DNA from: an uncultured Desulfohalobiaceae bacterium
GTDB lineage: Bacteria; Desulfobacterota; Desulfovibrionia; Desulfovibrionales; Desulfothermaceae
Length of the DNA: 64,000 nucleotides
Assembly (NCBI GenBank): GCA_964573115.1
Contig: CAZNIP010000004.1
Coordinates: 1,190 to 65,189 of the forward strand
Direction: 5' to 3'
Below, in pieces: positions 1 to 64,000 of this stretch. The number at the start of each line of letters is the position of its first letter. Within the stretch, counting starts at the first letter, position 1. The notes under the pieces were generated by a model. That model searched no databases. It was not told the origin of the DNA and saw nothing but the letters and a program-made list of their open reading frames with translations. Both the position numbers and the translations under genes were made by a program.

Positions 1-1143
1 CTGGTTGCAGACCACGAAGGCGTATTCAAAGACGCTCTTGAGCTCACGGATGTTTCCAGGCCATTGATATCCATAGAGGATATTCATGGCCTCCCGGCTG
101 ATGCCCTGGACGTTCTTGCCGGTCTTGGCCTTCAAGCGGTGGAAGAACGTCTCCGCCAGGAGGGGAAGGTCGTCCAGCCTTTCCCTCAGAGGCGGGAGGT
201 GGATGGGAATGACGTTGACCCGGTAGTAGAAGTCCTCCCTGAACATTCCGGCCTGGACCAGCTCGTGGAGGTCCTTGTTCGTGGCCGTGATGATCCGCAC
301 ATCCACCGGGATGGGCCGGTGATCCCCGACCCGTTCGACGACCCTCTCCTCCAGGACCCGCAGAAGCTTCACCTGGGTTGACAGGGGGATGTCCCCGATC
401 TCGTCCAGGAAGATGGAACCCCCATGGGCAGCCTCGAATCGACCTTCCCGGCTGGTCATCGCCCCGGTGAACGCCCCCTTGACGTGCCCGAAGAGCTCGC
501 TCTCCAGGAGGGACTCCGGGAGAGCCGCGCAGTTGACCTTGATCAGGGGTTTGTCCTTTCTGTCGCTTGCCGTATGGATGGCCTGGGCCACGAGCTCCTT
601 GCCGGTTCCGCTCTCTCCGGTGATGATCACCGGGGCGTCAGACAGCGCGGCGTTGGGAATGAGGTCGAAAACCCTCTGTATGGCGGCAGAATGACCCAGA
701 ATCCCGAACGAGGCGCCCCCCGTTCCCAGCTCCTGGCGGCAGGCCTCGAGCTGCTGCTCCTTTTCCACCACCTCGGAGAGGTCGGTCAGCGTCTCCACGG
801 CACCGATCATGGCCCCGTCCTTGCCCGCCAGCACCGAGGCGTTCTTGAGCACAGGAATGAATCGCCCGTCCTTGTGCTGGATGGTGCAGTGGCGCATGCG
901 GACCTTCCTGGTGCGAAACAGGGAGCACCAGTAATGCTTCTCCTCCTTCCTGACCTTCCAGCACATGTCGCAGTTGAAGATCAGGCAGGAGCTCCCCAGG
1001 ATCTCCTGCCTGGAGTAGCCGGTCAGCCGTTCCATGCCGGAGTTGACGGAGACGATTTTTCCGTCGGGGCTGACAACCATGACCCCCTCGTGGATCGTGT
1101 CCACCACGGTCTTCCAGTACATGTTCAAGTCTTGTTCAAACAT
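1..1143 (-). CDS. sigma-54-dependent transcriptional activator, PAS sensor + AAA+ domain (C-terminal HTH cut off by the left window edge)
   Basis: Absent from the ORF track because it runs off the edge. Hand translation of the reverse strand from ATG 1143-1141 gives MFEQDLNMYWKTVVDTIHEGVMVVSPDGKIVSVNSGMERLTGYSRQEILG... It then shows Walker A GESGTGKEL, ESELFGHVKGAFTGA (GAFTGA sigma-54 contact motif) and IITATNKDL. It is a paralog of 13838-15319 and 35337-36674. Confidence 0.9.
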   Translation of the reverse strand, partial: MFEQDLNMYWKTVVDTIHEGVMVVSPDGKIVSVNSGMERLTGYSRQEILGSSCLIFNCDMCWKVRKEEKHYWCSLFRTRKVRMRHCTIQHKDGRFIPVLKNASVLAGKDGAMIGAVETLTDLSEVVEKEQQLEACRQELGTGGASFGILGHSAAIQRVFDLIPNAALSDAPVIITGESGTGKELVAQAIHTASDRKDKPLIKVNCAALPESLLESELFGHVKGAFTGAMTSREGRFEAAHGGSIFLDEIGDIPLSTQVKLLRVLEERVVERVGDHRPIPVDVRIITATNKDLHELVQAGMFREDFYYRVNVIPIHLPPLRERLDDLPLLAETFFHRLKAKTGKNVQGISREAMNILYGYQWPGNIRELKSVFEYAFVVCNQ

Positions 1144-1326
1144 AACCCGTCATCTGCCTTGAATTGGACAAGTGTTCAATTCTGAATAGCATCTGAACAG
1201 CTCCTTGCCAACACCTGATCCACGAACCCTCCTGGCATTGGACAGGAAGCCTGAGATTTCAGAGGTTTGTTGTTTCTTTTCCAGATGTCCGCCCCCCCTT
1301 TCGCCCAGAGCGGGATGTTCCTCAGC

Positions 1327-1342
1327 TGGCATTGATATTGCT
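1327..1342 (+). promoter_or_regulatory. sigma-54 (-24/-12) promoter candidate for the tusA/dsrE-like cluster
   Basis: TGGCATtgataTTGCT matches TGGCAC-N5-TTGCW with the correct spacing. It lies in the divergent region next to an enhancer-binding-protein gene. The caveat is that it sits about 270 nt upstream of the first convincing CDS (1615). Confidence 0.6.
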
Positions 1343-1614
1343 CTTTCAGGGTGCAAGGAGGTCATCCATGAGGTTTCAGCACCTCGCAGGTTATCAGGTC
1401 TTTGTCTTCTCGAGTGGTCAGGCCCTCGTGTCGCGTCCGAGAACAGAGCATAAGCTCATGAAAGTTCCAGAAACCCGACGCTCTGAACGGCCAGCAGGCC
1501 GTCCACGCCGCCAATGACGGCGAAAGCGAGCTGAAAACCGCGTTTTTCAGCGAAGCGATCTTCCGCGAAATGAATTCACATGCATTTCGCGAACATCACC
1601 CTAGGAGCGCGTGA

Positions 1615-1863
1615 ATGACCGGATGCGGAGGACATCGTCTCGATTTGAAAGGTCTGGTGAGCCCTTTTGTCCATCTCAAGGTCATACAGCAGGTTCAAGA
1701 GCTCAACCCGGGGGACTCGCTGCATCTCGAGCATATCGACCCCGAGACCATCCACGACCTCATGGCCATTCTGAAGCACTACCCTCTTGAGCTGGGCCCG
1801 GTTACGGAAAGGGAAGGCTCCTGCGGGCTGCAAATCACCAAGAACACATCAACACCCTTGTAA
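1615..1863 (+). CDS. TusA/SirA-fold small protein, non-canonical (Ser replaces the CPxP cysteine)
   Basis: 82 aa. DLKGLVSPFVHLKV aligns with the TusA motif D-x-x-G-L-x-C-P-x-P but has S instead of C. An AGGAG RBS lies 8 nt upstream. The gene is directly followed by a canonical tusA. Confidence 0.6.
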   Translation: MTGCGGHRLDLKGLVSPFVHLKVIQQVQELNPGDSLHLEHIDPETIHDLMAILKHYPLELGPVTEREGSCGLQITKNTSTPL

Positions 1864-1878
1864 CAACGGAGGACAACC

Positions 1879-2124
1879 ATGGACGTTCAAAGCATTCAAG
1901 CCGACCAGGTTCTGGACACCAGCGGATTGAGCTGCCCCATGCCCCTGCTCAAGACCAAGAAAGTGCTCAAGACCATGTCTGCTGGTCAGGTCCTGGAAAT
2001 CATCGGAACAGACCCGGGATCCAAGAATGACATTCCTGAATACTGCAACAAGGGAAATGCTGAGTTCCTCGGCTTCGTGGACGAGGAAGGGGGCCGGACC
2101 CGCTACTTTGTCAAAGTCACCTGA
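1879..2124 (+). CDS. tusA: TusA-family sulfur carrier protein
   Basis: 81 aa with DTSGLSCPMPLLKTKK, the canonical GLxCPxP active-site motif. A GGAGGA RBS is present. Confidence 0.85.
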   Translation: MDVQSIQADQVLDTSGLSCPMPLLKTKKVLKTMSAGQVLEIIGTDPGSKNDIPEYCNKGNAEFLGFVDEEGGRTRYFVKVT

Positions 2125-2142
2125 GCTTTCAGGAGAAGAAAG

Positions 2143-2430
2143 ATGAAATCAATCATCGTGCTCATCAAAGATCCGGAGCAGCAGTACGAGGGCCTGAGAA
2201 CGAGTCTTGGGGCCCTGTTGGAGATGGCCTCGGTGTCCATGGTCGTCCTGAACCACGAAGTGGCCGACATGGATGAGGCCTACAGCGAAAACATGGAGTT
2301 CCTGGATGAAATGGAAGGGGAACGGTTCTCCAACCACCAGGCCAATGTGGACAAGTATGGGTTTCAGCCCATCACCATGGCCGAACTGGGCCGCAAGGTG
2401 AGAGAAGCGGATATCGTCATTCCTTTCTGA
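2143..2430 (+). CDS. DsrE/DsrF (TusC/D)-fold-like small protein, no obvious catalytic Cys
   Basis: 95 aa beginning MKSIIVLIKDPEQQYEGLRTSLGALLE..., the size and N-terminal beta-alpha pattern typical of the DsrEFH family. It sits between tusA and a DsrE-like gene. The assignment rests on pattern recognition only. Confidence 0.5.
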   Translation: MKSIIVLIKDPEQQYEGLRTSLGALLEMASVSMVVLNHEVADMDEAYSENMEFLDEMEGERFSNHQANVDKYGFQPITMAELGRKVREADIVIPF

Positions 2431-2442
2431 TGGAGGAGAACT

Positions 2443-2613
2443 ATGGATGTGCTGCATGTGTGTCGCACCGAACCGGACGAAACCGTGTCGACGCTCATTG
2501 ACGAAGTGTCCGGGCCGGAGGCGGTGACCCTGGACCTCTTCAAGGAGGACGTGGACTGGAATGAGGTCGTGGACGCCATCTTCAAGGCGGACAAAGTGAT
2601 CAGCTGGTGGTGA
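2443..2613 (+). CDS. 56-aa small protein in the sulfur-relay cluster (DsrH/TusB-like position)
   Basis: Below the ORF-track size cutoff and found by hand. A GGAGGAG RBS precedes ATG 2443. The product is MDVLHVCRTEPDETVSTLIDEVSGPEAVTLDLFKEDVDWNEVVDAIFKADKVISWW, with stop TGA at 2611-2613. It is tightly packed between neighbouring genes. Confidence 0.4.
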   Translation: MDVLHVCRTEPDETVSTLIDEVSGPEAVTLDLFKEDVDWNEVVDAIFKADKVISWW

Positions 2614-2668
2614 ACACTGCCAGCCTGGATGGCCTCAGGGAAACCTTTAACCAGGCAGGACAGCGACA

Positions 2669-2977
2669 ATGGCTCAATTACTCGGCATCATGGTCAGTTC
2701 GGACAAGCACCTGGACTATGTGGTCAACCTCACTCGGGCAGCCCATGCTCAGGGACACCAGGTCAAGGTCTTCTTCACCGGCAGATCGGTCCTGCTGACC
2801 CAGGAAGAGGATTTCAAGCAGCTGGTGGGCAAGGCCCTGCTCTATGTCTGCGACGTGAGCTTCCGGGCCAACGGCCTGGAAGGCAAAGAGGTCCCGGGGG
2901 TGGGGTTCAAGGAGTTCGTGACCCAGGCCCGCAATGCGGAGATGCTCGAGGAGTGCAACCGCTACCTGGTGCTTTGA
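2669..2977 (+). CDS. DsrE-like protein with candidate active-site cysteine
   Basis: 102 aa. The opening MAQLLGIMVSSDKHLDYVVNLTRAA... and LLYVCDVSFRANGL resemble the DsrE/TusD Cys loop. Confidence 0.6.
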   Translation: MAQLLGIMVSSDKHLDYVVNLTRAAHAQGHQVKVFFTGRSVLLTQEEDFKQLVGKALLYVCDVSFRANGLEGKEVPGVGFKEFVTQARNAEMLEECNRYLVL

Positions 2978-3027
2978 AAGCCGACCCGGGCCCTGGCCTG
3001 GATGACGGAAGAAGCAAGGGAGGTGAC

Positions 3028-3501
3028 ATGAGGGCCAGGGAGATCATGGACACAACTTTTGAAACCCTGCGCCCGGACAACACTGTTGCCGAGGCGGTGC
3101 AGCGGTTTTCCGCGGTCAGCAGCACCCTGGGCCGGAAGATGTTCGGGCTCATGGTCACGGACGGCGAAGAGCGGCTTGTGGGCATGCTCTCCATGTACGA
3201 CATCCTCCTGTTCATTCAGCCCAAGCATGTCCATATCTGGGGTGAAATGGACGATCTGGAGCCGACTGCGCTCTTTGACGAACTCCTGGGCAAGGTCAAG
3301 AACATTCACGTCGGGGACATCATGACCACCGACGTGGTGACCATTCACCCCGAAACCCACGTTCTGCTCATCGTCGACCTGATGCTCAAAAAGCACATCC
3401 GGCGCCTGCCCGTGGTGGACGGGGACAGCGTGGTGGGCATCGTCTATGTCTCGGATGTCTTCTATCAGCTCATGGGCAGGATCGTTGAACCCCACTCCTG
3501 A
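3028..3501 (+). CDS. CBS-domain pair protein
   Basis: MRAREIMDTTFETLRPDNTVAEAV...VGDIMTTDVVTIHPETHVLLIVDLMLKKHIRRLPVVDGDSVVGIV shows two CBS repeats. A GGGAGG RBS precedes ATG 3028. The longer track ORF from 2629 overlaps the dsrE-like gene and is rejected. Confidence 0.8.
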   Translation: MRAREIMDTTFETLRPDNTVAEAVQRFSAVSSTLGRKMFGLMVTDGEERLVGMLSMYDILLFIQPKHVHIWGEMDDLEPTALFDELLGKVKNIHVGDIMTTDVVTIHPETHVLLIVDLMLKKHIRRLPVVDGDSVVGIVYVSDVFYQLMGRIVEPHS

Positions 3502-3518
3502 CCACAGAGGGCCGGGCT

Positions 3519-4409
3519 ATGGTCGTCATCAACAGGAAAAGCGTCCTCAGCGGCATCCTGGTGCAGGAGGTCATGCGCAGGCAGGTCGTCTCCCTGAGTC
3601 TGGAAGCCAGCATCAAGAAAGGCATCAACGCCTTGATCAAGTACAAGGTCAATGCCGTGCTCGTCACCGACCAGGGCGGGCAGCCCCAGGGGGTGGTCAC
3701 GGGAACCGACCTCATGTCCGCATTTTACGCCGGACTGCCCCTGGAGATGGAGCTGGAGAACATCCTCTCCAGCCCTCCCCTGAGCTGTTTCCCGGACGAT
3801 GTCCTGGAAGACGGTCTCGACCTGATGAAAGAGCACCTGGTGCATCAGGTCTACGTTCAGGGAGAGCAGCCCCGGAGGATCGTCGGCTTCCTGGCCTACT
3901 CCGACATCGTGGGCCTTTTGTACCGGACCTGCTGGGCCTGCAGGCGCAACCTCCACAAGTCCAGAGATGGTCAGAAGGACGGCGGCGGGACCAGACCCCT
4001 TCGGGTTGAGGAGGTCATGACCCGGGGGGTGGCCTCGTCCCGGACCGACCAGAGCCTGGACCAGGTCATCGAGACCCTGTCCGAAAACCGTTTCGGCGCG
4101 GTTCTGCTGCAAAATGACCAGGCCATGGCTCAAGGGGTGGTTTCCAAAACCGACCTGGTCCTGGCCTATGCCCACGGGCTCAGCCTGGGCACAAAGGCTG
4201 AGCAGATCATGAGCTCCCCAGTGCTGACCTGCGGCCAGTCCGACCTCTTGACCACGGCCCTGCAGAAAATGCTCCTCTGGGACACACGGCGGATCTTCAT
4301 CGCCCAGGACGACTCCCCTTCCATTGTCGGCGTTCTGTCCCTGTCCGATGCGGCCAGATTCCGCTCCGGCTCCTGTCTGGCCTGCACAGCCGGCAGGCTG
4401 ATGGCCTGA
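3519..4409 (+). CDS. four-CBS-domain protein with Cys-rich inserts
   Basis: 296 aa with repeated (V/I)M..xVV(S/T)... CBS signatures. It also carries CWACRRN and a C-terminal SGSCLACTAG motif. Confidence 0.8.
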   Translation: MVVINRKSVLSGILVQEVMRRQVVSLSLEASIKKGINALIKYKVNAVLVTDQGGQPQGVVTGTDLMSAFYAGLPLEMELENILSSPPLSCFPDDVLEDGLDLMKEHLVHQVYVQGEQPRRIVGFLAYSDIVGLLYRTCWACRRNLHKSRDGQKDGGGTRPLRVEEVMTRGVASSRTDQSLDQVIETLSENRFGAVLLQNDQAMAQGVVSKTDLVLAYAHGLSLGTKAEQIMSSPVLTCGQSDLLTTALQKMLLWDTRRIFIAQDDSPSIVGVLSLSDAARFRSGSCLACTAGRLMA

Positions 4410-4439
4410 GCCTGACGGGCTGCGCCCCTTGAAAGCGCG

Positions 4440-6254
4440 TCACTTGCCTCTCAGACGCACTGGGCACCCCTCCGCCTTTCCCTGTCTGAGCTTTCGGAGG
4501 CTCAGGGCGAAGTCGTCATACACGGGGTCGATGTACTGATCATGGCAGGCCAGGCAGGGGCCCGGCCTGAGAATGGCCTCGAGCTCGGCCCGGGTCCAGG
4601 GTCGCCGGTCTGGCCTGGAGGCTGTGTGCAGCCGGGTTCCGTTGAGGCTGCCAAAGGCCTCGGGCGGGACATCCAGGCCAAAACCAGACCTCCTTGAATC
4701 GTACAGGGGATCGAAAGAGACCCCTTCCGGGCCAGTGAGCAGGTGCCCCTCCCCCAGGCCCAGGGCCTTGGGGTCCAGATGGCATTCAGCGCAGGTCCTG
4801 GCCGAGGGCTGGGTGGTGTGGGGGTCAAAGGTGGTCATGGCCGGAATGGTCTTCGAGGCCTCGGGCTGATGCCGGCCCTGCCGGTCGAAGACCGAGACGA
4901 AGACCTGGCAGGGGGCAAAAGGAACCACCTCTGCCCCGTCCACCCCGAGAATCGGTTGGGTCAGGCGCATGTAGGAACGGCCCTCGTTCCAGTGCCCCCT
5001 GGTCTCCTGGCCGGACAGCTTGTCCAACTGGACCTCGTCCTTTCTGTATTCCAGGTGACAGCCGTAGCACTGGGGCATGAGCCTGCTGTGGCAGGCCTGG
5101 CAGCTGAGCCGTTCGTGGCCCGGCAGGTTGTGGTGGGGTTGGGACAGGTCAGTGGACTCCATGAAAATCGGCTTCCCGTCCAGCTTGCGGAACAGGACCG
5201 CCCGGCCGTCAATGGAGCGCAGGTGGTACAGGGGGGCGGATCGCGGAGAATAGGCGATCCTGGCCCCCTTGATCCCGGGCACGGCCCGGTTCAGGCCGGC
5301 CAGGGTCACAGCCAGGCCGTCCCCGGGCCGGACAGCCTCGAACTCCGGGGCATGGCACATCTCGCAGCTGATTTCGGTCTGCTCCTCCATATACTCATGG
5401 GTCTGCCCGTCGCCCATGATCTCCAGATGGGTATGGCAGTCGATGCAGGTCAGGCCCAGATCAAAGTGGACATCGGCCGGCCCCTGGATGAAGTAGCGCC
5501 CCCCTGAGAGCCTCCTGGTCCCAGGGGCCCCCCGCACGTAGGGTGTGCCGTACCCTTCCGACTCGAACCTGCCCTGATAGGACAGACCCTGCCTGGCTGA
5601 ACGGTTGTGACAGCGCAGGCAGTTGTCAGCCGGGACCCTGACCGAGAGCCGGGCATGATCGAAGGTCATCAGGGTCGGATCGTCCGCGGTGTCGCCTTTG
5701 CCGACCACATGGCAGGCCGAGCACCCCCCGCCCCGCTGGCCGATCTCCCCTTCACCTTCCCGGGGCTTCCAGAGGTGGCAGGAGGCGCACATCTTGGCGA
5801 ACTGATCCTCGGCCAGACTGAGCCTGGCCGGATCCTCGAGCATCCGGGGCACATCCCGGGGCGCGGCCGCAAGCTGGCCATCGGTTTCCCAGTGATAGGA
5901 GAGGGTGTTCAAAATACCCTTGTTCGTGGCCATGATCGACGACTTGACCCTGGGCACGATCTCAGGGTGGCACTCGGCGCGGCCGCAGGTTTGCCTGGCG
6001 AAGTGAAGGTCCCCGGGGTTGATGACCATCCCGGCGTGGGCCCTCTCCTTGTCCAGAGAGCTGGGATTGCCCAGGTGGCAGACCGCGCATCCCAGGGCCG
6101 AGACCGGGTGGGACGGGTCGGGGTCGCTGACCTCAGGGTGGCAGACCAGGCAACCCTCCTGGTAGGGCTCTTCGGGCCTGGGCCGGAGCATGTCCTGGAC
6201 CATGACCACCGCCCCCAGAAGGACGAAGCTCAGGAGCAGAAGGGACCCCTTCAC
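4440..6254 (-). CDS. periplasmic multihaem c-type cytochrome
   Basis: 604 aa with an N-terminal signal/TM segment. I counted 11 CxxCH motifs (CLVCH, CAVCH, CASCH, CSACH, CLRCH, CIDCH, CEMCH, CQACH, CYGCH, CAECH, CLACH) plus one CxxxxCH (CGRAECH). Confidence 0.9.
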   Translation of the reverse strand: MKGSLLLLSFVLLGAVVMVQDMLRPRPEEPYQEGCLVCHPEVSDPDPSHPVSALGCAVCHLGNPSSLDKERAHAGMVINPGDLHFARQTCGRAECHPEIVPRVKSSIMATNKGILNTLSYHWETDGQLAAAPRDVPRMLEDPARLSLAEDQFAKMCASCHLWKPREGEGEIGQRGGGCSACHVVGKGDTADDPTLMTFDHARLSVRVPADNCLRCHNRSARQGLSYQGRFESEGYGTPYVRGAPGTRRLSGGRYFIQGPADVHFDLGLTCIDCHTHLEIMGDGQTHEYMEEQTEISCEMCHAPEFEAVRPGDGLAVTLAGLNRAVPGIKGARIAYSPRSAPLYHLRSIDGRAVLFRKLDGKPIFMESTDLSQPHHNLPGHERLSCQACHSRLMPQCYGCHLEYRKDEVQLDKLSGQETRGHWNEGRSYMRLTQPILGVDGAEVVPFAPCQVFVSVFDRQGRHQPEASKTIPAMTTFDPHTTQPSARTCAECHLDPKALGLGEGHLLTGPEGVSFDPLYDSRRSGFGLDVPPEAFGSLNGTRLHTASRPDRRPWTRAELEAILRPGPCLACHDQYIDPVYDDFALSLRKLRQGKAEGCPVRLRGK

Positions 6255-6255
6255 G

Positions 6256-7158
6256 TCAAACCCCTCTCTGAAGGAGGACCAGACCGGTGAGCGCAGCGTA
6301 GACGCCCAGGGATCCCAAAAAGGTCAGCCTGGCAGCCTGCTCCGCCCTGCCCGACATCAAGGGCAGGCCAAGAAAGAGGGCTGCGGCGCAGGCCGGGAGC
6401 ACCACCCCGGCCCACAGCGGAGGCAGGTGCTTGAGCATCTCCTGGAGTCCGAGGAAGAACCAGGGCCCGGAGGCCTCATGAATCTCGGCCTCCGGAGGCA
6501 GAGCCAGGGGCATGGGAATCATGATGGCCCCCAGGGCGCAGACCAGGAGCGCCACAGTCATGTAACGGACTCGGGGGAGCCAGGACCGGATATGGTTCTT
6601 CAGCAGCACCAGGAGGAGAAGCGGCAGCAGCCAGCAGTGCCAGAGGTATGGCGGAAAAAAGAAGTCCTGGCCGCTCCCGATGAGGAGGCGGGCCAGAGTT
6701 TCCCCCGCCAGGGGGATGGAGCTGGAGAGATTCTGCAGGATGGTGCCGGCCAGGATCCCCTCCTTGTCCCCTTTGAGCACAAAGCCGGTGAACAGGAGAA
6801 GCAGGGCCAGGGCCGAAGCCAGCCAGAGACGGGCCCATTCAGTCAGGGAAACCACCCGGTGGTTGCGGCGCAGGAAGTGGTCCAGGACATGGAGCAGGGT
6901 CAGGACCACGCAGGCCTCTCCGGACAGGAAATGGAGCCTTCGAAAGAACCACCCGAAGGGGATGCGGGTGGTGATGCTCTCCACCCGGGCAAAGACATCC
7001 CCCCAGGGGTGAAACTGAAAGGCCAGAATGAGCCCGGACCCGAGACAGAAGATGCCTGTGGCCAGGGCCATGCGCGGCAGTACCGGGCTGATCCGCCTGT
7101 GATCCTTGATCAAGGCTGCTGCTTTGCCAAAGACAGAACGGGTATGAAATGTCATCAC
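6256..7158 (-). CDS. cytochrome b subunit (bc1/b6-type four-helix di-haem domain)
   Basis: 300 aa and polytopic. RRLHFLSGEACVVLTLLHVLDHF provides the helix B His pair, and WHCWLLPLLLLVLLKNH provides a second His pair 14 residues apart. It lies adjacent to the Rieske gene. Confidence 0.8.
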   Translation of the reverse strand: MMTFHTRSVFGKAAALIKDHRRISPVLPRMALATGIFCLGSGLILAFQFHPWGDVFARVESITTRIPFGWFFRRLHFLSGEACVVLTLLHVLDHFLRRNHRVVSLTEWARLWLASALALLLLFTGFVLKGDKEGILAGTILQNLSSSIPLAGETLARLLIGSGQDFFFPPYLWHCWLLPLLLLVLLKNHIRSWLPRVRYMTVALLVCALGAIMIPMPLALPPEAEIHEASGPWFFLGLQEMLKHLPPLWAGVVLPACAAALFLGLPLMSGRAEQAARLTFLGSLGVYAALTGLVLLQRGV

Positions 7159-7177
7159 AGGCGTTCAGATTTCGGGT

Positions 7178-7232
7178 GTCAGCCCTGCCTCTGGCCTGGG
7201 CTGACAGGTTCAGGGTTCAAGGTTGAGGAGGG
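7178..7232. repeat. intergenic hairpin (GCCTCTGGC apex) plus GGTTSA-type short repeats, inside the Rieske-cyt b spacer
   Basis: gtcagccctgcctctggcctgggctgac is followed by aggttcagggttcaaggttgaggagggg. The same architecture occurs at 21508-21566, 48268-48323 and 63470-63530. Confidence 0.8.
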
Positions 7233-7303
7233 GAAAGTTCCCGACGTGACCAGCAGGATCTCGACTCGGCCAGGTTGATCAGCCAAGAAACTTGACTCCA
7301 GAA

Positions 7304-7720
7304 TCAAGTTTCATACGAGCCCCTGACGGGCAGAATGACCTCCAGGTCACCACTGTCAAGCCTTTGCGATTCAAGGACGGCCAGATCGGACCTGGCCGGG
7401 CCCCTGAGGCGCTTGCCCTGCAGGTCGTAGGCGCTCCCGTGGCAGGGGCAGACAAACTCTTTTTCAGCCTCATTGAAGTGGACCCAGCATCCCAGGTGGG
7501 TGCACCTGGCGGACAGGGCCTGCAGGGATTCCCCCTTGGGAATCAGGATGGCCCCGTCCCGACTGGCGAAGGGAGACAGCTCCGGGGCGGGGAACACGAC
7601 CCGGCGGACGGTGCGCTCCTGCCAGGTGACAAAGCGCAGGATGGGCCAGCCCCAGAAAGCCAGCCCGGCAGCCCAGACGGTCGAGCCCAGGAGCCATTGC
7701 AGGAAGCGCTGCCTGGTCAT
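7304..7720 (-). CDS. Rieske [2Fe-2S] protein
   Basis: Carries CTHLGC...CPCHGS cluster-binding boxes. The N-terminus MTRQRFLQWLLGSTVWAAGLAF is Tat-like and hydrophobic. ATG 7720 overlaps the upstream stop (ATGA at 7717-7720). The longer track ORF reaching 8089 is rejected. Confidence 0.9.
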   Translation of the reverse strand: MTRQRFLQWLLGSTVWAAGLAFWGWPILRFVTWQERTVRRVVFPAPELSPFASRDGAILIPKGESLQALSARCTHLGCWVHFNEAEKEFVCPCHGSAYDLQGKRLRGPARSDLAVLESQRLDSGDLEVILPVRGSYET

Positions 7721-9597
7721 GAGTCGTCTTCCCTCTGCTGCAAGCGGTTCGAACGGGCTCGCGGGACCTGTTCGGCGGCCAGGCCTTTCGAACCCGGGGT
7801 CTGCTTCAGGCCGGGGCCCAGGGACTCCAGGAGGCCTTGCTTCTGTTTGAAAAACCTTTGTCCGTATCCGGAGCCGGGTTCCAGGAGCCGATCCCGTTCC
7901 CGGGGGTTCAAAAGCCGCATCCCGGGCACGGCCGGGGGGCTGGGGCGCAGCAGATCGAAATCCGGCCCGGCCTCGAGCTCCCCGTCCCAGGCCAGGCCAA
8001 GCCCCGCTGCAACGGGGTTCCGATGGCAGGTTTCGCAGGGCCGGCCCTGACTGCCGGTGGTGTGGGGAACAGAAGGCATGAAGGCCCATCCAGGGGCTTG
8101 CCCGTCGCCCCGAACGGGGATCTCGCTGTCCAGGAGCACCCTGCCTGCTCGATCCACATAGGAGACCTGATACTGGTGCAGAGGCCTCATCAGGCTGATG
8201 CGATTCTGATGGTCAACTCCCAGGACCCTGTTTTCCCACCTCCTGAACCGGTAGCCTTTGAGCCACAGCCCTGTCGTTGTTTCTCCAGTGAGGAGGTCCC
8301 GGGAGGTCGGTGAACCTTCCGGATCTGCCAGGAGCCTGTTCAGTTCGGTCAACAGCCCGGGGTCGCCCTGTCTGGTCAGGTACGTCCAGACGCGAAAATC
8401 CCCGCCGTCCTGTCGCTGCAGGCTCAACCCGTAGTCATGGCCGATCCACCTGGCATGGCAGCTGCTGCAGCGCAGCCGTGAATGGACTGCGGGGTCGTGA
8501 GAGGGGCTCGTGGCACGGAAAATCGGCAGCAGCCTGTTCCTGCCCTGGCGGTCCTGGAAAGACCATGTTCCGTTCCGGTTCTGGAGACCCTCCACCTCGG
8601 GGTTCGGTCCGGCGTCGGAGAACCCGCCGTGGCAGTCCTGGCAGGTTGTACCCGGACTGTCCAGGGCAAAGGCGGCTCGGTGCCCATCCCCCATGACATC
8701 CTGCTTGTGGTGGCAGTCCAGGCAGCTCATGCCCCTTTCCTGATGGACGTCCCTGGCCAGGACATGAAAGGCCCCCTGCGGCATGTCGCGGACCGGGACC
8801 TCCCCCAAAACGGCTTCCTGGAAAAAGGAGTCGTAGTCCCGCTCAAACAGGCCGTGGCCATCCGAGCCAATGGAGTTGGGGCGATGGCACTTCAGGCATT
8901 GGGCGTCAGGAATGTCGGCTGTCAGGCCATGAACCCTGGGGTGGCCCGCGCTGGAGCGGTCGATGGACTGGTCGTTCCCGCGATAGCGGCCGTCAGCCGC
9001 ATACGGCACGTGGCAGGCGGCGCAACCCCTGGCCCTGTAGGGCGGGTTCCCTGCAGCACCCACCGCACTGACGTGGCACTGCAGACACTTGCGCCGCAGG
9101 AGGTCGTCCACCAGGTCCTCGGGTTCTGCCGGGTCTGGAGGACTGTGCGGAAGGGGCTCGAGGGCCCCTCCGGCCCCGTAAACAGCGGGGACAGCCGAGG
9201 CCTGGGCCCCGAAAAGGAACCTGGTCTGGTTGATCATTCCAGCCAGGGTGAGGTGCAGGCTGGTCTGAAACGTCTCCACGTCGTCCTGGTGGCACTGGCC
9301 GCAGACCTGTTCGGCCGAGGCCATCCGCGAAGGGTTTTCAAGGATCGGCGAATGATCGTCCAGCGGCCGGCCGCGATCCTGGCGAAGGAGATGGCAGACC
9401 GGGCAGCCGAAAGTGTGTCCGGAGCCTGGGGATTCGACACCTCGATGGCAGGACAGGCAATCCTGAAAGTCGTGCTCCGGGCTCTTCAGACAGCCTGTCC
9501 CGGCGGCGAGAAGGGTCAGGAGCAGAAGCCCTGCCCGAATGACACCTGATTGGAGAACGGTCTCACACCTCCACGACGAATCGTTCCGTTTCCTCAT
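7717..9597 (-). CDS. multihaem c-type cytochrome, probable lipoprotein
   Basis: 626 aa with an LLAAGTGC lipobox-like signal. It has 10 CxxCH motifs (CLSCH, CPVCH, CGQCH, CLQCH, CAACH, CLKCH, CLDCH, CQDCH, CSSCH, CETCH). It shares blocks with 4440-6254, for example DCH(H/T)..(D/E)(V/I)MGDG. Confidence 0.9.
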   Translation of the reverse strand: MRKRNDSSWRCETVLQSGVIRAGLLLLTLLAAGTGCLKSPEHDFQDCLSCHRGVESPGSGHTFGCPVCHLLRQDRGRPLDDHSPILENPSRMASAEQVCGQCHQDDVETFQTSLHLTLAGMINQTRFLFGAQASAVPAVYGAGGALEPLPHSPPDPAEPEDLVDDLLRRKCLQCHVSAVGAAGNPPYRARGCAACHVPYAADGRYRGNDQSIDRSSAGHPRVHGLTADIPDAQCLKCHRPNSIGSDGHGLFERDYDSFFQEAVLGEVPVRDMPQGAFHVLARDVHQERGMSCLDCHHKQDVMGDGHRAAFALDSPGTTCQDCHGGFSDAGPNPEVEGLQNRNGTWSFQDRQGRNRLLPIFRATSPSHDPAVHSRLRCSSCHARWIGHDYGLSLQRQDGGDFRVWTYLTRQGDPGLLTELNRLLADPEGSPTSRDLLTGETTTGLWLKGYRFRRWENRVLGVDHQNRISLMRPLHQYQVSYVDRAGRVLLDSEIPVRGDGQAPGWAFMPSVPHTTGSQGRPCETCHRNPVAAGLGLAWDGELEAGPDFDLLRPSPPAVPGMRLLNPRERDRLLEPGSGYGQRFFKQKQGLLESLGPGLKQTPGSKGLAAEQVPRARSNRLQQREDDS

Positions 9598-10759
9598 TCC
9601 AGGTCACCAGCACGTACCAGATCGCCATGAGCAGGGACACGGCCACGATGGTCCCCTGATAGCCGAGAATGTCAGGGAGGAAAACTTCGAAGCCCACAAT
9701 CCGCTGCATCAGCTCGGAAGCATCGATCCAGGCACGGACCAGGGAGTTGGACAGAGCAAAGAAGACCAGGGCGAGCATGAGCTTGACCTGACCCTCAACG
9801 GCCCGCCAGGCCGTCCCGCTGCCGCAGCCGCCGGTGACGAGCATCCCGAAACCGAAGATGAAGCCGCCGATGAGGGCCCCGAACCCGAAGTTGGCCGTCA
9901 CGTACGTGGTTTCCATTCTCAGGCCGACCCACTTCAGGGTGGCGAACCCGAGCATGCTGATCAGAATGCTGACGATGACCGTCCTGGTGACCTCTCCGTC
10001 GCCAGTCATGAACGGCTCCCTGAAGCAGCGGGCAAAGCAGAGCCTGGACCGGTGCAGGACAAAGCCGAAGCCCAGGCCGCAAAGCAGCAGGCCGCCAACG
10101 AAGATGTACCCGTAAAACGTGTACACCTCGGAGGCGATGAAGGCCAGGACGATGAGCGCCGCCCCAATCCAGGGCTGGATTCTCTTCCAGTTGAAGCGTG
10201 ACTGCTTGAGCCTCGGGATGTCGGTTTTCCCGCTCCCAAGAGTGATGTTTTCCATTTCCCAGTACAGGTATTTCAACCCTGCCCAGGCACCGAGCATGAG
10301 CCCGGCCATCATCACGAAGCCGCTCAGGGACAGGGCGCTGATGGCGGTGTAGAACCCACCGACATTGCACCCCCCCGCCAGGGCGGCCCCTGTTCCGAGG
10401 AGCAGTCCCCCCACCACCGCCTTGATGCCCTCCAGAAGGGGCGGGACGCGAATGGCGAACTGACCTGCCAGGAGAGCGGCCGCCAGGGCTCCGACCATCA
10501 GGCCGAGCGTCAGAATGGAGTTCGTGGAGACCAGGGCTGAATAGGGCTGCTCTGCATACATTCCCAGGCTGTAAAAGAACCAGTCCGCCCAGTTGCGCAG
10601 TCCGCCGACAACCCCCCAGGGCCTGTCCCAGGCAAAAGTGATCACGGAGAGGATCCCCACCAGGACCCCGCCGGTCATCATGGGCCACGGCTGGACAAAG
10701 ACCTTGTCCCAGGCCTGCTTGACCACCTTGATGAAGACGCTTGTGTTCTGGCTCATCAT
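9563..10759 (-). CDS. YeeE/YedE-family membrane protein (thiosulfate/sulfur-compound transporter-like)
   Basis: 398 aa and polytopic. Two family-typical Cys loops are present, LAGGCNVGGF and VTGGCGSGTAW. Confidence 0.85.
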   Translation of the reverse strand: MMSQNTSVFIKVVKQAWDKVFVQPWPMMTGGVLVGILSVITFAWDRPWGVVGGLRNWADWFFYSLGMYAEQPYSALVSTNSILTLGLMVGALAAALLAGQFAIRVPPLLEGIKAVVGGLLLGTGAALAGGCNVGGFYTAISALSLSGFVMMAGLMLGAWAGLKYLYWEMENITLGSGKTDIPRLKQSRFNWKRIQPWIGAALIVLAFIASEVYTFYGYIFVGGLLLCGLGFGFVLHRSRLCFARCFREPFMTGDGEVTRTVIVSILISMLGFATLKWVGLRMETTYVTANFGFGALIGGFIFGFGMLVTGGCGSGTAWRAVEGQVKLMLALVFFALSNSLVRAWIDASELMQRIVGFEVFLPDILGYQGTIVAVSLLMAIWYVLVTWNEETERFVVEV

Positions 10760-10771
10760 GCACTCCTTTCC

Positions 10772-12448
10772 TCAGCAGCCCTCGTCTTCTTTTGAAAACA
10801 GCCCGGTCGCCTGTCCTCCGGGTTCAGTGACCGGGACGTCAGGTGCGCCAATGCAGCTTGGGTCGTCTTCAGCGCGATCAGCCAGGGCGAAGACCACGGC
10901 CATGTCGTAGGAGCGCCAGGCCAGCTTCGAGGTCGGGTCGGCCAGAATGGCTTTCCAGAAGAGCTTCTTGGCTTCCTGGTACCTTCGGCGTTCAAAGGCT
11001 GTCTGACCGTGACGGATCATCCTGGCGCAGAGCTCCGAATCCGGGGTGGAGACCTCGATGTCGGTTTCGGCCAGGGTTTCCAGGTCAGCTGTGTCCCCGG
11101 CAAGCTCCACAGTGGTTCCCAGGTAGACCTGCTTGCCCACGATATCGATGTTGTCGTTGTAAAAGCGGGCATCATGCCCGGCCTTCTTGAGCATGTTGTA
11201 GGCCATTTCAGCCCGCATGCCGGTGGCACAGTGGGCGACGATCTCCTTGTTTTCGGGAAGCTCGTTTTGGCGCATCTGAAGCTCGTCCAGAGGAATGTTC
11301 ACGGATGGCGGCAGGGAACCGGCAGCCACTTCATTCGGGGACCGAACATCGAGGATCAGGATGTCTTCGGGGTTCTCCTCAATGATTCTGGCGAACTCAC
11401 CTGTGGAGATCTCTCCCGGCAGAGGCTGGGGTGCGTACGCGATCTTCGACACTGGTGCGCCCTGCTTGACCTCCCTTCCGGAGTCAGCCCAGCCCTGATA
11501 GCCGTCTTCGAGGATCGAGACGTTTTTGTAGCCCCAGGAGCGGATGGTGGTGACAGCAGGCTTGAGCCGATTCAGGTCAGTGGCTGTGGAATAGAGGATG
11601 ATCGGGGCTTCCCGGTCCAGGGGGAACCCGCTTTTCCGGTCAGCAATGTCCTCCAGAGGGATGGACACCGCATCAGGGATGTAGCCCTGACCTGCCTGCC
11701 TGGTATCGATGAGCACGTAGTTGCCTCTCCTCTTCGTCAGGTAGGTCCCGGTGGTCAGGAGGACATTCCCCTTCTTTTTCCACCCCGGGGCGCCGTCGTG
11801 GTAGACTTTCACCCTGGTGTAGCCCCACTGCTCGGCCATCTGGGAGGCCATCGGGCTCAGTGTGCAGTGGTTCCCGCCGCAGTAGAAAACGAGGAGCACA
11901 TCTTTGCTGTCCGGGAGTTCGGAGCGCATGGTGTGCATGGAGCTGAAGGGGATGGACACGGAGGTGGGGATGTGGGCTTCATGAAAGCGAAGCCCGGGTC
12001 TGGAGTCCACGAGCAGGTAAGGCTCCCCAGATTCGCCGGCCACGAGGCGTTCGACGTCTTCTGTGGTGGCCAGCTGCTCTCTGGGAATTTCAATGGGAGG
12101 CATGGTCCAGATTTCATCTGCCAGCAGATCCTCGGTTTGCTGCCGGAGCCTGATTTTGATGGGCACCTTCGGGGCCAGCTCAGCAGCCAGGTTCAGCGTC
12201 GTGGCCTGGTCATACTTGACCATGTGGGTTTCTGGACCCACCTTGACCTGGATGGTTCTGGCCTTTTGGGACCGTTTGACGAAGCTTCCGGCAATAACCC
12301 CCTGTTCCTGCTTGTACTCTCCATGACAGCGCAGACACTGCTTGGACACCATGCTCTGCACCGGACGTTCAGCCCCAGTCGCCGCAAGGCTTGTGACGAT
12401 GAGCAGGCTGGCAACGAGCGGGACACCGATTTTGAATGGCTGATGCAT
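10772..12448 (-). CDS. exported monohaem cytochrome c fused to three rhodanese domains and a C-terminal TPR-like segment
   Basis: Has a signal peptide (MHQPFKIGVPLVASLLIVTSLAATGA) and one CLRCH motif. Rhodanese loops are YCGGNHCTLSP (Cys), YSTATD (no Cys) and AHCATGMRAEM (Cys). I chose ATG 12448, preceded by GGAGG, over the track start at 12481. Confidence 0.85.
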   Translation of the reverse strand: MHQPFKIGVPLVASLLIVTSLAATGAERPVQSMVSKQCLRCHGEYKQEQGVIAGSFVKRSQKARTIQVKVGPETHMVKYDQATTLNLAAELAPKVPIKIRLRQQTEDLLADEIWTMPPIEIPREQLATTEDVERLVAGESGEPYLLVDSRPGLRFHEAHIPTSVSIPFSSMHTMRSELPDSKDVLLVFYCGGNHCTLSPMASQMAEQWGYTRVKVYHDGAPGWKKKGNVLLTTGTYLTKRRGNYVLIDTRQAGQGYIPDAVSIPLEDIADRKSGFPLDREAPIILYSTATDLNRLKPAVTTIRSWGYKNVSILEDGYQGWADSGREVKQGAPVSKIAYAPQPLPGEISTGEFARIIEENPEDILILDVRSPNEVAAGSLPPSVNIPLDELQMRQNELPENKEIVAHCATGMRAEMAYNMLKKAGHDARFYNDNIDIVGKQVYLGTTVELAGDTADLETLAETDIEVSTPDSELCARMIRHGQTAFERRRYQEAKKLFWKAILADPTSKLAWRSYDMAVVFALADRAEDDPSCIGAPDVPVTEPGGQATGLFSKEDEGC

Positions 12449-12496
12449 GTCTTTGACCTCCGGCCTTGGTGTGCTCAACACGTCATTCAGGAATGA

Positions 12497-12512
12497 AGCA
12501 AATACAGGGCCA
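12497..12512 (-). promoter_or_regulatory. sigma-54 (-24/-12) promoter candidate for the cytochrome/rhodanese/YeeE/Rieske operon
   Basis: The reverse strand reads TGGCCCtgtatTTGCT, with GG and GC at canonical spacing, about 50 nt upstream of ATG 12448. An AT-rich tract (12520-12560) lies just upstream. Confidence 0.65.
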
Positions 12513-12819
12513 CATCAAAATGAATAGAACATTCTGAATTTATTTTATATTATGGCATGTCCATCAGAGTCTCTGTTCACGAAGTGTTTCGATGACTGAC
12601 ATTTTGAACTCATGTTCACATTCTTGTTCATGCAGCCTGGAACAGGGGCTGAAAACGCTTCTCGTTCCGCCCTGCTCCGATGATCTGGCCTTTTTTTTGC
12701 TTCAGACCATCAGGAGTCATGGCCCTTGACCATCGCGAGACGCCGGAGGCAGGCATGACCTCCCTGAACGTGACGTCTGAACCAGTTGTATCATGAAAAC
12801 GCCTTGAGGAGAACAAGCC

Positions 12820-13221
12820 ATGCTTGAAATGGAGATGTCGTTTCCCGGAGGAATGCGGGTCGATGCCGAGTTTAAGGGCTTCAGGGTCAGCACGGATCAA
12901 CCCCTGGACGAAGGCGGCCACGGCTCGGCACCCGAGCCGTACGACCTTTTCGTGGCCTCCCTGGCCACCTGTGCCGGGGTCTATGTTGTGTCGTTCTGTC
13001 AGGAGAGGAACATTCCCACACAGGACCTGAAAATGCGGCTGACCGCGGAAAAGAACGACCAGACCAAGCTGTTTGAGAAGATCACCCTGTTCATCACTCT
13101 GCCGGCCGAGTTCCCGGACAGATACGTCCGGGCGGTCCAGAAGGCGGCCGGGCTGTGCACGGTCAAAAGGAGCTTGACCGAGCCTCCGGAATTTGAAACC
13201 GTGATCACAAATGGAGTGTGA
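12820..13221 (+). CDS. OsmC-family peroxiredoxin-like protein
   Basis: 133 aa. GHGSAPEPYDLFVASLATCAGVYVVSF...AAGLCTVKRSL shows the two conserved OsmC/Ohr cysteines. A GAGGAG RBS is present. Confidence 0.85.
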   Translation: MLEMEMSFPGGMRVDAEFKGFRVSTDQPLDEGGHGSAPEPYDLFVASLATCAGVYVVSFCQERNIPTQDLKMRLTAEKNDQTKLFEKITLFITLPAEFPDRYVRAVQKAAGLCTVKRSLTEPPEFETVITNGV

Positions 13222-13237
13222 ATCCGGTCGTCATGGT

Positions 13238-13343
13238 CTTGTATGAAACTTCGGAAGAGAGAACCCCTCAGCCTTCGGCAGCTCCCCTGAGTACAGGGGA
13301 GCAGTAAGAGGAGCAGCCTCGAAAGTTTCTGCCTTGATCAAAC
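13238..13343. repeat. mosaic intergenic repeat, copy 1 (module A + module B)
   Basis: cttgtatgaaacttcgg is followed by gaacccctcagccttcggcaGCTCCCCTgagtacAGGGGAGCagtaagaggagcagcctcgaaagtttctgccttgatcaaac. Near-identical copies lie at 21622-21728 and 48043-48221. Confidence 0.85.
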
Positions 13344-13417
13344 CGGTTCATGAGAGCCGGCGGCCGCGTTGACCAGAGGTGAAAAGCTCAAACCGCATCA
13401 ATGAGGAGGTCGCGCTC

Positions 13418-13780
13418 ATGTCCAAGATGTACTTCATCATCTCCAAAGGCTTTGAAAAGGCCGGCGGGGCTACCCGGGCCATGCAGTTCGCCGCCTTTGC
13501 TGCTGAACAGGGCAGCGAGGTCGAGGTGGCCTTGATCGACGATGCCATCCACTGGGCCCAGATCGGGATGGCCGAAGGGATCCGGGCCTCCACCGGGGAG
13601 CACATGCTGGACATGATCCAGAAACTGGCCGCGGCCAACGGCAAGCTCCTGGTCTGCAAGGCCTGCGCGGACAAGCGCTACATCGGCCCGGACGAGCTCA
13701 TCGACAATGCGGTCATCGCCGGGGCAGGGGAGATCGTCCAAAAGATGTGCGACCCTGAGAACAAGGTCGTCTCCTTTTAG
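13418..13780 (+). CDS. DsrE/DsrF-like family protein
   Basis: MSKMYFIISKGFEKAGGATRAMQFAAFAAEQGSEVEVALIDDAIHW...LLVCKACADKRYI. A GAGGAGG RBS precedes ATG 13418. Confidence 0.7.
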   Translation: MSKMYFIISKGFEKAGGATRAMQFAAFAAEQGSEVEVALIDDAIHWAQIGMAEGIRASTGEHMLDMIQKLAAANGKLLVCKACADKRYIGPDELIDNAVIAGAGEIVQKMCDPENKVVSF

Positions 13781-13804
13781 TGTCCCCAGCCATTCCCTTG
13801 TCTT

Positions 13805-13834
13805 CACGGGGCCGAGCCAGGATGCGGCCCCGTG
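13805..13834. terminator. hairpin between convergent genes
   Basis: CACGGGGCCG-agccaggatg-CGGCCCCGTG forms a 10-bp GC-rich stem between the DsrE-like (+) and EBP (-) stop codons. Confidence 0.6.
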
Positions 13835-13837
13835 AGG

Positions 13838-15319
13838 TCATCCTGACCCGGGCTCTGGCTTGAGAGGAATGCCCCACGTCTTCATGCGCTTCCAGACTGC
13901 TGTCCGGCTGATGCCCAGCTGCCTGGCCACCTCTGCCTTGTTCCATTCGTGCTCCTCAAGCAGCTCCAGGAGCCCCTCCTTCTCGATCTTGACCCCTGTC
14001 CGGCGGCCTGTGGACGGGTGCGAACCCCCTTTTTTTCCAGGTCTGCCGCCCGGCCTGCCTCTTTCCCTGACCTCTCCAGGCAGGTCGTTGACCCGGATCG
14101 TGTCCCGGGAGGCCAGGACAAAGGCATGTTCCACAGCGTTCTCCAGCTCCCGGACGTTGCCGGGCCAGTCATAGTCCATGATCAGCCGCATGGCCTGGGG
14201 CTCCATCCCCTTGATGCGCTGACCGGTCTGTTGGTTCTGCTTGGCGATGAAATGGCTGACCAGCAGGGGCAGGTCGTCCCGGCGCTGACGCAGGGGAGGC
14301 AGCTGGATGGGAAAGACCTTGAGCCGATAGTACAGGTCCTGGCGGAAGATCCCCTGGGCCACCAGGGATGCCAGGTCGCGGTGGGTGGCCACGATGACCC
14401 GGATATCGATCTTCCGGGGCCTGGACTCCCCGACCCGCTCCACTTCACGTTCCTGCAGAATACGCAGGAGCTTGACCTGAACGGGCTGACTGAGCTCCCC
14501 GATTTCGTCCAGAAAAATGGAGCCGCCGTGGGCTTCTTCGAAACGGCCCCGCCTGTCCCTGACCGCTCCGGTGAAGGCCCCCTTGACGTGCCCGAAGAGC
14601 TCGCTCTCCAGGAGGGACTCGGTCAAAGCAGAGCAGTTCACGGTCACGAAAGGCTGGTCTGCCTGGTCGCTGTTGTAGTGAATGGCGCTGGCAATGAGCT
14701 CCTTGCCGGTTCCGCTTTCCCCCTGAATGAGGACCGTTGCCCTGCTTGCCGCCGCGGCCCTGACCCTGGAGAAGACCTCCTGCATGGCCTCGCTCTTGCC
14801 CAGGATGTTGGCAAAGCTGTAGTGTTCGGCCAGGAGCCGGCTGGCCTCTTCAGCCTTGTGCCGCGCTCTGTGCAGCTCGGTCATATCGGTCACGGTCTCC
14901 ACAATGCCGATGACCTGGCCATCATCGTCCTTGACCACTCTGGCCTGTTTGATGACCGGGACATCCCGGCCCTCCCGGTGGCGAAGGACGCATTCCCTGG
15001 CTTCAGGGCGCTCACGCTCAAGGATGCCGCACTTGCGGACATCGGCAGGGCAGACCCTGCCGAAGCAGCGGCTGAATCCAAGAATTTCGCAGGATCTGCC
15101 CAGGGCTTCCGAGGAGGCGAAGCCGGTGATCCGTTCCATGGACCTGTTCCAGGAGGTGATTCGGCCCTGGGTGTCCAGGGTGAAGACCCCTTCGGCCATG
15201 GAATCCATGATCTGGTTCAGAAAGCGGACGTTCCAGACCGCATGCGTTGTGTCGGACATGGCCACTCCTTGATCTGCCGGGCATGCTAGGACATCGCCCA
15301 CCGACGAGCGAGTCAGCAC
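13838..15319 (-). CDS. sigma-54-dependent transcriptional activator (PAS + AAA+ + Fis-type HTH)
   Basis: 493 aa with GESGTGKEL, ESELFGHVKGAFTGA and a C-terminal HTH (EVARQLGISRTAVWKRMK). The PAS domain has a Cys-rich stretch CEILGFSRCFGRVCPADVRKC. The start could instead be MSDTTH at 15259. Confidence 0.9.
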   Translation of the reverse strand: MLTRSSVGDVLACPADQGVAMSDTTHAVWNVRFLNQIMDSMAEGVFTLDTQGRITSWNRSMERITGFASSEALGRSCEILGFSRCFGRVCPADVRKCGILERERPEARECVLRHREGRDVPVIKQARVVKDDDGQVIGIVETVTDMTELHRARHKAEEASRLLAEHYSFANILGKSEAMQEVFSRVRAAAASRATVLIQGESGTGKELIASAIHYNSDQADQPFVTVNCSALTESLLESELFGHVKGAFTGAVRDRRGRFEEAHGGSIFLDEIGELSQPVQVKLLRILQEREVERVGESRPRKIDIRVIVATHRDLASLVAQGIFRQDLYYRLKVFPIQLPPLRQRRDDLPLLVSHFIAKQNQQTGQRIKGMEPQAMRLIMDYDWPGNVRELENAVEHAFVLASRDTIRVNDLPGEVRERGRPGGRPGKKGGSHPSTGRRTGVKIEKEGLLELLEEHEWNKAEVARQLGISRTAVWKRMKTWGIPLKPEPGSG

Positions 15320-15321
15320 AA

Positions 15322-15364
15322 AACGTTACCGTAACGTTACCATGGTCTGTCAAGGCCCTTGACA
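15322..15364. promoter_or_regulatory. two perfect palindromes in the EBP/marR divergent spacer (candidate operators)
   Basis: AACGTTAC-C-GTAACGTT at 15322-15338 and TGTCAAGG-C-CCTTGACA at 15348-15364, within a 74-bp intergenic region. Confidence 0.5.
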
Positions 15365-15393
15365 ATCGGCAGACGCCATGAATAATTCGTATC

Positions 15394-15882
15394 ATGAACT
15401 CTCGAAACCATCAGGATCGATCGGAGCAGGCAGGGCTGCTCTGCTTTCAGGCGGAAAAACTGCAGACGTTGATCAATGAGCTCGTCAAGTGCTGCGAAGA
15501 CCGACAGACCTATGAAACCCAGCGTTTTGGCCTGCCCTGCTCCGAGGCCCGCTGCCTCCTGCTCTTCAAGGACGAACGTTACCTGACGGTCAAATGCCTG
15601 GCCAGGAGGATGGGCCTGGCCAAGAGCCGAGTGACCAAGCTCATCAGCGGGCTGCTGGACAAAAAGCTGGTGGAGCGGATCAGCGACCCCCAGGACACGC
15701 GGTACAAGCTGATCTGCCTGACCCGGGCCGGTCAGGACAGGCTCCTCGAGATCGAGTCCTTTCAGCAGCAGCTCTTCACAGACCTCTTGAGCCGGCTCTC
15801 CCCGGAAGACAGGGACCATGCCCTCTTTCATCTGGAAAAGATCCGGGACAGCATGGAGGCTGTCAAGCGAACCCTGGAGTAG
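15394..15882 (+). CDS. MarR-family transcriptional regulator
   Basis: 162 aa. The winged-helix core reads LTVKCLARRMGLAKSRVTKLISGLLDKKLVERISDPQDTRYKLICLTRAG. Confidence 0.85.
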   Translation: MNSRNHQDRSEQAGLLCFQAEKLQTLINELVKCCEDRQTYETQRFGLPCSEARCLLLFKDERYLTVKCLARRMGLAKSRVTKLISGLLDKKLVERISDPQDTRYKLICLTRAGQDRLLEIESFQQQLFTDLLSRLSPEDRDHALFHLEKIRDSMEAVKRTLE

Positions 15883-15917
15883 AAAGGTGCCGATTTTGTT
15901 TCACGGCATGACCTTTT

Positions 15918-15933
15918 TGGCCGAAGACATGCA
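15918..15933 (+). promoter_or_regulatory. weak sigma-54-like -24/-12 element upstream of the MMPL gene
   Basis: TGGCCGaagacATGCA has GG and GC at the correct spacing, but the -12 flank is non-consensus. Confidence 0.3.
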
Positions 15934-16070
15934 ATGATGGTTGCTCTGACTGCTGACCTGAACACCAGTGATCACCTTTCAGGTGAGGACCCTTTGAGCC
16001 CGGGTCGAACAGGACATCGCCGTCCAGCCCCAAACATCAACAACACTGCGAACATCAAGGAAGTCTGTCC

Positions 16071-18938
16071 ATGAGTCTGGCCACCCGCACGAGCGATACC
16101 TCCACCCACCACCCTCAAGCCGTGTTTGCCGTTGTGGGGGCCCTGACCCTCGCTCTGGTCATCCTGGCCCTGCTGCCCACGCTCTGGCCCGGAGCCTTTT
16201 CAGCCCTTCATGGGGTCACGGTCGATACCGACCCGGAAAACATGCTCAGCCGGGATGAGCCGGTGCGGGTCTTTCACAACCGGATGAAAGAAACCTTCAA
16301 CCTCCATGACATGATCGTGGTCGGCGTGGTCAACGAGGCCCATCCCCAGGGGGTGTTCAACAAGGACACCCTCCGCCGGGTCTACGAGCTGACCGAGTTT
16401 GCCCAAACCCTTCAGGGCGAGGCCGTGGGCCGGGACGATCCGGCCGCGGGCGTTGTCCGGGCGGACATCATCGCCCCCTCTACTGTGGACAACATTGAGC
16501 AGGGCGGTGTCGGCACCGTGCGCTTTGAATGGCTCATGCGCCAGCCCCCGGCCAACGACGAGCAGGCCCTGGAGGTCAAGAACAAGGCACAGGACATCCC
16601 CTTCCTCAACGGGACGCTGGTTTCAGAAGACGGCGGGGCCCTGGCCGTCTATCTGCCCATCACGGCCAAGAAGCTGAGCTACGAGATCTGGTCCAAGCTG
16701 AACCAGAAGATCTCCACTTTTGACGGGGCTGAAGAATGGCACATCACCGGACTGCCTGTGGCCAACGACGTCTTTGGGGTGGCCATGTTCAAGCAGATGG
16801 CCATTTCCGCCCCTCTGGCCATGCTGGTCATCTTCGTGCTCTTGTTCTTCTTTTTCCGAAAGCTCATCCTGATCATGTCCCCCCTGCTCGTGGCCATGGC
16901 TTCGGTCCTTCTGACCATGTCCCTGCTGGTCATCACCGGCAACACCATCCACATCATGAGCTCCATGATCCCGATCTTCATCATGCCCATCGCGGTCCTG
17001 GACTCAGTGCACATCCTGTCCGAGTTCTTTGACTGCTACCAGGGCACCAGGGACCGGGTCTACACCATCCGCCACACCATCGAAACCCTGTTCCTGCCCA
17101 TGCTCTACACCTCGGTGACCTCAGCCGCCGGCTTCGCCTCCCTGGCCCTGACCCCGATCCCCCCTGTTCAGGTCTTCGGCATCTTTGTGGCCCTGGGCAT
17201 CATGGCTGCCTGGCTGTTGACCATCACCCTGATTCCGGCCTTCATCATGTTCATCCCTGAATCCAGGCTGGAAAACTTCGGCATGCAGGCCAAAGAGGTC
17301 GAGACCTACGCCAGCACCTCCCTCATGGGCCGGATTCTGGCCTTTGTGGGCAGTTCCACCTATCGCAGGAGCAAGGTCTACTTGGCTGCCACGGTGGTCC
17401 TGGTGGCCGTCTCCGGCTACGGCATTTCCCAGATCGTGATCAATGACAACCCCACCAAGTGGTTCAAGAAAGACCATCCCATCCGTATCGCCGACAAGGT
17501 CCTCAACGAGCACTTCGGCGGGACCTACATGGCCTACCTCCACCTCGAGCCCAGAGACGGTGAGGTCTCCATGGGCGAGGCCATGGCCGGTTTCCAGTCC
17601 AGGCTGACGTCCTTTGCGGCGGAGGAGGCCTTTGAACCCAAGACCCCTGATCTGGCGGACCGGCTTGGGGACAGGGCCGAAAGCCTGGCTCAGGATGCCC
17701 GGTCCATGCAGGCCGTGCTCGAAGACCTCAACCGGTTTGTCCGTCAGCAGCTGGACCAGGCTTCCGGGGCCGCGGCCTACGCCTGGGAGGAGCTCCTCCT
17801 CTTCCTGGATCAGGAGGCCAACCGCAGCCATGTCTTCAAAGACCCTGACGTGCTGGAGTACATCTCCGAACTGGAGCAGGCCCTCCTGGAGACCGGGGTG
17901 GTGGGCAAGAGCAACTCTTTGCCGGACATCGTCAAGACCGTTCACCGGGAACTCTTTCAGGGCAAGCCCGAGGCCTTCAGGATCCCGGACAGTGCCAAGG
18001 CCGTGGCCCAGACCCTGGTCACCTACCAGTCCAGTCACCGCCCCCAGGACCTCTGGCACTTCGTGACCCCCGACTATAGGCAGTCCAGCCTCTGGGTTCA
18101 GCTCAAGAGCGGGGACAACAGGGACATGAGCCAGGTGGTCGAGGCTGTGGACCGCTTCATGGAGGCCAATCCGGCCCCGCACACCCTGCAGGCGGACTGG
18201 TTCGGCCTGACCTACATCAACGTCATCTGGCAGGGCAAGATGGTCAGTGGCATGCTCAAGGCCTTTCTGGGCAGCTTCCTGGTTGTCATGCTCATGATGA
18301 CCCTGCTCTTCAGATCCGCCCTGTGGGGCATCCTGTCCATGGTCCCGCTCACGGTGACCATCGCCCTGATCTACGGAACCATCGGCCTGGTGGGCAAGAA
18401 CTACGACATGCCGGTGGCGGTCCTGTCCTCGCTGACCATCGGACTGGCCGTGGACTTTGCCATCCATTTCCTGGTCCGCGCCAGATCCATCCACGCCGAC
18501 CATGCCCAGTGGACCAAGGCCATCCCCCGCGTTTTCGGGGAGCCGGCCCGGGCGATCATGCGCAACATCGCGGTCATTGCCGTGGGCTTCACCCCGCTGC
18601 TGCTGGCCCCGCTGCTGCCATACGTGACCGTGGGCCTGTTCATGGCTTCGATCCTGCTCGTGTCCGGGGCCACGACCCTGCTCATCCTGCCGGCCCTGAT
18701 CCGCCACCTGGAGCCCCTGCTCTTCCCCAGGACGCGCAGGGTGTCCCTGTTCTGCAACAGAGGCACGTGTGCCGTCAGCGCCGTGGCCGCCCTGGCCCTG
18801 GTGATCGTCAATGTCCAGCAGTTCCTCCGGCTGGGATGGACCCACTGGACCTGGATCAGTCTGGCTGCATTGCCCGTGCTGTTTTTGGTCTGCGGCGTCA
18901 TGTCCAGGCGCACGAGCTGTGCCCCTGAGGAGTCCTGA
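16071..18938 (+). CDS. RND-superfamily MMPL/HpnN-like transporter
   Basis: 955 aa with two 6-TM bundles separated by large soluble loops. It has typical MMPL composition (…GLPVANDVFGVAMFKQMAISAPLAMLVIFVLLFFFFR…, …GLAVDFAIHFLVR…). Confidence 0.85.
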   Translation: MSLATRTSDTSTHHPQAVFAVVGALTLALVILALLPTLWPGAFSALHGVTVDTDPENMLSRDEPVRVFHNRMKETFNLHDMIVVGVVNEAHPQGVFNKDTLRRVYELTEFAQTLQGEAVGRDDPAAGVVRADIIAPSTVDNIEQGGVGTVRFEWLMRQPPANDEQALEVKNKAQDIPFLNGTLVSEDGGALAVYLPITAKKLSYEIWSKLNQKISTFDGAEEWHITGLPVANDVFGVAMFKQMAISAPLAMLVIFVLLFFFFRKLILIMSPLLVAMASVLLTMSLLVITGNTIHIMSSMIPIFIMPIAVLDSVHILSEFFDCYQGTRDRVYTIRHTIETLFLPMLYTSVTSAAGFASLALTPIPPVQVFGIFVALGIMAAWLLTITLIPAFIMFIPESRLENFGMQAKEVETYASTSLMGRILAFVGSSTYRRSKVYLAATVVLVAVSGYGISQIVINDNPTKWFKKDHPIRIADKVLNEHFGGTYMAYLHLEPRDGEVSMGEAMAGFQSRLTSFAAEEAFEPKTPDLADRLGDRAESLAQDARSMQAVLEDLNRFVRQQLDQASGAAAYAWEELLLFLDQEANRSHVFKDPDVLEYISELEQALLETGVVGKSNSLPDIVKTVHRELFQGKPEAFRIPDSAKAVAQTLVTYQSSHRPQDLWHFVTPDYRQSSLWVQLKSGDNRDMSQVVEAVDRFMEANPAPHTLQADWFGLTYINVIWQGKMVSGMLKAFLGSFLVVMLMMTLLFRSALWGILSMVPLTVTIALIYGTIGLVGKNYDMPVAVLSSLTIGLAVDFAIHFLVRARSIHADHAQWTKAIPRVFGEPARAIMRNIAVIAVGFTPLLLAPLLPYVTVGLFMASILLVSGATTLLILPALIRHLEPLLFPRTRRVSLFCNRGTCAVSAVAALALVIVNVQQFLRLGWTHWTWISLAALPVLFLVCGVMSRRTSCAPEES

Positions 18939-19039
18939 ATGCCGTCCGGCCTCTCTGTCGTCGGCCTGACTCCGTCAACGTGCGGGGTCGAGTCGATGCG
19001 GGGCGAATGATGAATGAGACAACACAGAGGAGTTTGATC

Positions 19040-19837
19040 ATGAAACGCTTGCTCTTTTCTTTCCTGGGATGCCTTCTTCTGTCCGCAGGATGGTCTGCAG
19101 CCTCTCTTGAGGCTGCTCCGTCTGTGGACGAGATCGTGGCCAGAGCCAACCACATGTCTTACTACCAGGGCCAGGACGGCAGGTCCCGGGTGGACATGAC
19201 CATCACGGACCAGCAGGGCAGGACGAGGAACAAGTCCCTGACCATCCTGCGCAAGAACATGGACGACAAGGACCGGGAGCAGAGGTTCTACGTCTACTTC
19301 CACCGCCCGGCCGATGAACGGGGCACGGTCTTCCTGGTCTGGAAGCACGTGGGCAGTGACGACGACCGCTGGCTCTACCTTCCGGCCCTGGACGTGACCA
19401 AACGCATCGCTGCCTCGGATGAGCGCACCAGCTTCGTGGGCTCCCACTTCTTCTACGAGGATGTCTCCGGGCGGGGGATCCAGGAGGACGAGCACGAGCT
19501 GCTGCGAACCACGGATAATTACTATGTCGTCAAAAATACTCCCAAAAAGCCCGAAGCAGTGGAGTTCGACCACTACCTCACCTACATCCACAAGCAGAGC
19601 TTCATCCCGGTCAGAGCCGAGTACTACCGGGGCGAGACCAAGTACAGGGAGCTCTCCGTGCTCGAAGTGGACGGGATCCAGGGCTACACCACCATTGTCA
19701 AGCAGAAGATGAGCGATCTGGAAAGCGGCGGCCACACGGTCCTCGAGTTCAGCAATGTGGCCTACGACCTGGGACTGCCGGAGGACATCTTCACCGAGAG
19801 GTACCTGCGCCGGGCTCCGAGGGAGCATCTCCGTTAA
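19040..19837 (+). CDS. outer-membrane lipoprotein-sorting (LolA-like) protein
   Basis: Signal peptide MKRLLFSFLGCLLLSAGWSAASLEA, then SVDEIVARANHMSYYQGQDGRSRVDMTITDQQGRTRNKSLTILR...WLYLPALDVTKRI, as in LolA-like partners of MMPL/RND genes. An AGAGGAG RBS precedes ATG 19040. Confidence 0.75.
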   Translation: MKRLLFSFLGCLLLSAGWSAASLEAAPSVDEIVARANHMSYYQGQDGRSRVDMTITDQQGRTRNKSLTILRKNMDDKDREQRFYVYFHRPADERGTVFLVWKHVGSDDDRWLYLPALDVTKRIAASDERTSFVGSHFFYEDVSGRGIQEDEHELLRTTDNYYVVKNTPKKPEAVEFDHYLTYIHKQSFIPVRAEYYRGETKYRELSVLEVDGIQGYTTIVKQKMSDLESGGHTVLEFSNVAYDLGLPEDIFTERYLRRAPREHLR

Positions 19838-19873
19838 AATCTTTGGGACCGGAAGACCGGCCCCAAAGATTTT
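19836..19873 (+). terminator. hairpin between the LolA-like and barrel genes (attenuator/terminator candidate)
   Basis: AAAATCTTTGGG-accggaagaccgg-CCCCAAAGATTTT. Confidence 0.4.
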
Positions 19874-19916
19874 AAAGAGGGTTAAAGAGATAAACTGCGC
19901 TTCAACGAGGACGCTC

Positions 19917-21506
19917 ATGAACATTTGGCCTTTTGGCGGGCCCCTCTGGCAGCTGTCCTGGCCTTGGGTTGTGCTCGGGTTCCTGCTGGCCGTGTGCCTT
20001 TTCGGAGGGTCAGCCTCCGGTGTTCAAGCCAGGGAGCCGGCCTTGCCGGCCGGGCTCCAGCAGGTGCAGGATCAGGTCCAGGAGGCTCCCCGGGAGCCTG
20101 CCCTGCCCCAGGGACTTGGAAAGGGCGAAGAGGCAACTGATGAGCCCGCCCTCCCCTCCGGGCTCGAACAGGGTTCAGGGACAAAGGAGCCGTCGCTGCC
20201 CTCGGGGCTTTCGTCGCCCACAAAGCCCGAACCCGAGCTGCCTGCCGGTCTGGCCGGGGAGTCTCAGGAGAGTGATGAAGCCTCGGGCGCAACAGGTGAC
20301 AGAGAGGCCGGATGGTGGGGCAGCCTGGACCTGCCGGTGTATGGGTATCTGGAAGGCCGAGTGGGGCCGAGGCTCCAGTCCGACCCTGTTCAGTCCAAGG
20401 ACGCCACCCTGGGTGAAGTCCGGCTGCAGCTGCAGAGCGAAAAGTACTGGGACACGGCCACGCTGGACCTCACGGCCGATGCCGTCCTTGACGGCGTGGC
20501 CGAGGAGGCCGATCTGGATGTGCGCCAGCTCCGGCTGACCTTTTCCCCCCTGGACTCGATGGACGTGCGGGTCGGGCGGCAGGTCCTGTCCTGGGGGACC
20601 GGGGACCTGATCTTCATCAATGACCTCTTTCCCAAGGACTGGGTCTCCTTCTTGATCGGCCGGGACGAGGAATACCTCAAGGCCCCTGGCAATGCGGTCC
20701 GCATCGGGTGGTTCACCGAGCTGGTCAATGTGAACCTGGTCTATTCCCCGAAATTCGATCCGGACCGCTTCATCACAGGCGAGCGGCTCAGCTACTGGAA
20801 TCCGGCTCTGGGTCGGATTGCCGGTGAAGACAATGAGGTCCGGACAGAGAAACCCGACGACTGGTTCGACGACGACGAGCTGGCCCTGCGGCTGTACAGG
20901 AACATCGCCGGCACCGAAGTGGCCCTGTACAGCTCCTTCGGATACTGGAAGAGCCCGGCCGGCCAGGACAGGGCATCCGGCAAGGCCGTCTTCCCCAGGC
21001 TCAACGTCTACGGGGCCAGTGTTCAGGGCACGGTGGGACCGGGCATCGGAAATGTCGAGGTAGGGTACTACGATTCCAGGGAGGATCAAGGCGGGGACGA
21101 CCCCTTTGTGAACAACAGCGAAGTTCGGGTCCTGGTGGGCTACGAGCAGGAGCTGGCCACCGAGTTCACCGGGAGCGTCCAATACTATCTGGAGCACATG
21201 CTCGACTACGATGACTACAGGGACAACCTGCCCCAGGGGGCAGAATCCAGGGATGAGGACCGTCACCTGCTGACCCTGCGCCTGACCAAACTGCTCATGA
21301 ATCAGGACCTGACCCTGTCCCTGTTCACCTTCTACTCCCCTTCGGACCAGGACGCCTACCTGCGCCCCGAAGCCAGGTACGAGCTCAGCGACGCCTGGAC
21401 TGTGTCCACCGGAGGCAACCTCTTTGCGGGGGAAGATCCGAATTCCTTTTTCGGTCAGTTCGAGGACAACTCCAACTGGTATCTCAGCCTGCGCTACGCT
21501 TTCTGA
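19917..21506 (+). CDS. outer-membrane beta-barrel protein with an N-terminal EPxLPxGL repeat region
   Basis: Has a signal-like N-terminus (MNIWPFGGPLWQLSWPWVVLGFLLAVCLFGGSASGVQA) and five EP(A/S/E)LP(A/Q/S)GL repeats. The remainder is rich in alternating aromatic/polar beta-strand pattern and ends ...YLSLRYAF, a terminal-Phe OMP signature. Confidence 0.7.
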   Translation: MNIWPFGGPLWQLSWPWVVLGFLLAVCLFGGSASGVQAREPALPAGLQQVQDQVQEAPREPALPQGLGKGEEATDEPALPSGLEQGSGTKEPSLPSGLSSPTKPEPELPAGLAGESQESDEASGATGDREAGWWGSLDLPVYGYLEGRVGPRLQSDPVQSKDATLGEVRLQLQSEKYWDTATLDLTADAVLDGVAEEADLDVRQLRLTFSPLDSMDVRVGRQVLSWGTGDLIFINDLFPKDWVSFLIGRDEEYLKAPGNAVRIGWFTELVNVNLVYSPKFDPDRFITGERLSYWNPALGRIAGEDNEVRTEKPDDWFDDDELALRLYRNIAGTEVALYSSFGYWKSPAGQDRASGKAVFPRLNVYGASVQGTVGPGIGNVEVGYYDSREDQGGDDPFVNNSEVRVLVGYEQELATEFTGSVQYYLEHMLDYDDYRDNLPQGAESRDEDRHLLTLRLTKLLMNQDLTLSLFTFYSPSDQDAYLRPEARYELSDAWTVSTGGNLFAGEDPNSFFGQFEDNSNWYLSLRYAF

Positions 21507-21507
21507 T

Positions 21508-21566
21508 GTCAGCCCGGCCTCTGGCTGGGCTGACAGGTCGGTGGTCGAGGGTGGAGGGTTGAAGGA
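21508..21566. repeat. hairpin (GCCTCTGGC apex) + GGTYGAGGG repeats directly after the barrel-gene stop
   Basis: gtcagcccggcctctggctgggctgac followed by aggtcggtggtcgagggtggagggttgaagg. Confidence 0.8.
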
Positions 21567-21621
21567 AGAAAAGATCCCCGGCATGTCGAGCATGGCTTCG
21601 ACCCGGCCTGTTTGATCATAA

Positions 21622-21728
21622 CTCGTATGAAATTCGAAAGAAAGAACCCCTCAGCCCTGCGGGCAGCTCCCCTTGGAAAAGGGGAGCAGTCAGAGGTGCA
21701 TCCTCGAAAGTTTCTGCCCTGATCAAAC
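21622..21728. repeat. mosaic intergenic repeat, copy 2 (module A + module B)
   Basis: ctcgtatgaaattcg...gaacccctcagccctgcgggcaGCTCCCCTtggaaaAGGGGAGCagtcagaggtgcatcctcgaaagtttctgccctgatcaaac. This copy is flanked by the inverted 9-mers gtttgatca (21610-21618) and tgatcaaac (21720-21728). Confidence 0.85.
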
Positions 21729-21893
21729 TGGCAGCTTTAAGCATAGGGCTATAGAAAGCTTTAATCCATTTTTGTCTATTTAAATCAAATAGATATGTTT
21801 CAACTTTGCCAGAGGCAAAGCTGAAACATGACTGCATCAATCTCAATTCAATGATTCCATGCTGCCGGCGGCAGCACAGTGAGGGAGGACCAT

Positions 21894-22103
21894 ATGGGCA
21901 TCAACAGGCTTCTGCGCGGCATTGCCGGATTTTTTATCCTGCTCAGCCTCGTTCTGGCGGTCTTCTTTTCGATGTGGTGGCTGCTGTTCACCGCTTTTGT
22001 CGGGGCAAACCTTCTCCAGTCGGCCTTCACCGAGTGGTGCCCGATGATGACTTTTCTGGAAAAAATCGGGTTTCGCAAAGAGGTTCCTGCTCCGAAACAG
22101 TGA
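21894..22103 (+). CDS. DUF2892 (YgaP C-terminal-like) small membrane protein
   Basis: MGINRLLRGIAGFFILLSLVLAVFFSMWWLLFTAFVGANLLQSAFTEWCPMMTFL has two TM helices and a conserved C-terminal Cys-Pro. A GAGGGAGG RBS precedes ATG 21894. Confidence 0.7.
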   Translation: MGINRLLRGIAGFFILLSLVLAVFFSMWWLLFTAFVGANLLQSAFTEWCPMMTFLEKIGFRKEVPAPKQ

Positions 22104-22313
22104 GAACGTTCATGGTAACGTTCCTCAGCGTTCCTCTGGAATCTTGGTAACGGTATGGAGGCCTTTTCTCCCTCTAAGGCCGCAAGGCCCAAAGACCCCG
22201 GCAGGCGTGACGTCTGCCGGGGTCTTCCAGTCCTGGCACTCTCTTTGCTTCCATACGAGAGCGTATCGGCAGGACAACGGACAGCCCATGAACATCAATA
22301 CAGGAGAGGATCT

Positions 22314-22628
22314 ATGACCAAGCAAGAGATTTCACAGGAACTCGAAGAGGCCATCAGCAGCGGGGTGGCCCTGCTCGACTTCAGCGCCTCCTGGTGCGGC
22401 CCGTGCAAGGCCCAGGAGCCGATCATCGAGCATCTGACCCAGAGCTATGACGGTCAGGCGGTGGTCAAAAAGGTCGACATTGACGAGCACAGGGACTTTG
22501 CCGTCAGAATGGGCATCCAGAGCGTGCCCACCCTGGTCCTGTTCAAAGACGGCCAGGAGGAGCAGCGGTTCATCGGGATGCAGAACAAGACGGTCCTGCA
22601 AAAGGCTTTGGATGCTGCCCTGAACTGA
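22314..22628 (+). CDS. trxA: thioredoxin
   Basis: SASWCGPCKAQEP contains the WCGPC active site. 104 aa, with an AGGAGAGG RBS. The track ORF start at 22155 is rejected. Confidence 0.9.
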   Translation: MTKQEISQELEEAISSGVALLDFSASWCGPCKAQEPIIEHLTQSYDGQAVVKKVDIDEHRDFAVRMGIQSVPTLVLFKDGQEEQRFIGMQNKTVLQKALDAALN

Positions 22629-22877
22629 AAAAAAACCGTGGCTCGAGCACCCAGCGGCCGCTCTTCATTCCTCTCTGCGCAGCAGATCTCGCTTGACGAG
22701 GTGAAGCCGGCCGCTGGACACTCGAGCACCCTTGTATGAAACTCAACTCCTGGTAAAGACCAGCCCAGAGTCATCAACAGAGGGAAATCATTTCTATCCT
22801 TTGAAATCATAAAGATATGTGTCAGCCCTGCCAGAAGCAGGGCTGACACACGAACAACATCACCCAAAGGATCAACT

Positions 22878-24434
22878 ATGTGGAAGCTCCTCTCGACCAT
22901 CAGCAAGCACCTGACCATCGCCATTCCGGTGATGATGGTCCTGGGGTTCGTCTTCGGGGTCATGGTGGACGCTGCGCCGCTCAAAAGCCTGATCATTCCC
23001 TTCACCTTCCTCATGGTCTACCCCATGATGGTCAACCTGAAGATCAAGAAGGTTTTTGAAGGCGGTGATCTCAAGGCCCAGCTCCTGACGCAGATCATCA
23101 ACTTCGGGATCGTGCCTTTTGTCGCCTTTGGCCTGGGCGTGCTCTTCTTCAGGGACAGCCCCTACATGGCCCTGGGCATGCTCCTGGCAGGCCTGGTGCC
23201 CACCAGTGGGATGACCATTTCCTGGACGGGCTTTGCCAAGGGCAACATGGCCTCGGCCGTGAAGATGACCGTGATCGGGCTGACCCTGGGGTCCCTGGCC
23301 ACCCCGTTCTATGTCCAGGCCTTGATGGGGGCCAGCCTGGAGGTCAATGTCCTGGCGGTCATGAAGCAGATCGTGATCATCGTCTTCATCCCCATGCTGG
23401 CCGGATTCATCACTCAGCAGGGGCTGATCAAGCGCTACGGCCAGAAGGGGTTTCAGCAGGAATGGGCCCCGAAATTCCCGGCCCTGTCCACCCTCGGCGT
23501 CGTGGGCATCGTCTTCATCGCCATGGCCCTGAAGGCCAAGCCCATCGCCGGGTCGCCCCAGATGCTCCTCTACATCCTGGCGCCCCTGCTCATCATTTAC
23601 GCTTTCAACTATGCCCTGAGCAGCTTCGTCGGGAAACGGCTTCTCCCCAGAGGGGACGCCATAGCCCTGGTGTACGGGTCGGTGATGCGCAACCTGTCCA
23701 TCGCCCTGGCCATCGCCATCAACGCCTTTGGCCCGGAAGGCTCAAGCGCCGCCCTGGTCATCGCCATCGCCTACATCGTCCAGGTCCAGTCCGCGGCCTG
23801 GTACGTCAAGTTTTCCGATGCCATCTTCGGACCGGCCCCTGCGCCAGAAGCGGTGGCGGAAAAGCCAGCCCCAGCCCCGGAAGCGGAAGAGGTTCTGGAG
23901 GAGGTCACATCAGAGCCGGAGTTCAGGAAGATCCTCTATGTCACCGACCTGTCCAGGAGCGCCAGGCATGCAGGTCAATACGCCTGCAGCCTCGGCGTCA
24001 AGTACGACGGCCAGGTCACGGTCATGCATGTCATCCCGGATGTCCTGGAGGAGTTCTCGGAGACTGCCGGGATCGACATCTCTGATCGCGTGGACCAGAG
24101 GACCTGGAAAGAGTTCAACGAGTTCGGAATAGAAAAGGCCCAGGAAGACATCCGCAAGCGGATCGAAACCACCGCCAGGCAGGTCACCCAGCGAATGCCC
24201 TACTGCCCCATGACCCCGAACAACATCAGGGTCGAAGTCGGCGACCCTGTTGACAAGATCGTTTCTGTGGCCAGGGAGGAGGGCTTTGACCTGATCATCC
24301 TGGGCACGCACGGCCATGGAGCCTTTCAGGAAGCCTTCGTGGGCGGCGTGGCCCATGGCGTGATCCGCAAGAGTCCGGTTCCAGTTCTTTCGGTCAAGCT
24401 GCCGGATGGCGACCATGAACAAGCCAGCATTTGA
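22878..24434 (+). CDS. bile-acid/arsenite (BART/ACR3-like) family permease fused to a C-terminal universal stress protein (UspA) domain
   Basis: The first ~330 aa are polytopic and SBF/ACR3-like (…LAGLVPTSGMTISWTGFAKGN…). A PAPAPEAVAEKPAPAPEAEE linker follows. The Usp domain reads RKILYVTDLSRSARHAG...DLIILGTHGHGAFQEAFVGGVAHGVIRKSPVPVL. Confidence 0.8.
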   Translation: MWKLLSTISKHLTIAIPVMMVLGFVFGVMVDAAPLKSLIIPFTFLMVYPMMVNLKIKKVFEGGDLKAQLLTQIINFGIVPFVAFGLGVLFFRDSPYMALGMLLAGLVPTSGMTISWTGFAKGNMASAVKMTVIGLTLGSLATPFYVQALMGASLEVNVLAVMKQIVIIVFIPMLAGFITQQGLIKRYGQKGFQQEWAPKFPALSTLGVVGIVFIAMALKAKPIAGSPQMLLYILAPLLIIYAFNYALSSFVGKRLLPRGDAIALVYGSVMRNLSIALAIAINAFGPEGSSAALVIAIAYIVQVQSAAWYVKFSDAIFGPAPAPEAVAEKPAPAPEAEEVLEEVTSEPEFRKILYVTDLSRSARHAGQYACSLGVKYDGQVTVMHVIPDVLEEFSETAGIDISDRVDQRTWKEFNEFGIEKAQEDIRKRIETTARQVTQRMPYCPMTPNNIRVEVGDPVDKIVSVAREEGFDLIILGTHGHGAFQEAFVGGVAHGVIRKSPVPVLSVKLPDGDHEQASI

Positions 24435-24447
24435 ATGAGGAGGAGAT

Positions 24448-24861
24448 ATGCGATCCACGACCCTCTATGCCACTGAAACCGCAAAGCCCCTGTCCGAGTT
24501 TCTCCAGGGCCTGAACAGGGCCGCAGAAGAAAAGGGTTTTGTCATTCACAACGAAGACAAGATGGAGATGAGCCACACCTTCGGCCGGCACGGCATTGAG
24601 GTGGCCGAGGGCTTTGACCTGCACATGATCCAGGTCTGCAAGCCGGAAAAAGCTGCGGCCAGCCTGAGCACCAACCCGGAACGGGCCGCCCTGATGCCGA
24701 AATTCATCACCACCTTCAGTCACAACGGCACGCTTCAGATCAGGATGCTGGTTTACGGTCAGGACATGATCGAAGACCTCATCGGTGATGCCGACTTTGC
24801 CCACTCTGTCCAGGCCTCGTATCAAGCCATCATTGAGATCATCGAAAAGGCCAGGTCCTGA
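24448..24861 (+). CDS. DUF302 domain protein
   Basis: 137 aa. ...FVIHNEDKMEMSHTFGRHGIEVAEGFDLHMIQVCKPEKAAASL...ALMPKFITTF fits the DUF302 pattern. The call is by recollection, not by search. Confidence 0.65.
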   Translation: MRSTTLYATETAKPLSEFLQGLNRAAEEKGFVIHNEDKMEMSHTFGRHGIEVAEGFDLHMIQVCKPEKAAASLSTNPERAALMPKFITTFSHNGTLQIRMLVYGQDMIEDLIGDADFAHSVQASYQAIIEIIEKARS

Positions 24862-24866
24862 TTCTG

Positions 24867-24909
24867 TCCGATTGTTCGGCACAGGCCTCGGCTGTGCCGA
24901 ACAATCGGA
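24867..24909 (+). terminator. rho-independent terminator-like hairpin
   Basis: TCCGATTGTTCGGCACAG-cctcg-CTGTGCCGAACAATCGGA followed by TTTC, 6 nt after the DUF302 stop. Confidence 0.7.
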
Positions 24910-25129
24910 TTTCAACCCTGGGTCATCAGTCCGGCCAGAGGCTGTGCTGATGGCCGAATTCGCGCGGCATCTCCTGAGTCGTTGCAGCCGCATCATGCCT
25001 GCCGGATGATGAAAAAAATATTGTCTCCTGTCTGGATTTGCTCTACAAATATGGATTGACCCCATCTTTGGTCAGATGTTCCTCAAGAGGGGGGACCAGA
25101 GACAACTGTGCCGCCAGGAGACGAACCCC

Positions 25130-25558
25130 ATGAAAGACACCCTTGAATCGCTTGTTTCTCAAATCCAGGAAGATATTGACCAGAAGACCCTTGAGGACTA
25201 TGGATCCGATTTTTTTCAGCGCTGGAGGGATCCACAGTTCATGGGCAGAATGGAGACCCCGACCGTTTCAGCCGCATTGACAGGCAGCTGCGGCGATCGA
25301 ATCGAGATCGAGCTCAAGATAGACAACGAGACCATCACCCATGCCCAGTTCTTCACCACCGGGTGCGGTCCGAGCATCGCCTGCGCCAACACGGCCTGCG
25401 AGCTGGCCATGAACAAGGACCTCGAAGAGGCGGCCGGGCTTGAAGGCCAGGATATCCTCAAGGTGCTGAAAACCGTGCCTGAGGACAAGGAGCACTGCGC
25501 CCACCTCGCTGCCCAGACCCTCAGGGAGGCCATCCGCAACTACTGGGCCCGGCATTGA
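25130..25558 (+). CDS. NifU N-terminal/IscU-like Fe-S scaffold protein
   Basis: The three scaffold Cys are present in GSCGDRIEIELKI, FFTTGCGPSIACA and EHCAHLAAQTLREAI. A CAGGAG RBS precedes ATG 25130. Confidence 0.8.
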   Translation: MKDTLESLVSQIQEDIDQKTLEDYGSDFFQRWRDPQFMGRMETPTVSAALTGSCGDRIEIELKIDNETITHAQFFTTGCGPSIACANTACELAMNKDLEEAAGLEGQDILKVLKTVPEDKEHCAHLAAQTLREAIRNYWARH

Positions 25559-25655
25559 ACCCTTTCCAGACCTGACCGCGGTCCGGGCTGGAGCTGCGAC
25601 GTTGCTCAGCCCACTGCTTCAGCTCCCGGCAGCAGCCTCTTTCTTGGGACCGCTC

Positions 25656-25697
25656 AAAAACCAATGCGTCCGCTGGCCAGCGGACGCATTGGTTTTT
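25656..25697 (+). terminator. strong bidirectional terminator hairpin
   Basis: AAAAACCAATGCGTCCGCTGG|CCAGCGGACGCATTGGTTTTT is a 42-nt perfect palindrome with flanking A/T runs. Confidence 0.8.
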
Positions 25698-25724
25698 GAC
25701 AGGGTTTTGAAAACTTTCTATTCT
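25696..25724 (+). promoter_or_regulatory. sigma-70-type promoter candidate for the peroxiredoxin gene
   Basis: TTGACA (25696-25701), a 17-nt spacer, then TATTCT (25719-25724). Confidence 0.5.
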
Positions 25725-25905
25725 TTTCCTCAATAAGAAACGGCTCAGGCATTGTTGCCATGCATCCACCACGAGACACTGTCAGGAGGTGATTATGGAA
25801 GAAGAGATCGATCTTGGTTGCGCCAGGCCATCTGGAGGACCAGTCGGTGATGCACCACCCACAGAAACCACAACAGAGCCGAACGTTGCTCAGGAGGTAC
25901 CGCAG

Positions 25906-26517
25906 ATGATCAAGGTTGGCCAGAAAGCCCCGGATTTCACTGCCCCGGCGTTTTATCAGGGCAAGTTTGTGAACACGACCCTGTCTGAATGTCTGGGCAA
26001 GTGGACCCTGCTCTGTTTCTACCCAGGGGACTTCACCTTTGTCTGAGCAACAGAGCTGGCGGCAGTTGCCTCCAAAATCGAGACCTTCAACAGTCTCGGC
26101 GTCCAGGTCATGTCCATGAGCGTTGACAGCGTCTTTGTGCACAAGATGTGGGTGGATCACGAACTGTCCAAAATGGTCCCTGGAGGGATTCCTTTCCCCA
26201 TGCTCTCCGACGCTGCCGGACGGGTGGGCACCACCTACGGCATCTACGATGAGCAGGCCGGGGTCGAGACCAGAGGGCGATTCATCATCGACCCTGACGG
26301 GGTTGTTCAGGGCTATGAAGTCCTCACCCCCCCGGTGGGACGCAACGTGAACGAGTCCATCCGCCAGATTCAGGCCTTCCAGAAAGTCAGGGAGTCCAAG
26401 GGCACTGAAGCCACGCCGTCGGGATGGAGGCCCGGAAAGCAGACCCTGAAACCGGGCCCGGATCTCGTGGGCAAAGTCTGGGAAGTCTGGAAAGTCGACG
26501 AGGCTTTTCAGGATTGA
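25906..26517 (+). CDS. AhpC/Prx-type peroxiredoxin with in-frame TGA (26044-26046) at the peroxidatic Cys position, so a probable selenocysteine protein
   Basis: Track ORFs 25789-26046 and 26110-26517 are in the same frame. Reading through the TGA gives MIKVGQKAPDFTAPAFYQGKF...FYPGDFTFV-U-ATELAAVASKIETFNSLGVQVMSMSVDSVFVHKMW...GTEATPSGWRPGKQTLKPG. This is colinear with typical 2-Cys Prx (DFTFVCPTE ... EVCPAGWKPG). An AGGAGG RBS precedes ATG 25906, and an alternative upstream start at 25795 also has AGGAGG. Confidence 0.75.
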
Positions 26518-26531
26518 TTCGATGCGCCAGG

Positions 26532-26567
26532 GGGATTGAGCCGACATGAGGGCATGGGCTCAATCCC
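26532..26567. terminator. hairpin between convergent peroxiredoxin and methyltransferase genes
   Basis: GGGATTGAGCC-gacatgagggcatg-GGCTCAATCCC forms an 11-bp stem. Confidence 0.6.
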
Positions 26568-26593
26568 TGAACCTGCCTCCACGTCCCTCATGA

Positions 26594-27385
26594 TCACGAC
26601 CTGATCCTGCCTGCAACAGCCCGGTAGTAGAGCGGTCTGCCGGACAGGGAAAAGCGGTGCCGGTACTGCCGGGTCTGCAGGAATTCGAGGTCCTGCCCGA
26701 TCATCGATCTGAGGGCCTTCCGGAACCCGCTCGTGTCTGCGTCCTCCAGAAAAGAGGCCTTGATGTTGAAGGCCAGCCAGGATTCCGGCTCCAGAAGCTC
26801 CAAAGCCCTGGTGAAGGACTCCACGGGGATGTCGTCGAACCCGAGCGAGCCGACGGTCAGCAGGCCATTGAACTGCCTGGAACGCAGCTGCGCTTCCACC
26901 TCAGCGGGGAGCTCGGCGAAGTCGCTGACGTGATAGTCGCAGTAGAGTCCGGGCCGGTCCCTGACGGCCGCCTCCCTGGCCTGGGGGATGATGTCCACCC
27001 CAACCAGGGAGCATGACGGGAGCTGACTTCGCAGACACTCCCCAGCCACCCCGTTGCCTGCCCCGAGCTCCAGGACCGAGAGGGACCTCTTCTCCTCCCC
27101 CGCCTGCCGGAGAGCATCCAGGAGCAAGCTGCAGACCACCCGGTGGGACTGGCATTGAAGCCTCCTGTAGACGACCTCCTCATAGAGCCCCTGTATCTCG
27201 TAGATCCTTTCATAGTCGTGGATTCTCAGGCGTTCCTCCCCACGATCCGTCCTGAGGACGAACCACTCCTCATGCTGATCCAGCGTGGTCTCGATGTCCA
27301 CAACGTCGATCTCAAACACAGTCCACCTCTGTTGTTTCCTGGCCTTGATCCCGGGTATGGCCAGCCCCCCTGTCTCGGATGCCAC
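26594..27385 (-). CDS. class I SAM-dependent methyltransferase
   Basis: 263 aa. VLELGAGNGVAGECL is motif I (GxGxG), followed by LVGVDIIP (the acidic loop). Confidence 0.8.
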   Translation of the reverse strand: MASETGGLAIPGIKARKQQRWTVFEIDVVDIETTLDQHEEWFVLRTDRGEERLRIHDYERIYEIQGLYEEVVYRRLQCQSHRVVCSLLLDALRQAGEEKRSLSVLELGAGNGVAGECLRSQLPSCSLVGVDIIPQAREAAVRDRPGLYCDYHVSDFAELPAEVEAQLRSRQFNGLLTVGSLGFDDIPVESFTRALELLEPESWLAFNIKASFLEDADTSGFRKALRSMIGQDLEFLQTRQYRHRFSLSGRPLYYRAVAGRIRS

Positions 27386-27652
27386 CGACTATCCTATCAT
27401 GACTCCATCAGCTCTTGTGAGTCAAGGCGTCCCTCTGTCCTGTCCGTGCGCCAGCACCGTCCTTCCAGAACACAGAACCGATTCGAGGCGAAATCAGCGA
27501 GGTCTGATGAGGCGACAGCTTCATGAAACCGTGACCAGATCGACATCACATCGTCATTATTGAGGGGTATAACTCAAGAGTCATGTTCTTCCTTCCGCCC
27601 TCAGGCCACGTGAGCCCCAGCTGATCTCCGGACGCTGATGATGAATGAGCCC

Positions 27653-27708
27653 CTGTGACCCAATTGTAACCCGATTGCCACGCAGCTGTCATGTTTCAGT
27701 CCTATACC
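27653..27708 (+). promoter_or_regulatory. Pho-box array (PhoB-type direct repeats, 11-bp phase) plus a -10 element upstream of alkaline phosphatase
   Basis: CTGTGAC ccaa TTGTAAC ccga TTGCCAC gcag CTGTCAT start at 27653, 27664, 27675 and 27686. TATACC follows 10 nt later (27703-27708). The ATG is at 27754. Confidence 0.6.
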
Positions 27709-27753
27709 TTTTCGTGTTTTGGTCAATCGTAAACCCAACCCAAGGAGGCCTGT

Positions 27754-29244
27754 ATGCGCACGTCATGTTTCAAACGATGGTCTGTTTCCCTGGTGGCCCT
27801 GACGCTTCTGGTGCTCTGGGCTGCGACGCCCCTGCTGGCCAAGGAAGCCAAGTACGTCTTCCTGCTGATCGGAGACGGCATGGGCATTCCCCAGCGCACT
27901 GCAGCCGAGCAGTACATCGGCAAGAAGCTGCTCATGGACACCCTGCCGGTGCAGGGCATCACCACCACCCATGCCGCTGACCGGTTCATCACCGGTTCTG
28001 CCGCATCGGCCACAGCCATGGCCTCAGGCCTGAAGACCAACATCGGGGTCGTGGGCATGGACCCCAAGATGCGCGCCGTGAAGACCCTGGCTGAAATGGC
28101 TCAGGACAAGGGCATGAAAGTGGGCATCGTGTCCAGCGTGTCCATCGATCACGCCACCCCGGCCGCCTTTTACGCCCATGTGCCCAAGAGAGGCCAGTAC
28201 TACGACATCGACGTGGCCCTGGCCAAGAGCGATTTCGACTACTTCGGCGGCGGCGGACTCAAGGACCCGGCACACAAGAGGAACAACTCCAGCAATTATC
28301 AGGGCAATGCCCTGGAGATGGCCAAGAAGAACGGCTACACCGTGGTCACGGACAAGGACGAGTTCATGGCCCTGGATGCCAAGGCCGGCAAGGTCCTGGC
28401 CTACAACGAATGGCTTCAGGACAGCGGCGCCCTGCCCTATGACATGGACAACCGCAGCCAGGACATCACCCTGGCTGAGTTCACTCAAAAAGGGATCGAG
28501 CTCCTGGACAACGACAAGGGCTTCTTCATGATGGTCGAAGGCGGAAAGATTGACTGGGCCTGCCACGCCAACGACGGCAAAGCCTCGATCCAGGACACCC
28601 TGGCCTTTGATCGCGTTGTCAAGGCAGCATTTGACTTCTACGAGCAGCATCCGGACGAAACCCTGATCGTGGTCACCGGCGACCACGAGTGCGGCGGGTT
28701 GACCCTGGGCTTTGCCGGGACCAAGTACGCCACCAACTTCGATATCCTGGGCAAACAGAACGTCTCTTTCCAGAAGTTCTCGGCCGAGGTTCTGGAGGCC
28801 TTCAAACAGGGCGACCAGACAACCTTTGGAGCCATGAAACCCTTGATCACCAAGCATTTCGGCCTGAAGTTCGATGCGGATGCCAGCGATCCCATGGCCC
28901 TGAAGAGCCATGAAGTGATCAAGATCATGCAGGCTTTCGAGCGCAGCATGGCCGGAGACGTTGAAAAATCGAAAGATCCCGAGACCTACATCCTCTATGG
29001 CGGATACGATCCCCTGACCGTGACCCTGACCCACATCCTGAACCAGAAGGCGGGCATGGCCTGGACATCCTACAAGCACACCGGTGTCCCGGTGACCACC
29101 TCGGCTGTCGGCCTTGGGGCCGAGGCCTTCAGCGGCGCCTACGACAACACGGACATCGCCCTGAAGATCATGGACACCATGGGCTTTGAGGCCAAAGTCC
29201 ACTTTGCCGCCCAAGATGACGAGCAGCTCGTGGCTGCCCAGTAG
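27754..29244 (+). CDS. phoA: alkaline phosphatase (PhoA family)
   Basis: 496 aa with a signal peptide. It carries LLIGDGMG, the active-site region FITGSAASATAMASG, and GGKIDWACHAND...VTGDHECGG metal-ligand blocks. Confidence 0.9.
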   Translation: MRTSCFKRWSVSLVALTLLVLWAATPLLAKEAKYVFLLIGDGMGIPQRTAAEQYIGKKLLMDTLPVQGITTTHAADRFITGSAASATAMASGLKTNIGVVGMDPKMRAVKTLAEMAQDKGMKVGIVSSVSIDHATPAAFYAHVPKRGQYYDIDVALAKSDFDYFGGGGLKDPAHKRNNSSNYQGNALEMAKKNGYTVVTDKDEFMALDAKAGKVLAYNEWLQDSGALPYDMDNRSQDITLAEFTQKGIELLDNDKGFFMMVEGGKIDWACHANDGKASIQDTLAFDRVVKAAFDFYEQHPDETLIVVTGDHECGGLTLGFAGTKYATNFDILGKQNVSFQKFSAEVLEAFKQGDQTTFGAMKPLITKHFGLKFDADASDPMALKSHEVIKIMQAFERSMAGDVEKSKDPETYILYGGYDPLTVTLTHILNQKAGMAWTSYKHTGVPVTTSAVGLGAEAFSGAYDNTDIALKIMDTMGFEAKVHFAAQDDEQLVAAQ

Positions 29245-29289
29245 CCAGACCGGAAGATGAACCCAGAGGGCGGCCCGCTGCGCCGCCCC

Positions 29290-29323
29290 CATCAGCGCGG
29301 CCTTTCGGCCGCGCTGATGTTTT
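29290..29323 (+). terminator. rho-independent terminator after phoA
   Basis: CATCAGCGCGGCC-tttc-GGCCGCGCTGATG followed by TTTT. Confidence 0.8.
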
Positions 29324-29357
29324 GGACGACATGGTCCAACCTCAAGAGGTCTCTCCT

Positions 29358-30551
29358 ATGCTCATCACACGCATTCCTTACAACCGGGACACCCTGCTTG
29401 TCGCGGTTTTCATCCTTCTGTCATTCCTGGTCTTCCTCATCCCCACCGGATTTGAGAGCAATGTGGACAAGGACGCCATCCGCTGCAAGGGACGGATCCT
29501 GGAGGTCGACAACAGCCAGGTCCAGCACCTGGGCATGGTCAAGTCCGGAGATCAGGGCGTGACCCTGGAAATCATGAACGGCCCTTTCGAGGGCCGGGTG
29601 GTCCAGGCCAGCAACCCTCTCCTGGGGCAGATGGACAGGGACAAGATCTTCAAGCCCGGGGACACCGCCCTGGTGGTCCTGACCCTCGACCAGCAGGATG
29701 AGATCATCTTTGTCAACCCCCAGGAGCATTACAGGCTTGGCCTGGAGATGATCCTCCTGGCCATGTTCGCCCTTCTGCTCATCGCCTTTGGAGGCTGGAC
29801 AGGGGTCAAGGCCCTGCTCTCTTTCCTCTTTGCCGCCCTCATGCTCTGGAAGGTCCTGGTCCCGCTCCTGCTCAAGGGCTATGACCCCATCCTGACCTCC
29901 CTGAGCATTGTGGCCCTGCTCAGCGCCGCCATCATCTTTCTCGTGGCCGGGGTGAACCGCAAGGGTCTGGTCGCTTTCTGCGGAGCCTTCCTCGGGGTCC
30001 TGACCAGCTGCATCATGGCTGCGGTGTTCACCAAGAGCTTTCATCTTCACGGGGCGGTGATGCCCTTTGCCGAAACCCTGCTCTACTCCGGCTTTCAGCA
30101 CCTGAACCTGACCAAGATCTATGTGGCTGCCGTCTTTCTGGCCTGTTCAGGGGCGGTCATGGATCTGGCCATGGACGTGGCCGCCAGCATGCACGAGGTC
30201 GTCTGCCAGCATCCCGGGATCAGCCGGAAAAGGGCCTTTGCCTCCGGGATCAATGTCGGAAGGGCTGTGGTCGGGACCATGACCACGACCCTGCTCCTGG
30301 CCTATTCAGGAGGCTTCATCACTCTGCTCATGGCCTTCATGGCCCAGGGGGTGCCCCTGGCCAACACCTTCAACCTGGTCTATGTGGCTGCGGAAGTCCT
30401 GAAGACCCTCGTGGGCAGCTTCGGTCTGGTCACAGTGGCCCCCTTCACCGCCCTGATCGGCAGCCTGCTCTTGACCGGAGGCCAAGAGCCGGAAGCGTGC
30501 GAGGCCACGGTCAAAAGCCCGGCAGAGCAGTCCCTGAGCGATGCCGGCTGA
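29358..30551 (+). CDS. YibE/F-like integral membrane protein
   Basis: An N-terminal TM and a soluble beta-rich domain are followed by ~7 TM helices (…GWTGVKALLSFLFAALMLWKVLVPLLLKGYDP…). I preferred ATG 29358 (AGAGG 8 nt upstream) over the TTG at 29322, which lies inside the terminator. Confidence 0.6.
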   Translation: MLITRIPYNRDTLLVAVFILLSFLVFLIPTGFESNVDKDAIRCKGRILEVDNSQVQHLGMVKSGDQGVTLEIMNGPFEGRVVQASNPLLGQMDRDKIFKPGDTALVVLTLDQQDEIIFVNPQEHYRLGLEMILLAMFALLLIAFGGWTGVKALLSFLFAALMLWKVLVPLLLKGYDPILTSLSIVALLSAAIIFLVAGVNRKGLVAFCGAFLGVLTSCIMAAVFTKSFHLHGAVMPFAETLLYSGFQHLNLTKIYVAAVFLACSGAVMDLAMDVAASMHEVVCQHPGISRKRAFASGINVGRAVVGTMTTTLLLAYSGGFITLLMAFMAQGVPLANTFNLVYVAAEVLKTLVGSFGLVTVAPFTALIGSLLLTGGQEPEACEATVKSPAEQSLSDAG

Positions 30552-30695
30552 AACTGGCTTGTCCATGACGATCGCGTCTGTCCCTCAACAGCTTGCGTCC
30601 CGGAGATGAGACGCATATACTCGCAAAGTTTCATACGAGCGCTGCCAGCGGCAGCGCTGACCTGCAATGGCGCATTTTTCACAGAGGAGCAGGAC

Positions 30696-31604
30696 ATGAG
30701 AGTTCGTCAGCCCGGCCCTGTCTGCGACGGCCTGTGGTGTCTCGGACGGGCAGAGTCATCCGTCTACCTTCTCCAGGGGGCTCAGGGGTCGATGCTCATC
30801 AGCGGGGGGATGAGCGGGATCGTTCCCGACGTCCTCCAGCAGCTTCAGGACTTCGGCCTGGATGAAAGCCGCATCACTTCCTGCCTCATCCTGCACGCCC
30901 ACTTCGATCACGTGGGCATCATCCCCTTTTTCAAGCGCCGGCTGCCCCACATGGAGGTCTACGCTTCGGACAGGGCCTGGCAGCTGTTGAGCAAGACCAA
31001 GGTCATCGAAACCATCAACGCCTTCAGCCAGATGACAGACGAGCAGCTGGGCATGAGTCGTCAGGCCCACGGGCTGGATCTGGACTGGCGTGACGATGTT
31101 ACCGGAACCGTTGTCCGGGAGGGCGATGTCCTCGACCTCGGGAACCTGGAGGTTCAGATCCTTGAAACTCCGGGGCATTCTTCATGCTCCATTTCAGCCT
31201 ACGTCCCCAGGCACAAGGCCCTCTTCCCCTCTGACGGCGGAGGCATCCCCTACCAGGAGGAGATCATCCCCTCAGGCAATTCCAACTACACTCAGTTTCA
31301 GCAGAGCCTGGCCAAGCTGGCCCCCCTGGAGGTGCGGTTCCTCTGCGCCGACCACTGCGGCTTCGTGACTGGCGACGAGGCCGGACATTTCATCCAGGAT
31401 GCCCAGGTCGCAGCTGCCGAGTTCAGAAAGCTCATGGAAAGAGTCTACGCCCGGCTCGGGGACGTGGATCAGGCCGTGGAGCACCTGGTCCAGAACACCT
31501 TTGAGCAGCGACCGGATTACTTTTTGCCCCGGGACATTTTGACCGGGGTCTACAGGCAGATGGTCCGGCACATTGCGGCCGAAATGGAGGCCTCGCAGAG
31601 CTGA
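30696..31604 (+). CDS. MBL-fold metallo-hydrolase
   Basis: Carries the HAHFDHVG (HxHxDH) motif. A GAGGAG RBS precedes ATG 30696. Confidence 0.8.
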   Translation: MRVRQPGPVCDGLWCLGRAESSVYLLQGAQGSMLISGGMSGIVPDVLQQLQDFGLDESRITSCLILHAHFDHVGIIPFFKRRLPHMEVYASDRAWQLLSKTKVIETINAFSQMTDEQLGMSRQAHGLDLDWRDDVTGTVVREGDVLDLGNLEVQILETPGHSSCSISAYVPRHKALFPSDGGGIPYQEEIIPSGNSNYTQFQQSLAKLAPLEVRFLCADHCGFVTGDEAGHFIQDAQVAAAEFRKLMERVYARLGDVDQAVEHLVQNTFEQRPDYFLPRDILTGVYRQMVRHIAAEMEASQS

Positions 31605-31691
31605 GACCCTCTGGATTCCCGACAGGCGGTCGTCATCAACAGGCCAGGCTCGCAAGACGCCAGGCACGGAACCGACACGAGGAGGAGCGAG

Positions 31692-32546
31692 ATGAGCCAG
31701 ACCACGATCACCGTTCTCTGCGAAAACACGGCAGCAGGGCCTATGGGGCTCATTGGCGAGCACGGTTTTTCAGCCCTGATTCAGGGCGACAACGGGCCGA
31801 TCCTCTTCGATACCGGCCAGTCCATCTCCCTTGGCCACAATGCCCCTCTTCTGGGGGTCGATCTCAAGGACATCCAGACCGTGATTCTCAGCCACGGCCA
31901 CTACGACCACACTGGTGGGCTGCCGGCCGTGCTCCATCCCCCAAGAGGGGTCGAGGTCATTGCCCATCCAGACATCTTCACGGCCAAGTACGCCGAGTTC
32001 GAAGGGCCACAAGGCATGGTGCGCCCGTTTATCGGGATCAGGACCAGGCGGGAGTTTCTGGAGGGCTCGCTCGGGGCCAGGTTCACCTTTGTCCGGGAGA
32101 TGACCGAGATCAGGCCGGGGATCTTCTTTTCCGGGGAAGTCCCGAAAAAGACGGATTTCGAGCACCCGGACCCCAGGCTCAAGGTCGATCAGGGAGGCCA
32201 GCTGGTTGAGGATCCCCTTTTGGACGACATCAGCCTGCTCATCGAGACGGATTCAGGGCCGGTGATCCTCCTGGGCTGCGCCCATTCCGGGGTGGTCAAC
32301 GTCATGAACCATTTTGCCGAACACACGGGACACACCACATTTCACGCCGTCATCGGAGGCACCCACCTGGGGTTCATGGGCGGCCCGGGCCCCCAGCTGG
32401 AAAGAGCCATGGACGCCTTTGACGATTACAAGGTGCAGCTCATCGGGGTGGCTCACTGCACAGGGCAGGAAGCCGCCGCCATCTGCCACCACCGTTTTCA
32501 GGACAGGTTCGCCTTTGCCAGTGTGGGCTGGAGGACGACGTTCTGA
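31692..32546 (+). CDS. MBL-fold metallo-hydrolase (second, unrelated paralog)
   Basis: Carries the SHGHYDHTGG motif. 284 aa, with a GAGGAGG RBS. Confidence 0.8.
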   Translation: MSQTTITVLCENTAAGPMGLIGEHGFSALIQGDNGPILFDTGQSISLGHNAPLLGVDLKDIQTVILSHGHYDHTGGLPAVLHPPRGVEVIAHPDIFTAKYAEFEGPQGMVRPFIGIRTRREFLEGSLGARFTFVREMTEIRPGIFFSGEVPKKTDFEHPDPRLKVDQGGQLVEDPLLDDISLLIETDSGPVILLGCAHSGVVNVMNHFAEHTGHTTFHAVIGGTHLGFMGGPGPQLERAMDAFDDYKVQLIGVAHCTGQEAAAICHHRFQDRFAFASVGWRTTF

Positions 32547-32557
32547 TCAGGGCTCCA

Positions 32558-32602
32558 GGAAGATGATTCAGCCTGGCCAGAGGCCAGGCTGAATCATCTT
32601 CC
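32558..32602. terminator. perfect 21-bp-stem hairpin with AGA triloop between convergent genes
   Basis: GGAAGATGATTCAGCCTGGCC-AGA-GGCCAGGCTGAATCATCTTCC. It overlaps the last 9 nt of the LarA-like gene. Confidence 0.7.
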
Positions 32603-33853
32603 AACCTTCCCCACGACGTAGGGTCCGTCCGGGGAGACGATGACCCTGGGGTGATCCGGAAGCAGCCTGTCCACAACGGACTGGACGTCATCGATCTTGA
32701 TCATCCCGGTTTTGGCCAGATCGTCCCGGGAGAGCCCGGGTGAATAGATGCAGACCTCCCCGGCGTGGTCCAGGGCCTGGTAGATGTTCTGGGCGCACCA
32801 CTGGTCGATGACAAAGTTGTCCGGCTCGCAGTAGTGGTCGAAAAACTCCTGGGGCGAGCAGACCGACTGCATGATGCCGCAGAACTCGGAGCTGCCCAGG
32901 CCCTCGCTGCATTCGGCAGCGATGACGATCGTCCCGCCTTTTCTGAGCATGTCTTTGGCGCAGGTCAACCCTTTGGAGACCTGGTACAGGGTTGCGTCAA
33001 GGGGGGCCCCGCCGCCGGAGGTGATGACCAGATCGGCCTCCTCCTCGACCTCGACCACGGAATGCTCCCTGACCATCTGGCATCCCCTGAGATGGGCCTG
33101 GTCGTAATGCCCCCCGAACACCCCGCAGAGCTCCCGGTCCGAGTTGATGACCACGTTGAGGATGAAATCCGCGCCAACGGTCCTGGTGACCCGAAGGCCG
33201 TAGTCGTGAAAGATGTTCCCGTCCAGAACGCAATTGGCCACCCCGGGATGGTCGATGACCTGAAAGGAGTGCATGAACTTCATGGTTTCATAGCTGGAGA
33301 TCCCCGGCAGAATGGCCTTCCGGCCGCCTGAGTACCCGGCGTAGAAATGGGGCTCGATGAGCCCGGTCAGGATCTTCAGGTCGGCCTCGAGGTAGTGGAC
33401 GTTGATCTCGATCGGGGCGCCCTCGATGCGGTCGATTTCCCGGACCTCCTCCGGTTTTCGGCAGTAATGGTTGATGATCCGGTAGTTACCCTTGATCTCC
33501 GGTCCCACCAGAGACTCCAGCTCCTGGCCTACATTGGGTCGATGCATGCCGGTGGCGATGAGGATGGTCATGCTGTCCCGTTCGATCCCCGCGGCTTCCA
33601 GGGTCTGGAGCATGGGAGGCAGAATGAGCCTGTTCGGGACCGGTCTGGTGATGTCCGAGATGACGATGCAGGCCGAATGCTTGCCCCTGGCCAGCTCTGC
33701 CAGGGGTGGGCTGGCCACGGGCTGCTCCAGGGAGTGAGAAACCGCGGCTTCCGGGTCAGAGAGTGGAGACACCGGCTTCATTTCCAGCAGGGTGGCCTGA
33801 TCAGGCACCGTGACCGGGATCGAGTCCTGTCCGCACAACAGATTGGCCTGCAT
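32594..33853 (-). CDS. LarA-like (nickel-pincer lactate racemase family, DUF2088) protein
   Basis: MQANLLCGQDSIPVTVPD...ACIVISDITRPVPN...ILIATGMHRPN...GYSGGRKAILPG are family-typical blocks. GGAGG precedes ATG 33853. Confidence 0.8.
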   Translation of the reverse strand: MQANLLCGQDSIPVTVPDQATLLEMKPVSPLSDPEAAVSHSLEQPVASPPLAELARGKHSACIVISDITRPVPNRLILPPMLQTLEAAGIERDSMTILIATGMHRPNVGQELESLVGPEIKGNYRIINHYCRKPEEVREIDRIEGAPIEINVHYLEADLKILTGLIEPHFYAGYSGGRKAILPGISSYETMKFMHSFQVIDHPGVANCVLDGNIFHDYGLRVTRTVGADFILNVVINSDRELCGVFGGHYDQAHLRGCQMVREHSVVEVEEEADLVITSGGGAPLDATLYQVSKGLTCAKDMLRKGGTIVIAAECSEGLGSSEFCGIMQSVCSPQEFFDHYCEPDNFVIDQWCAQNIYQALDHAGEVCIYSPGLSRDDLAKTGMIKIDDVQSVVDRLLPDHPRVIVSPDGPYVVGKVGR

Positions 33854-33867
33854 GAAACCTCCAGGGT

Positions 33868-35208
33868 TCAGAGTTGTTTGAGCAGCTGGTTGGCTGCCGT
33901 CAGCAGGGGATCCCAGACCGGCCCGAAAGGCGGGGCGTAGGCCAGGTCGCACTGGGCGAAATCGGCCACGGTCATCTGGGTGTGCAGAGCCACTGCGGCA
34001 GCGTTGATTCGGTGGGCCACCCCCTCGTTGCCCACCATCTGGGCCCCGAGAAGCCGCCCGGAGTCGGCATCCCCAATCATGTGCACCTTGATGCTCGAAG
34101 CCCCAGGGTGCCCGTGGGCCTTGTTCCGGGTCTCGATGGTGGCCGTTCGGGGGGAAAAGCCGGCCTTTTCGGCGTCCAGGGCGCTCAGACCGGTTGAGGC
34201 CACTTCAAGGCCAAAGACCTTGAAGACCGCTGTCCCGGCCACGCCCTGGATGCTGACCTCGCGCCCGGACAGGTGATCGGCCACGGCCCAGCCGGCCCTG
34301 TTGGCCCGCAGGGCCAGGGGAACCCACGTCCTCTCCCCGGTGACCACGTGAAAAGCGTCTGCGCAGTCTCCGGCCGAAAAGATGTCAGGATCCGAGGTCA
34401 GCATGGACCGGTCAACGGCAATGGCCTCATCAGCCCCAAGCTCCAGTCCGGCCTGGACAGCCAGCTCGTTGTTGGGTTGAACCCCAACAGCCACGATGAC
34501 CGCATCGCTGTCCAGGACCATATCCTGACAGACCACCTGGAGACGCTGGCCCTTTCCCTGAATGGATTCGATGGCCTGCCCGGGATGGATCTCAACACCC
34601 TGAGTCTTCAGCTCGGCCCAGACCATGTCCGAGAGTTCTTCGTCCATCCAGGGCAGGAGGACCGGTCTGGGTTTGACCATCGCGACCCCGATGCCTCTGG
34701 CCCGCAGAGCTTCGGCCATCTCCATGGCGATGTAGCCCATGCCGATGAGGGTCACCTGACGGACCTCGTTCGCGGCCAGATAGCTCTTGATCTGCCGGCC
34801 GTGCTCGAGGCTCTTGAGCACCAGCACGCCGTCGCGGTCAAAGCCCGGGAGGTCGGGAACCCTCGGTGACGCCCCGGTGGCGATGAGCAGCCTGTCATAA
34901 TCGGCCTGAAATGGAGCCTTGTCGGTGGTCAGCCCGGAGACCCTCTTGTTCTCCCGATCGATGGCGGTCACCCGATGACCCAGCCGGAGATCAATTCCAG
35001 CCTTGTCCCTGAAGACATGAGCCGGCCTGACCACCAGATCTTCGATGGGCCGATCGGGCTCGGCAATGTTGTAGGGCATGCCGCAGGCGCTGTAGGACAC
35101 GTCCTGGGTCTGTTCAAAAACGGTCACCTCAAGGTCGGTGACCTTTCTCCTGGCCCTGCTTGCAGCGCTCATGCCGGCAGCATCACCGCCTATGACCACA
35201 AAACGCAT
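33868..35208 (-). CDS. CoA-disulfide reductase / NADH oxidase-type pyridine nucleotide-disulfide oxidoreductase
   Basis: MRFVVIGGDAAGMSAASRARR and the single redox Cys motif SYSACGMPY, plus a second Rossmann fold VTLIGMGYIAMEMAE. AAGGAG precedes ATG 35208. Confidence 0.8.
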   Translation of the reverse strand: MRFVVIGGDAAGMSAASRARRKVTDLEVTVFEQTQDVSYSACGMPYNIAEPDRPIEDLVVRPAHVFRDKAGIDLRLGHRVTAIDRENKRVSGLTTDKAPFQADYDRLLIATGASPRVPDLPGFDRDGVLVLKSLEHGRQIKSYLAANEVRQVTLIGMGYIAMEMAEALRARGIGVAMVKPRPVLLPWMDEELSDMVWAELKTQGVEIHPGQAIESIQGKGQRLQVVCQDMVLDSDAVIVAVGVQPNNELAVQAGLELGADEAIAVDRSMLTSDPDIFSAGDCADAFHVVTGERTWVPLALRANRAGWAVADHLSGREVSIQGVAGTAVFKVFGLEVASTGLSALDAEKAGFSPRTATIETRNKAHGHPGASSIKVHMIGDADSGRLLGAQMVGNEGVAHRINAAAVALHTQMTVADFAQCDLAYAPPFGPVWDPLLTAANQLLKQL

Positions 35209-35336
35209 GGCACACTCCTTGGAAATCTCCATGAGAACTGATATGTCGACATCACATCCTCGGACAGCGTGATTGAAATTATCCTTTTTGACCACCACTG
35301 ACAACCTGGGCCGATCCGGCCAGACAGCGCAACCTT

Positions 35337-36674
35337 ATGGAAAAACAGCCTCTTGCTGAAGATGCGACCTCCATTATTCTGGAGTCCATTTCCGATGGTG
35401 TCTTCACGGTTGATGAGTCCTGGAAGATCACCTCCTTCAACCGGGCGGCCGAGAGCATCACGTCCATTCCAAGGCAGGAAGCCCTGGGCAAATACTGCTG
35501 GGAGGTCTTCAGATCGAGCATGTGCGAGACAGGCTGCCCTTTGCAACAGACCATGGACACCGGCTCGCCCTCCATCAACGTGCCGGGCTACATCGTCACT
35601 GGAGAGGGGGATCAGAAGCCGGTAAGGGTCTCCACGGCCCTGCTCAGGGACAGTGAGGGCACTCTCCTTGGAGGCGTTGAAACCTTCAGGGACGTGAGCG
35701 AAGTCGAGCATCTGCGTCGGCAGCTCCAGGACCGTTTCCAGGTCGGCGACATGGTCAGCCGCAGCAGGGCCATGGCCAGGATCTTCAAGGTGCTGCCGAG
35801 GATCGCCGAAAGCAGGAGCACCGTGCTCATTGAGGGCGAGACAGGAACCGGTAAGGAGCTTCTGGCCAGGGCGGTCCATCATCTGAGCCCCCGCAGGGAC
35901 AAGCCCTTTGTGCCGGTGCACTGTGCCGCCCTTCCGGACACCCTCCTGGAGTCGGAGCTGTTCGGCTACAAGGCCGGGGCCTTTACCGATGCCTCCAGGG
36001 ACAAGAAGGGGCAATTCGCCCTGGCAGACGGGGGAACCGTCTTTCTGGACGAAATCGGCGAGACCAGCCAGGCTTTCCAGGTCAAGCTCCTCAGGGTCCT
36101 CCAGGAACGGGAGTTCACGCCTCTCGGGGCGTCGTCGGCCGTCAGGGTCGATGTCCGGGTCATTGCCGCCACCAATCGTGACCTCGCGGACATGGTCGCC
36201 CGGCAAGAGTTCCGCCAGGACCTCTTCTACCGCATCAACGTGGTCCGACTCGAGCTGCCGCCGCTTCGGGAACGCAAGGAGGACATCCCCCTGCTCGTGG
36301 AGCATTTCGTGAACAAGCTCAACGCGGTCTACGGAAAAACCGTTCGCGGTCTGTCCCAGGACGCCCTGAGTCTGCTCATGGGCCACGATTTTCCCGGCAA
36401 CATCAGGGAGCTGGAAAACATCCTGGAGCACGCTTTCGTCCTCTGCAACACGGATCTGATCCAGGAGGTGCACCTCCCCGAGAACCTGAAAAACAGTGTC
36501 CCGCCTCCTGCAGCCGGCCATGAACTCAAGAGGACGGTTGACACCCTGGAAACGCAGACCATCAAAGAGGCTCTTGAGCGCAACCTGGGCAACGTGACCC
36601 AGACAGCCCGCCAGCTTGGGATGCACAAGTCCACCCTGTACCGGAAAATGAAGCGCTACGGGCTTTCCCGGTGA
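35337..36674 (+). CDS. sigma-54-dependent transcriptional activator (PAS + AAA+ + HTH)
   Basis: 445 aa with GETGTGKEL, ESELFGYKAGAFTDA (a GAFTGA variant) and the C-terminal HTH QTARQLGMHKSTLYRKMKRYG. The PAS domain carries CWEVFRSSMCETGCP. Confidence 0.9.
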   Translation: MEKQPLAEDATSIILESISDGVFTVDESWKITSFNRAAESITSIPRQEALGKYCWEVFRSSMCETGCPLQQTMDTGSPSINVPGYIVTGEGDQKPVRVSTALLRDSEGTLLGGVETFRDVSEVEHLRRQLQDRFQVGDMVSRSRAMARIFKVLPRIAESRSTVLIEGETGTGKELLARAVHHLSPRRDKPFVPVHCAALPDTLLESELFGYKAGAFTDASRDKKGQFALADGGTVFLDEIGETSQAFQVKLLRVLQEREFTPLGASSAVRVDVRVIAATNRDLADMVARQEFRQDLFYRINVVRLELPPLRERKEDIPLLVEHFVNKLNAVYGKTVRGLSQDALSLLMGHDFPGNIRELENILEHAFVLCNTDLIQEVHLPENLKNSVPPPAAGHELKRTVDTLETQTIKEALERNLGNVTQTARQLGMHKSTLYRKMKRYGLSR

Positions 36675-36703
36675 ATGGCCTGTCCCCTGGACAGGCCATT
36701 CAC
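36671..36703 (+). terminator. terminator hairpin overlapping the EBP stop codon
   Basis: GTGAATGGCCTGTCC-cct-GGACAGGCCATTCAC forms a 15-bp stem, with a T-rich tail further on. Confidence 0.75.
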
Positions 36704-36939
36704 CATCCTGTTTTCATCGTCAAGCAGCCGTGACATCCTTGGACCTCGCAGAACCTTTCATGCTCGTCCGGAACGTTCAACTCAGGATTGAATTCGTCGC
36801 GTTTTTGCAACTCATTGACGCGATTCTTCGCGAATCTGCACCACTTTTCTCCTCCACTCCACACCCTTTGACCGCTTCTTCTCCTTTAAAAATCATAGAA
36901 TGATTGAATATTATTTTTTTTGCACACTTTATGCAAAAC

Positions 36940-37329
36940 ATGGCCATGAGTCGTGTCGTGCTGTCAGTCTGGGATCATCGTGTATCCCCGGTCTTTGAAA
37001 CCTGCTCGCAGCTCCTGATGGCGGAGACGGGCCGCTGGCCGGCCGACGTTCAGGTCGTGGCCGCCTTTCTCCCTGGCGAGCCGGAGCTGAACCGGGTTTT
37101 CAAGACCCTTGAATCTGGGGCGCAGACCCTGATCTGCGGAGCCATCTCCAGACTGTATCTGAACATGATCACGGCTTCATCCATTCAGGTTGTCCCCTTT
37201 GTCACCGGTGAGGTCACGGAGATCATCCGGGCTCACTCCCGGAACCGTCTCAGTGCGGAACGTTTCGGGATGCCGGGGTGCCGGAGGCAGCGTCGGCGGC
37301 AGCGAGGCAGAGGACACGGATCATGGTGA
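36940..37329 (+). CDS. NifX/NifB-C-terminal-like (dinitrogenase FeMo-cofactor-binding fold) protein with an Arg-rich tail
   Basis: ...VLSVWDHRVSPVFETCSQLLMAE...TLICGAISRLYLNMITASSIQVVPFVTGEVTEIIRAH resembles the PF02579-type fold (recollection only). The tail reads GMPGCRRQRRRQRGRGHGSW. The start is uncertain (36904 TTG, or 36931/36940/36946 ATG, none with a clear RBS). Confidence 0.5.
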   Translation: MAMSRVVLSVWDHRVSPVFETCSQLLMAETGRWPADVQVVAAFLPGEPELNRVFKTLESGAQTLICGAISRLYLNMITASSIQVVPFVTGEVTEIIRAHSRNRLSAERFGMPGCRRQRRRQRGRGHGSW

Positions 37330-37366
37330 TCAACGTGAAGATAAGACCACACAGGAGGATCAAATC

Positions 37367-37585
37367 ATGCCACGAGGAGACGGAACAGGACCGGCAGGTC
37401 AGGGGCCGGCAACAGGACGGGGACTGGGGCCCTGCCGAAGCGGGCAGCAGGCGATGAATCGCACCCCTGAGGGGAATCAGGGTCAGTCTTTCTGGTCCAG
37501 ATTGTCCAGAGGGTTTCGGCGAAACCGCCCGGGTCAAGGGTCCGGCATGGGCCGGGGCCGCGGCGGTGGCCGTTCCGGGTGGTGA
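37367..37585 (+). CDS. DUF5320 family protein (copy 1)
   Basis: MPRGDGTGPAGQGPATGRGLGPC... is the hallmark N-terminus MPRGDGTGPxGxGPxTGRGxGxC. It has an RG-rich tail GMGRGRGGGRSGW. An AGGAGG RBS is present. Confidence 0.7.
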   Translation: MPRGDGTGPAGQGPATGRGLGPCRSGQQAMNRTPEGNQGQSFWSRLSRGFRRNRPGQGSGMGRGRGGGRSGW

Positions 37586-37641
37586 TGGCCTTTGTCAATG
37601 TCAGTCAGGAAAGCCAAGAAAAGCAATGGAGGACATCGAAC

Positions 37642-37992
37642 ATGCCATGGGGAGACAGAACTGGACCAATGGGTTGGGGACCAATGACCGGTCGAGGTTT
37701 TGGATACTGCAGCGGCAGTGAACAGCCTGGTTTTGCCGCCGGCCCGGGACTGGGCCGCGGCTGGGGCGGCGGTCGCGGCCGCGGCAGAGGCTTTGGCCCG
37801 GGCAGAGGCTTCGGGCGCAGAGGGTGGTATGGGGCCTGGCCCCCGGCAGCTCCCTACCCGTCATCAGTTCCTGCTGCAACCATGTCCGTTGAGCAGGAAA
37901 AGGACATGCTCAAGAGGGAGGCCCAAAACCTCAGAGAGACCATGAACAGGCTTGAACAGAGAATTCAGGAGCTTGAAGATCAGTCGTCCTGA
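37642..37992 (+). CDS. DUF5320 family protein (copy 2) with C-terminal coiled coil
   Basis: MPWGDRTGPMGWGPMTGRGFGYCSG..., then the RGG tract GLGRGWGGGRGRGRGFGPGRGFGRRGWYG, then EQEKDMLKREAQNLRETMNRLEQRIQELEDQ. A GGAGG RBS is present. Confidence 0.75.
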   Translation: MPWGDRTGPMGWGPMTGRGFGYCSGSEQPGFAAGPGLGRGWGGGRGRGRGFGPGRGFGRRGWYGAWPPAAPYPSSVPAATMSVEQEKDMLKREAQNLRETMNRLEQRIQELEDQSS

Positions 37993-38051
37993 GCCAGTCC
38001 AGCCGCCGGCAACCGGAGAGTCTCCGGGATGCCGGCGGCTCTGGTTGTCCT

Positions 38052-38990
38052 ATGAGTCACTACGCCACACTGTTTGGACCGGTCCCTTCCCGACGTTTCG
38101 GGAGATCTCTGGGAATCGACCTGACACCGCTCAAGACCTGCTCCCTGGACTGCGTCTTCTGCCAGCTCGGCCGGACCACAGTCCACACCGTGGATCGGAG
38201 GCCCTATGTTGACCTCGGACTGGTCATTCAGGAGCTCAGGGACTGGTTTGACCGGGACGGTCAAGCCGATGTCCTGACCCTGTCCGGCTCCGGGGAACCG
38301 ACCCTGCACAGCGGCTTTGGGGATGTCCTCGAGGCCATCGCCGAGACGAGTGGGCTCCCAAGCCTCCTTCTGACCAACGGGACCCTGCTGAACCGCAAAG
38401 AGGTCCGTCAGTCCGCGAGCAAAGCGAACATGGTCAAATCCTCCCTCTGCGCCTGGGACGAGGCCTCCTTCCAGGCCATCAACCGTCCCCATCCCCGGAT
38501 TCATTTTCAGGACTTTGTTCAGGGGCAGGTCGACTTCAGAAAGGTCTACTCCGGTCAGCTCTTTCTGGAGGTTTTTCTGCTGCAGTCCATGAACGACGCT
38601 CCAGAGCAGATACAGGCCATTGCTGAGATCGCAGGAGCCATCGAGCCGGACAGGATCCAGCTGAACACCGTGGACCGCCCGCCTGCAGAGACCTACGCCC
38701 GCCCGGTGCCTCTGGAACAGCTGAGAGTGGCCAGGGAGACCTTTGGCCCCAGGGCCGAGATCATCGCCCGGCAGCCGGTTTCACCCGGCGCCAGGGCTTC
38801 CCTGACCAGGGAGGCCATCGTGAACATGCTCCGCAGACGCCCGGCGACCATGGAGCAGCTCTGCAATCTGACAGGCAGGCATCGCAACGAAATCGCCAAG
38901 ATCATGGCCCAGCTCCATGAGGAAGGAACGGTGACCTGGCGGACCACCCACGGGGAGCAGTTCTACCTGGTTCCTGAATTCAAGGCATGA
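38052..38990 (+). CDS. radical SAM protein with a C-terminal winged-helix-like extension
   Basis: GPVPSRRFGRSLGIDLTPLKTCSLDCVFCQLG contains the CxxxCxxC motif. The C-terminus is ...MLRRRPATMEQLCNLTGRHRNEIAKIMAQLHEEGTV. Confidence 0.85.
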   Translation: MSHYATLFGPVPSRRFGRSLGIDLTPLKTCSLDCVFCQLGRTTVHTVDRRPYVDLGLVIQELRDWFDRDGQADVLTLSGSGEPTLHSGFGDVLEAIAETSGLPSLLLTNGTLLNRKEVRQSASKANMVKSSLCAWDEASFQAINRPHPRIHFQDFVQGQVDFRKVYSGQLFLEVFLLQSMNDAPEQIQAIAEIAGAIEPDRIQLNTVDRPPAETYARPVPLEQLRVARETFGPRAEIIARQPVSPGARASLTREAIVNMLRRRPATMEQLCNLTGRHRNEIAKIMAQLHEEGTVTWRTTHGEQFYLVPEFKA

Positions 38991-39146
38991 TCCAGTTTTT
39001 GAGGGGGCCTCACTCCCCGCGGAAAGGTGTTGCCCTGCGGGCATTCGTGTTGCCTCCTCCCTGCAAATCAAGTAAGATCCCCCATCGCCTGTGATGACGT
39101 TCCATACGAGCCCGGCCGGAGGCCGGACTGAAGAGGTTGTCTGTTC

Positions 39147-39578
39147 ATGAAGCTCTCGACACGCAGCAGGTACGGCATTCGATTGCTGGCCGACATCGCC
39201 CGACAAGGGAACAGCGCAGTGGTCACCCTCCAGGAGGTGGCCGACCGGCAGAACATCTCTTTCAAGTATCTGGAGAAGATCACCAGAATCTTAAAAGAAG
39301 CCGGATACCTGTCCGGTAAAAAGGGACCAAACGGCGGGCATCGCCTGAACCGCTTTCCCCAGGACATCCTCATCGGTGACCTGGTGATCGTCCTCGAGGG
39401 CAACCTTGAGCTCGTGGACTGCACCAAAGGCGATCAACCCTGTCCGCGGCTCCCTAGCTGCCGCACCCATCAGGTCTGGGACGATCTGAAAAACATCATC
39501 CACCAGAAGCTCAACGCCATCAGTCTGGCCGACCTCATCCGCGATGAGGAGGAGTGCACTCTGATGTTCAGGAATTGA
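39147..39578 (+). CDS. Rrf2-family (IscR-like) transcriptional regulator with three-Cys cluster motif
   Basis: MKLSTRSRYGIRLLADIAR...VTLQEVADRQNISFKYLEKITRILKEAGYL...VDCTKGDQPCPRLPSCRTH. Confidence 0.9.
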   Translation: MKLSTRSRYGIRLLADIARQGNSAVVTLQEVADRQNISFKYLEKITRILKEAGYLSGKKGPNGGHRLNRFPQDILIGDLVIVLEGNLELVDCTKGDQPCPRLPSCRTHQVWDDLKNIIHQKLNAISLADLIRDEEECTLMFRN

Positions 39579-39855
39579 TGGCTTTCCTGGTGGTTCACCG
39601 AATCTGCACTCCATGGTTCCAACTCTCCAACACTGCCCTGCCCCAATGCACTGCAGTTCCCTGACACCGGCCCGATCCTTTTATTCTCCGTATTGACACG
39701 CTTGAGGCCGTCCTGATATGGATCTGCATTTGTTTTTTGCACGACTTGATATGCTCCCCGGCATTTTCCTGCGGCTGCCAGGCCATTGATCTGAATCCAC
39801 CGCTGGCAGTGCTTCAACCGGGTCTGACCTTCACTCTCTGAACACAGGAGGATCT

Positions 39856-40536
39856 ATGATTGTCGCCAAGAGAAAGCCCTTTGATGAAATCAAGACATCC
39901 GTCGACGAGTACGCAAAGATTCTGACCGTGGGATGCGGCACCTGCGTGGCCGTATGCCTGGCTGGCGGCGAAAAGGAAGTGGCCAACCTGAACGCCGAGC
40001 TTGAAATGGCCAGAAAGATCGCCAAGAAGCCGGTTGAGCTGGGGGCCAAAACGGTTGAGCGTCAGTGCGACATGGAGTTCCTGGCAGAGCTCGATTCCAT
40101 GGTCAGCGACTACGATGCCCTGATTTCCCTGGCCTGCGGGGTCGGGGTTCAGTTCCTGGCCGAACGATACCCGCATATTCCTGTCTTTCCCGGTGTGGAC
40201 ACCACCTTCATGGGCGCCAACCGGGATGTCGGCTGGTACGAAGAGCGGTGCCGCGGCTGCGGGACATGCGTCCTGGCCTACACCGCCGGCATCTGTCCGG
40301 TGACCACCTGCGCCAAGGGACTGTTCAACGGCCCCTGCGGCGGGACCAATGCCGGAAGTTGCGAGGTCGACCCCTCCCAGCCCTGTGCCTGGTACAACAT
40401 CTACCATCGACTGGCGCAGCAGGGTCGGCTGGACAACATCATGACGGTCTTCCCGGCCACGGAGTGGCGGAATCAGATCCCCAGAACCGTGATCCAGCCC
40501 GGCTACGAACAGAAAGTCACGAGTGAAAAAGCCTAG
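39856..40536 (+). CDS. methylenetetrahydrofolate-reductase C-terminal-domain (MetV-like) Cys-rich protein
   Basis: Carries GCGTCVAVCLAGG, RCRGCGTCVLAYTAGICPV and the hallmark LFNGPCGG. An AGGAGGA RBS is present. Confidence 0.75.
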   Translation: MIVAKRKPFDEIKTSVDEYAKILTVGCGTCVAVCLAGGEKEVANLNAELEMARKIAKKPVELGAKTVERQCDMEFLAELDSMVSDYDALISLACGVGVQFLAERYPHIPVFPGVDTTFMGANRDVGWYEERCRGCGTCVLAYTAGICPVTTCAKGLFNGPCGGTNAGSCEVDPSQPCAWYNIYHRLAQQGRLDNIMTVFPATEWRNQIPRTVIQPGYEQKVTSEKA

Positions 40537-40566
40537 CGCCCTACCCCAAACATAAGGAGCTCCCAA

Positions 40567-41802
40567 TTGAAGAGCAAAAGTGTCATCATCATCGGCGGTG
40601 GCATTGCCGGTCTGACTGCTGCATGGGAACTGGCCCAGCAGGATGTGGGTGTGCATCTCGTTGAGAAGGGTCATTTCCTGGGAGGTCATGCCATTCACTA
40701 CAACTGCAAGGCCACAGACGTGTGTCAGCAATGCGATGCCTGCACAGTGGAGAAAATGCTCAAAAACGTGGTCTCCGAACCTCGCATCACTGTGCATCTG
40801 GCCTCGAACGTTCAGAGCATCTCAAAGAACACAGGCTTCGCAGTCACCTTGGACAAGAGGGCCCAGTACGCCTCTCCCCGGGAGCAGGAGCACCTGTCGG
40901 CAGCCTATGCCCGCTGCCCTGTCCCTGGAGCCATTCTGCGGGGAAGGTCCATCAACAACTCCCCCCTGTTCGCCCTGGATGAAAGCCTGCTTCCGCAGCT
41001 CAAGGACCAGCTCCCGGACCTCTTCGGACCGGACGGGCTGGATGCGAACAAAGAACCAGCTCAGGAAACCCTCAAGGCCGACGCCGTCATCCTGGCCACA
41101 GGGTTTGAACCATTCCACCCTGAAGACAAACCCACCTACAACTCGGCCTCTCTGAAGAACGTGGTTTCCGCCCTGGACATGGAAAAGATCAAGAAGGAGC
41201 AGGGACACTACGTTCGCCCTTCCGACGGACGGCCTCCGCACAGAGTGGCCTTTATTCAGTGCGTCGGCAGCAGGAATGAGCAGCTCGGACACCTGTGGTG
41301 CTCCCACGTCTGCTGCCCCTACGCCCTGCGCATGGCCGAGGTGATGAAGAAAGACGATTCAGAGACAGACATCACGGTCTTTTACATGGATATTCAAAAC
41401 ATCGGCAGGGACCATCCGTCGTTTTACCAGCAATGCCAGTCAGACTTCCGTTTCGTGCGGAACATCCCGGTGGACATCTACCCCGGGGAGAACGACTCCA
41501 TGCTGGTCAGCTACATGGATGAGAGCGACGAAAAGGTCATCCGCGACCCTTTCGATCTCGTGGTCCTCTCGGTGGGGATCATGCCTGGACAGGACAATGC
41601 CCGGCTGGCCGAAATGGCCGACATTTCCCTGACACCCAATGGGTTCCTTCAGTCCGCAAGCGAGCTTGACACCACCTCCACCGCCGTGGAGGGCATCTTT
41701 GCTGCCGGGACGGCCACAGGGCCAAAGAGCATTGCCGAGAGCATGGTCAATGCCGGGCAGGCCGTGCGCAATACGGTCAAACACTTAGGGGTATCCAAAT
41801 GA
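40567..41802 (+). CDS. HdrA-like FAD-dependent oxidoreductase
   Basis: TTG start 7 nt after AAGGAG. VIIIGGGIAGLTAAWELAQ is the dinucleotide fold. It also has VCQQCDAC, and QCVGSRNEQLGHLWCSHVCC is typical of the HdrA Fe-S region. Confidence 0.75.
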   Translation: MKSKSVIIIGGGIAGLTAAWELAQQDVGVHLVEKGHFLGGHAIHYNCKATDVCQQCDACTVEKMLKNVVSEPRITVHLASNVQSISKNTGFAVTLDKRAQYASPREQEHLSAAYARCPVPGAILRGRSINNSPLFALDESLLPQLKDQLPDLFGPDGLDANKEPAQETLKADAVILATGFEPFHPEDKPTYNSASLKNVVSALDMEKIKKEQGHYVRPSDGRPPHRVAFIQCVGSRNEQLGHLWCSHVCCPYALRMAEVMKKDDSETDITVFYMDIQNIGRDHPSFYQQCQSDFRFVRNIPVDIYPGENDSMLVSYMDESDEKVIRDPFDLVVLSVGIMPGQDNARLAEMADISLTPNGFLQSASELDTTSTAVEGIFAAGTATGPKSIAESMVNAGQAVRNTVKHLGVSK

Positions 41803-43448
41803 CTGACATGCAGACGATCCCAACGATGGAAACTGACGTGAACACCCGTGTCCTGGTCATCGGCGGAGCCTGGTCAGGGGCCCGGACTGCCGCCGAGCTG
41901 GTGGATCAAGGATACGGCGTGACCCTGGTCGAAGAGGCCCCGACGCTGGCCAAGGCCAGGGAAGCTTCGAGTTTTTATTCCCGGCTCGTTCCCGATCGGG
42001 ACACGCCACTTCTGGAGACGGTCCAAAAGGTCGAAGACATGGACCACATCGAGCTTCTGACCTCAGCCAGCCTCCTCCATGTGGACGGCCTGCCAGGGAA
42101 TTTCCGGGTCAAGCTCAATGTCGGCGGGCAGATCAAGGACCTCGATGTCGGAGCCGTGGTCGTGGCCACGGATATTGAAGCCAGGCCTGCCTTCGAGACC
42201 TACGGACTGACCCCTGGGGACAAGGTCGTTGGCCTGAGCGAGCTGGAGAGCACCTTGCAGTCCAGGCCGCCGCAGGACGCCAAAGTCGCTTTCCTGGCCG
42301 GGTTCTGCGATGACGGCTCGCCACTGTCCATGGAAAGGATCATGCGCTCGGCCCTGCAGGTCCAGGAAGGTGGGTCCCAGGCTTATGTCTATGTCAGAAA
42401 CATCAAGGTGGCAGCCGAGGGACTGGAAAAACTCTACAAGACAACCCGGGACAAGGGCGTGCTCTACTTCAAGCTCCAGGACAAGCCGGAGCTGGACGGG
42501 GACGGCTCGAGCCTGGTCTTCCTGGATCCGGTCCTGTCCCAGCAGGTTGAGCTCAAACCCGACCTGATGGTGGTCGAGGATCAGCTCGCAGCCAACCATC
42601 TCAACCAGCGTCTGGCCGAGCTCCTGCGCATCGACCTCGGCCCCGGAAACTTCATCCAGGAAAACAACGTGCACCGTTTCCCTGTCCACTCCAACAGGGA
42701 AGGCATCTTTGTGGCCGGAGGCAGCCGGGATGCGCTCAGCCTCCCGGACACGCTGGCCGATGTCGGGAACGTGGCTCTGGAAGTGGCCCGATTCCTGAAC
42801 GACGGGCACAAGAGCGTGCCCGAGCACATGGGCATCGTGGACCGGGAAAAATGCTGCTTCTGTCTGACCTGCTACCGCTGCTGCCCCCACGGTGCCATCA
42901 CCTGGGAAGACAAGCCGGTCATCTCCTCCATCGCCTGTCAGGGATGCGGCATCTGCGCCAGTGAATGCCCTCAGGACGCCATTCAGATCGTGTCCTTTGA
43001 AGACGACACCATCAAGCAGGCCATCAAGGCCCACCTGGCCGCTCAGGCCGAAAGTCCGACCATTATCGCCTTCTGCTGCGAGAACTCGTCCCTGGAGGCC
43101 GGGCACATGGCCCAGACCTTCAATCGACCGCTACCGGCCGGGCTGAAGATGATCAAAATCCCCTGCGCCGGCAAGGTCGACCTGGACTACATCTTCACCG
43201 CCTTCCTCAACGGCGCTGACGGCGTCATGGTTCTGAGCTGCCATCCGGGCAACTGCAAGTCGGTCCGGGGCAACACCTTTGCCAGCTGGCGGGTGGACAA
43301 CGCCTATCGCATGCTGGACAATGCCGGAATGAACCACAGCAGGCTCCTGACCGCCAGTCTGGCTTCGAACATGGATGTCGAGTTCTCTGAGCTGGCCACC
43401 CGGATGGAAGCCAGCCTGAACGAGCTCGGACCTTCCCCTCTGAAGTAA
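41799..43448 (+). CDS. HdrA-like flavoprotein / 2x[4Fe-4S] ferredoxin / MvhD(FlpD) fusion protein
   Basis: ATGA overlap with the upstream gene. It carries VLVIGGAWSGARTAAELV, CCFCLTCYRCCPHGAI and CQGCGICASECPQDAI. The C-terminal IIAFCCENSS...IKIPCAGKVD...MVLSCHPGNC is an MvhD-type domain. Confidence 0.8.
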   Translation: MTDMQTIPTMETDVNTRVLVIGGAWSGARTAAELVDQGYGVTLVEEAPTLAKAREASSFYSRLVPDRDTPLLETVQKVEDMDHIELLTSASLLHVDGLPGNFRVKLNVGGQIKDLDVGAVVVATDIEARPAFETYGLTPGDKVVGLSELESTLQSRPPQDAKVAFLAGFCDDGSPLSMERIMRSALQVQEGGSQAYVYVRNIKVAAEGLEKLYKTTRDKGVLYFKLQDKPELDGDGSSLVFLDPVLSQQVELKPDLMVVEDQLAANHLNQRLAELLRIDLGPGNFIQENNVHRFPVHSNREGIFVAGGSRDALSLPDTLADVGNVALEVARFLNDGHKSVPEHMGIVDREKCCFCLTCYRCCPHGAITWEDKPVISSIACQGCGICASECPQDAIQIVSFEDDTIKQAIKAHLAAQAESPTIIAFCCENSSLEAGHMAQTFNRPLPAGLKMIKIPCAGKVDLDYIFTAFLNGADGVMVLSCHPGNCKSVRGNTFASWRVDNAYRMLDNAGMNHSRLLTASLASNMDVEFSELATRMEASLNELGPSPLK

Positions 43449-43572
43449 GAAGGCGGAGGATCGAGGGTGGGTGGTTGAGCAAGGAGGCTCTCCACTGCAT
43501 TGGGGTTCCTCATCCAGCCTCCTGGGATCATCGAGGCCCACCCTCGTCAGCCCCTTCGTCCTGCGCAAACAA

Positions 43573-43600
43573 GAAAAGCACGCCGGTCGGCGTGCTTTTC
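43573..43600. terminator. bidirectional rho-independent terminator
   Basis: GAAAAGCACGCC-ggtc-GGCGTGCTTTTC between convergent genes. Confidence 0.8.
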
Positions 43601-43648
43601 CGCTTGGTGAACCTTGATGCCCGGCGCAATCATCCACCACACCGGGCA

Positions 43649-43879
43649 TCAGTAGTCGATGAGGTTTTTGCTCCTGGTCCCCATCCGGGCATTGACCTTT
43701 TCGATCCTCTTCTCCAGCTCCAGCCGTCTCCCGGAATCGTCAACCCGGTAGAACTGCCTGAGCAGGAAGTTCCGGCAATCGATGAGCGTATGCCGCTCGT
43801 TTTCCGGATCGACCATCTTCTGGCAAAAGGGGCAGGGCCGGAATGCCGGCTTGTGTTCAGTCTTCTTGAACATGACCAT
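43649..43879 (-). CDS. 76-aa hypothetical protein (CPFC motif), translationally coupled to the REC-TPR gene
   Basis: The start lies 1 nt after the upstream stop. The product is MVMFKKTEHKPAFRPCPFCQKMVDPENERHTLIDCRNF... I recognise no family. Confidence 0.45.
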   Translation of the reverse strand: MVMFKKTEHKPAFRPCPFCQKMVDPENERHTLIDCRNFLLRQFYRVDDSGRRLELEKRIEKVNARMGTRSKNLIDY

Positions 43880-43880
43880 G

Positions 43881-44954
43881 CTAGAGGGCCTGTTTCTGAA
43901 TCATGCTCTTGCCGTCCGGGTCCCAGTTCTGTCCGGTCACTGTGCGATAGAAGTCCCGGGCCTCCTGGAACTCGGGGTTGATGGTCAGGGCCTGCTCCAG
44001 GCAGTGCGCGGCCTTGTCCAGCTCATTGGCGAAATAATACGACTTGGCCACGTTGTAGTGAATGTTTTCGTCGTTCGGATCCAGGTTCAGCGCCTGTTTG
44101 TAAGCCTCTAGGGCCTGCTGGTACTTGCCTTCTTTGCGGAGGTTGATGCCAAGGGTGTTGTAGGGGTTGGGGGCGTTGGCATCGCACTTGAGGATTTGGC
44201 TGAAGATCTTCCTGACCTCAATGAAATCGTCCAGCCTGGCATACTCGTCTGCGGCCTTCTGGAGGTAGGCCTTGTAGCTGTCCATGTCGCCCTTGAGCTT
44301 GTAGGCTTCGGCAATGCCGGTGTAGGCCTTGATGAACAGGTTGTTCAACTTGATGGCCTTCTTGAAGGCTATGATGGCCTTGGCGAATTTCTGCTCCACC
44401 AGATACTGGTTGCCTTTGGTGAAGTAGTCTTCAGCCCGCTCCCCTTCGACATTGCCGGAAACGATTTCGCCAAGGTCTTCGATCGCCCCGTCATAGTCCC
44501 CCTGGGACATCTTGTCTTCGGCTTCGGCAATGAGCCTGTCTTCGATTTCGCTGAGCTGTTCCAACTGGACAATGGTCTGCAGATGGTTCTTCAAGACGTC
44601 CATGCTGTAGGGCCGGATCACGAACCCCGAGCATCCAGCGGCAATGGCGTCCAGGACAAAATCTTTGCAGCTCTGGGAGGACAGGACGACCACCGGCACA
44701 GGGTCCAGCCGGACCATCCTGTTGACCTCGGCGATGAAGGTGTGGACATCCATGTCGTTGAGCTCGATGTCGGTGATCACCAGGTCAGTCGTGTTGTGGG
44801 CCAGAAAGTCCATGGCCGCGACCGCGGAGGAGAACCTGTGGGCCACCTGCAGCTCAAGCTTTTTGAGGCTCTGGGAATCGATATGGAAATGGTCATTGTT
44901 GTTCGTGGTCACAATGACATTCCATCGGGAAAGGGGTTTCTGATTTCTGTTCAT
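43881..44954 (-). CDS. receiver-like (REC) domain + TPR-repeat protein
   Basis: The N-terminal ~130 aa are REC-like, with the phospho-Asp context DLVITDIELNDMD. The acidic pair is degenerate (TTNNND) and the conserved Lys context reads FVIRPY. The C-terminal two-thirds consists of TPR repeats (…AEDYFTKGNQYLVEQKFAKAIIAFKKAIKLNN…). Confidence 0.75.
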   Translation of the reverse strand: MNRNQKPLSRWNVIVTTNNNDHFHIDSQSLKKLELQVAHRFSSAVAAMDFLAHNTTDLVITDIELNDMDVHTFIAEVNRMVRLDPVPVVVLSSQSCKDFVLDAIAAGCSGFVIRPYSMDVLKNHLQTIVQLEQLSEIEDRLIAEAEDKMSQGDYDGAIEDLGEIVSGNVEGERAEDYFTKGNQYLVEQKFAKAIIAFKKAIKLNNLFIKAYTGIAEAYKLKGDMDSYKAYLQKAADEYARLDDFIEVRKIFSQILKCDANAPNPYNTLGINLRKEGKYQQALEAYKQALNLDPNDENIHYNVAKSYYFANELDKAAHCLEQALTINPEFQEARDFYRTVTGQNWDPDGKSMIQKQAL

Positions 44955-45040
44955 AGGCTCAGGACGTGAACTGTCCGTTCATCTGGAACGCCCAGCATCG
45001 ATGAACCTGCATGACCGGCATGGATCCCGGAAGGAGGGCC

Positions 45041-46411
45041 TCATGCGCCGGTCCAGGCCTGGACGTACTGATCCACATCGAACTTGCGTTTGCATCCGGC
45101 GTGGCTCATGTAGCGAATCTGCCCGAACACGGACCTCTCCTGAAAGGGCCGGTCATGGAGTCCGCCGATGGCCCACAGGGCCCCGACGTATCCGTTGGGG
45201 TCACGGCCGTCCAGTTCATAGCGATCGTTGAGTTCGATGGTTCGCTTCAGGGCCTGTTCCGGGTCCTCGCTCCACTCCAGGATCTTTTTGGCCCAGTACA
45301 TGCGGAGATAGCCATGCATCTTGCCCCGCTTGACCATCTCCATCTGGGCGGCATTCCAGAGAGGGTCGTGCGTCTGGCCCTCTTCGAGGTCAGCATAAGA
45401 ATAGAGGTACGGCCTTGGATCCCGGGCGTGTTTGTTCAGGGTTCGCCGTCCCCAGTCCGGGGCTGATGTGAGGCTGGTGGGATGATGGTTCCAGGCGCAG
45501 AAGTTTTCAGACAGCTCCCGCCGGACCACGAGCTCTTCGAGAAAGGCCTCTTTGCCGGCCGCATCGGCATTTTTGGCGTTCCAGGCTTCAAAAGCGGCCC
45601 GCTGCGGAGCGATCTGGCCGAAATGGAGATACGGGGAGAGATTGGACAGGGCCCGGGCATTGGGGTCGTTCCTGTGCTGATCATAGTCGTTGATGATCCG
45701 GCTGACAAACCTGCCCACCTGGTCCATCCCGGCCCTGGTCCCGGGCTCAATCCAGTCGACCGGCCCGACAGTCCGGTCCACGTTGAGGCTCTGGCCTGCA
45801 GCTGTCCAGTCCGGCTCCTGAAGAGGGCTCTGGGCATGGGGATGTTGCTTGAGCTCAGGAAAGGGCTCCAGGTATTCCATGAGCTGGCGGTGAATCTTGG
45901 GTCTGATGGTCCGGGCCGCATATTCCTGCTTGCCTGAAACCTCCCAGCATGGGACCACATTATGGGCATCGACCTCGATCACCGGCACGTCGGCCAGCTG
46001 GGAGACATCCTTTTTCCAGCCCCGCTTGACCGGCAGGGGATCGAAATCCATGACCAGGGAGTGGGCCCTGCAGGAGGACAGGACGCTCCCGATCGAACGG
46101 CCTGGATCACCCAGGAGGAGCTGAAACGGGATGTGCAGCTGCAGGGCCTGCCGGGCGCACTCCTTCAGGCCCTTGAGCATGAAGTCGTACTGCCGCAGGG
46201 TGGCCCCGAGAAAGCTGGGCACGAGGCAAAAGACGATCTGGAGCTCCCTGGAGTCCTGCAGGGCGATGTCCTGGGCGTGGATCAGGGCCCAGTTGTCCTG
46301 AATGCGCTGATCCCTGCTCATCCAGTAGACAACCGGTCCGGGTCCCGGGGTCCCCGTGTTCAGGGTCCTGACTCGTCTGACATTGACGCGCATGAAAGAA
46401 GCCCTGTCCAA
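45041..46411 (-). CDS. phr: deoxyribodipyrimidine photolyase, class II type
   Basis: 456 aa with VVYWMSRDQRIQDNWAL, ...LSPYLHFGQI..., ...MHGYLRMYWAKKILEW.... Confidence 0.85.
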   Translation of the reverse strand: MDRASFMRVNVRRVRTLNTGTPGPGPVVYWMSRDQRIQDNWALIHAQDIALQDSRELQIVFCLVPSFLGATLRQYDFMLKGLKECARQALQLHIPFQLLLGDPGRSIGSVLSSCRAHSLVMDFDPLPVKRGWKKDVSQLADVPVIEVDAHNVVPCWEVSGKQEYAARTIRPKIHRQLMEYLEPFPELKQHPHAQSPLQEPDWTAAGQSLNVDRTVGPVDWIEPGTRAGMDQVGRFVSRIINDYDQHRNDPNARALSNLSPYLHFGQIAPQRAAFEAWNAKNADAAGKEAFLEELVVRRELSENFCAWNHHPTSLTSAPDWGRRTLNKHARDPRPYLYSYADLEEGQTHDPLWNAAQMEMVKRGKMHGYLRMYWAKKILEWSEDPEQALKRTIELNDRYELDGRDPNGYVGALWAIGGLHDRPFQERSVFGQIRYMSHAGCKRKFDVDQYVQAWTGA

Positions 46412-46447
46412 GGGTTGTCCATGGGGCAGGCCAATGCCCCACAGGGG

Positions 46448-46960
46448 TTACAGCTCCAGGATGGAGACCTTCTGGAAGTCGACCACGGCGACCACCCGCT
46501 GCACCGCAACAGTGAAGAGGGCCGATTTCGGGCTGGTGACAAAAGCCTCGAGCTCAGGATATTTGGCCACAAAGACGCTTTCCAGAGACTGGCGCTCGTC
46601 CGCCACAACCTCCCTGGCCTGACCGTTCAAGGTCACGGCCGTCCCCGCCTGGTGGTCGAACTGGACATTGTCCACCTCAGAGACCATGAGGGACACGGCA
46701 CTGTTGACGACCATGTTCTCATATTTCGTGGTCTGCTGGGGGGTGACCAGGATGAGCGAACAGGCACCCGGCCCCTGGGCAAAGGTCATCAGATTGCAGT
46801 ACGGGATGTTGTCCCTGACTGTTGCCAGGGTCAATGTCTTCTGGGCGGCGAGGAATGCTTTCAGCCATTGCAGAAAGGCTGGCCGCTCCTCTCTGGGGAC
46901 CTGCTGACGGGAGGGAGTGTACCTGTCCTGGCTCACGGCGATGATTCTCCTGAAGCTCAA
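46448..46960 (-). CDS. pyridoxamine-5'-phosphate-oxidase-like FMN-binding split-barrel protein
   Basis: 170 aa. ...TLTLATVRDNIPYCNLMTFA... fits the beta-barrel-type pattern. The assignment is weak and pattern-based. Confidence 0.5.
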   Translation of the reverse strand: MSFRRIIAVSQDRYTPSRQQVPREERPAFLQWLKAFLAAQKTLTLATVRDNIPYCNLMTFAQGPGACSLILVTPQQTTKYENMVVNSAVSLMVSEVDNVQFDHQAGTAVTLNGQAREVVADERQSLESVFVAKYPELEAFVTSPKSALFTVAVQRVVAVVDFQKVSILEL

Positions 46961-47172
46961 GGTTCAACTCTGGCCTCTCTGTACCTCATTTGCTCCCAGG
47001 CTGCAATGAGCCGGGGCTCTGGGTGCAGGCGGGGCCTTGCCACCTGAAATCTGAGTTCTTATTGTTACATCACCCTCGCCCGCTGGCAGGGCCACAACCT
47101 GACCTCAGATATTGAGTTCTGACCACCACGACGATCAATGCTGCCAGAGGCAGTTTCAACGAGGAGGTTCCC

Positions 47173-48003
47173 ATGAAGGATTCCGTGATCACATCCATCT
47201 ACCCCGAAGACTTGAGGGACTACATGTCCTCCCATCGGGAGAGGAGGTACACCCTCCTCGACGTCCGGGAGACTGAGGAATACGAACAGGAGCATATTCC
47301 AGGGGCTTTGAACCTGCCCCTGTCCGAGCTCGAAGACAGGCTGGAGGACATTCCCAGGGACAAGGACCTGGTGGTCTACTGTCGCAGCGGCCGGCGATCC
47401 ATGGCCGGGGCGGCTTTGATCACCGAACAGGCCGAACAGCGGGTCCCGTCTGTCTACAACCTCAGTGGAGGCATCACCGCCTGGGAGGGGAAGATCCTGG
47501 AAGACATCCCCAGAATCAGCCTCTTCGACGACCAGGATGACTTTCTGACTGTTCTGCACCGGGCGGCGGACATGGAAAAAGGGGCCTACGCCTTCTACTC
47601 GGCCATCACCCAGCGACTGCCCCGGTCACCCCTGGCTCCGACAGTGGAAAACCTGCAGGAAATGGAGCACAAACATGCCCGGGCGGTCCATGCGATGATG
47701 GCCAGGCATGGCGATGTGGCTCCTTTCGAGGAGTTCTTTGCCGGCCTGTCAGGACAGATCGTCGAAGGCGGGATGGAGCTGGAAGACCTGCTCGATGAAA
47801 ACCGGTGGGTCGAGATCGGGCGATGCATGGCCCTGGCCGAGATCGCCATGGACATCGAGTACAGGGCCTTTGATCTCTACAAGCATCTGGCCTCGAGGTC
47901 CGAGGACCCTGAACAGGAGCAGGCCCTGCTCTTCCTGTCCGAGCAGGAGAAGACGCACATCAGGCTTCTGGCCAAGGGGCTCCGCGGGTGTGTCGAGGCC
48001 TGA
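47173..48003 (+). CDS. rhodanese domain fused to a ferritin/rubrerythrin-like di-iron four-helix domain
   Basis: The rhodanese part is LLDVRETEEYEQEHIPGALNLP...VVYCRSGRRS (active Cys loop). The C-terminal half has ExxH-type pairs (EMEHKH, EQEKTH) in helical repeats. Confidence 0.8.
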   Translation: MKDSVITSIYPEDLRDYMSSHRERRYTLLDVRETEEYEQEHIPGALNLPLSELEDRLEDIPRDKDLVVYCRSGRRSMAGAALITEQAEQRVPSVYNLSGGITAWEGKILEDIPRISLFDDQDDFLTVLHRAADMEKGAYAFYSAITQRLPRSPLAPTVENLQEMEHKHARAVHAMMARHGDVAPFEEFFAGLSGQIVEGGMELEDLLDENRWVEIGRCMALAEIAMDIEYRAFDLYKHLASRSEDPEQEQALLFLSEQEKTHIRLLAKGLRGCVEA

Positions 48004-48042
48004 GCAACCAGGCCTCCGGGTTCAGCCCAGCCAGAGGCTGCA

Positions 48043-48221
48043 CTCGTCTGAAACTTCATGAGGAAGAACCCCTCAGGCCTTCGGCCGGCTCCCCGGACCC
48101 CTCAGGCCTTTGGCCAGCTCCCAAGAACCCCTCAGCCCTGCGAGCAGCTCCCCTTGGAAAAGGGGAGCAGTTAGGGGAGCAGTCAGAGGAGCAGCCTCGA
48201 AAGTTTCTGCCCTGATCCAAC
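48043..48221. repeat. mosaic intergenic repeat, copy 3 (module A + expanded module B with three ~29-nt sub-repeats)
   Basis: ctcgtctgaaacttc... then gaacccctcaggccttcggccggctcccc / ggacccctcaggcctttggccagctccc / aagaacccctcagccctgcgagcaGCTCCCCTtggaaaAGGGGAGC..., ending cctcgaaagtttctgccctgatccaac. Confidence 0.85.
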
Positions 48222-48267
48222 TGGTACAGTCAACAAACTCCTCTACACGGAAAAAATCTTTTCTTCC

Positions 48268-48323
48268 CTCAACCTTCAACCCTCAACCTTCAACCTGTCA
48301 GCCCGGCCTCTGGCCGGGCTGAC
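48268..48323. repeat. CCTCAACC-type short repeats + perfect 12-bp hairpin (GCCTCTGGC apex) abutting the CofD-like gene stop
   Basis: ctcaaccttcaaccctcaaccttcaacct followed by GTCAGCCCGGCC-tct-GGCCGGGCTGAC. Confidence 0.85.
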
Positions 48324-48324
48324 A

Positions 48325-49518
48325 TCAGACGCTCAGGGACAGCAGGATGTCTGCCAGCAGCCGGGGGTCGATACGCTCTGCTCCGCCCTCTGTCACCAGC
48401 CTGGTCTGCAGGATGTCGATTCCCCTTTCTTTGAGGAAATCAATGGGGATTCCTCCTGAATAGCGCTGCCCGTCTTGGTCCACGAGGATGAAGTTCAGGA
48501 CCCGACTGCAGTCCTCAGGGATGTAGTCACGCCCCAGAAGCTGGACCAGGAGCCGGTCCACCTGCATCTGGAGATCGAGCCCCATGCACTCCGGATCCTC
48601 GAAGGTGTTCGGGATGTAGATCTTGGGGCAGCTCGTTTCGGCCACAGCCCTGGCCACGCCTTCGGGCAGGAGGTTGGCCAGCAGGCTGGTGTAGAAGCTC
48701 CCCATGGGATAGCAGATCAGATCGGCAGACTGGATCTGGGCTTTGACCTTGTCCCGGATGGCCACCGGCATCGGGGCCGGTTCCTGCAGGCTCCTGACCA
48801 GGGTCATGCCCTTGATGGCCGACGTCAGGGCCGGCGACCCCTTCCCTGTCAGCAGATGCTGACCGACAACCCGCTGTCCGTCTGCCAGCTCTGCCGCCAG
48901 ATGGGCGTCCACATTGACCACCGGCCGGACCGTTCCCCTGACCTCCACCAGCTTGGAGTAGATGAAGATCACTGGATCGAGGTGGCGGTCGTTTTCCAGG
49001 TAGCCCGCGGTCAGGACCAGGTTGCCCAGGCTGGCCCCCCGAAGGTCAAAGTCTTCGGGCATGTTCCGAGCGAAGAAGTCGAGATGGTGCTTGATGATCT
49101 TGCGCATCGGGTCAGGGACATTGGCCACGTTGGGGTGCTGACCGCGGACAAAGGACTCGAATTCCCTCTTCAGAGCGGCCTGGTCGGCACGGTGCGGGAG
49201 CCGGTGGGAAAAGAGGGCATAAATCTCCGGGTGCCCTTTGACGGTCTGATCAGCCAGGGCCATGAGCCTGTTCCTGATGTCCCCCACTGCAGGCATGTTG
49301 AAGACCCTGCGAAGCTCGGCTGAGCTGCCGCCGGAGTCGAAGGGGGTGATGATGTGGATGGAGTTGTGCGTGGCGTTGATCAGGGTCCGGCTGAGGGCCC
49401 TCAGGGCTGTTCCCCCGCTGAAGAAGAGTATTCTGGGGCCCAGCTCCGGTGACTTCTGAAATCGGGCCAGTCTGATCCGGTCCGGGATGGTGATGTTCCT
49501 GGTCAAGCTGATGTGCAT
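48325..49518 (-). CDS. CofD/YvcK-family protein (GAK-system CofD-like)
   Basis: ILFFSGGTALRALSRTL...ITPFDSGGSSAELRRVF..PAVGDIRNRLMALA matches the CofD/YvcK GGGTG / DdGGSsG / GDiRN blocks. Confidence 0.85.
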   Translation of the reverse strand: MHISLTRNITIPDRIRLARFQKSPELGPRILFFSGGTALRALSRTLINATHNSIHIITPFDSGGSSAELRRVFNMPAVGDIRNRLMALADQTVKGHPEIYALFSHRLPHRADQAALKREFESFVRGQHPNVANVPDPMRKIIKHHLDFFARNMPEDFDLRGASLGNLVLTAGYLENDRHLDPVIFIYSKLVEVRGTVRPVVNVDAHLAAELADGQRVVGQHLLTGKGSPALTSAIKGMTLVRSLQEPAPMPVAIRDKVKAQIQSADLICYPMGSFYTSLLANLLPEGVARAVAETSCPKIYIPNTFEDPECMGLDLQMQVDRLLVQLLGRDYIPEDCSRVLNFILVDQDGQRYSGGIPIDFLKERGIDILQTRLVTEGGAERIDPRLLADILLSLSV

Positions 49519-49619
49519 GGCTCGGTTCGCTGTTGCAGCCTGTTCGTCAATGTCTCGTGCCCCAGGCGTCCCTGACGGGGGAACACACGGCCAGTGCCGC
49601 TCTCAAAGACCAGGCCCCT

Positions 49620-50702
49620 TCACCCCGGGACATGGCCTTCCCGGAGAAAGTGCAGGCACGCCCTGCGGGCATGGTCAAAGTCGACCCCCCCGACAGCCTC
49701 CATGACCACGCACCTGGACAGGACATCGAGGTAGGTCGCCTCTGAGAGGCTGGCTCCGTGACCCTCCTGAGGCAGGAAAAACAGGCCGACCTCTTTCATG
49801 AAGGCCGGCAGGAGGTCCTGGCGTGACCTGAGGTCGACCTCCTGAACACGCACCTGCTCGTTCCTGCGGGACCAGTTCAGGATGAGCAGGCCGTGCATCG
49901 GGGCCGTGAGCTCGAAACGCCCCTGGCCGAAGCAGGTTTCGATGGGCACGTCGTACTTGTGCTCCAGGTCCCAGAGCTGGTCTTCCTCCAGGGAGCTGAA
50001 TCTCTTCAGATCGTCCTCAGGCACGATGTCAACCAGGCAGGGGTTGTTCAGGGCCGTGCCCGGATTGATCCTGGGCAGCTTGGCCACTCCGCGCATGATC
50101 AGCCCGTCCCTGTGGGGACTGACCAGCAGCCTGTCGTTGCTGACAAAAACCGCGTCCTGCTCCAGGAGCTTCAGGGCCAGCGTGGACTTGCCCATGCCTG
50201 AAAAACCGGCCAGGGCCAGTCCCCTGCCCTTCAGGCTGACCCCGGCCGCATGGCCCAGGAGGGCCCCCTGGTGGAGCTGGTCCTGGATGAACCGGTTGTT
50301 GATGAAGTTCACGACCTGGTTGACATTGTTCAGACAGGGGCCCACACAGCAGTGATCAGACCCGCCAAAGACAAAGAGCATCCCGGTCAGGCGCTTGCGG
50401 ACCACCCGGCCGTCGCTCAGGTCGCAAAACTCCTCCTTGATTCTGCTCTTTCCGGGCTCGGGGGGCTTGACCCTGAACTCCAGCCCCAGGTCCGGTTCAG
50501 CTGCTTCATGACAGGTGATCAGGATGTCGGTCTCAGGCCCGGAGATGACAAAAGGACGGAAATAATCGGTCAGGGCCTGCAGCAGCTCTGGATGACTGGC
50601 CTGAACCTCGATCCTGCAGGAATCAAAGCCGAGCTTCAGCCCGGGACTCGTGGGGTGCTGCTGCCGGAGATGCTGGACAAGCTCCCGCCTGGTCACGGTC
50701 AT
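49620..50702 (-). CDS. HprK-related kinase (type B) P-loop protein
   Basis: MTVTRRELVQ... LALAGFSGMGKSTLALKLL has an HPr-kinase-like P-loop in the C-terminal half. ATG 50702 overlaps the ATP-grasp stop (ATGA). The long N-terminal extension in the track (to 51443) is rejected. Confidence 0.75.
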   Translation of the reverse strand: MTVTRRELVQHLRQQHPTSPGLKLGFDSCRIEVQASHPELLQALTDYFRPFVISGPETDILITCHEAAEPDLGLEFRVKPPEPGKSRIKEEFCDLSDGRVVRKRLTGMLFVFGGSDHCCVGPCLNNVNQVVNFINNRFIQDQLHQGALLGHAAGVSLKGRGLALAGFSGMGKSTLALKLLEQDAVFVSNDRLLVSPHRDGLIMRGVAKLPRINPGTALNNPCLVDIVPEDDLKRFSSLEEDQLWDLEHKYDVPIETCFGQGRFELTAPMHGLLILNWSRRNEQVRVQEVDLRSRQDLLPAFMKEVGLFFLPQEGHGASLSEATYLDVLSRCVVMEAVGGVDFDHARRACLHFLREGHVPG

Positions 50703-51568
50703 GCCTGTATCCTCTCGGCCACGTACTCCGTGAGCAGGGCTGCGGCGTTGATGTTCTGGGCTTCGAGCATGCCCCGGAACCCCCCAAAGGCCGAGACTTC
50801 GAAGACCACGGGCCCCTGCTCGGTTTCCACCAGGTCCACGCAGGTAAAATCGAGCCCGAACAGGGACTGGGCCTTTTCCGCCAGGCTGATGCTCTCGTCC
50901 GAGGGCGTAAAGGGTTCGTACTTGCCGCCGTTGGCCGTGGTCGTGTTCCAGGAGTGGCCCAGTTTCCTGGAGTAGGTTGTCAGATAGGACCCTCCCAGGA
51001 AGACCAGTCCCAGATCCCGGCCATTGAGATCGATCTTTTTCTGGATGTACATGATGGAATTGTGGCGATGGTAGTCCTGGACCTGTCGCTCGATGTCCGA
51101 ATCGGCGGAGATGAGCTTCATGCCCCTGGCCTTGGAGGTGTACAGGGGCTTGAACACGGCCTGGCCGTAATCCTGTACGGCCTTGATGGCCTGCGCGGAC
51201 TCTTCGGTGATCGTGGTCGGCGGCATGGGGATGCCGGCCAGCCTGAGGCTGATGGTGCAGCTCAGGCGGTCCAGGACGCGCATGATGTTCAGGGGGGAGG
51301 AGTAGACCTTGACCCCCTGTTCCTGGACAAAACGGAGCATCTCCAGTCTGTCCAGGAGATCGGGGGAATATCTGGCCCCGATCTTCTTGACGATCAGCCC
51401 GTCCAGCGTGCAGAGGTCGGTCTGTCCATGCCAGGCCCGGCATCTCTCGAGGTCCAGGCTGACATCCGCCATGTCCACGAGCAGACGGAAACCGGTCTTG
51501 TCCTGAACTGCATCAGCCAGGAATTCCGAAGACCATCCTCCGTGCGTGCCGACAACTCCAATTCTCAT
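50699..51568 (-). CDS. ATP-grasp (RimK-like) ligase
   Basis: 289 aa with MRIGVVG...GLIVKKIG...VFKPLYTSKARGMKLI...MYIQKKID...FTCVDLVETEQGPVVFEVSAFGGF. Confidence 0.85.
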   Translation of the reverse strand: MRIGVVGTHGGWSSEFLADAVQDKTGFRLLVDMADVSLDLERCRAWHGQTDLCTLDGLIVKKIGARYSPDLLDRLEMLRFVQEQGVKVYSSPLNIMRVLDRLSCTISLRLAGIPMPPTTITEESAQAIKAVQDYGQAVFKPLYTSKARGMKLISADSDIERQVQDYHRHNSIMYIQKKIDLNGRDLGLVFLGGSYLTTYSRKLGHSWNTTTANGGKYEPFTPSDESISLAEKAQSLFGLDFTCVDLVETEQGPVVFEVSAFGGFRGMLEAQNINAAALLTEYVAERIQA

Positions 51569-51637
51569 AGGTCGATCACCTCGTCATGATACGGTTTGAG
51601 CAGTGTTCCAGACTCGGCAGGTGTCCAGGACCTGCCA

Positions 51638-53293
51638 TCAGGAGCGCAGGATTCTGTCCGGGAAGGAGAATGCTGACCAGGGCCGGTCGCGATGGTTGAC
51701 GACCTTGTCCAGGAGGTAGTGGGCCCTGAGGAACATGTCTCTGGAAAAGCTGGAGTTCAGTTCGAAACGGGTGGAGGTGTACAGGGACCGGGCCACCGCC
51801 AGGGCCAGGCGGATATCGAAGAGGGTGTCGCCGCGATCTCCGGCATAGGACTTGGCAAAGAGAAACATGCGCTGGATCATCCAGTTCAGGCGGTCCCGCT
51901 TGTCTTTGGAAAAGATCGGGATGCGGTAGTTGGAGACCAGAAAGACTGAAATGTCCTGGACAAAATCAAAGGGCCTGGAGCGGTGGACGTCGATGAAGTG
52001 CACCTTTTGCCGGGTGTGGTTGTAGACGATGTTGTTGATGTTGAAATCGCCGTGGATCAGAACGGAAAACGGGGCCTGGACCTCGTCCTCCACCGCGGTG
52101 CAGAGGGTCATGAGCTCACGGGTGCTGTAAATCTGGTTTGAGCCGACCCTGGAGCTTCTGCGCTCAAAGCTGGGATGGACCTGCTTGACGGCGCCCAGAC
52201 GGCTGCTCAACTGCTGCATGAAGTTGGTCTGCACCGGTTCCGGCCTGGTGGTCGTGTCCCAGACTTCCTGAAGCGTCTCCTCCAGGATAAAGGCCGCATT
52301 GAGCAGGGTGTCCCAGTCCGTGGTCAGGACAGCCTCGTCCAGGGTGCACCCGGGCAGAAGCTCCACCAGCATGGAGGCCTGATCATCGGTTTCGTGCTCA
52401 AAGTAGTTGAAGATCTTGGGCACCAGGCCGGGGAAGGCCTCTTCCCAACGGATCAGGTTTTCCTTCTCCTCCTTGATCTTCTGCCTGCTGCCCTCCTTGA
52501 AGATGGAATCCTGGACCTGAAAGCGCTCCTTCTTGTCCTCGACACGGCCGATTCTGCAACCGGACCGGCTGCCCCAGATGAACTGGACATTGACATCTGA
52601 AAACGAGGATTGCATGTCCGGCTGATTCAAGGTCTGCTGCAGGGCCTGGAACTGATTGATCTTGATCTTCTCGCCCAGGATGGTGAACAGAATGGCTTCG
52701 CCGATGTTCAGCAGGCTGTCTCCGATCCGTTCCAGGTAGCGGACGATGAACAGGATGGTGATGTAGTTGCCTGGATCGGAACGCCCCTCCTTCAGCTCGG
52801 CCATGACCCGGTCGAAATGGGTCTTGTACATCTGGTCCAGATGGTTTTCAGCCCGGCAGATGGTCAGGGCCTTGGAGAGCTCCTTTTCCTTCAGGGCAGG
52901 GTCGATTTCCGCCAGGGTGTCCAGGATCTCCGTGAGCATGCCCTCATAGTTGAAGGAGTACAGGAACGAGGTGTCGGTCAGGTATTGCACCTGGCGGACG
53001 ATGTTCACGCAGAAGTCCGCGATCCGCTCCAGGTTGACGGCAATGGTCTGCATGGCCCGGATGTTGTTGACGTCCCTTTTGGACAGGCTGCCGTTGGTGG
53101 AGGAGATGATCTGTTCAAAGCAGGCGTTCTCCACCATGTTTCTCAGGTTGTCGACGGCGTCGTCCTTGGTGGTGATGGCTTGAAAGAGCTCAGGAGAGGG
53201 GTCGTTCAGGAAGTCGAAGGTGTTGGTGGCCAGGTTCTTGACCTCGATGAGCAGAAACTGAAAGTTGTCGTAGAGCGAGCCAAAGGTGAGCAT
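51638..53293 (-). CDS. two PhoU domains fused to an aminoglycoside-phosphotransferase/choline-kinase-like kinase domain
   Basis: The N-terminal ~220 aa hold PhoU repeats (LERIADFCVNIVRQV, LERIGDSLLNIGEAILF). The C-terminus has LIHGDFNINNIVYN...FIDVHRS, the HxDxxxxN catalytic loop and DxxxD-like Mg site. Confidence 0.75.
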   Translation of the reverse strand: MLTFGSLYDNFQFLLIEVKNLATNTFDFLNDPSPELFQAITTKDDAVDNLRNMVENACFEQIISSTNGSLSKRDVNNIRAMQTIAVNLERIADFCVNIVRQVQYLTDTSFLYSFNYEGMLTEILDTLAEIDPALKEKELSKALTICRAENHLDQMYKTHFDRVMAELKEGRSDPGNYITILFIVRYLERIGDSLLNIGEAILFTILGEKIKINQFQALQQTLNQPDMQSSFSDVNVQFIWGSRSGCRIGRVEDKKERFQVQDSIFKEGSRQKIKEEKENLIRWEEAFPGLVPKIFNYFEHETDDQASMLVELLPGCTLDEAVLTTDWDTLLNAAFILEETLQEVWDTTTRPEPVQTNFMQQLSSRLGAVKQVHPSFERRSSRVGSNQIYSTRELMTLCTAVEDEVQAPFSVLIHGDFNINNIVYNHTRQKVHFIDVHRSRPFDFVQDISVFLVSNYRIPIFSKDKRDRLNWMIQRMFLFAKSYAGDRGDTLFDIRLALAVARSLYTSTRFELNSSFSRDMFLRAHYLLDKVVNHRDRPWSAFSFPDRILRS

Positions 53294-53302
53294 GAGCCAG
53301 CC

Positions 53303-53575
53303 TCAGGACTTGATGGTCAGGGGTTGATTCGCGGTCCCGGTCTGAGTCTGCTTGTCCTCCCAGACGATCTTCAGCTGCAGTTTGCTGCTCCCGTCCTTCT
53401 TCTTGGCTTTGATGGACAAAGTGAATAAATCTGGAGGGTTGAGGGTGAACTCCTCCTGAGAGGATCCCAGGACGATCCGCCCGTTTTCCAGCCCTTTCTG
53501 CAGAGTCTCCAGAAAGGACTTGATGGACTGGACATCCTGCATGGATTCATGAAAAAACTTGCCGTCACTGGCCAT
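53303..53575 (-). CDS. amphi-Trp-domain small protein
   Basis: 90 aa: ...SIKSFLETLQKGLENGRIVLGS...LSIKAKKKDGSSKLQLKIVWEDK. It matches my recollection of the amphi-Trp domain, an amphipathic segment ending in a conserved Trp. Confidence 0.65.
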   Translation of the reverse strand: MASDGKFFHESMQDVQSIKSFLETLQKGLENGRIVLGSSQEEFTLNPPDLFTLSIKAKKKDGSSKLQLKIVWEDKQTQTGTANQPLTIKS

Positions 53576-53715
53576 AGACTCTTTCCTTGTTGTCAGAGCA
53601 GAAGGCGGAGTTCAAAGCGCGGTCGCGCCTTCTAGTCAAGGACCGACGCCGGAGAAAAAGGATCGCTTGGCAACAGCGACGACATGGTGATCAATGGCCA
53701 ATTCCAGGACGATGA

Positions 53716-54882
53716 TCAGCCCTGCAGGCGGCTCAGGTATTCGTCAATGGTCCCTGCCCGGCTGACATGAGCCTTGATGAGCATTTTCTGGATGGACAGG
53801 TCGTCCCAGGCCGGCTGGAGCCCGATTTCCCGCGAAGCCTTGTCCAGGTCCTGCAGCTCAGGGTCCTTGACCTTTTCCCCCATGTGGGTGTCATCGCCCA
53901 TGAAGATCAAGAGCCGTCTCTTGGACAGCCCCAGTTCCCGGTTCTTGCGATTGACCACAGAAATCAGGAAATCGGTGTAGCGCTGGGACTGGGGGTTCCA
54001 GACTTCATAGCCGTCCACGTCGTATTCCGCCAGCAAAATAGGCCAGAACTGCTCCGGATGGGGGACAATGATCCCGGCCTGATGCTTGCGTGCCTCCTCG
54101 ATGATCTCTGATGTCCGGTAGAAGTACTGCAGGGAAAAGTTGGCCTTCACAGTCTGCTTGACCGTCTTCAAAAAGGCCTGGGCCCGGTCGATGACCTGAT
54201 GGCCGAACTGTGGCCGCAACCCGTCGAAGAAGTTGCGCAGCAGCTTGTTCTTGATCATGTCCTCGGGCACGGAGTCCAGGTGCTCGTCCAGGAGCTTCTT
54301 GATCTTGCGGACCGTGATCTGGATGAAGGTGACCAGGTCCTGGTCAGCGCCCGTCTCCCGGGCGGCATACTCCAGTCTGCCCTGCTTCGGGGCGGCGATG
54401 GTCTCGATGAAGTCGAAGAGCTGGGAGGCGCGATACTTCCTGGTGTGTTCGAGCATGGAGAGCAGGATGCCGGCGTCCTGGAGATTGGCCTGGTCGAAAT
54501 GGAGAAGCAGCTGGACCTTCTGGTCAAAGGCCCTGGAATAGCAGTCGACCTCAACGCCGCAGTATCCGTTCCAGTTCAGGAGCACATTGTGCTGAGTGGG
54601 AATGATCAGCTCCCTGTCCAGGCCTGGAAACATGGCGTGGGTCCTGGACAGGCAGAGTTCCAGGGGAACGAACTCGGGATGCCAGTGAACAGCCAGGATC
54701 TCCCTCTGCCGCGGATAGGTCAGTTCGGGGTTGCTGATCCGGTCGGTCTGCTCCTGGCTGAGCTCGATGTTCACGAGCTGAAAAAACAGGCGCCGATCCT
54801 CGTCCGTCGGCTCCTCAGGGATGGACCGGTCAAAGAGTGAGGGGCATTGAGGCTGGTTCTTCAGGACCATGACCATGAGCAA
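53716..54882 (-). CDS. 388-aa hypothetical protein (possible PHP-like C-terminal region)
   Basis: A long ORF with genome-typical codon bias inside the cluster. It carries AVHWHPEFVP, IIVPHPEQFW...GYEVWNPQS...FMGDDTHMGE. I cannot name a family with confidence. Confidence 0.6.
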   Translation of the reverse strand: MLMVMVLKNQPQCPSLFDRSIPEEPTDEDRRLFFQLVNIELSQEQTDRISNPELTYPRQREILAVHWHPEFVPLELCLSRTHAMFPGLDRELIIPTQHNVLLNWNGYCGVEVDCYSRAFDQKVQLLLHFDQANLQDAGILLSMLEHTRKYRASQLFDFIETIAAPKQGRLEYAARETGADQDLVTFIQITVRKIKKLLDEHLDSVPEDMIKNKLLRNFFDGLRPQFGHQVIDRAQAFLKTVKQTVKANFSLQYFYRTSEIIEEARKHQAGIIVPHPEQFWPILLAEYDVDGYEVWNPQSQRYTDFLISVVNRKNRELGLSKRRLLIFMGDDTHMGEKVKDPELQDLDKASREIGLQPAWDDLSIQKMLIKAHVSRAGTIDEYLSRLQG

Positions 54883-54900
54883 AACCTCGACTTCGTCCGG

Positions 54901-55425
54901 TCACTTGTAGGTGTCATGACATCGGCTTTTGAGGGTGTTCAGGGTGTTGACGCACTCCTTCAGCCGGGGCAGGTCCTCCTGTCCGTAGGCCTGTTCAAAG
55001 GCCTGACAGGCCTGCTGATACTCCTCGTAGTACTCGTCACCATACCCTGGATAGCTGATCATGCTTTCGGAGTCCTGGAGGAACACGGACACGATCTCCC
55101 GTGAGGGCATCTGGTTGTCGTTCACGCTCTTCAAGAGGTCGACGAAGTAGACTTCCATGCGCTTTTTGAGCTTGGAGTACTTCTCTTCCTCGAGATCGTC
55201 ATCGGGTTCCACATTCTCGGAACTGACGAACTTGATCTTCAGCTTGACGTTCATGAGGTCAGAAAATTTCTTCAAGCTCATCTTGAGCTTTGAAAAGTCT
55301 GACAAGTCGATATCATAGTCCTCGATCCTGGTCTGCCCATTTTCCACGCAATCGGCCACCGAGCGGAGAAAATGCGCTGCCTGATCCTTGCTCATGCTCA
55401 TTTCATATCGTTTCTTTTCGCTCAT
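54901..55425 (-). CDS. XXXCH-domain protein with an N-terminal amphi-Trp-like module
   Basis: 174 aa, acidic, with the C-terminus ...TLNTLKSRCHDTYK (xxxCH). Its N-terminal 70 aa align with the 53303-53575 protein. Confidence 0.7.
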   Translation of the reverse strand: MSEKKRYEMSMSKDQAAHFLRSVADCVENGQTRIEDYDIDLSDFSKLKMSLKKFSDLMNVKLKIKFVSSENVEPDDDLEEEKYSKLKKRMEVYFVDLLKSVNDNQMPSREIVSVFLQDSESMISYPGYGDEYYEEYQQACQAFEQAYGQEDLPRLKECVNTLNTLKSRCHDTYK

Positions 55426-55531
55426 AGGACCCCCATGGTCTCAAGTCGATTGTCAAACATCTGGTCACGTGTGAGCATTCGTTTCCATGACCTCCTTACA
55501 GGACTCACCTGGGCTTAGCAAGGGGTGAGGC

Positions 55532-56218
55532 TCACTCCTCTTCCTGGGAGCAGCGGTCATCGAACTGATTGGAATGTTTGACATTGATGCCTTTGACGAT
55601 AAAAAAGACATACTCAGCGATGTTCGTTGACAGGTCCCCCACCCGCTCCAGGGAGTTGGCCACGATGATCGTGTGCACGGCCCGCTCGACAATGATGGAC
55701 TCATTGGTCATGTAGTCGATGAGGCTCTTGATGATGGTCACGTTGAGCTCGTCCGCCTTTGAATCCAGGCAGCAGACCTCCCTGGCCATGTCGCAGTCCA
55801 GTTCTGACAGGGCGGTCATGGACTTGCGGAACATGTCCCCGACCACATTGGACAGATCCTCGATGCTGTTCATCAGGTTCAGGCGGGCCTTGCGGTTGAG
55901 CATGACCGCCCGTTCAGCCACATTGGTCGCCTGGTCGCCGATGCGCTCCAGTTCATTGGCGATTTTGGTGCACCCGGAGATGAACCGCAGATCCCTGGCC
56001 ACGGGCTGCCATCTGGCCAGGACATTCAGGATGTCCTCTTCGATATCGACTTCAATCTGATTGATGATTTTGTCCTCCTGGAGGACCTGGTCGGCCAGCT
56101 CGTCGTCCCGGTCGATCAGGGCACGGATGGCCTTGTCCAGGGCCCGCTCAGTCAGGGCGTACATCTTCAGCAGCTTGACCTTCAGGTTTTCCAATTCGAG
56201 GTGCAGATGTGTTTCCAT
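55532..56218 (-). CDS. phoU: phosphate signalling complex protein PhoU
   Basis: METHLHLELENLKVKLLKMYALTERALDKAIRAL..., with two PhoU repeats (ELERIGDQATNVAE, SLERVGDLSTNIAE). ATG 56218 is preferred over the track start at 56251. Confidence 0.85.
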   Translation of the reverse strand: METHLHLELENLKVKLLKMYALTERALDKAIRALIDRDDELADQVLQEDKIINQIEVDIEEDILNVLARWQPVARDLRFISGCTKIANELERIGDQATNVAERAVMLNRKARLNLMNSIEDLSNVVGDMFRKSMTALSELDCDMAREVCCLDSKADELNVTIIKSLIDYMTNESIIVERAVHTIIVANSLERVGDLSTNIAEYVFFIVKGINVKHSNQFDDRCSQEEE

Positions 56219-56348
56219 AAACCTTCCATCTCCTTGTCCATACAATATCATGACATTCTGGCCTCAGGCACCATGGTAAAACGATTCACCATTAGTACGA
56301 TTCCAGTTTCCAAAAGGCAAGCTGCCCTGCCGGTGGCCGGCCACCCGC

Positions 56349-58091
56349 TCAGCTCGGGACGGCCTTTTTGAGCTGTATGAAGAAAATCGATCCCTGCAGG
56401 GAACCAGGCACCGGGCTGTCGACCCAGATGCGTCCGTTCTGATTCCTGACGATGTGCTTGCAGATGGAAAGCCCGAGACCCGTTCCAGGGACATGGTTTC
56501 CATAGCCTTCCGTGCCGATGCGGTAAAAGCGTTCAAAGATCCGTTCCCTGAGCGAAAATGGAATGCCGGGACCTTCATCCTGAATGGCGATGACCCAGTC
56601 AGACCCCTTGTCCTGAACCGACACCTGGACTCGGCCTTTGATGGGTCCGTACTTGACGGCATTGTCCAGGATGTTGACCAGGACCCGCACCAGCTGCTCA
56701 AAATCTGAGAGAAGAACCACATCCTGGTCCGGCAGATTGCTGACCAGGGCCACCTGCCTGGCGTCCGCCTGCGGTCCGCATATTTCCCAGGCGGTGTTCA
56801 ACACGGAGCTCAAGTGGACAGGTTCCAGGCCCGGTTTTGATTCCATGGCCTCGAGCCTGGCCAGCTGCAGGAGATCTTCCAGGAGCTGGTTCATGGTGTT
56901 GGCGTTCTTCTGAATGACTTCCACAAAGGCTTTGGTGGTCTCCGGGTCAGGCACCGGGCTGGACAGCAGAGTTTCGGCATATCCCTTGATCGAGGTCAGC
57001 GGGGTTCGCAGTTCATGGGAGACATTGGCCACAAAGTCCTTTCTGACCTGCTCCAGCTTTTTGAGCTCAGACACGTCGTGAAAAACCAGGATCAGGCTCA
57101 GCGGCTGCTCCTCCCCGGATTGGAGTGGAATGATGCTGACATCGAAATAGCGGGCCCCGGGCATGGACACAAAGAGGTGGTGGGCCACCTGATCCCTGCT
57201 CTGCAGACAGTGCGTGATGGCATCGCCCAGATCGGCACTGTGGAGAAACTCGATGGGATTGCGCCCCTGAACGTTTTGGCTCAGACCGAAGATCTGTTTG
57301 ATGGCCTGATTGGCGATTTTGACCTTTCCCCGATCGTCAAGGACCAGGACTCCTTCCTGCATCCCGTTGAGAATGGTCTCCAGATGATCCCTCTGCTGGG
57401 CAATGGTTTGGATGTTGTTCTGAATCCTCTTGGCCAGGCGGTTGATGCTCTGGACCAGGGGGATGAAATCCCGTCCAGGGTAGGTCTGGATCCGCTTGTG
57501 GAAATTGCCGTGTCCGATCTCGTCCGCAGCCTGGCTGATGGCCGCAATCTCGCGGCTGTAGCTGCTCCCCAGCAGCCAGCTGATGACCCCGGCCAGAGCG
57601 ATCACGCCTGCGACCAAGAGGCCGTTCAGGGGCGTGAGGACATACCGGGATCCCGGTATGTCGGGGAATGTCTTGGTGATCTTCAGGGTTCCGGGTTCGA
57701 CCCCGGGGATGTCCCTGACCAGGACTGTTGCGGTGCAGCCAAGACCCCGGCCGTCCGGGTCTGGCATGCACTGCGCCAGTGCCTTTGTCTGCAGATCTGC
57801 CCCTGCTGCTTGAAGAGGTGTTGCTTCCGGGCTCCGGGCCTGAACATAGATGATCGTGGCCCCCAGGCTCTGCCCTTGGTCGTTGAGCCAGACTTCAAAT
57901 CCTTCCAGGGACGTGAAGTCCCCCCTTTTCTGAGCCAGCCGGTGGACGTGGCTCAGGATCTCAGCCGTTGATTTCGAGAACCTCTGCTCATCCTGATCCT
58001 GGAGGACCCGAATCGAGTTCAGCAGGATCACAACGACCAAGAGCAGGCTCAGGCCGATCATGGCCAGAAAAAAGGACTTCTTGAGGCTCAT
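56349..58091 (-). CDS. phoR: PhoR-like sensor histidine kinase (TM-HAMP-PAS-HisKA-HATPase)
   Basis: Carries the H-box FVANVSHELRTPLTSIKGY, an N-box NILDNAVKY and the G-boxes QDEGPGIP and GTGLGLSI. It sits between phoB-like and phoU. Confidence 0.8.
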   Translation of the reverse strand: MSLKKSFFLAMIGLSLLLVVVILLNSIRVLQDQDEQRFSKSTAEILSHVHRLAQKRGDFTSLEGFEVWLNDQGQSLGATIIYVQARSPEATPLQAAGADLQTKALAQCMPDPDGRGLGCTATVLVRDIPGVEPGTLKITKTFPDIPGSRYVLTPLNGLLVAGVIALAGVISWLLGSSYSREIAAISQAADEIGHGNFHKRIQTYPGRDFIPLVQSINRLAKRIQNNIQTIAQQRDHLETILNGMQEGVLVLDDRGKVKIANQAIKQIFGLSQNVQGRNPIEFLHSADLGDAITHCLQSRDQVAHHLFVSMPGARYFDVSIIPLQSGEEQPLSLILVFHDVSELKKLEQVRKDFVANVSHELRTPLTSIKGYAETLLSSPVPDPETTKAFVEVIQKNANTMNQLLEDLLQLARLEAMESKPGLEPVHLSSVLNTAWEICGPQADARQVALVSNLPDQDVVLLSDFEQLVRVLVNILDNAVKYGPIKGRVQVSVQDKGSDWVIAIQDEGPGIPFSLRERIFERFYRIGTEGYGNHVPGTGLGLSICKHIVRNQNGRIWVDSPVPGSLQGSIFFIQLKKAVPS

Positions 58092-58140
58092 AGGGGAGGC
58101 CTTCCGGGCGCTGGGTGAAACACCAGGAGGAGCACAGCGA

Positions 58141-58827
58141 TCAGGTGGCCTTGAGGCGATAGCCGATGCCGCGGACGGTATGAATCCAGTCAGCGTAGGG
58201 GCCCAGCTTTTGCCGGAGACGATGCATGTGGGTGTCCACGGTCCTGGCGTAGCCCATGAACTCGTAGCCCCAGACCTTGTCCAGCAGGTGCTCCCGACTG
58301 AGGACCCGGCCGTTGGCCCTGATCAGGGCAGCCAGCAGATTGAACTCCGTGGCTGTCAGGTCGGCTTCGGCCTCGTCGACCATGACTCGAAAAGCGCCAA
58401 AATCGACGCGAAGCCCGCTGTGTTCCCAGATATCCTCTTCCTTGAGGGGGGTCTTGGTCCGGCGGAGCACGGCCTTGACGCGCAGAATGAGCTCCCTGGG
58501 GCTGAAGGGCTTGACCACATAGTCGTCGATGCCCAGCTCGAAGCCCGAAATCCGGTCCTCCTCCTCTCCCTTGGCCGTGAGCATGATCACTGGAATGTCC
58601 CTGGTTTCGGGCTTCGACTTCAAAACCTTGCAGACTTCGATACCGTCCATGCCGGGGAGCATGATGTCCAGGAGGAGGACATCCGGAACCTGCCGCTCGA
58701 TGAGCGCCAGGGCGTGTTCGCCATCCTTTGCCGTCCAGGCCTCGTATCCCTCGCTTTGAAAATTGTACCTCAGCAGATTGAGGATATCCGCTTCGTCTTC
58801 AACAATGAGAATGGTCAAGGTGTCCAT
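58141..58827 (-). CDS. phoB: PhoB-like OmpR-family response regulator
   Basis: ILIVEDEADIL...DVLLLDIMLPGMDG...IMLTAKGEEEDR, plus a winged-helix C-terminus (…VDTHMHRLRQKL…RGIGYRL). Confidence 0.85.
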   Translation of the reverse strand: MDTLTILIVEDEADILNLLRYNFQSEGYEAWTAKDGEHALALIERQVPDVLLLDIMLPGMDGIEVCKVLKSKPETRDIPVIMLTAKGEEEDRISGFELGIDDYVVKPFSPRELILRVKAVLRRTKTPLKEEDIWEHSGLRVDFGAFRVMVDEAEADLTATEFNLLAALIRANGRVLSREHLLDKVWGYEFMGYARTVDTHMHRLRQKLGPYADWIHTVRGIGYRLKAT

Positions 58828-58859
58828 TGATCAGCATCCCGTTCCTGGCCTGCTTGACA

Positions 58860-59618
58860 TCAACCGAACCGACCGGTGATGTAGTCTTCAGTCTGCTTTT
58901 TGGAAGGCCGGGTGAAGATGGTTTCGGTCGTATCGACCTCAATGAGCTCTCCCATGTAGAAAAAGGCCGTGTAGTCCGAGACACGGGCGGCCTGCTGCAT
59001 GTTATGGGTGACGATGATGATCGTGTAGAGCTTCTTGAGCTCGAAGATGAGCTCCTCAATCCGCTGAGTGGCAATGGGATCAAGGGCTGAGGCCGGTTCG
59101 TCCATGAGCAGGACATCCGGCTCCACAGCCAGGGCCCTGGCGATGCACAGGCGCTGCTGCTGACCGCCTGACAGTCCCAGGGCCGAGCTCTCCAGCCTGT
59201 CTTTGACCTCCTCGAACAGGGCTGCCTGTTTCAGCCCCTCCTCGACTCGATCGGCAATTTCGTTCTTGTTGTACCTGTTGATCCTCAGGCCATAGGCCAC
59301 GTTTTCATAAATGGATTTGGGAAAGGGGTTGGGCTTTTGAAAGACCATGCCCACCTGGCGGCGCAGGGTGACCACATCGACCTTGGGGTCATTGATGTTC
59401 TCGTTGTCCAGGAGAATGCGCCCTTCGACCCTGGCCACCGGAATGAGGTCGTTCATACGGTTCAGGCAGCGCAGAAAGGTCGACTTGCCGCATCCGGAAG
59501 GCCCGATCAGGGCTGTGACTTCGTTTTTGCGGAACTGGATGTTGATGTCCTTGAGGGCATTGAAGTCACCATAGAAGAAATTCAATGCTTCGGAAGCCAT
59601 TTTCATTGAAGCGTCCAT
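58860..59618 (-). CDS. pstB: phosphate ABC transporter ATP-binding protein PstB
   Basis: Carries [34 protein letters not shown] and [12 protein letters not shown], with the PstB-typical C-terminus [18 protein letters not shown]. Confidence 0.95.
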
Positions 59619-59676
59619 GACCGTGTTCTATCCTTTGGTGCGGTTGTCGTTTGTCTCTGTCCGGGTCTTCAAGCCA

Positions 59677-60528
59677 TCAGCGCCGCTTTTGCATTCTGGA
59701 CCGGATGATGATGGCCAGCAGGTTCATGCCCACGACCAGGGCCATCAAAACCAGAGCCGTGCCGTACTGCAGGTGCCTGGTGGCCTCGATGTTCGTTCCG
59801 GCAGTGGCCAGAACATAGATGTGATACGGCAGGGCCATGACATCGTCGAAGATGGAGGTCGGCAGCTGCCTGGTATAGTACACGGCTGCCGTGAACATGA
59901 TCGGGGCGGTCTCCCCGGCAGCCCTGCTCAAACCGAGGATGAGCCCGGTGAGCATGTTCGGCAGCGCGGCCGGCAGGACCACCTTGTAGATGGTCTGCCA
60001 TTTCGTGGCCCCCAGGGCAAGAGAGGCCTCCCGATAAGTCTGGGGGATGGCCCGCAGGGACTCCTCAGCCGTGCCGATGATCAGCGGGAGGATGAAAGCT
60101 CCCAGGGTCAGAGCCCCGGAAACGATGCTCACGCCAAGCTTGAGCCAGGTCACGAAAAAGGCCAGCCCGAAGAGGCCGTAGACCACCGACGGGACGCCGG
60201 CCAGATTGTTGATCCCCAGCCTGATGATGCGCAGCCAGGGACCTGGCCTGGCGTACTCGTTGAGATAGATGGCCGTGGCCACTCCAAGGGGAAAGGCCAC
60301 GGTGATCGATCCCAGGCTGAGGTAGACGGTCCCCATGATGCAGGGCAGGATGCCTCCTTCAGTCATGGCCTCCCTGGGAGGCTGGGAGAGGAAGGTCCAG
60401 TTGATGGCCCCGATGCCCTGGACGGCGATGAACAGCAGAAAAATGAACAGCGCCACGACATTGATGTAGATGGCCAGCCTGATGACTGAGAAGGCGATGA
60501 ATTGGCTGCGTTTTCTCGACTCTTGCAC
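59677..60528 (-). CDS. pstA: phosphate ABC transporter permease PstA
   Basis: 283 aa and polytopic. The EAA-type loop reads EASLALGATKWQTIYKVVLPAA. It is the second permease in pstSCAB order. Confidence 0.9.
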   Translation of the reverse strand: MQESRKRSQFIAFSVIRLAIYINVVALFIFLLFIAVQGIGAINWTFLSQPPREAMTEGGILPCIMGTVYLSLGSITVAFPLGVATAIYLNEYARPGPWLRIIRLGINNLAGVPSVVYGLFGLAFFVTWLKLGVSIVSGALTLGAFILPLIIGTAEESLRAIPQTYREASLALGATKWQTIYKVVLPAALPNMLTGLILGLSRAAGETAPIMFTAAVYYTRQLPTSIFDDVMALPYHIYVLATAGTNIEATRHLQYGTALVLMALVVGMNLLAIIIRSRMQKRR

Positions 60529-60570
60529 AACGTCCTCGACTGTTCAGATCTGAGTTGACACGATGGAATT

Positions 60571-61464
60571 CTAAAGCGTCGCGGCTCCGACCTGCTTGTG
60601 CTTGTGGGCCAGGTGGTCGGCGATGAGATTGAAAATAAAGGTGAAGACGAACAGGACCAGACCGATGCCGAACAGGGAGTGATAGTGGTTGCTCCGGAAT
60701 GGGGCTTCGGCCATTTCCGCGGCAATGGAGGCCGGCATGGGTCTGACCGGATCAAAGATCGATTCAGGGATCATGGCCGCTCCTCCGGCGACCATGAGCA
60801 CGACCATGGTCTCCCCGATGGCCCGGGCAATGCCCAGGATGACTGCGGTGGATATGCCGGACAGCGAGGCCGGCAGGATGACCCGATAGATGGTCTCCCA
60901 CTGTGTGGCCCCCAGGGCCATGGAGGCTTCCCTCATTTCCCCGGGAACGCTGTAAATCGCGTCTTCGGACACACTGGTGATGGTGGGCACGGCCATGAAG
61001 GCCAGCATCAGGGACGCGTTGAACATGTTCAGGCCAGTGGCGATGCCCAGGAGGTCCTGCAGCAGCGGGGCCACGACAACCATGCCGAAGAACCCGATGA
61101 CCACGGTGGGCAGGCCTTCAATGAGCTCGATGATCGGCTTGACCACGGCCCTGACCCGGGGATTGGCGATCTCGGCCAGGTAGATCGCGCTCCCGATGCC
61201 CAGTGGGATGGCGATCAGGGACGACAGGGCGGTCACGGCCATGGAGCCGACGATCAAGGGGAGGATCCCGAAGTCCGGCGGGTCATAGGTCGGATACCAG
61301 AGCGTGCCGAAGAGAAAATCGGTCACCGAGACCTTGGTGAAGATGGGCACCCCTTCCAGAAAGAGAAAGAGCAGAATCAAGGCCAGGATGATGATTCCGC
61401 TCGCTCCGACGATAAAGAAGAAAGAATGGATGCCACGTTCTTTGATTTGACTTGGCGCAGCCAT
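60571..61464 (-). CDS. pstC: phosphate ABC transporter permease PstC
   Basis: 297 aa with EASMALGATQWETIYRVILPAS. It is the first permease after pstS. Confidence 0.9.
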   Translation of the reverse strand: MAAPSQIKERGIHSFFFIVGASGIIILALILLFLFLEGVPIFTKVSVTDFLFGTLWYPTYDPPDFGILPLIVGSMAVTALSSLIAIPLGIGSAIYLAEIANPRVRAVVKPIIELIEGLPTVVIGFFGMVVVAPLLQDLLGIATGLNMFNASLMLAFMAVPTITSVSEDAIYSVPGEMREASMALGATQWETIYRVILPASLSGISTAVILGIARAIGETMVVLMVAGGAAMIPESIFDPVRPMPASIAAEMAEAPFRSNHYHSLFGIGLVLFVFTFIFNLIADHLAHKHKQVGAATL

Positions 61465-61538
61465 AAGGTCCCCGTCTGCGGTTCGTGATGAGAAAAAGAG
61501 AGGTGGTCAGGAGTCCCGTCTGTTCGGGCCGGAAAAGG

Positions 61539-61567
61539 GGGAGGACCTGAAGGGATCAAGTCCTCCC
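61539..61567 (-). terminator. intra-operon hairpin after pstS (attenuator candidate)
   Basis: The minus strand reads GGGAGGAC-ttgatcccttcag-GTCCTCCC followed by CCTTTTCC. Confidence 0.5.
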
Positions 61568-61588
61568 GCTGAGCAGTCTCGTGCGTGT

Positions 61589-62404
61589 TTAGTACAGGGA
61601 GACGTAGCCGACTTCATCCACGAAGGGCTGACCCTTGTCCGGGTGCAGCACATAGTTGATGAACAGCTTGGTCTCGCCGGTCGGCCAGCCGTCGGTGAAC
61701 ATGTACAGGGTCCTGGAAACAGGGTACTCGCCGGAGGAGGTGGTGGCCTTGGTGCCCAGCACCCCATTAACAGAGACGTTCTTGAGGTCCTTGTTCAGGT
61801 AGCCGATCCCGATGTAGCCGATGGCGTTCTTGTTCTTGGCCACGGCCTGAGCCACTGCGCCGTTGGAGGCCAGGAGCTGAGCCCTGGGGGTGACCCTGGC
61901 GCCTTCGAGGACGATGTCTTCCCAGACTTCATAGGTTCCGGAGGAGGTGTCCCTGGAGATGACCACGATGGGCCGGTCAGGCCCGCCGACGTCCTGCCAG
62001 TTTTCAACCTCGCCCTCGTAGATGGCCTTGAGTTGGCCATGAGAGAGGTCAGACACGGAGTTGCTGGGGTGGACCACAGGGATGATGCTGTCCAGGGCCA
62101 CACCAAAGGGGACCGGGTAGTGACCGTTGTCCACGGCCCGCTTGACTTCCTTGTCCTTGATGAACCTGGAGGCGTCGGCAATGTCCGTGGTCCCGTCGAT
62201 CAGGGCCTTGATCCCGTTCCCGGAACCGCCGCCGGAGATGGACACGTCGATGTCAGGGTACTGATCCATGAACTTTTCAGCCACTTTCTGGGCAATGGGC
62301 AGGACCGTTGTTGAACCTTTGATCACCACTGAACCGGCGAGCACCGGAGCAGCGCAGAGACTCAGACCAACAAAGACAACCAGTGCTGCTAAACTCCTTC
62401 GCAT
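61589..62404 (-). CDS. pstS: phosphate-binding protein PstS (PBP-like, PhoT family)
   Basis: Signal peptide, then GSTTVLPIAQKVAEKF...SGGGSGNGIKALIDGTTDIA...SRDTSSGT. Confidence 0.9.
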   Translation of the reverse strand: MRRSLAALVVFVGLSLCAAPVLAGSVVIKGSTTVLPIAQKVAEKFMDQYPDIDVSISGGGSGNGIKALIDGTTDIADASRFIKDKEVKRAVDNGHYPVPFGVALDSIIPVVHPSNSVSDLSHGQLKAIYEGEVENWQDVGGPDRPIVVISRDTSSGTYEVWEDIVLEGARVTPRAQLLASNGAVAQAVAKNKNAIGYIGIGYLNKDLKNVSVNGVLGTKATTSSGEYPVSRTLYMFTDGWPTGETKLFINYVLHPDKGQPFVDEVGYVSLY

Positions 62405-62469
62405 AGTGTACCTCCTTCAAAGTTGGTAAAAAAAGTGAAACCTACCGCTTGAAAAGAAGTACGTGCGCT

Positions 62470-62511
62470 CTGTCACGATCCTATGACCCTTTTGTTACAA
62501 TTCTGTGACAC
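62470..62511. promoter_or_regulatory. Pho-box array upstream of pstS (four half-sites in 11-bp phase)
   Basis: The + strand reads CTGTCAC gatc CTATGAC cctt TTGTTAC aatt CTGTGAC, starting at 62470, 62481, 62492 and 62503. The core GTnAC is quasi-palindromic, so the minus strand also reads GTGTCAC/TTGTAAC/GGGTCAT/TCGTGAC in phase. The array lies 66-107 nt upstream of the pstS ATG. Confidence 0.6.
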
Positions 62512-62700
62512 ATTCCAGGATTTGAAAACATCTGGGATTTTTTTGTCTTCAGCAGGACCTCATTGACGCTTTGAAAAATTGCCCTTTTGAGTCCATGCCT
62601 GTGGTGTGTGAGCTGTCGGCCCTTTTGAGACGTGTGGCCGGTGGGCAGCTCTTGTGGGTCTGACGGTGAGGTTGAGAGAAGTATGACGATCAGGTGACGG

Positions 62701-63381
62701 TCAAAAACCCGACTCCAGGGATGGACTGACGATGTGGTCAACCCGGACTTCCCCCATGGATGTGGAGGGATCTGCGACCAGGCTGACCCTGCCCTGCTCG
62801 ATCCTCAGCCTGTCCCGGGCCAGCCACTGGATGGCCTGAGGGTAAATGCGATGCTCGATCTCCAGGATTCTGTCCGCCAGCTCTTGCGCTGACTCCTCAG
62901 GATCCACTGCCAGAGCCCCCTGGATGATGATCGGGCCGTGATCGAGATGTTCGTCCACAAAGTGGACCGTGGCCCCGGAAATCCGGGCTCCATACTCCGC
63001 AGCCCGGATCTGGGCGTGGACGCCCTTGAAGGCCGGCAGCAGGGAGGGGTGGATGTTCAGGATCCGCCGGGGAAAGGCCTGGACAAACCTCGAGCTGACC
63101 AGCCGCATGTAGCCTGCCAGACAGACCGCGTGAACCCCGTGGTCGCGAAGACAGGCGATCAGGGCACCATCGTGCTCCTGCCTGGCGGCGTAGTCGGCGT
63201 GATCGAGAGTCCGGGTCCGCAGACCGTGCTTCCGGGCCCGGGCCAGTCCCCCGGCATGGTGAACATTGGAGATCACGACCTCGATCCGGGCGTCGAGGAC
63301 CCCCTCCTCGATGCGGTCGATGATGGCCTGCAGGTTGGACCCGTTTCCGGACAGGAGGACTCCAAGGCAGAGGGGCATCAA
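62701..63381 (-). CDS. purN: phosphoribosylglycinamide formyltransferase
   Basis: GVLLSGNGSNLQAIID...VCLAGYMRL...ILNIHPSLLPAFKG...SGATVHFVDEHLDHGPII. Confidence 0.9.
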   Translation of the reverse strand: MMPLCLGVLLSGNGSNLQAIIDRIEEGVLDARIEVVISNVHHAGGLARARKHGLRTRTLDHADYAARQEHDGALIACLRDHGVHAVCLAGYMRLVSSRFVQAFPRRILNIHPSLLPAFKGVHAQIRAAEYGARISGATVHFVDEHLDHGPIIIQGALAVDPEESAQELADRILEIEHRIYPQAIQWLARDRLRIEQGRVSLVADPSTSMGEVRVDHIVSPSLESGF

Positions 63382-63418
63382 ACTCTCCCTGTTCTCTTGT
63401 ATAACACGACAGAATTCG

Positions 63419-63530
63419 TCCTGATCAAACTGGCCGGGTTGCGTATTCCTTGGTCATCAGGTTGAGTCTTTTCTGCCTTCAACCATCCACCCTCAACCCT
63501 CGACCTTCAGTGCTGCCAGCGGCAGCACTG
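63419..63530. repeat. partial mosaic repeat (module-B 3' end + CCTCAACC repeats + hairpin)
   Basis: tcctgatcaaactgg ... ccttcaaccatccaccctcaaccctcgaccttc followed by CAGTGCTGCC-agc-GGCAGCACTG. The module order is the same as at 48200-48323. Confidence 0.75.
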
Positions 63531-63532
63531 AT

Positions 63533-64000
63533 TCACGAAGTTTTGGCAACCGCATCTTCCAGGGCCCGGGCCAATGCAGGGATGGTATAGCTCTCCGGCG
63601 CGATGTCGGCCTGAAATCCGAAGCTCTCCAGGGTCCTGGCCGTGATCGGCCCGATGCAGGCCAGGCTGACCTTCCCGGATTGAACGTGGGGCCGCAGCTG
63701 CTCCGGAGCGAGCAGGGAAAAGAAATTGGACACTGTGGAGGAGCTGGTGAAGGTCACGAACTGAATGCTGCCCTCGTCCATGGCCTTGAGAATGGGATCG
63801 GCACTCTTCTCGGCCAGGGCGGTCCTGTAGACCGGGAGGATCCTGACTCTGGCTCCGGCTCTGCGCAGTTCCTCCGGGAGCACCTCCCTGGCCGTCTCCG
63901 CCCTGGGAATGAGCACCTGCTTGTCTTCGACCCCCAGCTCCACCAGGCCCTGAACCACGGACTCGGCCACATACCTGTCCGGAACAAAGTCCGGGCTGAT
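63533..64000 (-). CDS. hemD: uroporphyrinogen-III synthase domain (HemD), 5' part beyond the window
   Basis: The ORF is open to the right edge. ...LIPRAETAREVLPEELRRAGARVRILPVYRT...QFVTFTSSSTVSNFF...LACIGPITARTLE. It may be the C-terminal half of a CobA/HemD fusion. Confidence 0.75.
   Translation of the reverse strand: MSPDFVPDRYVAESVVQGLVELGVEDKQVLIPRAETAREVLPEELRRAGARVRILPVYRTALAEKSADPILKAMDEGSIQFVTFTSSSTVSNFFSLLAPEQLRPHVQSGKVSLACIGPITARTLESFGFQADIAPESYTIPALARALEDAVAKTS

Follow-up and report, generated by a model that had tools for sequence, protein, structure and literature searches.

Several described systems combine sulfur transfer with quinol-linked electron transport. The extHIJKLMNOPQS cluster of Geobacter (Cbc6, GSU2930-2940) encodes a rhodanese, a Rieske protein, a cytochrome b, and 12- and 10-haem cytochromes (PMC5877670, PMC2825233). 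Its Cbc6/ExtMNOPQS portion adjoins the rhodanese ExtH and MccSep (PMC5877670, PMC13510729), and MccSep (ExtKL) is a proven polysulfide reductase that is required for S0 respiration (PMC13510729). The Geobacter cluster refutes a statement in the preliminary description of the present locus, that no Rieske/cytochrome b-multihaem complex was known to be genetically tied to sulfur transfer (PMC5877670, PMC2825233). The YTD cluster and its partner genes have also been described (PMC13293266, PMC13047784), including DsrEFH type II, a sulfur transferase towards DsrC that has been proposed as a marker for sulfur oxidation in sulfate reducers (PMC13293266). Text searches of three papers on YTD (PMC13293266, PMC13047784, PMC9751629) turned up no linkage to a Rieske/cytochrome b-multihaem complex or to a haem-rhodanese. 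In Psr/Phs operons, which specify polysulfide or thiosulfate reductases, a membrane quinol-oxidising module is accompanied by a periplasmic sulfurtransferase, such as Sud of Wolinella or the triple rhodanese of Desulfurivibrio dismutans, whose gene lies in a Psr operon that is induced during disproportionation (PMC12142623). Lastly, proposals for Desulfurivibrio alkaliphilus (MISO) and cable bacteria (PetAB) bring together YeeE, rhodanese, TusA, and reversed Dsr with a b-type quinol oxidase (a CbcL homologue or stand-alone PetAB) and periplasmic multihaem cytochromes, but there the genes lie dispersed and are connected by transcriptomics, whereas at the locus studied here they occur in one operon.

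The operon was found in the 64-kb stretch of DNA that was analysed (the window). On its minus strand, from 12512 to 4440, a -24/-12 element is followed by genes for a haem-rhodanese with three rhodanese domains, YeeE, a 10-haem cytochrome, a Rieske protein, cytochrome b, and a 12-haem cytochrome. All six open reading frames matched the preliminary description in their order and haem content, as did the sigma-54 element. Four of the five junctions are tight, with neighbouring coding regions overlapping or no more than 12 nt apart: the YeeE gene begins 12 nt past the rhodanese stop, the first 35 nt of the 10-haem cytochrome gene are shared with the end of YeeE, the Rieske start overlaps the stop of that cytochrome (the ATGA coupling noticed previously), and the 12-haem cytochrome starts 1 nt beyond the cytochrome b stop. 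The sole loose junction is a 145-nt gap between the Rieske and cytochrome b genes (7159..7303), which the earlier account omitted while giving the order correctly. A hairpin within it was no more stable than shuffled sequence (z = -0.01). A convergent gene for a CBS-domain protein lies 30 nt from the end of the operon.

The same block recurs in relatives belonging to several Desulfobacterota families, an outcome that bears out the synteny check suggested beforehand. It was found in Desulfovermiculus (L002/L007, L034), Desulfohalobiaceae (L006, L008), Desulfovibrionaceae (L019, L041), and Desulfobacteraceae (L026, L031), all of them in genomes assembled from metagenomes, and likewise in L003, L005, and L020. 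YTD genes lay within 10 kb in nine of the 12 species-representative loci in which a Rieske or cytochrome b gene adjoins an ExtM-like cytochrome (counted by hand from the locus map), and in three loci (L003, L005, L031) the entire YTD cluster is inside the operon. By sequence, then, this is a real and conserved operon of six genes in a relative of sulfate reducers, and we infer that all six are carried on a single transcript.

That the rhodanese-YeeE pair and the cytochrome genes are instead separate units, neighbours by chance, has only a very slight probability in our estimation. This reading could draw on the 145-nt gap ahead of cytochrome b, on locus L089, where a tail-bearing rhodanese and the YTD genes are present with no cytochrome genes before the contig ends, and on how commonly ExtM-like cytochromes occur without sulfur genes. 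Most of the 80 fetched loci contained a cytochrome pair without Rieske or cytochrome b, and cable bacteria have a single ExtM-like copy; given these unrelated contexts, the cytochromes themselves are not sulfur-specific. It is opposed by the four tight junctions and by the occurrence of the same combination in at least four families with differing internal gene orders. The gap is also absent from the closest relative (L002). Within the operon no internal sigma-70-like promoters were found, and the count of terminator-like sites was not above chance.

The electron-transfer proteins specified by the operon resemble, in sequence, a Cbc6 module. The 10-haem c-type cytochrome (7717..9597, minus strand; 626 aa, 10 CXXCH) is ExtM-like. 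The preliminary description called it a lipoprotein, which is probable; the haem number stood, but the lipobox is non-canonical in the window (GTGC) while being canonical in relatives (ISGC, VSAC). The protein is a paralogue (27% identity, E = 2e-38) of the 12-haem cytochrome (4440..6254, minus strand; 604 aa), which carries 11 CXXCH motifs plus one CX4CH (CGRAECH), has a hydrophobic anchor or signal at its N-terminus, and is a full-length homologue of ExtM, residues 27-580 aligning with positions 14-585 of the 599 in the profile (282 bits). Apart from these two genes, the 64-kb window has no multi-CXXCH region, even when motifs are counted through stop codons. The Rieske 2Fe-2S protein (7304..7720, minus strand; 138 aa) is of the bc/b6f type, with a membrane helix at its N-terminus and the motifs CTHLGC...CPCHGS (Pfam Rieske, 40.5 bits). 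Cytochrome b (6256..7158, minus strand; 300 aa) is b6-type, its four haem-ligating histidines on helices B and D (His76/His90 and His174/His189) being invariant and spaced accordingly, and it has an invariant Cys38 positioned like the haem ci ligand. Its best profile was ExtP (70 bits). A subunit-IV-like part is fused to its C-terminus and carries a PEWY-like motif, GPWFFLGLQE; the canonical PEWY Qo motif is absent from the protein, the sequence reading GPWFF, without Glu. The operon has no gene for cytochrome c1 or f, and the two multihaem cytochromes stand in its place.

The likeness to the ext/Cbc6 cluster (cbcMNOPQR) of Geobacter sulfurreducens thus extends to a Rieske protein, a b6-type cytochrome b, 12- and 10-haem cytochromes, and a secreted rhodanese, all clustered, and to a tie with sulfur or chalcogen respiration. 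There are also differences. The 10-haem protein of 626 aa is an ExtM paralogue, whereas ExtN has 415 aa and gave a local match only; the subunit-IV-like part is fused to cytochrome b, whereas ExtP and ExtQ are separate; the rhodanese bears a haem motif and an OB fold, and its tail ends in Cys; and a YeeE importer is present. The porin ExtI, ExtJ, ExtS, and the five-haem selenoprotein ExtKL/MccSep are absent, and no porin was found in the flanks.

The YeeE/YedE-family inner-membrane sulfur transporter (9563..10759, minus strand; 398 aa; Pfam Sulf_transp, 177 bits) has the motifs GGCNVGG and GGCGSG with invariant cysteines, and Cys131, Cys241, and Cys312 were invariant among five orthologues. 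YeeE supplies the otherwise missing first gene (YedE) of a YTD cluster that is split, its partners lying on the plus strand at 1615-2977. These comprise a degenerate TusA-like gene (1615-1863), tusA with a CPMP motif (1879-2124; TusA, 82.9 bits), two small genes matching those of related loci (2143-2430 and 2443-2613), and a DsrE-like gene (2669-2977; Pfam DsrE, 23.3 bits), the last three corresponding to dsrEFH type II, the 'TD' part of YTD. The five gene types of the YTD cluster are therefore all represented, complete with the YeeE Cys motifs, the CPxP of TusA, and one DsrE-like plus two small genes, but the cluster is not contiguous in the window: YeeE is within the cytochrome operon, and the tusA-dsrEFH operon is separate, 1.5 kb beyond the 3' end of the cytochrome operon on the opposite strand, convergent with it, and equipped with its own sigma-54 promoter. 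In L003, L005, L031, and L089 all five lie side by side. The physical fusion of a YTD cluster with a Cbc6-like complex appears to be new.

Names attached to the best NCBIfam profiles, 'selenite/tellurite reduction operon' for ExtM and ExtP and 'selenium metabolism membrane protein YedE/FdhT' for the transporter (155 bits), suggest another function, namely selenite or tellurite reduction, or selenium import. Geobacter ext mutants are indeed impaired in selenite and tellurite reduction (PMC5877670), and the selenite/Se0 potential suits a Rieske/cytochrome b complex. The scores are, on the other hand, far below the curated cut-offs; the equivalog thresholds, which mark orthology, were not reached by ExtM (282 and 187 bits, cut-off 800), ExtP (70, cut-off 290), or ExtN (44-49, cut-off 200), nor was that of YedE/FdhT (350 bits). 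With the physiological role of the Geobacter cluster now given as S0 respiration (PMC13510729), YeeE consistently linked to the sulfur relay proteins TusA and DsrEFH type II, and no matches to selenium-metabolism families among the scanned window ORFs, we regard a role in selenium or tellurium handling as highly improbable.

The first gene of the operon specifies a periplasmic haem-rhodanese of 558 aa (10772..12448, minus strand; ORF 10772-12481). The likely start, ATG 12448, is preceded by GGAGG and yields the same length as the gene call on a public contig of identical sequence. The protein consists of a signal peptide, a CXXCH, an OB-fold barrel, three rhodanese domains (each recognised as a Pfam rhodanese stretch), a three-helix bundle, and a disordered tail. 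A haem is predicted from the one CXXCH (Cys38/Cys41) following the signal peptide; it is kept in about 60 of the 112 homologue clusters, many homologues being without it, and the domain bearing it has an OB fold, not a cytochrome c fold. In the homologue comparison, no conserved Cys or other residue was identified near the CXXCH as a distal haem ligand. The loop of rhodanese domain 1 reads YCGGNHC (Cys190/Cys195), domain 2 has no Cys, and the loop of domain 3 reads HCATGMR (Cys407); the active-site cysteines of catalytic rhodaneses are thus present, and Cys190, Cys195, and Cys407 were invariant or nearly so among 12-44 homologues. Domain 3 most resembles, in sequence, the rhodanese domains that handle persulfide in NPSR and in CoA-persulfide reductase.

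The tail of the haem-rhodanese ends in ...KEDEGC (Cys558). In an AlphaFold2 model (mean pLDDT 81), residues 539-559 had values below 50, which fits a flexible arm. By analogy only, it recalls the swinging arms of SoxY and DsrC, in which a Cys at the C-terminus, or close to it, is placed to carry sulfur between partner proteins; there is no kinship in sequence or fold, the present arm comes after the three rhodanese domains and the helix bundle, and its last residues are ...EGC, as against GGCGG in SoxY and CxxxxxxxxxxC in DsrC. A disordered C-terminal tail with an invariant ...EGC at its end appears to be a new variation among rhodaneses. Tail-bearing forms adjoined YeeE in all eight loci whose neighbourhood was read, and tusA and dsrEFH type II were also there wherever the contig extended far enough. 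Two loci connect the family with polysulfide reduction: a paralogue without the tail occupies fourth place in a PsrABC-like operon (L086), and in a Desulfurellaceae locus, cytochrome b and an ExtM-like gene directly back onto PsrAB-like genes and rhodaneses. The paralogue in the PsrABC-like operon, and the identity of YeeE as the YedE of a YTD cluster with tusA-dsrEFH type II, make the sulfur function proposed in the preliminary description likely. The operon shares with Psr/Phs operons a secreted multi-rhodanese and a membrane quinol-oxidising module, but has no molybdenum enzyme, the molybdopterin enzyme and NrfD-type anchor being replaced by Rieske/cytochrome b and two multihaem cytochromes. 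Such a replacement of the molybdenum Psr enzyme by a Cbc6-like complex also appears to be new.

Regulation of the operon is predicted to depend on sigma-54, whereas Fur regulation has been reported for ExtH and ExtKL. The -24/-12 element, TGGCCCTGTATTTGCT (12497..12512, minus strand), ends 48 nt upstream of ATG 12448. The loose sigma-54 pattern occurred four times in the window against 1.55 expected, so the element is not significant by itself, but near-identical elements, TGGTCTCGATCTTGCT and TGGTCCTGATCTTGCT, were found at equal distance in two Desulfovermiculus loci (L002, L034), with weaker GG-N10-GC matches in two more distant loci (L003, L005). The element accordingly has GG-N10-GC spacing, a position conserved in orthologous loci, and an enhancer-binding protein nearby. 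About 60-120 nt upstream of the -24 element, a candidate activator-binding region (12574..12630, minus strand) has three TGAACA repeats, including ATGTGAACA (12613-12621), which is also found upstream of the L002 operon; as the bare hexamer is common in the window (88 sites), the region is no more than suggestive. A second sigma-54 promoter, TGGCATTGATATTGCT (1327..1342, plus strand), lies upstream of the tusA-dsrEFH operon and is kept with at most one base change in L002, L034, and L006. The same three loci share a palindrome, TGTTCA-N15-TGAACA (1173..1199, plus strand), that has a single occurrence in the window, where 0.03 would be expected, and probably serves as a binding site for the adjacent activator. 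This activator (1..1143, minus strand, truncated by the window start) has PAS and AAA+ domains, with a four-Cys motif in the PAS domain. Of the two activators to which attention had been drawn earlier, it is the conserved one, being 81% identical to the activator beside the same genes in Desulfovermiculus. The other (13838..15319, minus strand; PAS/AAA+/HTH), upstream of the operon, is a paralogue with 41-44% identity (tblastn) to activators beside related loci, and is not kept beside the operon in the closest relatives.

Taken together, these data led us to propose, tentatively and at somewhat less than even probability, that the operon provides the periplasmic and membrane half of a sulfur-dedicated quinol-to-periplasm pathway for sulfane disproportionation or respiration, with TusA and DsrEFH type II as its cytoplasmic half. 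This scheme is conjectural as to which way the electrons flow, which substrate is used, and what finally accepts the electrons. The secreted haem-rhodanese would take sulfane sulfur, supplied by polysulfide, S0, or thiosulfate, and bind it at Cys190/195 or Cys407 as a persulfide, and the disordered arm with Cys558 would deliver it to YeeE. Sulfur would then pass from YeeE via TusA, DsrEFH type II, and DsrC to DsrAB and be oxidised, the electrons being loaded into the menaquinone pool. Rieske/cytochrome b would reoxidise menaquinol and pass electrons through the 10- and 12-haem cytochromes to the periplasm, where the likeliest acceptor would be a second rhodanese-bound sulfane sulfur, reduced via the rhodanese haem and freed as sulfide. 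The net outcome would be sulfur disproportionation, or sulfur respiration if another electron donor feeds the quinone pool, and the cytochrome complex would fill the role that the molybdenum PsrABC has in other organisms. Several points count against this pathway. The 145-nt gap could hold an internal promoter, the rhodanese haem is predicted from a single CXXCH that many homologues lack, the ExtM-like cytochromes occur in other contexts too, and a Rieske/cytochrome b Q-cycle normally requires an acceptor well above the menaquinone potential; because the polysulfide/sulfide potential is below that of menaquinone, quinol-driven reduction of sulfane sulfur through Rieske/cytochrome b would be thermodynamically awkward.

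A higher-potential acceptor would suit Rieske/cytochrome b better, and would be available if the rhodanese and YeeE only feed sulfur to reversed Dsr in the cytoplasm while Rieske/cytochrome b and the cytochromes serve as an exit through which quinol electrons reach an acceptor beyond the operon, for example Fe(III)/Mn(IV) minerals, an electrode, a partner cell, or some periplasmic reductase. Electron export of this kind during sulfur oxidation has already been proposed for Desulfurivibrio alkaliphilus and cable bacteria, in models that join YeeE, rhodanese, TusA, and reversed Dsr to a bc-type cytochrome and multihaem cytochromes (PMC12545173) or to PetAB (PMC13047784). The proposed standing of DsrEFH type II as a sulfur-oxidation marker in sulfate reducers (PMC13293266) fits it, as do ExtM-like homologues in cable-bacteria genomes among the fetched loci (L056, L059-L064, L066, L084). 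Yet neither a porin-cytochrome outer-membrane conduit nor another terminal reductase was found in or beside the operon in any of the loci read, and both the rhodanese haem and the association of this rhodanese family with Psr-type reductases would be left unexplained. We consider export possible but rather doubtful.

Electrons might also run the other way, as the preliminary description had not fixed the direction of flow. The haem-rhodanese and cytochromes would then oxidise periplasmic sulfane sulfur, thiosulfate, or sulfide and push electrons uphill through Rieske/cytochrome b into menaquinone, at the cost of proton-motive force. The bc complexes of some chemolithotrophs are reversible, but to our knowledge there is no precedent in Desulfobacterota. 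In TsdA and SoxAX, the oxidation of thiosulfate is catalysed by haems with His/Cys ligation (noted in PMC13510729). Near the CXXCH of the rhodanese, no Cys or other conserved ligand was identified. Reverse operation is energy-costly, sulfide:quinone oxidoreductase does the same job more simply, and we judge it unlikely. Overall, the operon is a concrete candidate for the electron route in sulfur oxidation or disproportionation.

The cytochrome operon consists of six ORFs that occupy positions 12481 to 4440 of the window on the minus strand, and the gene order, sigma-54 element and haem counts given in the preliminary description were confirmed. The first gene specifies a haem-rhodanese, the likely start of which is an ATG at 12448 with GGAGG ahead of it; from this codon the protein is 558 aa, the same length as that called on an identical public contig. 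YeeE (9563-10759; Sulf_transp, 177 bits) follows after 12 nt, the 10-haem cytochrome gene starts 35 nt before YeeE ends, and the ATG of the Rieske gene (138 aa, CTHLGC...CPCHGS) overlaps the TGA of that cytochrome gene (ATGA). A gap of 145 nt separates the Rieske gene from cytochrome b, which carries a fused subunit-IV-like part with GPWFF where the PEWY motif is expected, and the 12-haem cytochrome gene (11 CXXCH plus CGRAECH) starts one base past the cytochrome b stop. The 12-haem protein had no match in a sequence search of solved structures. At the 3' end, a convergent CBS-domain gene lies 30 nt away. A search for internal promoters found none of sigma-70-like type within the operon, and terminator-like sites there equaled the shuffle mean and so were not above chance. 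A 9-bp hairpin in the gap between the Rieske and cytochrome b genes was considered as an attenuator and rejected, as the 161-nt region folds like shuffled sequence (z = -0.01) and the gap is missing in the closest relative. The six genes form a tightly coupled, conserved operon with a sigma-54-type promoter, in which a Cbc6-like, quinol-interacting complex is combined with a periplasmic sulfurtransferase and the importer of the YTD (yeeE-tusA-dsrEFH type II) cluster.

The remainder of the YTD cluster is close by. Five plus-strand genes at 1615-2977, comprising a degenerate TusA-like gene, a TusA with CPMP, and three small genes, one of them DsrE-like, are the tusA-dsrEFH type II part of the cluster (PMC13293266, PMC13047784, PMC9751629), from which YedE/YeeE is absent because it is located in the cytochrome operon. 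NCBIfam profile names, and these only, suggested a role for the operon in relation to selenium, which is unlikely given its linkage to TusA and DsrEFH. Two CBS-domain proteins are encoded between the two operons, at 3028-3501 and 3519-4409 on the plus strand; in the Desulfovermiculus locus L002 the two operons are a few bases apart, which leaves no space for such genes.

A sigma-54 promoter element (TGGCCCTGTATTTGCT, 12497-12512, minus strand) with GG-N10-GC spacing ends 48 nt before the haem-rhodanese ATG. The loose sigma-54 pattern proves nothing alone, with 4 sites in the window where 1.55 would be expected, three of the four falling in this locus; TGGTCTCGATCTTGCT and TGGTCCTGATCTTGCT are found in two Desulfovermiculus loci at an equal distance from the orthologous gene, and weaker matches to the element occur in two distant loci. 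A second sigma-54 promoter (TGGCATTGATATTGCT, 1327-1342, plus strand), which differs by no more than one base in three relatives, lies upstream of the tusA-dsrEFH genes and is predicted to drive them. Ahead of it, at 1173-1199, is a palindrome, TGTTCA-N15-TGAACA, of which the window has one copy where 0.03 would be expected; the palindrome is likewise conserved in those three relatives. The TGTTCA/TGAACA hexamers were rejected as an operator common to both promoters, the bare hexamer being frequent (88 sites in the window), and among these sites only the palindrome was significant and conserved. The repeats 5' of the cytochrome operon differ from it in layout, so that co-regulation of both promoters by one activator is only suggested.

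Of the two sigma-54 activators in the window, both on the minus strand, that at 1-1143 is divergent from the tusA-dsrEFH genes and is 81% identical to an activator at the equivalent place in Desulfovermiculus, making it the orthologous regulator. The activator at 13838-15319 is a paralogue, with 41-44% identity (tblastn) to activators beside related loci, and a role for it as the conserved regulator was unsupported. The PAS domains of both activators, as well as that of L003 8173-9576 (a related locus), carry a four-cysteine motif (e.g. SSCLIFNCDMCWKV...YWCSLF) that is retained across loci at 42-81% identity and could serve Fe-S cluster or metal binding, or persulfide sensing. A third sigma-54-like element (TGGCCTTTTTTTTGCT, 12686-12701, plus strand) lies 119 nt 5' of a divergent OsmC-like gene (12820-13221, plus strand) of the peroxiredoxin or thiol-redox family, which may belong to the same regulon. 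The fourth loose match (TGGCACTCTCTTTGCT, 22234-22249, plus strand) is about 640 nt 5' of a gene (22878-24434) for an SBF-family transporter fused to a universal stress protein domain. Two other plus-strand clusters were noted in the window. One, at 16071-21506, specifies an MMPL/RND-like transporter (955 aa), a LolA-like protein and a DUF1302-like protein (a weak Pfam match of 19.6 bits, under the cut-off), and is probably for lipid or hydrophobe export and unrelated to the cytochrome operon. The other, at 40567-43448, encodes an FAD/NAD oxidoreductase followed by a ferredoxin-MvhD (FlpD) fusion protein, a pair similar to HdrA or QmoB and in keeping with the electron-transfer apparatus of a sulfate reducer.

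In the haem-rhodanese, a signal peptide is followed by a single CXXCH (Cys38/Cys41), and Pfam recognises three rhodanese stretches. A census of the family revealed three forms: one of about 560 aa (17 clusters) that has CXXCH as well as a C-terminal extension with an invariant ...EGC at its end, a tail-less form of about 460 aa with CXXCH, and a form of about 440 aa without CXXCH. The AlphaFold2 model places the CXXCH ahead of an OB-fold barrel, followed by three confident rhodanese domains and a three-helix bundle. The barrel gave CusF-like matches in Foldseek, and a cytochrome or SoxYZ-like fold for the N-terminal domain was dismissed, as the model shows a generic, CusF-like OB fold; neither the model nor Foldseek yielded a functional lead for this domain. 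Residues 539-559 have pLDDT values below 50, which suggests a flexible arm that would be tipped by Cys558. Tail-bearing copies adjoined YeeE in all eight loci read, and tusA and dsrEFH type II were present wherever the contig extended that far. As for tail-less copies, one occupies the fourth position in a PsrABC-like molybdenum operon that has YeeE in its vicinity, a second is downstream of a sigma-54 two-component pair, and a third stands alone. The Psr operon of Desulfurivibrio dismutans likewise has a triple-rhodanese gene and is induced during disproportionation (PMC12142623), and in a Desulfurellaceae locus cytochrome b and cytochrome genes are back to back with PsrAB-like genes and rhodaneses. 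In two metagenome-assembled genomes (L031 2250-3566 and L041 3584-4449), crude longest-ORF picking gave the haem-rhodanese in two or three fragments, those of L031 retaining the ...EEGC end; the picker dropped true genes elsewhere, and the fragments may come from the picking itself, from gene decay, or from a frameshift or misassembly. In Desulfovermiculus (L002 2823-4466, minus strand), about 6 kb upstream of its orthologous operon, an ORF for a 111-aa rhodanese immediately precedes one for an eight-haem cytochrome (422 aa) of hydrazine-dehydrogenase-like (HDH-like) type, and the first 28 residues of that cytochrome match the C-terminus of a 'rhodanese-related (seleno)protein' profile. The pair has the appearance of one rhodanese-octahaem selenoprotein divided at a UGA codon.

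The closest homologues of the haem-rhodanese (70-80% identity) were from Desulfovermiculus and related metagenome-assembled genomes, and the loci of the best homologues had the order rhodanese, YeeE, cytochrome, Rieske, cytochrome b, cytochrome. Two loci at about 50% identity kept this order but with tusA-dsrEFH inserted after YeeE. A scan with the 12-haem protein, using one genome per species, gave at least 594 loci, of which the best 80 were fetched and mapped by tblastn. Within these 80, the sulfur-linked block was found in Desulfohalobiaceae (L006, L007, L008, L034), Desulfovibrionaceae (L019, L041) and Desulfobacteraceae (L026, L031), and also in L020 and L032. The operon and its relatives span at least four families of Desulfobacterota, and the block is conserved in relatives. 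By our own count of the tblastn map, YTD genes were within 10 kb in 9 of the 12 loci that have Rieske or cytochrome b beside the cytochrome. Most other loci of the best 80 had the two cytochromes alone, or a single gene, in unrelated contexts; ExtM-like cytochromes were accordingly rejected as a marker of the system and are a widely used module, of which the sulfur-gene link marks a subset. Cable bacteria have a single copy: Candidatus Electrothrix/Electronema loci (L056, L059-L064, L066, L084) carry one ExtM-like 12-haem cytochrome each, about 41% identical to the window protein, and no Rieske, cytochrome b or YTD gene was detected within the flanks read. In the one such locus annotated (L060), the cytochrome adjoins an isoprenoid synthase gene and an IS110 transposase. 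The Rieske gene of another related locus (L005 15330-15725) has masked or ambiguous bases (X in translation), so its apparent loss of cluster-binding motifs is an assembly artefact and not biology.

Comparison with Geobacter relied on NCBIfam profiles, as the best 80 of the at least 594 loci include none from that genus. The 12-haem protein matched the ExtM profile over its full length (282 bits; cut-off 800), the 10-haem protein matched the same profile (187 bits), and the best profile for cytochrome b was ExtP (70 bits; cut-off 290). The two cytochromes are paralogues of one another. In Geobacter, ExtMNOPQS is Cbc6 (GSU2930-2935), which has long been described as a 'bc complex' that includes cytochromes of 12 and 10 haems (PMC2825233; bioRxiv 10.1101/2021.04.15.440034), and its genes are contiguous with those for the rhodanese ExtH, the porin ExtI and ExtKL (PMC5877670), the last being MccSep, a polysulfide reductase that S0 respiration requires (PMC13510729). 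Because of this contiguity, the preliminary description was wrong to see no precedent for such a complex joined to sulfur-transfer functions; its proposal of a quinol-linked periplasmic sulfur pathway is partly supported. The operon lacks ExtN, ExtS, the porin and MccSep, and is not an orthologue of the Geobacter cluster.

In the mechanism proposed, sulfane sulfur would be captured by the rhodanese and handed via the Cys arm to YeeE, and would then pass to TusA, DsrEFH type II, DsrC and DsrAB, while the Rieske/cytochrome b unit and the cytochromes would link the menaquinone pool to the periplasm. Electrons would flow outward from quinol, with rhodanese-bound sulfane sulfur as acceptor. Such outward flow, in disproportionation or sulfur respiration, is favoured because the rhodanese has a haem motif, relatives partner with Psr, and the Geobacter cluster partners with MccSep. 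Thermodynamics provides the main objection, since polysulfide has a potential below that of menaquinone and a Rieske/cytochrome b Q-cycle is better matched to acceptors above it. For this reason the strongest rival is that sulfur oxidation is accompanied by export of the electrons, a scheme put forward for D. alkaliphilus and cable bacteria (PMC12545173, PMC13047784); it counts against this rival that no outer-membrane conduit is encoded near the operon. As to outward flow to sulfane sulfur, it is possible, though on balance doubtful, that the operon with YeeE, TusA and DsrEFH type II constitutes a self-contained, molybdenum-free module for sulfur disproportionation. The haem triple rhodanese would hold periplasmic sulfane sulfur, one S atom passing via the C-terminal Cys arm and YeeE to oxidation by reversed Dsr, and a second being reduced to sulfide on the same protein by menaquinol electrons delivered through the Cbc6-like Rieske/cytochrome b unit and the two multihaem cytochromes.

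The known kinds represented here are Cbc6/Ext and YTD, and the operon combines both. Work published in 2026 on cable bacteria and on sulfate reducers has dealt with YTD/DsrEFH type II, and Geobacter MccSep was shown in the same year to be the polysulfide reductase of S0 respiration (PMC13510729), but the two systems have so far been treated apart. The literature searched, YTD papers included, made no mention of a YTD and Cbc6-like fusion, of a haem-rhodanese with a Cys-tipped tail, or of a bc-type complex replacing Psr. [quoted passage not shown] A YTD importer physically joined to a Cbc6-like complex through a cysteine-tipped haem-rhodanese, in at least four Desulfobacterota families, provides a specific, testable hypothesis for this missing link and names the proteins to purify, and the tail-bearing haem-rhodanese adjoining YeeE is a candidate genomic marker. 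With this operon, the question of sulfur disproportionation and oxidation becomes directly testable. If the cytochrome complex truly stands in for PsrABC, it would represent a molybdenum-independent route of sulfur respiration, and if the operon does serve disproportionation as described, it would specify a new type of quinol:sulfane-sulfur oxidoreductase and supply the long-sought first step of S0 disproportionation.

Follow-up and report, generated by a model that had tools for sequence, protein, structure and literature searches.

The main open point in sulfur disproportionation, and an open one in sulfur respiration too, is the entry of S0, polysulfide or thiosulfate into the cell and the fate of the electrons. 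In the Sox and Dsr systems, the carrier protein has a flexible C-terminal arm with the cysteine at its end. For sulfur disproportionation, the best genomic lead is the YTD cluster, the periplasmic side of which has so far been blank. This cluster has been described in sulfur disproportionators as five genes encoding YedE, TusA, a DsrE-like protein, Chp1 and Chp2 (PMC13047784, PMC9676032), and the count in one paper includes CHP1-3 (PMC12998232). YTD proteins are induced during thiosulfate disproportionation (PMC9751629). A further point of reference is MccSep (GSU2936) of the Geobacter ext cluster, a polysulfide reductase that combines haem with Cys/Sec (PMC13510729).

Here we describe a 558-aa protein encoded in a 64,000-nucleotide stretch of DNA (the window) from an uncultured Desulfohalobiaceae bacterium. 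The protein is a Rosetta-stone fusion that links three partners: a widespread haem-motif Sec/Cys rhodanese family annotated merely as “rhodanese-like”, an exported protein without annotation that has an invariant Cys as its last residue and precedes yedE in most YTD clusters, and a quinone-linked cytochrome module. Standing at the head of an operon for sulfur uptake and cytochromes, the exported fusion probably links electron transfer to the handing of sulfur (or selenium) into the cell.

The Gene, Its Predicted Export, and Its Neighbourhood

The gene occupies positions 10772..12448 (-), stop codon included. The longest open reading frame at the locus, 10772..12481 (-), has a GTG start; the ATG at 12448 is preferred, as it follows a GGAGG placed 8 nt upstream and agrees with the starts of homologs, giving a product of 558 amino acids. 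Read from this frame, the product has the signal peptide, CLRCH motif, three rhodanese modules and EDEGC end listed in the original prediction. Residues 1-26 (12371..12448, -) are predicted, from hydropathy and a cleavage motif, to be a Sec-type signal peptide, in keeping with the earlier claim of an exported protein. A positive n-region, MHQPFK, is followed by a hydrophobic core of 17 residues (11-residue Kyte-Doolittle means up to 2.5), and the candidate cleavage sites are TGA/E or SLA/A, the slash marking the cut. The leader, which ends ...SLAATGAER, contains no lipobox Cys; all homologs have a comparable hydrophobic leader at the N-terminus, with a lipobox in some of the haem-less ones.

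Downstream by 13 nt lies a gene for a YedE/YeeE-family membrane protein (Sulf_transp; 9563..10759, -), identified by PF04143 (6.9e-52) and matched below cut-off by the YedE/FdhT and TsuA models. Further along the same strand are an ExtM-like multihaem cytochrome c with 10 CXXCH motifs (7717..9597, -; translation probably begins downstream of 9597), a Rieske [2Fe-2S] protein (7304..7720, -), a b6/ExtP-like cytochrome b (6256..7158, -) and a second ExtM-like multihaem cytochrome c (4440..6254, -) with 11 CXXCH motifs plus one longer-spaced CX3-4CH motif. Rieske/cytochrome b modules normally feed acceptors of higher potential than S0/HS-, and that potential fits simple polysulfide reduction awkwardly. 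The remaining part of the YTD cluster, delineated by tblastn against the Desulfovermiculus cluster, Pfam and open reading frames, is convergent with the operon at 1615..2977 (+). It comprises a TusA-like gene (1615..1863, +), TusA (1879..2124, +), two small proteins (2143..2430 and 2443..2613, +) and a DsrE-like protein (2669..2977, +), so that all five YTD genes (yedE, tusA, the dsrE-like gene and the two small ORFs) are present in the window. Elsewhere in the window, where HdrA/MvhD-like, LarA, Pho regulon, ACR3-like and MMPL genes lie, no further sulfur genes were found.

A likely regulator of the operon is a PAS/sigma-54 AAA+/HTH activator encoded at 13838..15319 (-), a homolog of which also flanks the cluster in homologue loci L001, L005 and L006. 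About 50 nt upstream of the ATG is a sigma-54-type -24/-12 promoter-like site, TGGCCCTGTATTTGC (12498..12512, -). The site alone is weak evidence, as the window contains 9 matches to the pattern where 3.1 would be expected; similar sites precede the TusA cluster (1327..1341, +) and an OsmC-like gene (12686..12700, +). A sigma-70 promoter scan of the region returned nothing, and terminator-like matches were at background level.

A Haem Motif on an OB-Fold Domain

Genomes were scanned for family members with a 14-sequence alignment, and the family alignment (n = 174) comprises 108 haem-type homologs, defined as those with an N-terminal extension, and 66 more distant, haem-less relatives without it. 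The haem c attachment motif CLRCH (residues 38-42; 12323..12337, -) lies in this extension, and C38, C41 and H42 are kept in all 108 members that possess it, the outcome of an ortholog-conservation test set beforehand. Among the haem-type homologs are CX3CH and CX4CH variants, in which the His still directly follows the second Cys. From typical Cys and His frequencies, CXXCH would be expected about 0.003 times in a protein of this size, which, together with the 108/108 conservation, argues that the motif has not arisen by chance.

The original prediction had assigned the motif to a monohaem cytochrome c domain, and this assignment was not upheld. Residues ~50-118 (12095..12301, -) are instead modelled by AF2 as an OB-fold beta-barrel (pLDDT 89.1) with no cytochrome fold, and in the model the CXXCH sits on a short (~20-residue) N-terminal extension of a CusF/YgiW-like barrel. 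Foldseek against the PDB gave CusF (2vb2/1zeq; TM-score 0.55 by query length and 0.63-0.70 by target length, rmsd 2.5), with further matches to YgiW (1nnx) and to RPA and proteasome OB domains. A canonical class I cytochrome c domain is ruled out by the OB-barrel model and by the lack of any cytochrome among the Foldseek PDB matches; Pfam cytochrome models reached E 0.037 at best on the N-terminal part, below cut-off. The barrel is retained in the haem-less relatives as well. A comparison of the 108 haem-type with the 66 haem-less sequences revealed no His, Met, Cys, Tyr or Lys conserved only in the haem-type as a haem-specific distal ligand; K62 is 95% conserved in haem-type members, yet it is also common in haem-less forms.

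Three Rhodanese Modules and a Cys/Sec Loop

Pfam Rhodanese (PF00581) matches the protein in three stretches (E 4.8e-37, 126.9 bits vs a cut-off of 22.2). Full-length Foldseek searches are likewise dominated by rhodanese matches, with nothing on the N- and C-terminal ends. Two Cys-bearing loops and one inactive module had been predicted, and the family alignment bears this out. In module 1 (residues ~125-232; 11753..12076, -), the loop C190-G-G-N-H-C195 (11864..11881, -) carries a Cys190 conserved in 173/174 family members. Module 2 (residues ~236-330; 11459..11743, -), where Alr3790 matches residues 251-324, has no active-site Cys and is a putative dead spacer. Module 3 (residues ~345-432; 11153..11416, -) contains the best PF00581 stretch (350-431) and the loop C407-A-T-G-M-R412 (11213..11230, -); C407 is invariant (174/174), and G410 and R412 are nearly so across homologs. 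This C-X4-R loop is of the canonical type, predicted to form a persulfide.

The position equivalent to C195 is an in-frame TGA in 52 of the 108 haem-type homologs and Cys in the others, and among genomic loci it is TGA in 59 of 85. A SECIS-like hairpin begins 15-17 nt past the TGA, with 88.6% pairing (vs at most 49.5% in slid controls) and compensatory CG/UA changes, and it is much weaker (60% paired) in Cys-form relatives. The gene described here has TGC at C195 and only 3 of 7 hairpin pairs, and its product is therefore the Cys form. The occurrence of Sec, read from TGA plus the SECIS-like hairpin, in about half of the haem-type relatives identifies the module 1 loop as a redox C-X4-C/U pair and marks C195 as its redox-catalytic position. 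Many gene calls in the family stop early at the selenocysteine codon. The idea, put forward in the original prediction, of redox chemistry coupled to sulfur-atom transfer gains support from this Sec/Cys alternation, and also from an operon in which YedE appears with two ~10-11-haem cytochromes, a Rieske protein and cytochrome b. The accompanying suggestion that the architecture is unusual fares less well, as the core of haem motif and three rhodanese modules is common: the short haem form was found in many Desulfomonile, Nitrospirota, Geobacteraceae and betaproteobacterial genomes. The conserved neighbours of these short haem-type homologs were only lineage-specific housekeeping genes (ffh, trmD, rimM, rplS, etfA, polA and cinA-like), and thus give no functional hint; their lack of other conserved neighbours implies that the core enzyme needs neither YedE nor the Rieske module.

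A C-Terminal Cysteine Arm Shared with Stand-Alone Proteins

The C-terminal module (residues 440-558; 10775..11131, -) consists of a helical, single-TPR-like domain and a Pro/Gly/Glu-rich linker, for which AF2 confidence is low, and closes with ...FSKEDEGC. The terminal residue, Cys558 (10775..10777, -), is the sole invariant Cys among the tail cysteines. Of the TPR-like tail ending in EDEGC that had been predicted, the end is confirmed, while the TPR signal amounts to sub-threshold single-TPR matches (E 0.04-0.1), and the tail proves homologous to a stand-alone exported protein associated with YedE. A word-indexed search with the tail alone retrieved one fragment only; the stand-alone relatives came from an exhaustive HMMER search with a tail profile, which yielded 317 matches, with stand-alone members down to E ~1e-28. 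Judged by this profile, the tail is a homolog of small, stand-alone, exported (D/E)EGC proteins at the head of the YTD cluster.

The stand-alone proteins share a helical LCAxxIRxG...YxxAK...DPxS..AW..YD domain, a variable linker and a C-terminal EGC, and all 79 complete C-termini read DEGC or EEGC. In fused and stand-alone forms alike, the invariant terminal Gly-Cys closes an acidic, Pro-rich linker of variable length and sequence. Pfam and NCBIfam place the stand-alone proteins in no family and give only sub-threshold TPR matches. In 61 of 64 metagenomic loci, yedE is immediately downstream of the stand-alone EGC gene.

Long-form (tail-bearing) homologs occupy the same position, with YedE following in six of six distinct loci, L001 and L008 counting as one, as well as in the window. 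These loci usually also carry TusA and three small proteins, and in L005 the long-form gene and the YTD genes form a single co-directional cluster. The Rieske/cytochrome b/multihaem module accompanies the fused form in 7 of 8 loci and the stand-alone form in 0 of 23, counts that come from related genomes and, for the stand-alone loci, span only ~4.7 kb of flank. The haem-bearing fusion thus appears to travel with the Rieske/cytochrome b/multihaem-cytochrome module.

Proposed Function and Alternative Explanations

In our estimation, the chances are even that the protein works in the periplasm as a sulfane-sulfur oxidoreductase/transferase which depends on haem and on Cys/Sec and charges its own terminal Cys arm for YedE. 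In such a cycle, polysulfide, thiosulfate or a similar compound would give up a sulfane sulfur to Cys407 of module 3, which would become a persulfide, and the C190/C195 pair would form or cleave an S-S (or S-Se) bond with that sulfur. The two electrons would be exchanged singly, by way of the covalent haem, with the multihaem cytochromes and the Rieske/cytochrome b quinone module. Cys558, on its flexible arm, would then receive the sulfur in the manner of SoxY or DsrC and offer it at the periplasmic mouth of YedE, from which it would reach cytoplasmic TusA and the DsrEFH-like trio. The system may run reductively, with quinol as the donor for sulfur, as happens in sulfur respiration and in the reductive branch of disproportionation, or oxidatively, from sulfide/polysulfide to quinone.

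A bolder and rather unlikely extension is that the tail and its stand-alone relatives constitute a previously unrecognised periplasmic carrier of the YedE/YTD system. The terminal Cys would be loaded by the haem- and Cys/Sec-dependent rhodanese, much as SoxAX loads SoxY but with unrelated folds, the arm would insert into the YedE channel, and the sulfur would be handed over covalently to channel cysteines (candidates in the YedE of the window are C131, C241/C245 and C312) and then to TusA; the fused form would be wired via the Rieske/cytochrome b/multihaem module to the quinone pool. If true, this carrier arm would supply the missing entry step and the electron loop of sulfur disproportionation.

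The same components might serve selenium (or tellurium), a reading that we consider unlikely: selenite and C190/C195 would form a selenotrisulfide, for whose reduction the Rieske/cytochrome b/multihaem module would supply electrons by way of the haem, and Se on Cys558 would pass to YedE and the TusA/YedF-like proteins. The best NCBIfam models for the neighbours are indeed the YedE/FdhT selenium membrane protein and the “selenite/tellurite reduction operon” proteins ExtM and ExtP, but the scores are far under the curated cut-offs (155 bits vs 350 for YedE/FdhT; 187-282 vs 800 and 70 vs 290 for the others). Similarly, the rhodanese-like ExtH and the ext cluster have been linked to selenite reduction, yet the ExtH model finds practically no match here (12.9 vs 200), and the Geobacter ext selenoenzyme, MccSep, which also turns over selenite, is now assigned to sulfur respiration. 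The redox potential of selenite/Se0 is compatible with a Rieske/cytochrome b donor and suits this reading, as do the adjoining OsmC-like and DsrE-like genes, which belong to families having seleno-variants. On the other hand, the YedE of the window is grouped with TusA and the DsrEFH-like trio, a YTD set whose distribution covers sulfate reducers as well as sulfur disproportionators and which thiosulfate disproportionation induces.

Two further readings dispense with part of the proposed sulfur oxidoreductase/transferase. The protein may be an ordinary periplasmic sulfurtransferase of the YnjE/Sud/PspE kind, with an accessory (sensor or structural) haem and a tail that docks to YedE or a cytochrome and carries no sulfur. 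Its structural and sequence matches are plain sulfurtransferases (1yt8, YnjE 3ipo/2wlr and PspE/GlpE models), haem-less relatives exist, and a TPR-like repeat is a typical protein-protein interaction element; the Sec that half of the haem-type members have at position 195 nevertheless argues for redox catalysis and not transfer alone, and the terminal Gly-Cys, invariant in 79/79 after a variable linker in fused and stand-alone forms, is hard to square with pure docking. We rate this explanation as quite unlikely. A final alternative, improbable in our view, takes the CXXCH to be free of haem, either as a CXXC thiol-disulfide motif or as a metal site on a CusF-like OB metallochaperone, and the whole as a redox-thiol or metal-handling rhodanese. 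This would suit the absence of a cytochrome fold and of a conserved distal ligand (108 vs 66 sequences), the Pfam cytochrome match of only E 0.037, the Cu(I)/Ag(I) chaperone CusF as the closest compact structural neighbour, and the 66 of 174 relatives that keep the OB domain and lack the motif. A dithiol motif would not, however, need the His that directly follows the second Cys in all 108 haem-type members, CX3CH and CX4CH variants included. Moreover, haem attachment by Ccm requires nothing beyond an exported CXXCH; the protein is predicted to be exported, its host produces numerous c-type cytochromes, its neighbours bear 10-12 motifs, and the motif-bearing fusion co-occurs with the cytochrome/Rieske module.

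Comparison with Known Systems

A literature search for haem- or CXXCH-rhodanese fusions returned nothing relevant, and the closest systems resemble the protein in part. Three tandem rhodanese modules, only some of them active, are also found in E. coli YnjE, which is likewise periplasmic, and in P. aeruginosa 1yt8 (Foldseek E 2.3e-10 for 3ipo_B, 3.3e-10 for 2wlr and 4e-14 for 1yt8). These proteins differ in sequence (14-20% identity) and gene context, and are without the haem motif, OB domain, C-X4-C/U loop and terminal Cys arm. The rhodanese part of TsoB (UxxxxU, NF045694) resembles module 1, its model matching residues 125-228 at E 6e-16. The UxxxxU motif of this selenoprotein occupies the same loop positions as C190 and C195 (review, PMC13188914), and TsoB has Sec at both, whereas the 558-aa protein is all-Cys. 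The Sec-containing relatives, in which the Sec aligned with C195 precedes xxS (UVLS/URLS), share the motif of an already catalogued selenoprotein class, rhodanese “form 1” (UxxS). In the portions of the selenoprotein catalogues consulted, entries give a Pfam rhodanese domain and a motif, with no mention of a haem motif, OB domain, three modules or a Cys-arm tail.

The Geobacter ext cluster offers a closer likeness in chemistry and context. In MccSep, haem c works with a Cys/Sec pair on S-S bonds in the periplasm, as the putative haem would here; the neighbours of the 558-aa protein resemble ExtM and ExtP, and the ext cluster also includes a periplasmic rhodanese, the lipoprotein ExtH. MccSep itself, however, is no rhodanese: it is a pentahaem cytochrome that has a Cys-ligated haem. 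No porin-cytochrome genes of the ExtI/J/K/L type were observed in the vicinity of the operon. Membership in ExtH (NF040901) was rejected at 12.9 bits (E 0.04; cut-off 200) and for want of a lipobox, and ten diverse family members likewise gave no ExtH match at E <= 1e-10.

In relation to YTD and YeeE-YeeD thiosulfate uptake, the window has all five YTD genes, and the place upstream of the cluster's yedE is conserved as that of the tail family; published descriptions of YTD (PMC13047784, PMC9676032, PMC12998232) mention neither a Rieske/cytochrome b module nor any fusion with a haem-motif rhodanese. Finally, SoxAX with SoxYZ, and DsrC, provide a functional analogy only, in that a c-type haem enzyme forms or cleaves an S-S bond with a Cys at the arm end of a carrier. 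The fold of SoxY is Ig-like and its arm reads GGCGG, and DsrC has two Cys ten residues apart (CX10C); neither is related in sequence or fold to the 558-aa protein, and membership in either carrier family was rejected since the tail is helical, TPR-like and ends in EGC. What sets the 558-aa protein apart from both is a (D/E)EGC arm that follows a TPR-like helical domain, is fused to an enzyme and is tied to a membrane transporter.

Gene and Domain Layout

The gene lies on the minus strand. Its ORF at full length spans 10772..12481, and the start is placed at the ATG at 12448, where a GGAGG lies upstream at proper spacing and homologs begin, yielding a 558-aa protein. It possesses a Sec-type signal peptide (residues 1-26: MHQPFK, then a hydrophobic core of 17 residues and a cleavage region of small residues), a haem attachment motif, CLRCH, at residues 38-42, and three rhodanese modules, of which module 1 carries a C190-GGNH-C195 loop, module 2 (the middle rhodanese) lacks cysteine, and module 3 carries a C407-ATGM-R412 loop; the C-terminus reads KEDEGC. 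Rhodanese was the sole Pfam family matched (E 4.8e-37, three stretches), with no Pfam match for residues 1-125 and 440-558. The features named in the original prediction (signal peptide, CLRCH, three rhodanese modules, two Cys loops, and the EDEGC end) are all present.

A sigma-54 -24/-12-like site lies 50 nt 5' of the ATG, and a PAS/sigma-54 activator is encoded upstream of the gene. Further such sites occur at 1327..1341 (+) and 12686..12700 (+), upstream of the TusA/DsrE-like cluster and an OsmC-like gene, respectively, suggesting that the three sites form one sigma-54 regulon under the activator at 13838..15319. Across the whole window, the pattern is weakly enriched (nine found vs. 3.1 expected).

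An OB Domain with a Haem-Attachment Extension

A search of 5.8 billion proteins retrieved 194 relatives. In about 40 of the best 120, CXXCH lies 31-45 residues into the protein; the rest lack the motif and retain the following domain, and some are lipoproteins. When 174 full-length relatives were compared, C38, C41, and H42 were present in all 108 extension-bearing (haem-type) sequences, and CX3CH and CX4CH variants among them still place His directly behind the second Cys, a pattern required for haem c attachment and not for a plain dithiol motif. No distal ligand specific to haem-type members emerged from this comparison with the 66 haem-less sequences.

Modeled alone in AlphaFold2 (pLDDT 89.1), the N-terminal domain comprises two short motif-bearing helices followed by a six-stranded barrel. 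Foldseek searches of the PDB matched it to CusF, a periplasmic Cu(I) chaperone (TM-score 0.55 by query length and 0.63-0.70 by target length; rmsd 2.5 Å), and to other OB folds, namely YgiW, RPA, and proteasome OB rings, with no cytochrome among the PDB matches. Based on model and matches, the domain is predicted to be an OB barrel that carries an extension for haem attachment and does not have the cytochrome c fold. The claim of a monohaem cytochrome c is supported by the conserved CXXCH but not by the fold.

In the C-terminal hairpin, many haem-less members (e.g., P0029, P0030, P0032, P0034, and P0043) have Cys where haem-type short forms, which lack the tail, have Tyr; the latter end ...KGxYTIxE, and the Cys-bearing sequences read ...DGKCxIxE or CDCEIIRP. 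This Cys hints at an alternative redox partner.

A Predicted Sec/Cys Position in the First Rhodanese Loop

Among 80 genomic loci fetched by the conserved module 3 peptide, short-form genes mostly look interrupted. In 59 loci, a TGA occupies the codon aligned with Cys195 of the window protein (context YYCAGFS-TGA-VLSP), and a hairpin begins 15-17 nt past it, with paired columns 18-24 and 30-36 as numbered from the T of TGA. Pairing reaches 88.6%, vs. at most 49.5% with slid partners, and one pair alternates among CG (14), UA (11), and UG (5). The hairpin is much weaker in Cys-form genes (60% of cells paired vs. 83% in Sec forms), with 3/7 pairs in the window. Together, TGA and hairpin identify a predicted Sec/Cys family, of which the window protein is the Cys form. 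Sec was found in 52 of 108 haem-type vs. 2 of 66 haem-less members, a contrast biased by how both sets were gathered.

Position 195 closes the rhodanese loop of six residues around catalytic Cys190, and Cys or Sec there would form a C-X4-C/U redox pair with Cys190. Such a loop is already known: a 2026 review catalogues the selenoproteins "rhodanese-like form 1, UxxS" and TsoB, "UxxxxU" (PMC13188914), the catalogue text consulted making no mention of haem, and the TsoB model matches residues 125-228 of the window protein. Module 3 has a classical C-X4-R loop, a canonical site for persulfide, in which C407 never varies and G410 and R412 hardly do.

The in-frame TGA is present in most short haem-type genomic copies (L010-L085; e.g., L010 at 10583 and L014 at 10580); predicted-protein databases would therefore hold only truncated halves, and called-protein family counts under-represent Sec forms. 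In L001, a related Desulfovermiculus MAG locus (JAXHMO010000017.1, 2823..4466 (-)), a 111-aa rhodanese gene and the next gene, for a 422-aa multihaem cytochrome, share one frame broken solely by the TGA of LYCA-TGA, the "LYCAU" rhodanese selenoprotein motif, suggesting that a selenocysteine rhodanese and a multihaem cytochrome c are joined in one protein here. No counterpart was found in the window by tblastn.

The Tail and Its Stand-Alone Homologs

Residues 440-558 are limited to the ~19 closest relatives. These tolerate other residues at C474 and C532, all keep the terminal Gly-Cys, and differ in the length and sequence of the linker ahead of it. An exhaustive search of 1.84 billion representatives with a tail profile returned 317 proteins, many of them multi-repeat TPR proteins aligned over the repeat alone. 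The top matches are small proteins (105-170 aa), each with a signal peptide, that share the tail's helical domain (LCAxMIRFG...RGxYLxAK..FxKA..DPxS..AW..YD), followed by a linker rich in Pro, Ala, and Glu and by (D/E)EGC at the C-terminus. These stand-alone EGC proteins have no family in Pfam or NCBIfam. The module further occurs joined to a pair of rhodanese domains (P0140) and to a different three-rhodanese protein (P0228).

A metagenome scan yielded 80 loci, and all 79 complete C-termini read DEGC or EEGC. Where enough DNA was available, a YedE gene lies directly 3' on the same strand in 61/64 loci, and TusA and three small proteins usually come next.

Genomic Context

Downstream of the window gene, the minus-strand operon continues with YedE/YeeE (10759..9563), an ExtM-like cytochrome (10 CXXCH), a Rieske protein, cytochrome b, and a second ExtM-like cytochrome (11 CXXCH plus one longer-spaced CX3-4CH motif). 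A convergent group at 1615..2977 comprises two genes of TusA type, one DsrE-like gene, and two small ORFs, which together with YedE constitute the "YTD" cluster known from sulfur disproportionators (PMC12998232, PMC13047784, PMC9676032). Synteny is kept in Desulfovermiculus and other MAGs, and at the related locus L005 all parts lie in one co-directional cluster. The Rieske/cytochrome b/multihaem module accompanies 6/7 fused haem-type loci (7/8 counting the window) and, within ~4.7 kb, 0/23 loci of stand-alone tail proteins; short-form homologs have no conserved neighbors.

Several further observations concern the surroundings. The first multihaem cytochrome is listed with a start that overlaps the YedE end by 35 nt (9563..9597), and its Desulfovermiculus ortholog is shorter by ~100 aa; translation probably begins further downstream. 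Two CBS-domain proteins (2629..4409 (+)) separate the TusA/DsrE-like genes from the operon's end; the ORF listed from 2629 shares sequence with the DsrE-like gene in a different frame and probably starts near 3000. OsmC-like (12820..13221 (+)) and DsrE-like (13379..13780 (+)) genes, of families with seleno-variants also known to NCBIfam, diverge from the operon and are not conserved beside the cluster in related loci. Finally, an HdrA-like/MvhD(VhuD)-like fusion (41799..43448 (+)), of a kind typical for the electron-bifurcating complexes of sulfate reducers, fits a Desulfohalobiaceae-like host and is unrelated to the rhodanese protein.

A Possible Mechanism

Genetic linkage falls into two sets, the tail with YedE and the haem-bearing fusion with the quinone-linked cytochrome module. 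Judging from sequence, the chances are about even that the window protein is a sulfur carrier/oxidoreductase. Module 3 would take up sulfane sulfur, the C190/C195 pair would make or cleave an S-S bond, and the haem, as a relay, would exchange electrons singly with the multihaem cytochromes and the Rieske/cytochrome b unit; Cys558 would carry sulfur to YedE, which would pass it on to TusA and DsrEFH-like proteins. MccSep, a polysulfide reductase with haem and Cys/Sec (PMC13510729), is a precedent supporting such chemistry. As a donor, Rieske/cytochrome b fits higher-potential acceptors such as tetrathionate or selenite better than S0.

A selenium-specific version of this model appears unlikely. 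Somewhat more doubtful is a plain sulfurtransferase whose tail serves for docking. The least probable reading is a CXXC or metal site without haem, to which the CusF match lends itself and against which the retained His argues.

Comparison with Known Systems

Assignment of the window protein as ExtH was rejected (12.9 bits vs. a cut-off of 200; lipobox absent), as was a class I cytochrome, by fold. Literature searches found no description of the haem-tagged OB domain, the OB-haem rhodanese/EGC-tail fusion, the fusion's link to a Rieske/cytochrome b module, or the EGC family as yedE's upstream partner, although the YTD cluster as counted in one paper (PMC12998232) has three conserved hypotheticals, CHP1-3, among which the EGC protein may be. 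The Sec/Cys loop and the YTD cluster are already known. Likeness to YnjE is limited to both being three-rhodanese periplasmic proteins, and it is by analogy alone that the window protein might work like SoxAX with SoxY, or like DsrC.

Follow-up and report, generated by a model that had tools for sequence, protein, structure and literature searches.

The stretch of DNA analysed here, which is 64 kb long and is called the window below, carries on its forward strand an open reading frame (ORF) for a Prx1/AhpC-type peroxiredoxin that is interrupted only once, by an in-frame TGA (positions 26044-26046) at the peroxidatic position (PGDFTFV-TGA-ATE). Read from the ATG at 25906, the frame runs MIKVGQKAPDF...LLCFYPGDFTFV-TGA-ATELAAVASK... 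and continues for 156 codons to a stop codon, TGA 26515-26517. The truncated product from this start would be 46 aa long, so that a selenocysteine (Sec) at the internal TGA would be residue 47 of the short form. No stop codon intervenes between this start and another in-frame ATG farther upstream, at 25795, which yields a long form of 240 codons (25795-26517, + strand) including Sec84. The preliminary description of this DNA reported two same-frame ORFs split by a single TGA at a peroxiredoxin active site (DFTFV-TGA-ATEL), and both the sequence and a Pfam match extending across the TGA bear this out. In the source assembly, the gene is annotated as two AhpC-TSA fragments of 83 aa and 133-135 aa. 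Before and after the TGA, the ORF is intact, and its codon-position GC bias is normal.

Several features of the active site can be placed on the sequence. The peroxidatic motif P-G-D-F-T-F-V-U (PxxxTxxU; 26023-26046, + strand) ends in the TGA, and a Cys codon (TGT, 26014-26016, + strand) that is invariant in the alignment of homologs lies ten residues before the Sec position, in LLCFYPGDFTFVU. Farther downstream, the alignment to human Prx2 places a Thr codon (ACG, 26413-26415, + strand) at the site of the resolving Cys, where EATPSGW replaces EVCPAGW, just as the preliminary description had read it. A perfect 11-bp inverted repeat (GGGATTGAGCC...GGCTCAATCCC; 26532-26567) is located just past the stop codon, before a convergent methyltransferase gene. 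This repeat resembles a terminator hairpin without a T-run and was not called by the terminator scan; it is probably a bidirectional terminator hairpin lacking a T-run between the two convergent genes.

We identify the locus, very probably, as prxU, which encodes a peroxiredoxin of the Prx1/AhpC fold with Sec as its peroxidatic residue, the UGA being recoded by means of a hairpin at 26057-26074. The gene is an ordinary ortholog of the already known, curated selenoprotein family PrxU and does not represent a new family. The NCBIfam equivalog model NF040737 (peroxi_PrxU) matched the protein with a score of 402 bits (cutoff, 270 bits), aligning residues 8-235 to profile positions 3-232 of 233, whereas the next best model, AhpC TIGR03137, scored 180 bits, below its own cutoff of 272. 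When Cys was substituted for the stop, Pfam AhpC-TSA matched residues 4-135, a segment that includes the TGA position (E=9e-35); a match to the C-terminal Prx domain, PF10417, was obtained as well. At the sequence level, human Prx2 was matched with an E-value of 1e-43, and the closest solved structures are of the typical Prx1/AhpC type. An AlphaFold model of a Cys-form homolog superimposed on Prx1/AhpC structures with a target-normalised TM-score of ~0.9 at 38-46% identity.

Conservation and reading of the in-frame TGA

Relatives were collected by scanning GTDB with each species represented by one genome, which yielded 591; the best 80 of these 591, together with other fetched loci and the window, made up a set of 86. 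In these closest loci, TGA occupies the identical codon in 86 of 86, spread over more than 10 phyla. The lineages represented include Desulfobacterales, Syntrophales, Nitrospirota, Spirochaetota, Calditrichota and Cloacimonadota, as well as Acidobacteria, Planctomycetes, Chloroflexi and others. Amino acid identity with the homologs (60-80%) runs through the whole part downstream of the TGA, and purifying selection is seen on both sides of it.

These data bear directly on the possibility that the locus is a pseudogene, in which a nonsense mutation killed an ordinary Cys-peroxiredoxin and left the 83-aa and 133-135-aa fragments as non-functional remnants. The annotation of two separate fragments in the source assembly would agree with such an event, as would the lack of Sec machinery in the 64-kb window. 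However, the universal conservation of the TGA and the high identity that continues downstream of it exclude a pseudogene for practical purposes. Furthermore, RNA-level covariation is present directly downstream of the TGA (see the next section). A random nonsense mutation would produce none of these three features. We therefore regard a pseudogene as extremely improbable.

The protein databases give a different picture of the same site. A database search returned thousands of homologs, and most of the closest carry Trp at the position of the TGA; among the 118 homologs for which the residue was tallied, there are 105 with W, 11 with C, one with G (P0033) and one with S (P0089). Taken at face value, the large number of W entries suggests decoding of the TGA as a standard amino acid, be it under genetic code 4 or 25 (Trp or Gly) or by near-cognate readthrough. 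Two of the W entries were checked at the DNA level, and the codon is TGA in both (L001:384-386 and L002:1803-1805), which indicates that the catalytic-site W is an artefact of applying a TGA-sense code in gene calling on short contigs. In the window, moreover, TGA is an ordinary stop codon that terminates 41 of the 53 confidently coding genes, and a recoded genetic code is thereby excluded. The host lineages (Desulfobacterales, Nitrospirota, Spirochaetota and others) are standard-code organisms, a Trp at the catalytic site would abolish peroxidase chemistry, and Cys forms exist at this site; the W entries are best explained by code switching of the gene callers. The probability that a standard amino acid is inserted here is, in our estimation, minute.

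As judged from sequence comparison, the TGA at 26044-26046 is almost certainly a real Sec codon, and we infer that Sec is actually inserted in this organism. The preliminary description had likewise preferred Sec to a pseudogene; the conservation of the TGA, the selection on both sides, the covarying SECIS hairpin and the membership of the curated PrxU family all uphold this preference. Recognition of prxU has a practical value, because it corrects the two-fragment AhpC annotation of the source assembly; in the public databases, many PrxU entries contain a catalytic-site Trp that originates from a TGA called as sense.

The hairpin downstream of the UGA

A SECIS-type hairpin lies downstream of the UGA, at 26057-26074 (+ strand). 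It consists of a 5' arm, UGGCGGC (26057-26063), a loop, AGUU (26064-26067), and a 3' arm, GCCUCCA (26068-26074). Six of the seven pairs form in the window, and C26060 and U26071 are mismatched (C-U). RNA folding, which the preliminary description had proposed as a check, places the hairpin in the minimum-free-energy structure of the window, its single-sequence thermodynamics being unexceptional (z = -0.8 to -1.4), and Rfam gave no match in the window at its gathering thresholds.

When 82 distinct sequences were aligned without gaps in codon register, a clean, covariation-backed SECIS consensus for the family emerged: the 5' arm starts 10 nt after the UGA, the stem comprises 7 bp, and the loop reads (A/G)GU(U/C) in all 82 sequences. 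Across this alignment, pairing holds in 98.4% of the cells; compensatory changes occur in three pairs, and 62 cells have been altered on both sides. None of 500 shuffles reached the observed values, and sliding the partner by 1-3 columns lowered the pairing to 41-69%. Columns 21 and 30, which represent the wobble bases of a Ser and an Ala codon, are occupied by GC in 47 sequences, AU in 27, UA in seven and GU in one, and are unpaired in none. Most of the covarying columns are third codon positions at which changes are synonymous, indicating that selection has acted at the level of the RNA and not of the protein. The window has its own variation on this theme: two U-A pairs have been converted to G-C with accompanying amino acid changes (Ser to Ala and Glu to Ser), and the pairing has been kept.

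The geometry of the hairpin also agrees with what has been described for bacterial SECIS elements. With 17 nt between the UGA and its loop, the hairpin falls within the published range of 16-37 nt for the distance to the apical loop (PMC10778597). Bacterial SECIS loops are also described as small and as including a G (PMC1088965), and this applies here too, with the caveat that the loop G and U at the same time open a Val codon, so that their invariance is confounded with that of the codon. A comparison with Cys-containing homologs, likewise proposed in the preliminary description, showed Cys at the same site and a hairpin that is degraded or has lost its loop GU. Three of the Cys forms (n=4 only) retain 4-5 of the 7 pairs, and the fourth has an intact stem without the loop GU. 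The Val codon that gives rise to the loop GU is invariant in the Sec forms and is replaced by Leu or Ile in two of the four Cys forms. As far as the sequences of the four examined can speak, the degraded hairpin or lost GU is the expected negative control.

Two other hairpins had been put forward earlier as SECIS candidates, and both exist in the window. The first, GCAAC-N13-GUUGC (26047-26069), is not the conserved element: although 89.8% of its cells pair, this value is high because four of the five pairs fall in invariant, amino-acid-constrained columns, and the only variable pair fails to form in 40 of the 82 sequences. It also competes with the conserved hairpin. The second, CGAGAC-N8-GUCUCG (26079-26098), is window-specific and was dropped, only 33.7% of its cells being paired in the orthologs, no better than in shuffles.

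A further explanation accepts a true prxU with an intact SECIS but supposes that the Sec machinery has been lost, or that no selenium is available, and that only the truncated peptide is made. The single mismatch in the hairpin and the HdrA-MvhD fusion of the window, which is an uninterrupted Cys form, are in keeping with such a relic. On the other hand, the compensatory changes specific to the window lineage (two U-A to G-C) preserve the hairpin, and the reading frame is intact with its normal coding bias on either side of the TGA. The preserved hairpin and the intact ORF point to ongoing selection for Sec decoding, and we consider a relic very improbable. Under the reading that we favour, in which the UGA is decoded as Sec, prxU probably marks this organism as a Sec decoder.

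Two start codons and the N-terminal tail

The preliminary description placed the start of the gene at the ATG at 25906-25908 (+ strand). This codon is conserved as ATG in 82 of 85 distinct orthologs and has its own Shine-Dalgarno sequence, an AGGAGG located within the long ORF (25892-25897, + strand) 8 nt before the ATG; translation from it would give a 203-aa short isoform with Sec47. The gene model was nevertheless incomplete, because a second start lies upstream at 25795. It is preceded at a distance of 5 nt by another AGGAGG (25784-25789, + strand), and a Shine-Dalgarno-like core is present at this place in 77 of 82 distinct orthologs. Most homologs have the same extension, being about 238 aa long and not 203 aa. 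The 37 residues added by the upstream start open with MEEEIDLGCARPSGGPVGD and include the tail motif GCARPSGGPVGD (25816-25851, + strand), in which the invariant Cys9 is encoded by TGC (25819-25821).

The tail has the signature of a coding sequence. In its motif, GCARPTGGPVGE in 82 distinct orthologs, codon positions 1 and 2 are nearly invariant, and position 3 has an entropy of ~1.9 bits. The upstream ATG stands at a fixed distance of seven codons before the motif in 76 of the 82 orthologs, and the linker between the tail and the core varies in length without ever breaking the frame. This codon-position pattern, the fixed spacing of the ATG, the Shine-Dalgarno core and the unbroken frame indicate that the tail is translated and under protein-level selection. 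All 96 aligned homologs retain the tail Cys, even those with divergent motifs, such as GCQIP and GCAKP. In the AlphaFold model of the Cys-form homolog, the core is predicted with a pLDDT of >90, the linker is disordered (<50), and the tail motif reaches 60-66 with short beta-bridges.

The internal start shows a comparable signature of its own. AGGAGG precedes the internal ATG in 67 of the 86 loci, and a GGAG-type core is found in 85 of them, mostly 8 nt upstream. At the internal Shine-Dalgarno site, 72% of the Lys/Glu codons end in G, as compared with 41% elsewhere in the same genes (p=1e-20), and this excess suggests that the internal Shine-Dalgarno sequence itself is under selection. It is therefore likely that two isoforms, of 240 and 203 aa, arise from two starts, each with its own conserved Shine-Dalgarno sequence, both starts presumably being used. 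Two AT-rich lineages are truly tail-less and start only at the internal Met, one with a Sec form (L092) and the other with a Cys form (L093). Most simply, the 203-aa core with Sec47 would be the complete ancestral enzyme, to which an upstream start was added later in most lineages while the old one was kept.

Redox chemistry, genomic context and relation to known systems

At the site of the resolving Cys, Thr is found in 104 and Ala in 12 of the 118 homologs. Since the canonical C-terminal resolving Cys is absent, the enzyme does not follow the typical 2-Cys Prx mechanism, though it has the Prx1/AhpC fold. The preliminary description had named it a '1-Sec peroxiredoxin'. This label is correct with regard to the missing C-terminal Cys, but, with two invariant cysteines still present, the one-residue mechanism that it implies is only putative. 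These cysteines are the tail Cys9 and Cys74, the latter lying ten residues before Sec in strand beta3, and both are conserved in 96 of 96 aligned homologs. The Cys at -10 is present in 116 of the 118 database homologs and is kept in the tail-less forms. The existence of the tail-less orthologs means that the tail Cys is dispensable for the chemistry of the core enzyme. Both cysteines are candidate redox partners of Sec.

We envisage the following course of events. The hairpin at 26057-26074 would recruit SelB-GTP-Sec-tRNA(Sec), and the UGA at 26044-26046 would be recoded during translation, with Sec inserted in place of termination. The selenolate in the PxxxTxxU pocket would then reduce the peroxide and be converted to a selenenic acid, for whose resolution either a thioredoxin-type reductant, acting directly, or the tail Cys may be responsible, and thioredoxin would regenerate the enzyme; the reductant and the role of the tail Cys are presumptive in this scheme. 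A more specific arrangement can be proposed only tentatively and is, on balance, unlikely: in most lineages, prxU would be expressed as a mixture of the 203-aa core and the 240-aa form, and the latter would use the Cys of its flexible tail as a tethered resolving or relay thiol that forms a selenenylsulfide with Sec, thereby replacing the C-terminal resolving Cys. We found no description of such a two-isoform, tail-Cys-resolving arrangement of prxU in the literature searched. The two-start layout and the invariant tail Cys are the sole elements of the locus that might merit follow-up, and they offer a modest lead on how a Sec-peroxiredoxin without a canonical resolving Cys is recycled.

Components of the Sec machinery were searched for in the surroundings of prxU. 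None of the 30 Pfam-annotated genes of the 64-kb window is selA, selB or selD, and ARAGORN detected no tRNA in the window, including tRNA-Sec (selC), nor any beside prxU in 60 related loci. A scan of the window for TGA-interrupted genes identified no second selenoprotein gene, the hits being only adjacent gene pairs without two-sided coding bias. In Desulfoferula mesophila, a gene with AIRS and AIRS_C domains (L087:6061-6723) is located ~2.3 kb downstream of a Cys-form prxU. The AIRS family contains SelD and also ThiL, PurM and HypE.

Upstream of prxU, a run of redox and stress genes (21879-24861, + strand) encodes a YgaP-like membrane protein, a thioredoxin, an SBF-family transporter fused to a universal stress protein domain, and a DUF302 protein. 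The thioredoxin (22155-22628) is 157 aa long with an N-terminal extension and lies 3.3 kb upstream of prxU. A thioredoxin gene is present within 6 kb of prxU in three of about 85 loci, and this neighbourhood is not conserved. Directly upstream of prxU is an IscU/NifU_N-like gene (25076-25558, + strand; 160 aa, Pfam E=3e-24). Of about 85 loci, 12 from several lineages have a homolog of it no more than 6 kb from prxU, in some cases as the adjacent gene; a functional link between the IscU/NifU-like protein and prxU is possible, if weak.

Two further gene groups were noted in the window. A three-gene cluster at 39856-43448 (+ strand) encodes a MetF-C-terminal-like protein (DUF5981), an HdrA-like flavoprotein (411 aa) and an HdrA-like/ferredoxin/MvhD (FlpD) fusion protein (549 aa). 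The ORFs of the flavoprotein and the MvhD fusion overlap by ATGA, and both are uninterrupted Cys forms. The HdrA-like and MvhD (FlpD) families are often selenoproteins in Deltaproteobacteria. On the opposite strand, at 4440-12481, two large multiheme cytochrome c genes (604 and 626 aa) adjoin a gene for a 569-aa protein with three rhodanese domains, which suggests an extracytoplasmic sulfur or metal redox module.

The hairpin of the window can be compared with the SECIS of Escherichia coli fdhF, which has a GGUC loop whose G and U contact SelB. Both are hairpins within the ORF, just 3' of the UGA, and both have a small apical loop with G and U. The window element, known here from its sequence, differs in its shorter, 7-bp stem and in having no conserved bulged U in the alignment.

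With typical 2-Cys peroxiredoxins, such as human Prx2 and Salmonella AhpC, the protein shares the fold and the active-site loop-helix DFTFV(C/U)xTE. In contrast to these enzymes, it has Sec in place of the peroxidatic Cys and Thr in place of the C-terminal resolving Cys; in addition, an extra invariant Cys is present at -10, and most PrxU members carry the N-terminal Cys tail.

A Sec-containing peroxiredoxin has been known since 2001 from Eubacterium acidaminophilum (Sohling et al. 2001, cited in PMC13188914 and PMC1794560). In the former, a review published in 2026, that work forms the experimental basis of the selenoprotein family 'Peroxiredoxin (Prx), TxxU', and the PxxxTxxU motif of Sec-peroxiredoxins is described in the same article (PMC13188914). 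According to the counts of Zhang et al. (2006), the family is present in many Deltaproteobacteria and Clostridia (PMC1794560). The genome of Desulfococcus multivorans, which contains selA, selB and selD, has prxU annotated in two parts, dmul_C20060/70 (PMC5109826).

The protein of the window and PrxU of E. acidaminophilum have in common a peroxidatic Sec in PxxxTxxU, the lack of a C-terminal resolving Cys, and a SECIS within the ORF directly after the UGA. The E. acidaminophilum protein is reportedly 203 aa long with Sec at position 47, like the short isoform of the window. There is no essential difference between the two, except that the window copy and most of its clade possess the extra upstream in-frame start, and the 37-residue tail with its invariant Cys is already part of the NCBIfam model NF040737.
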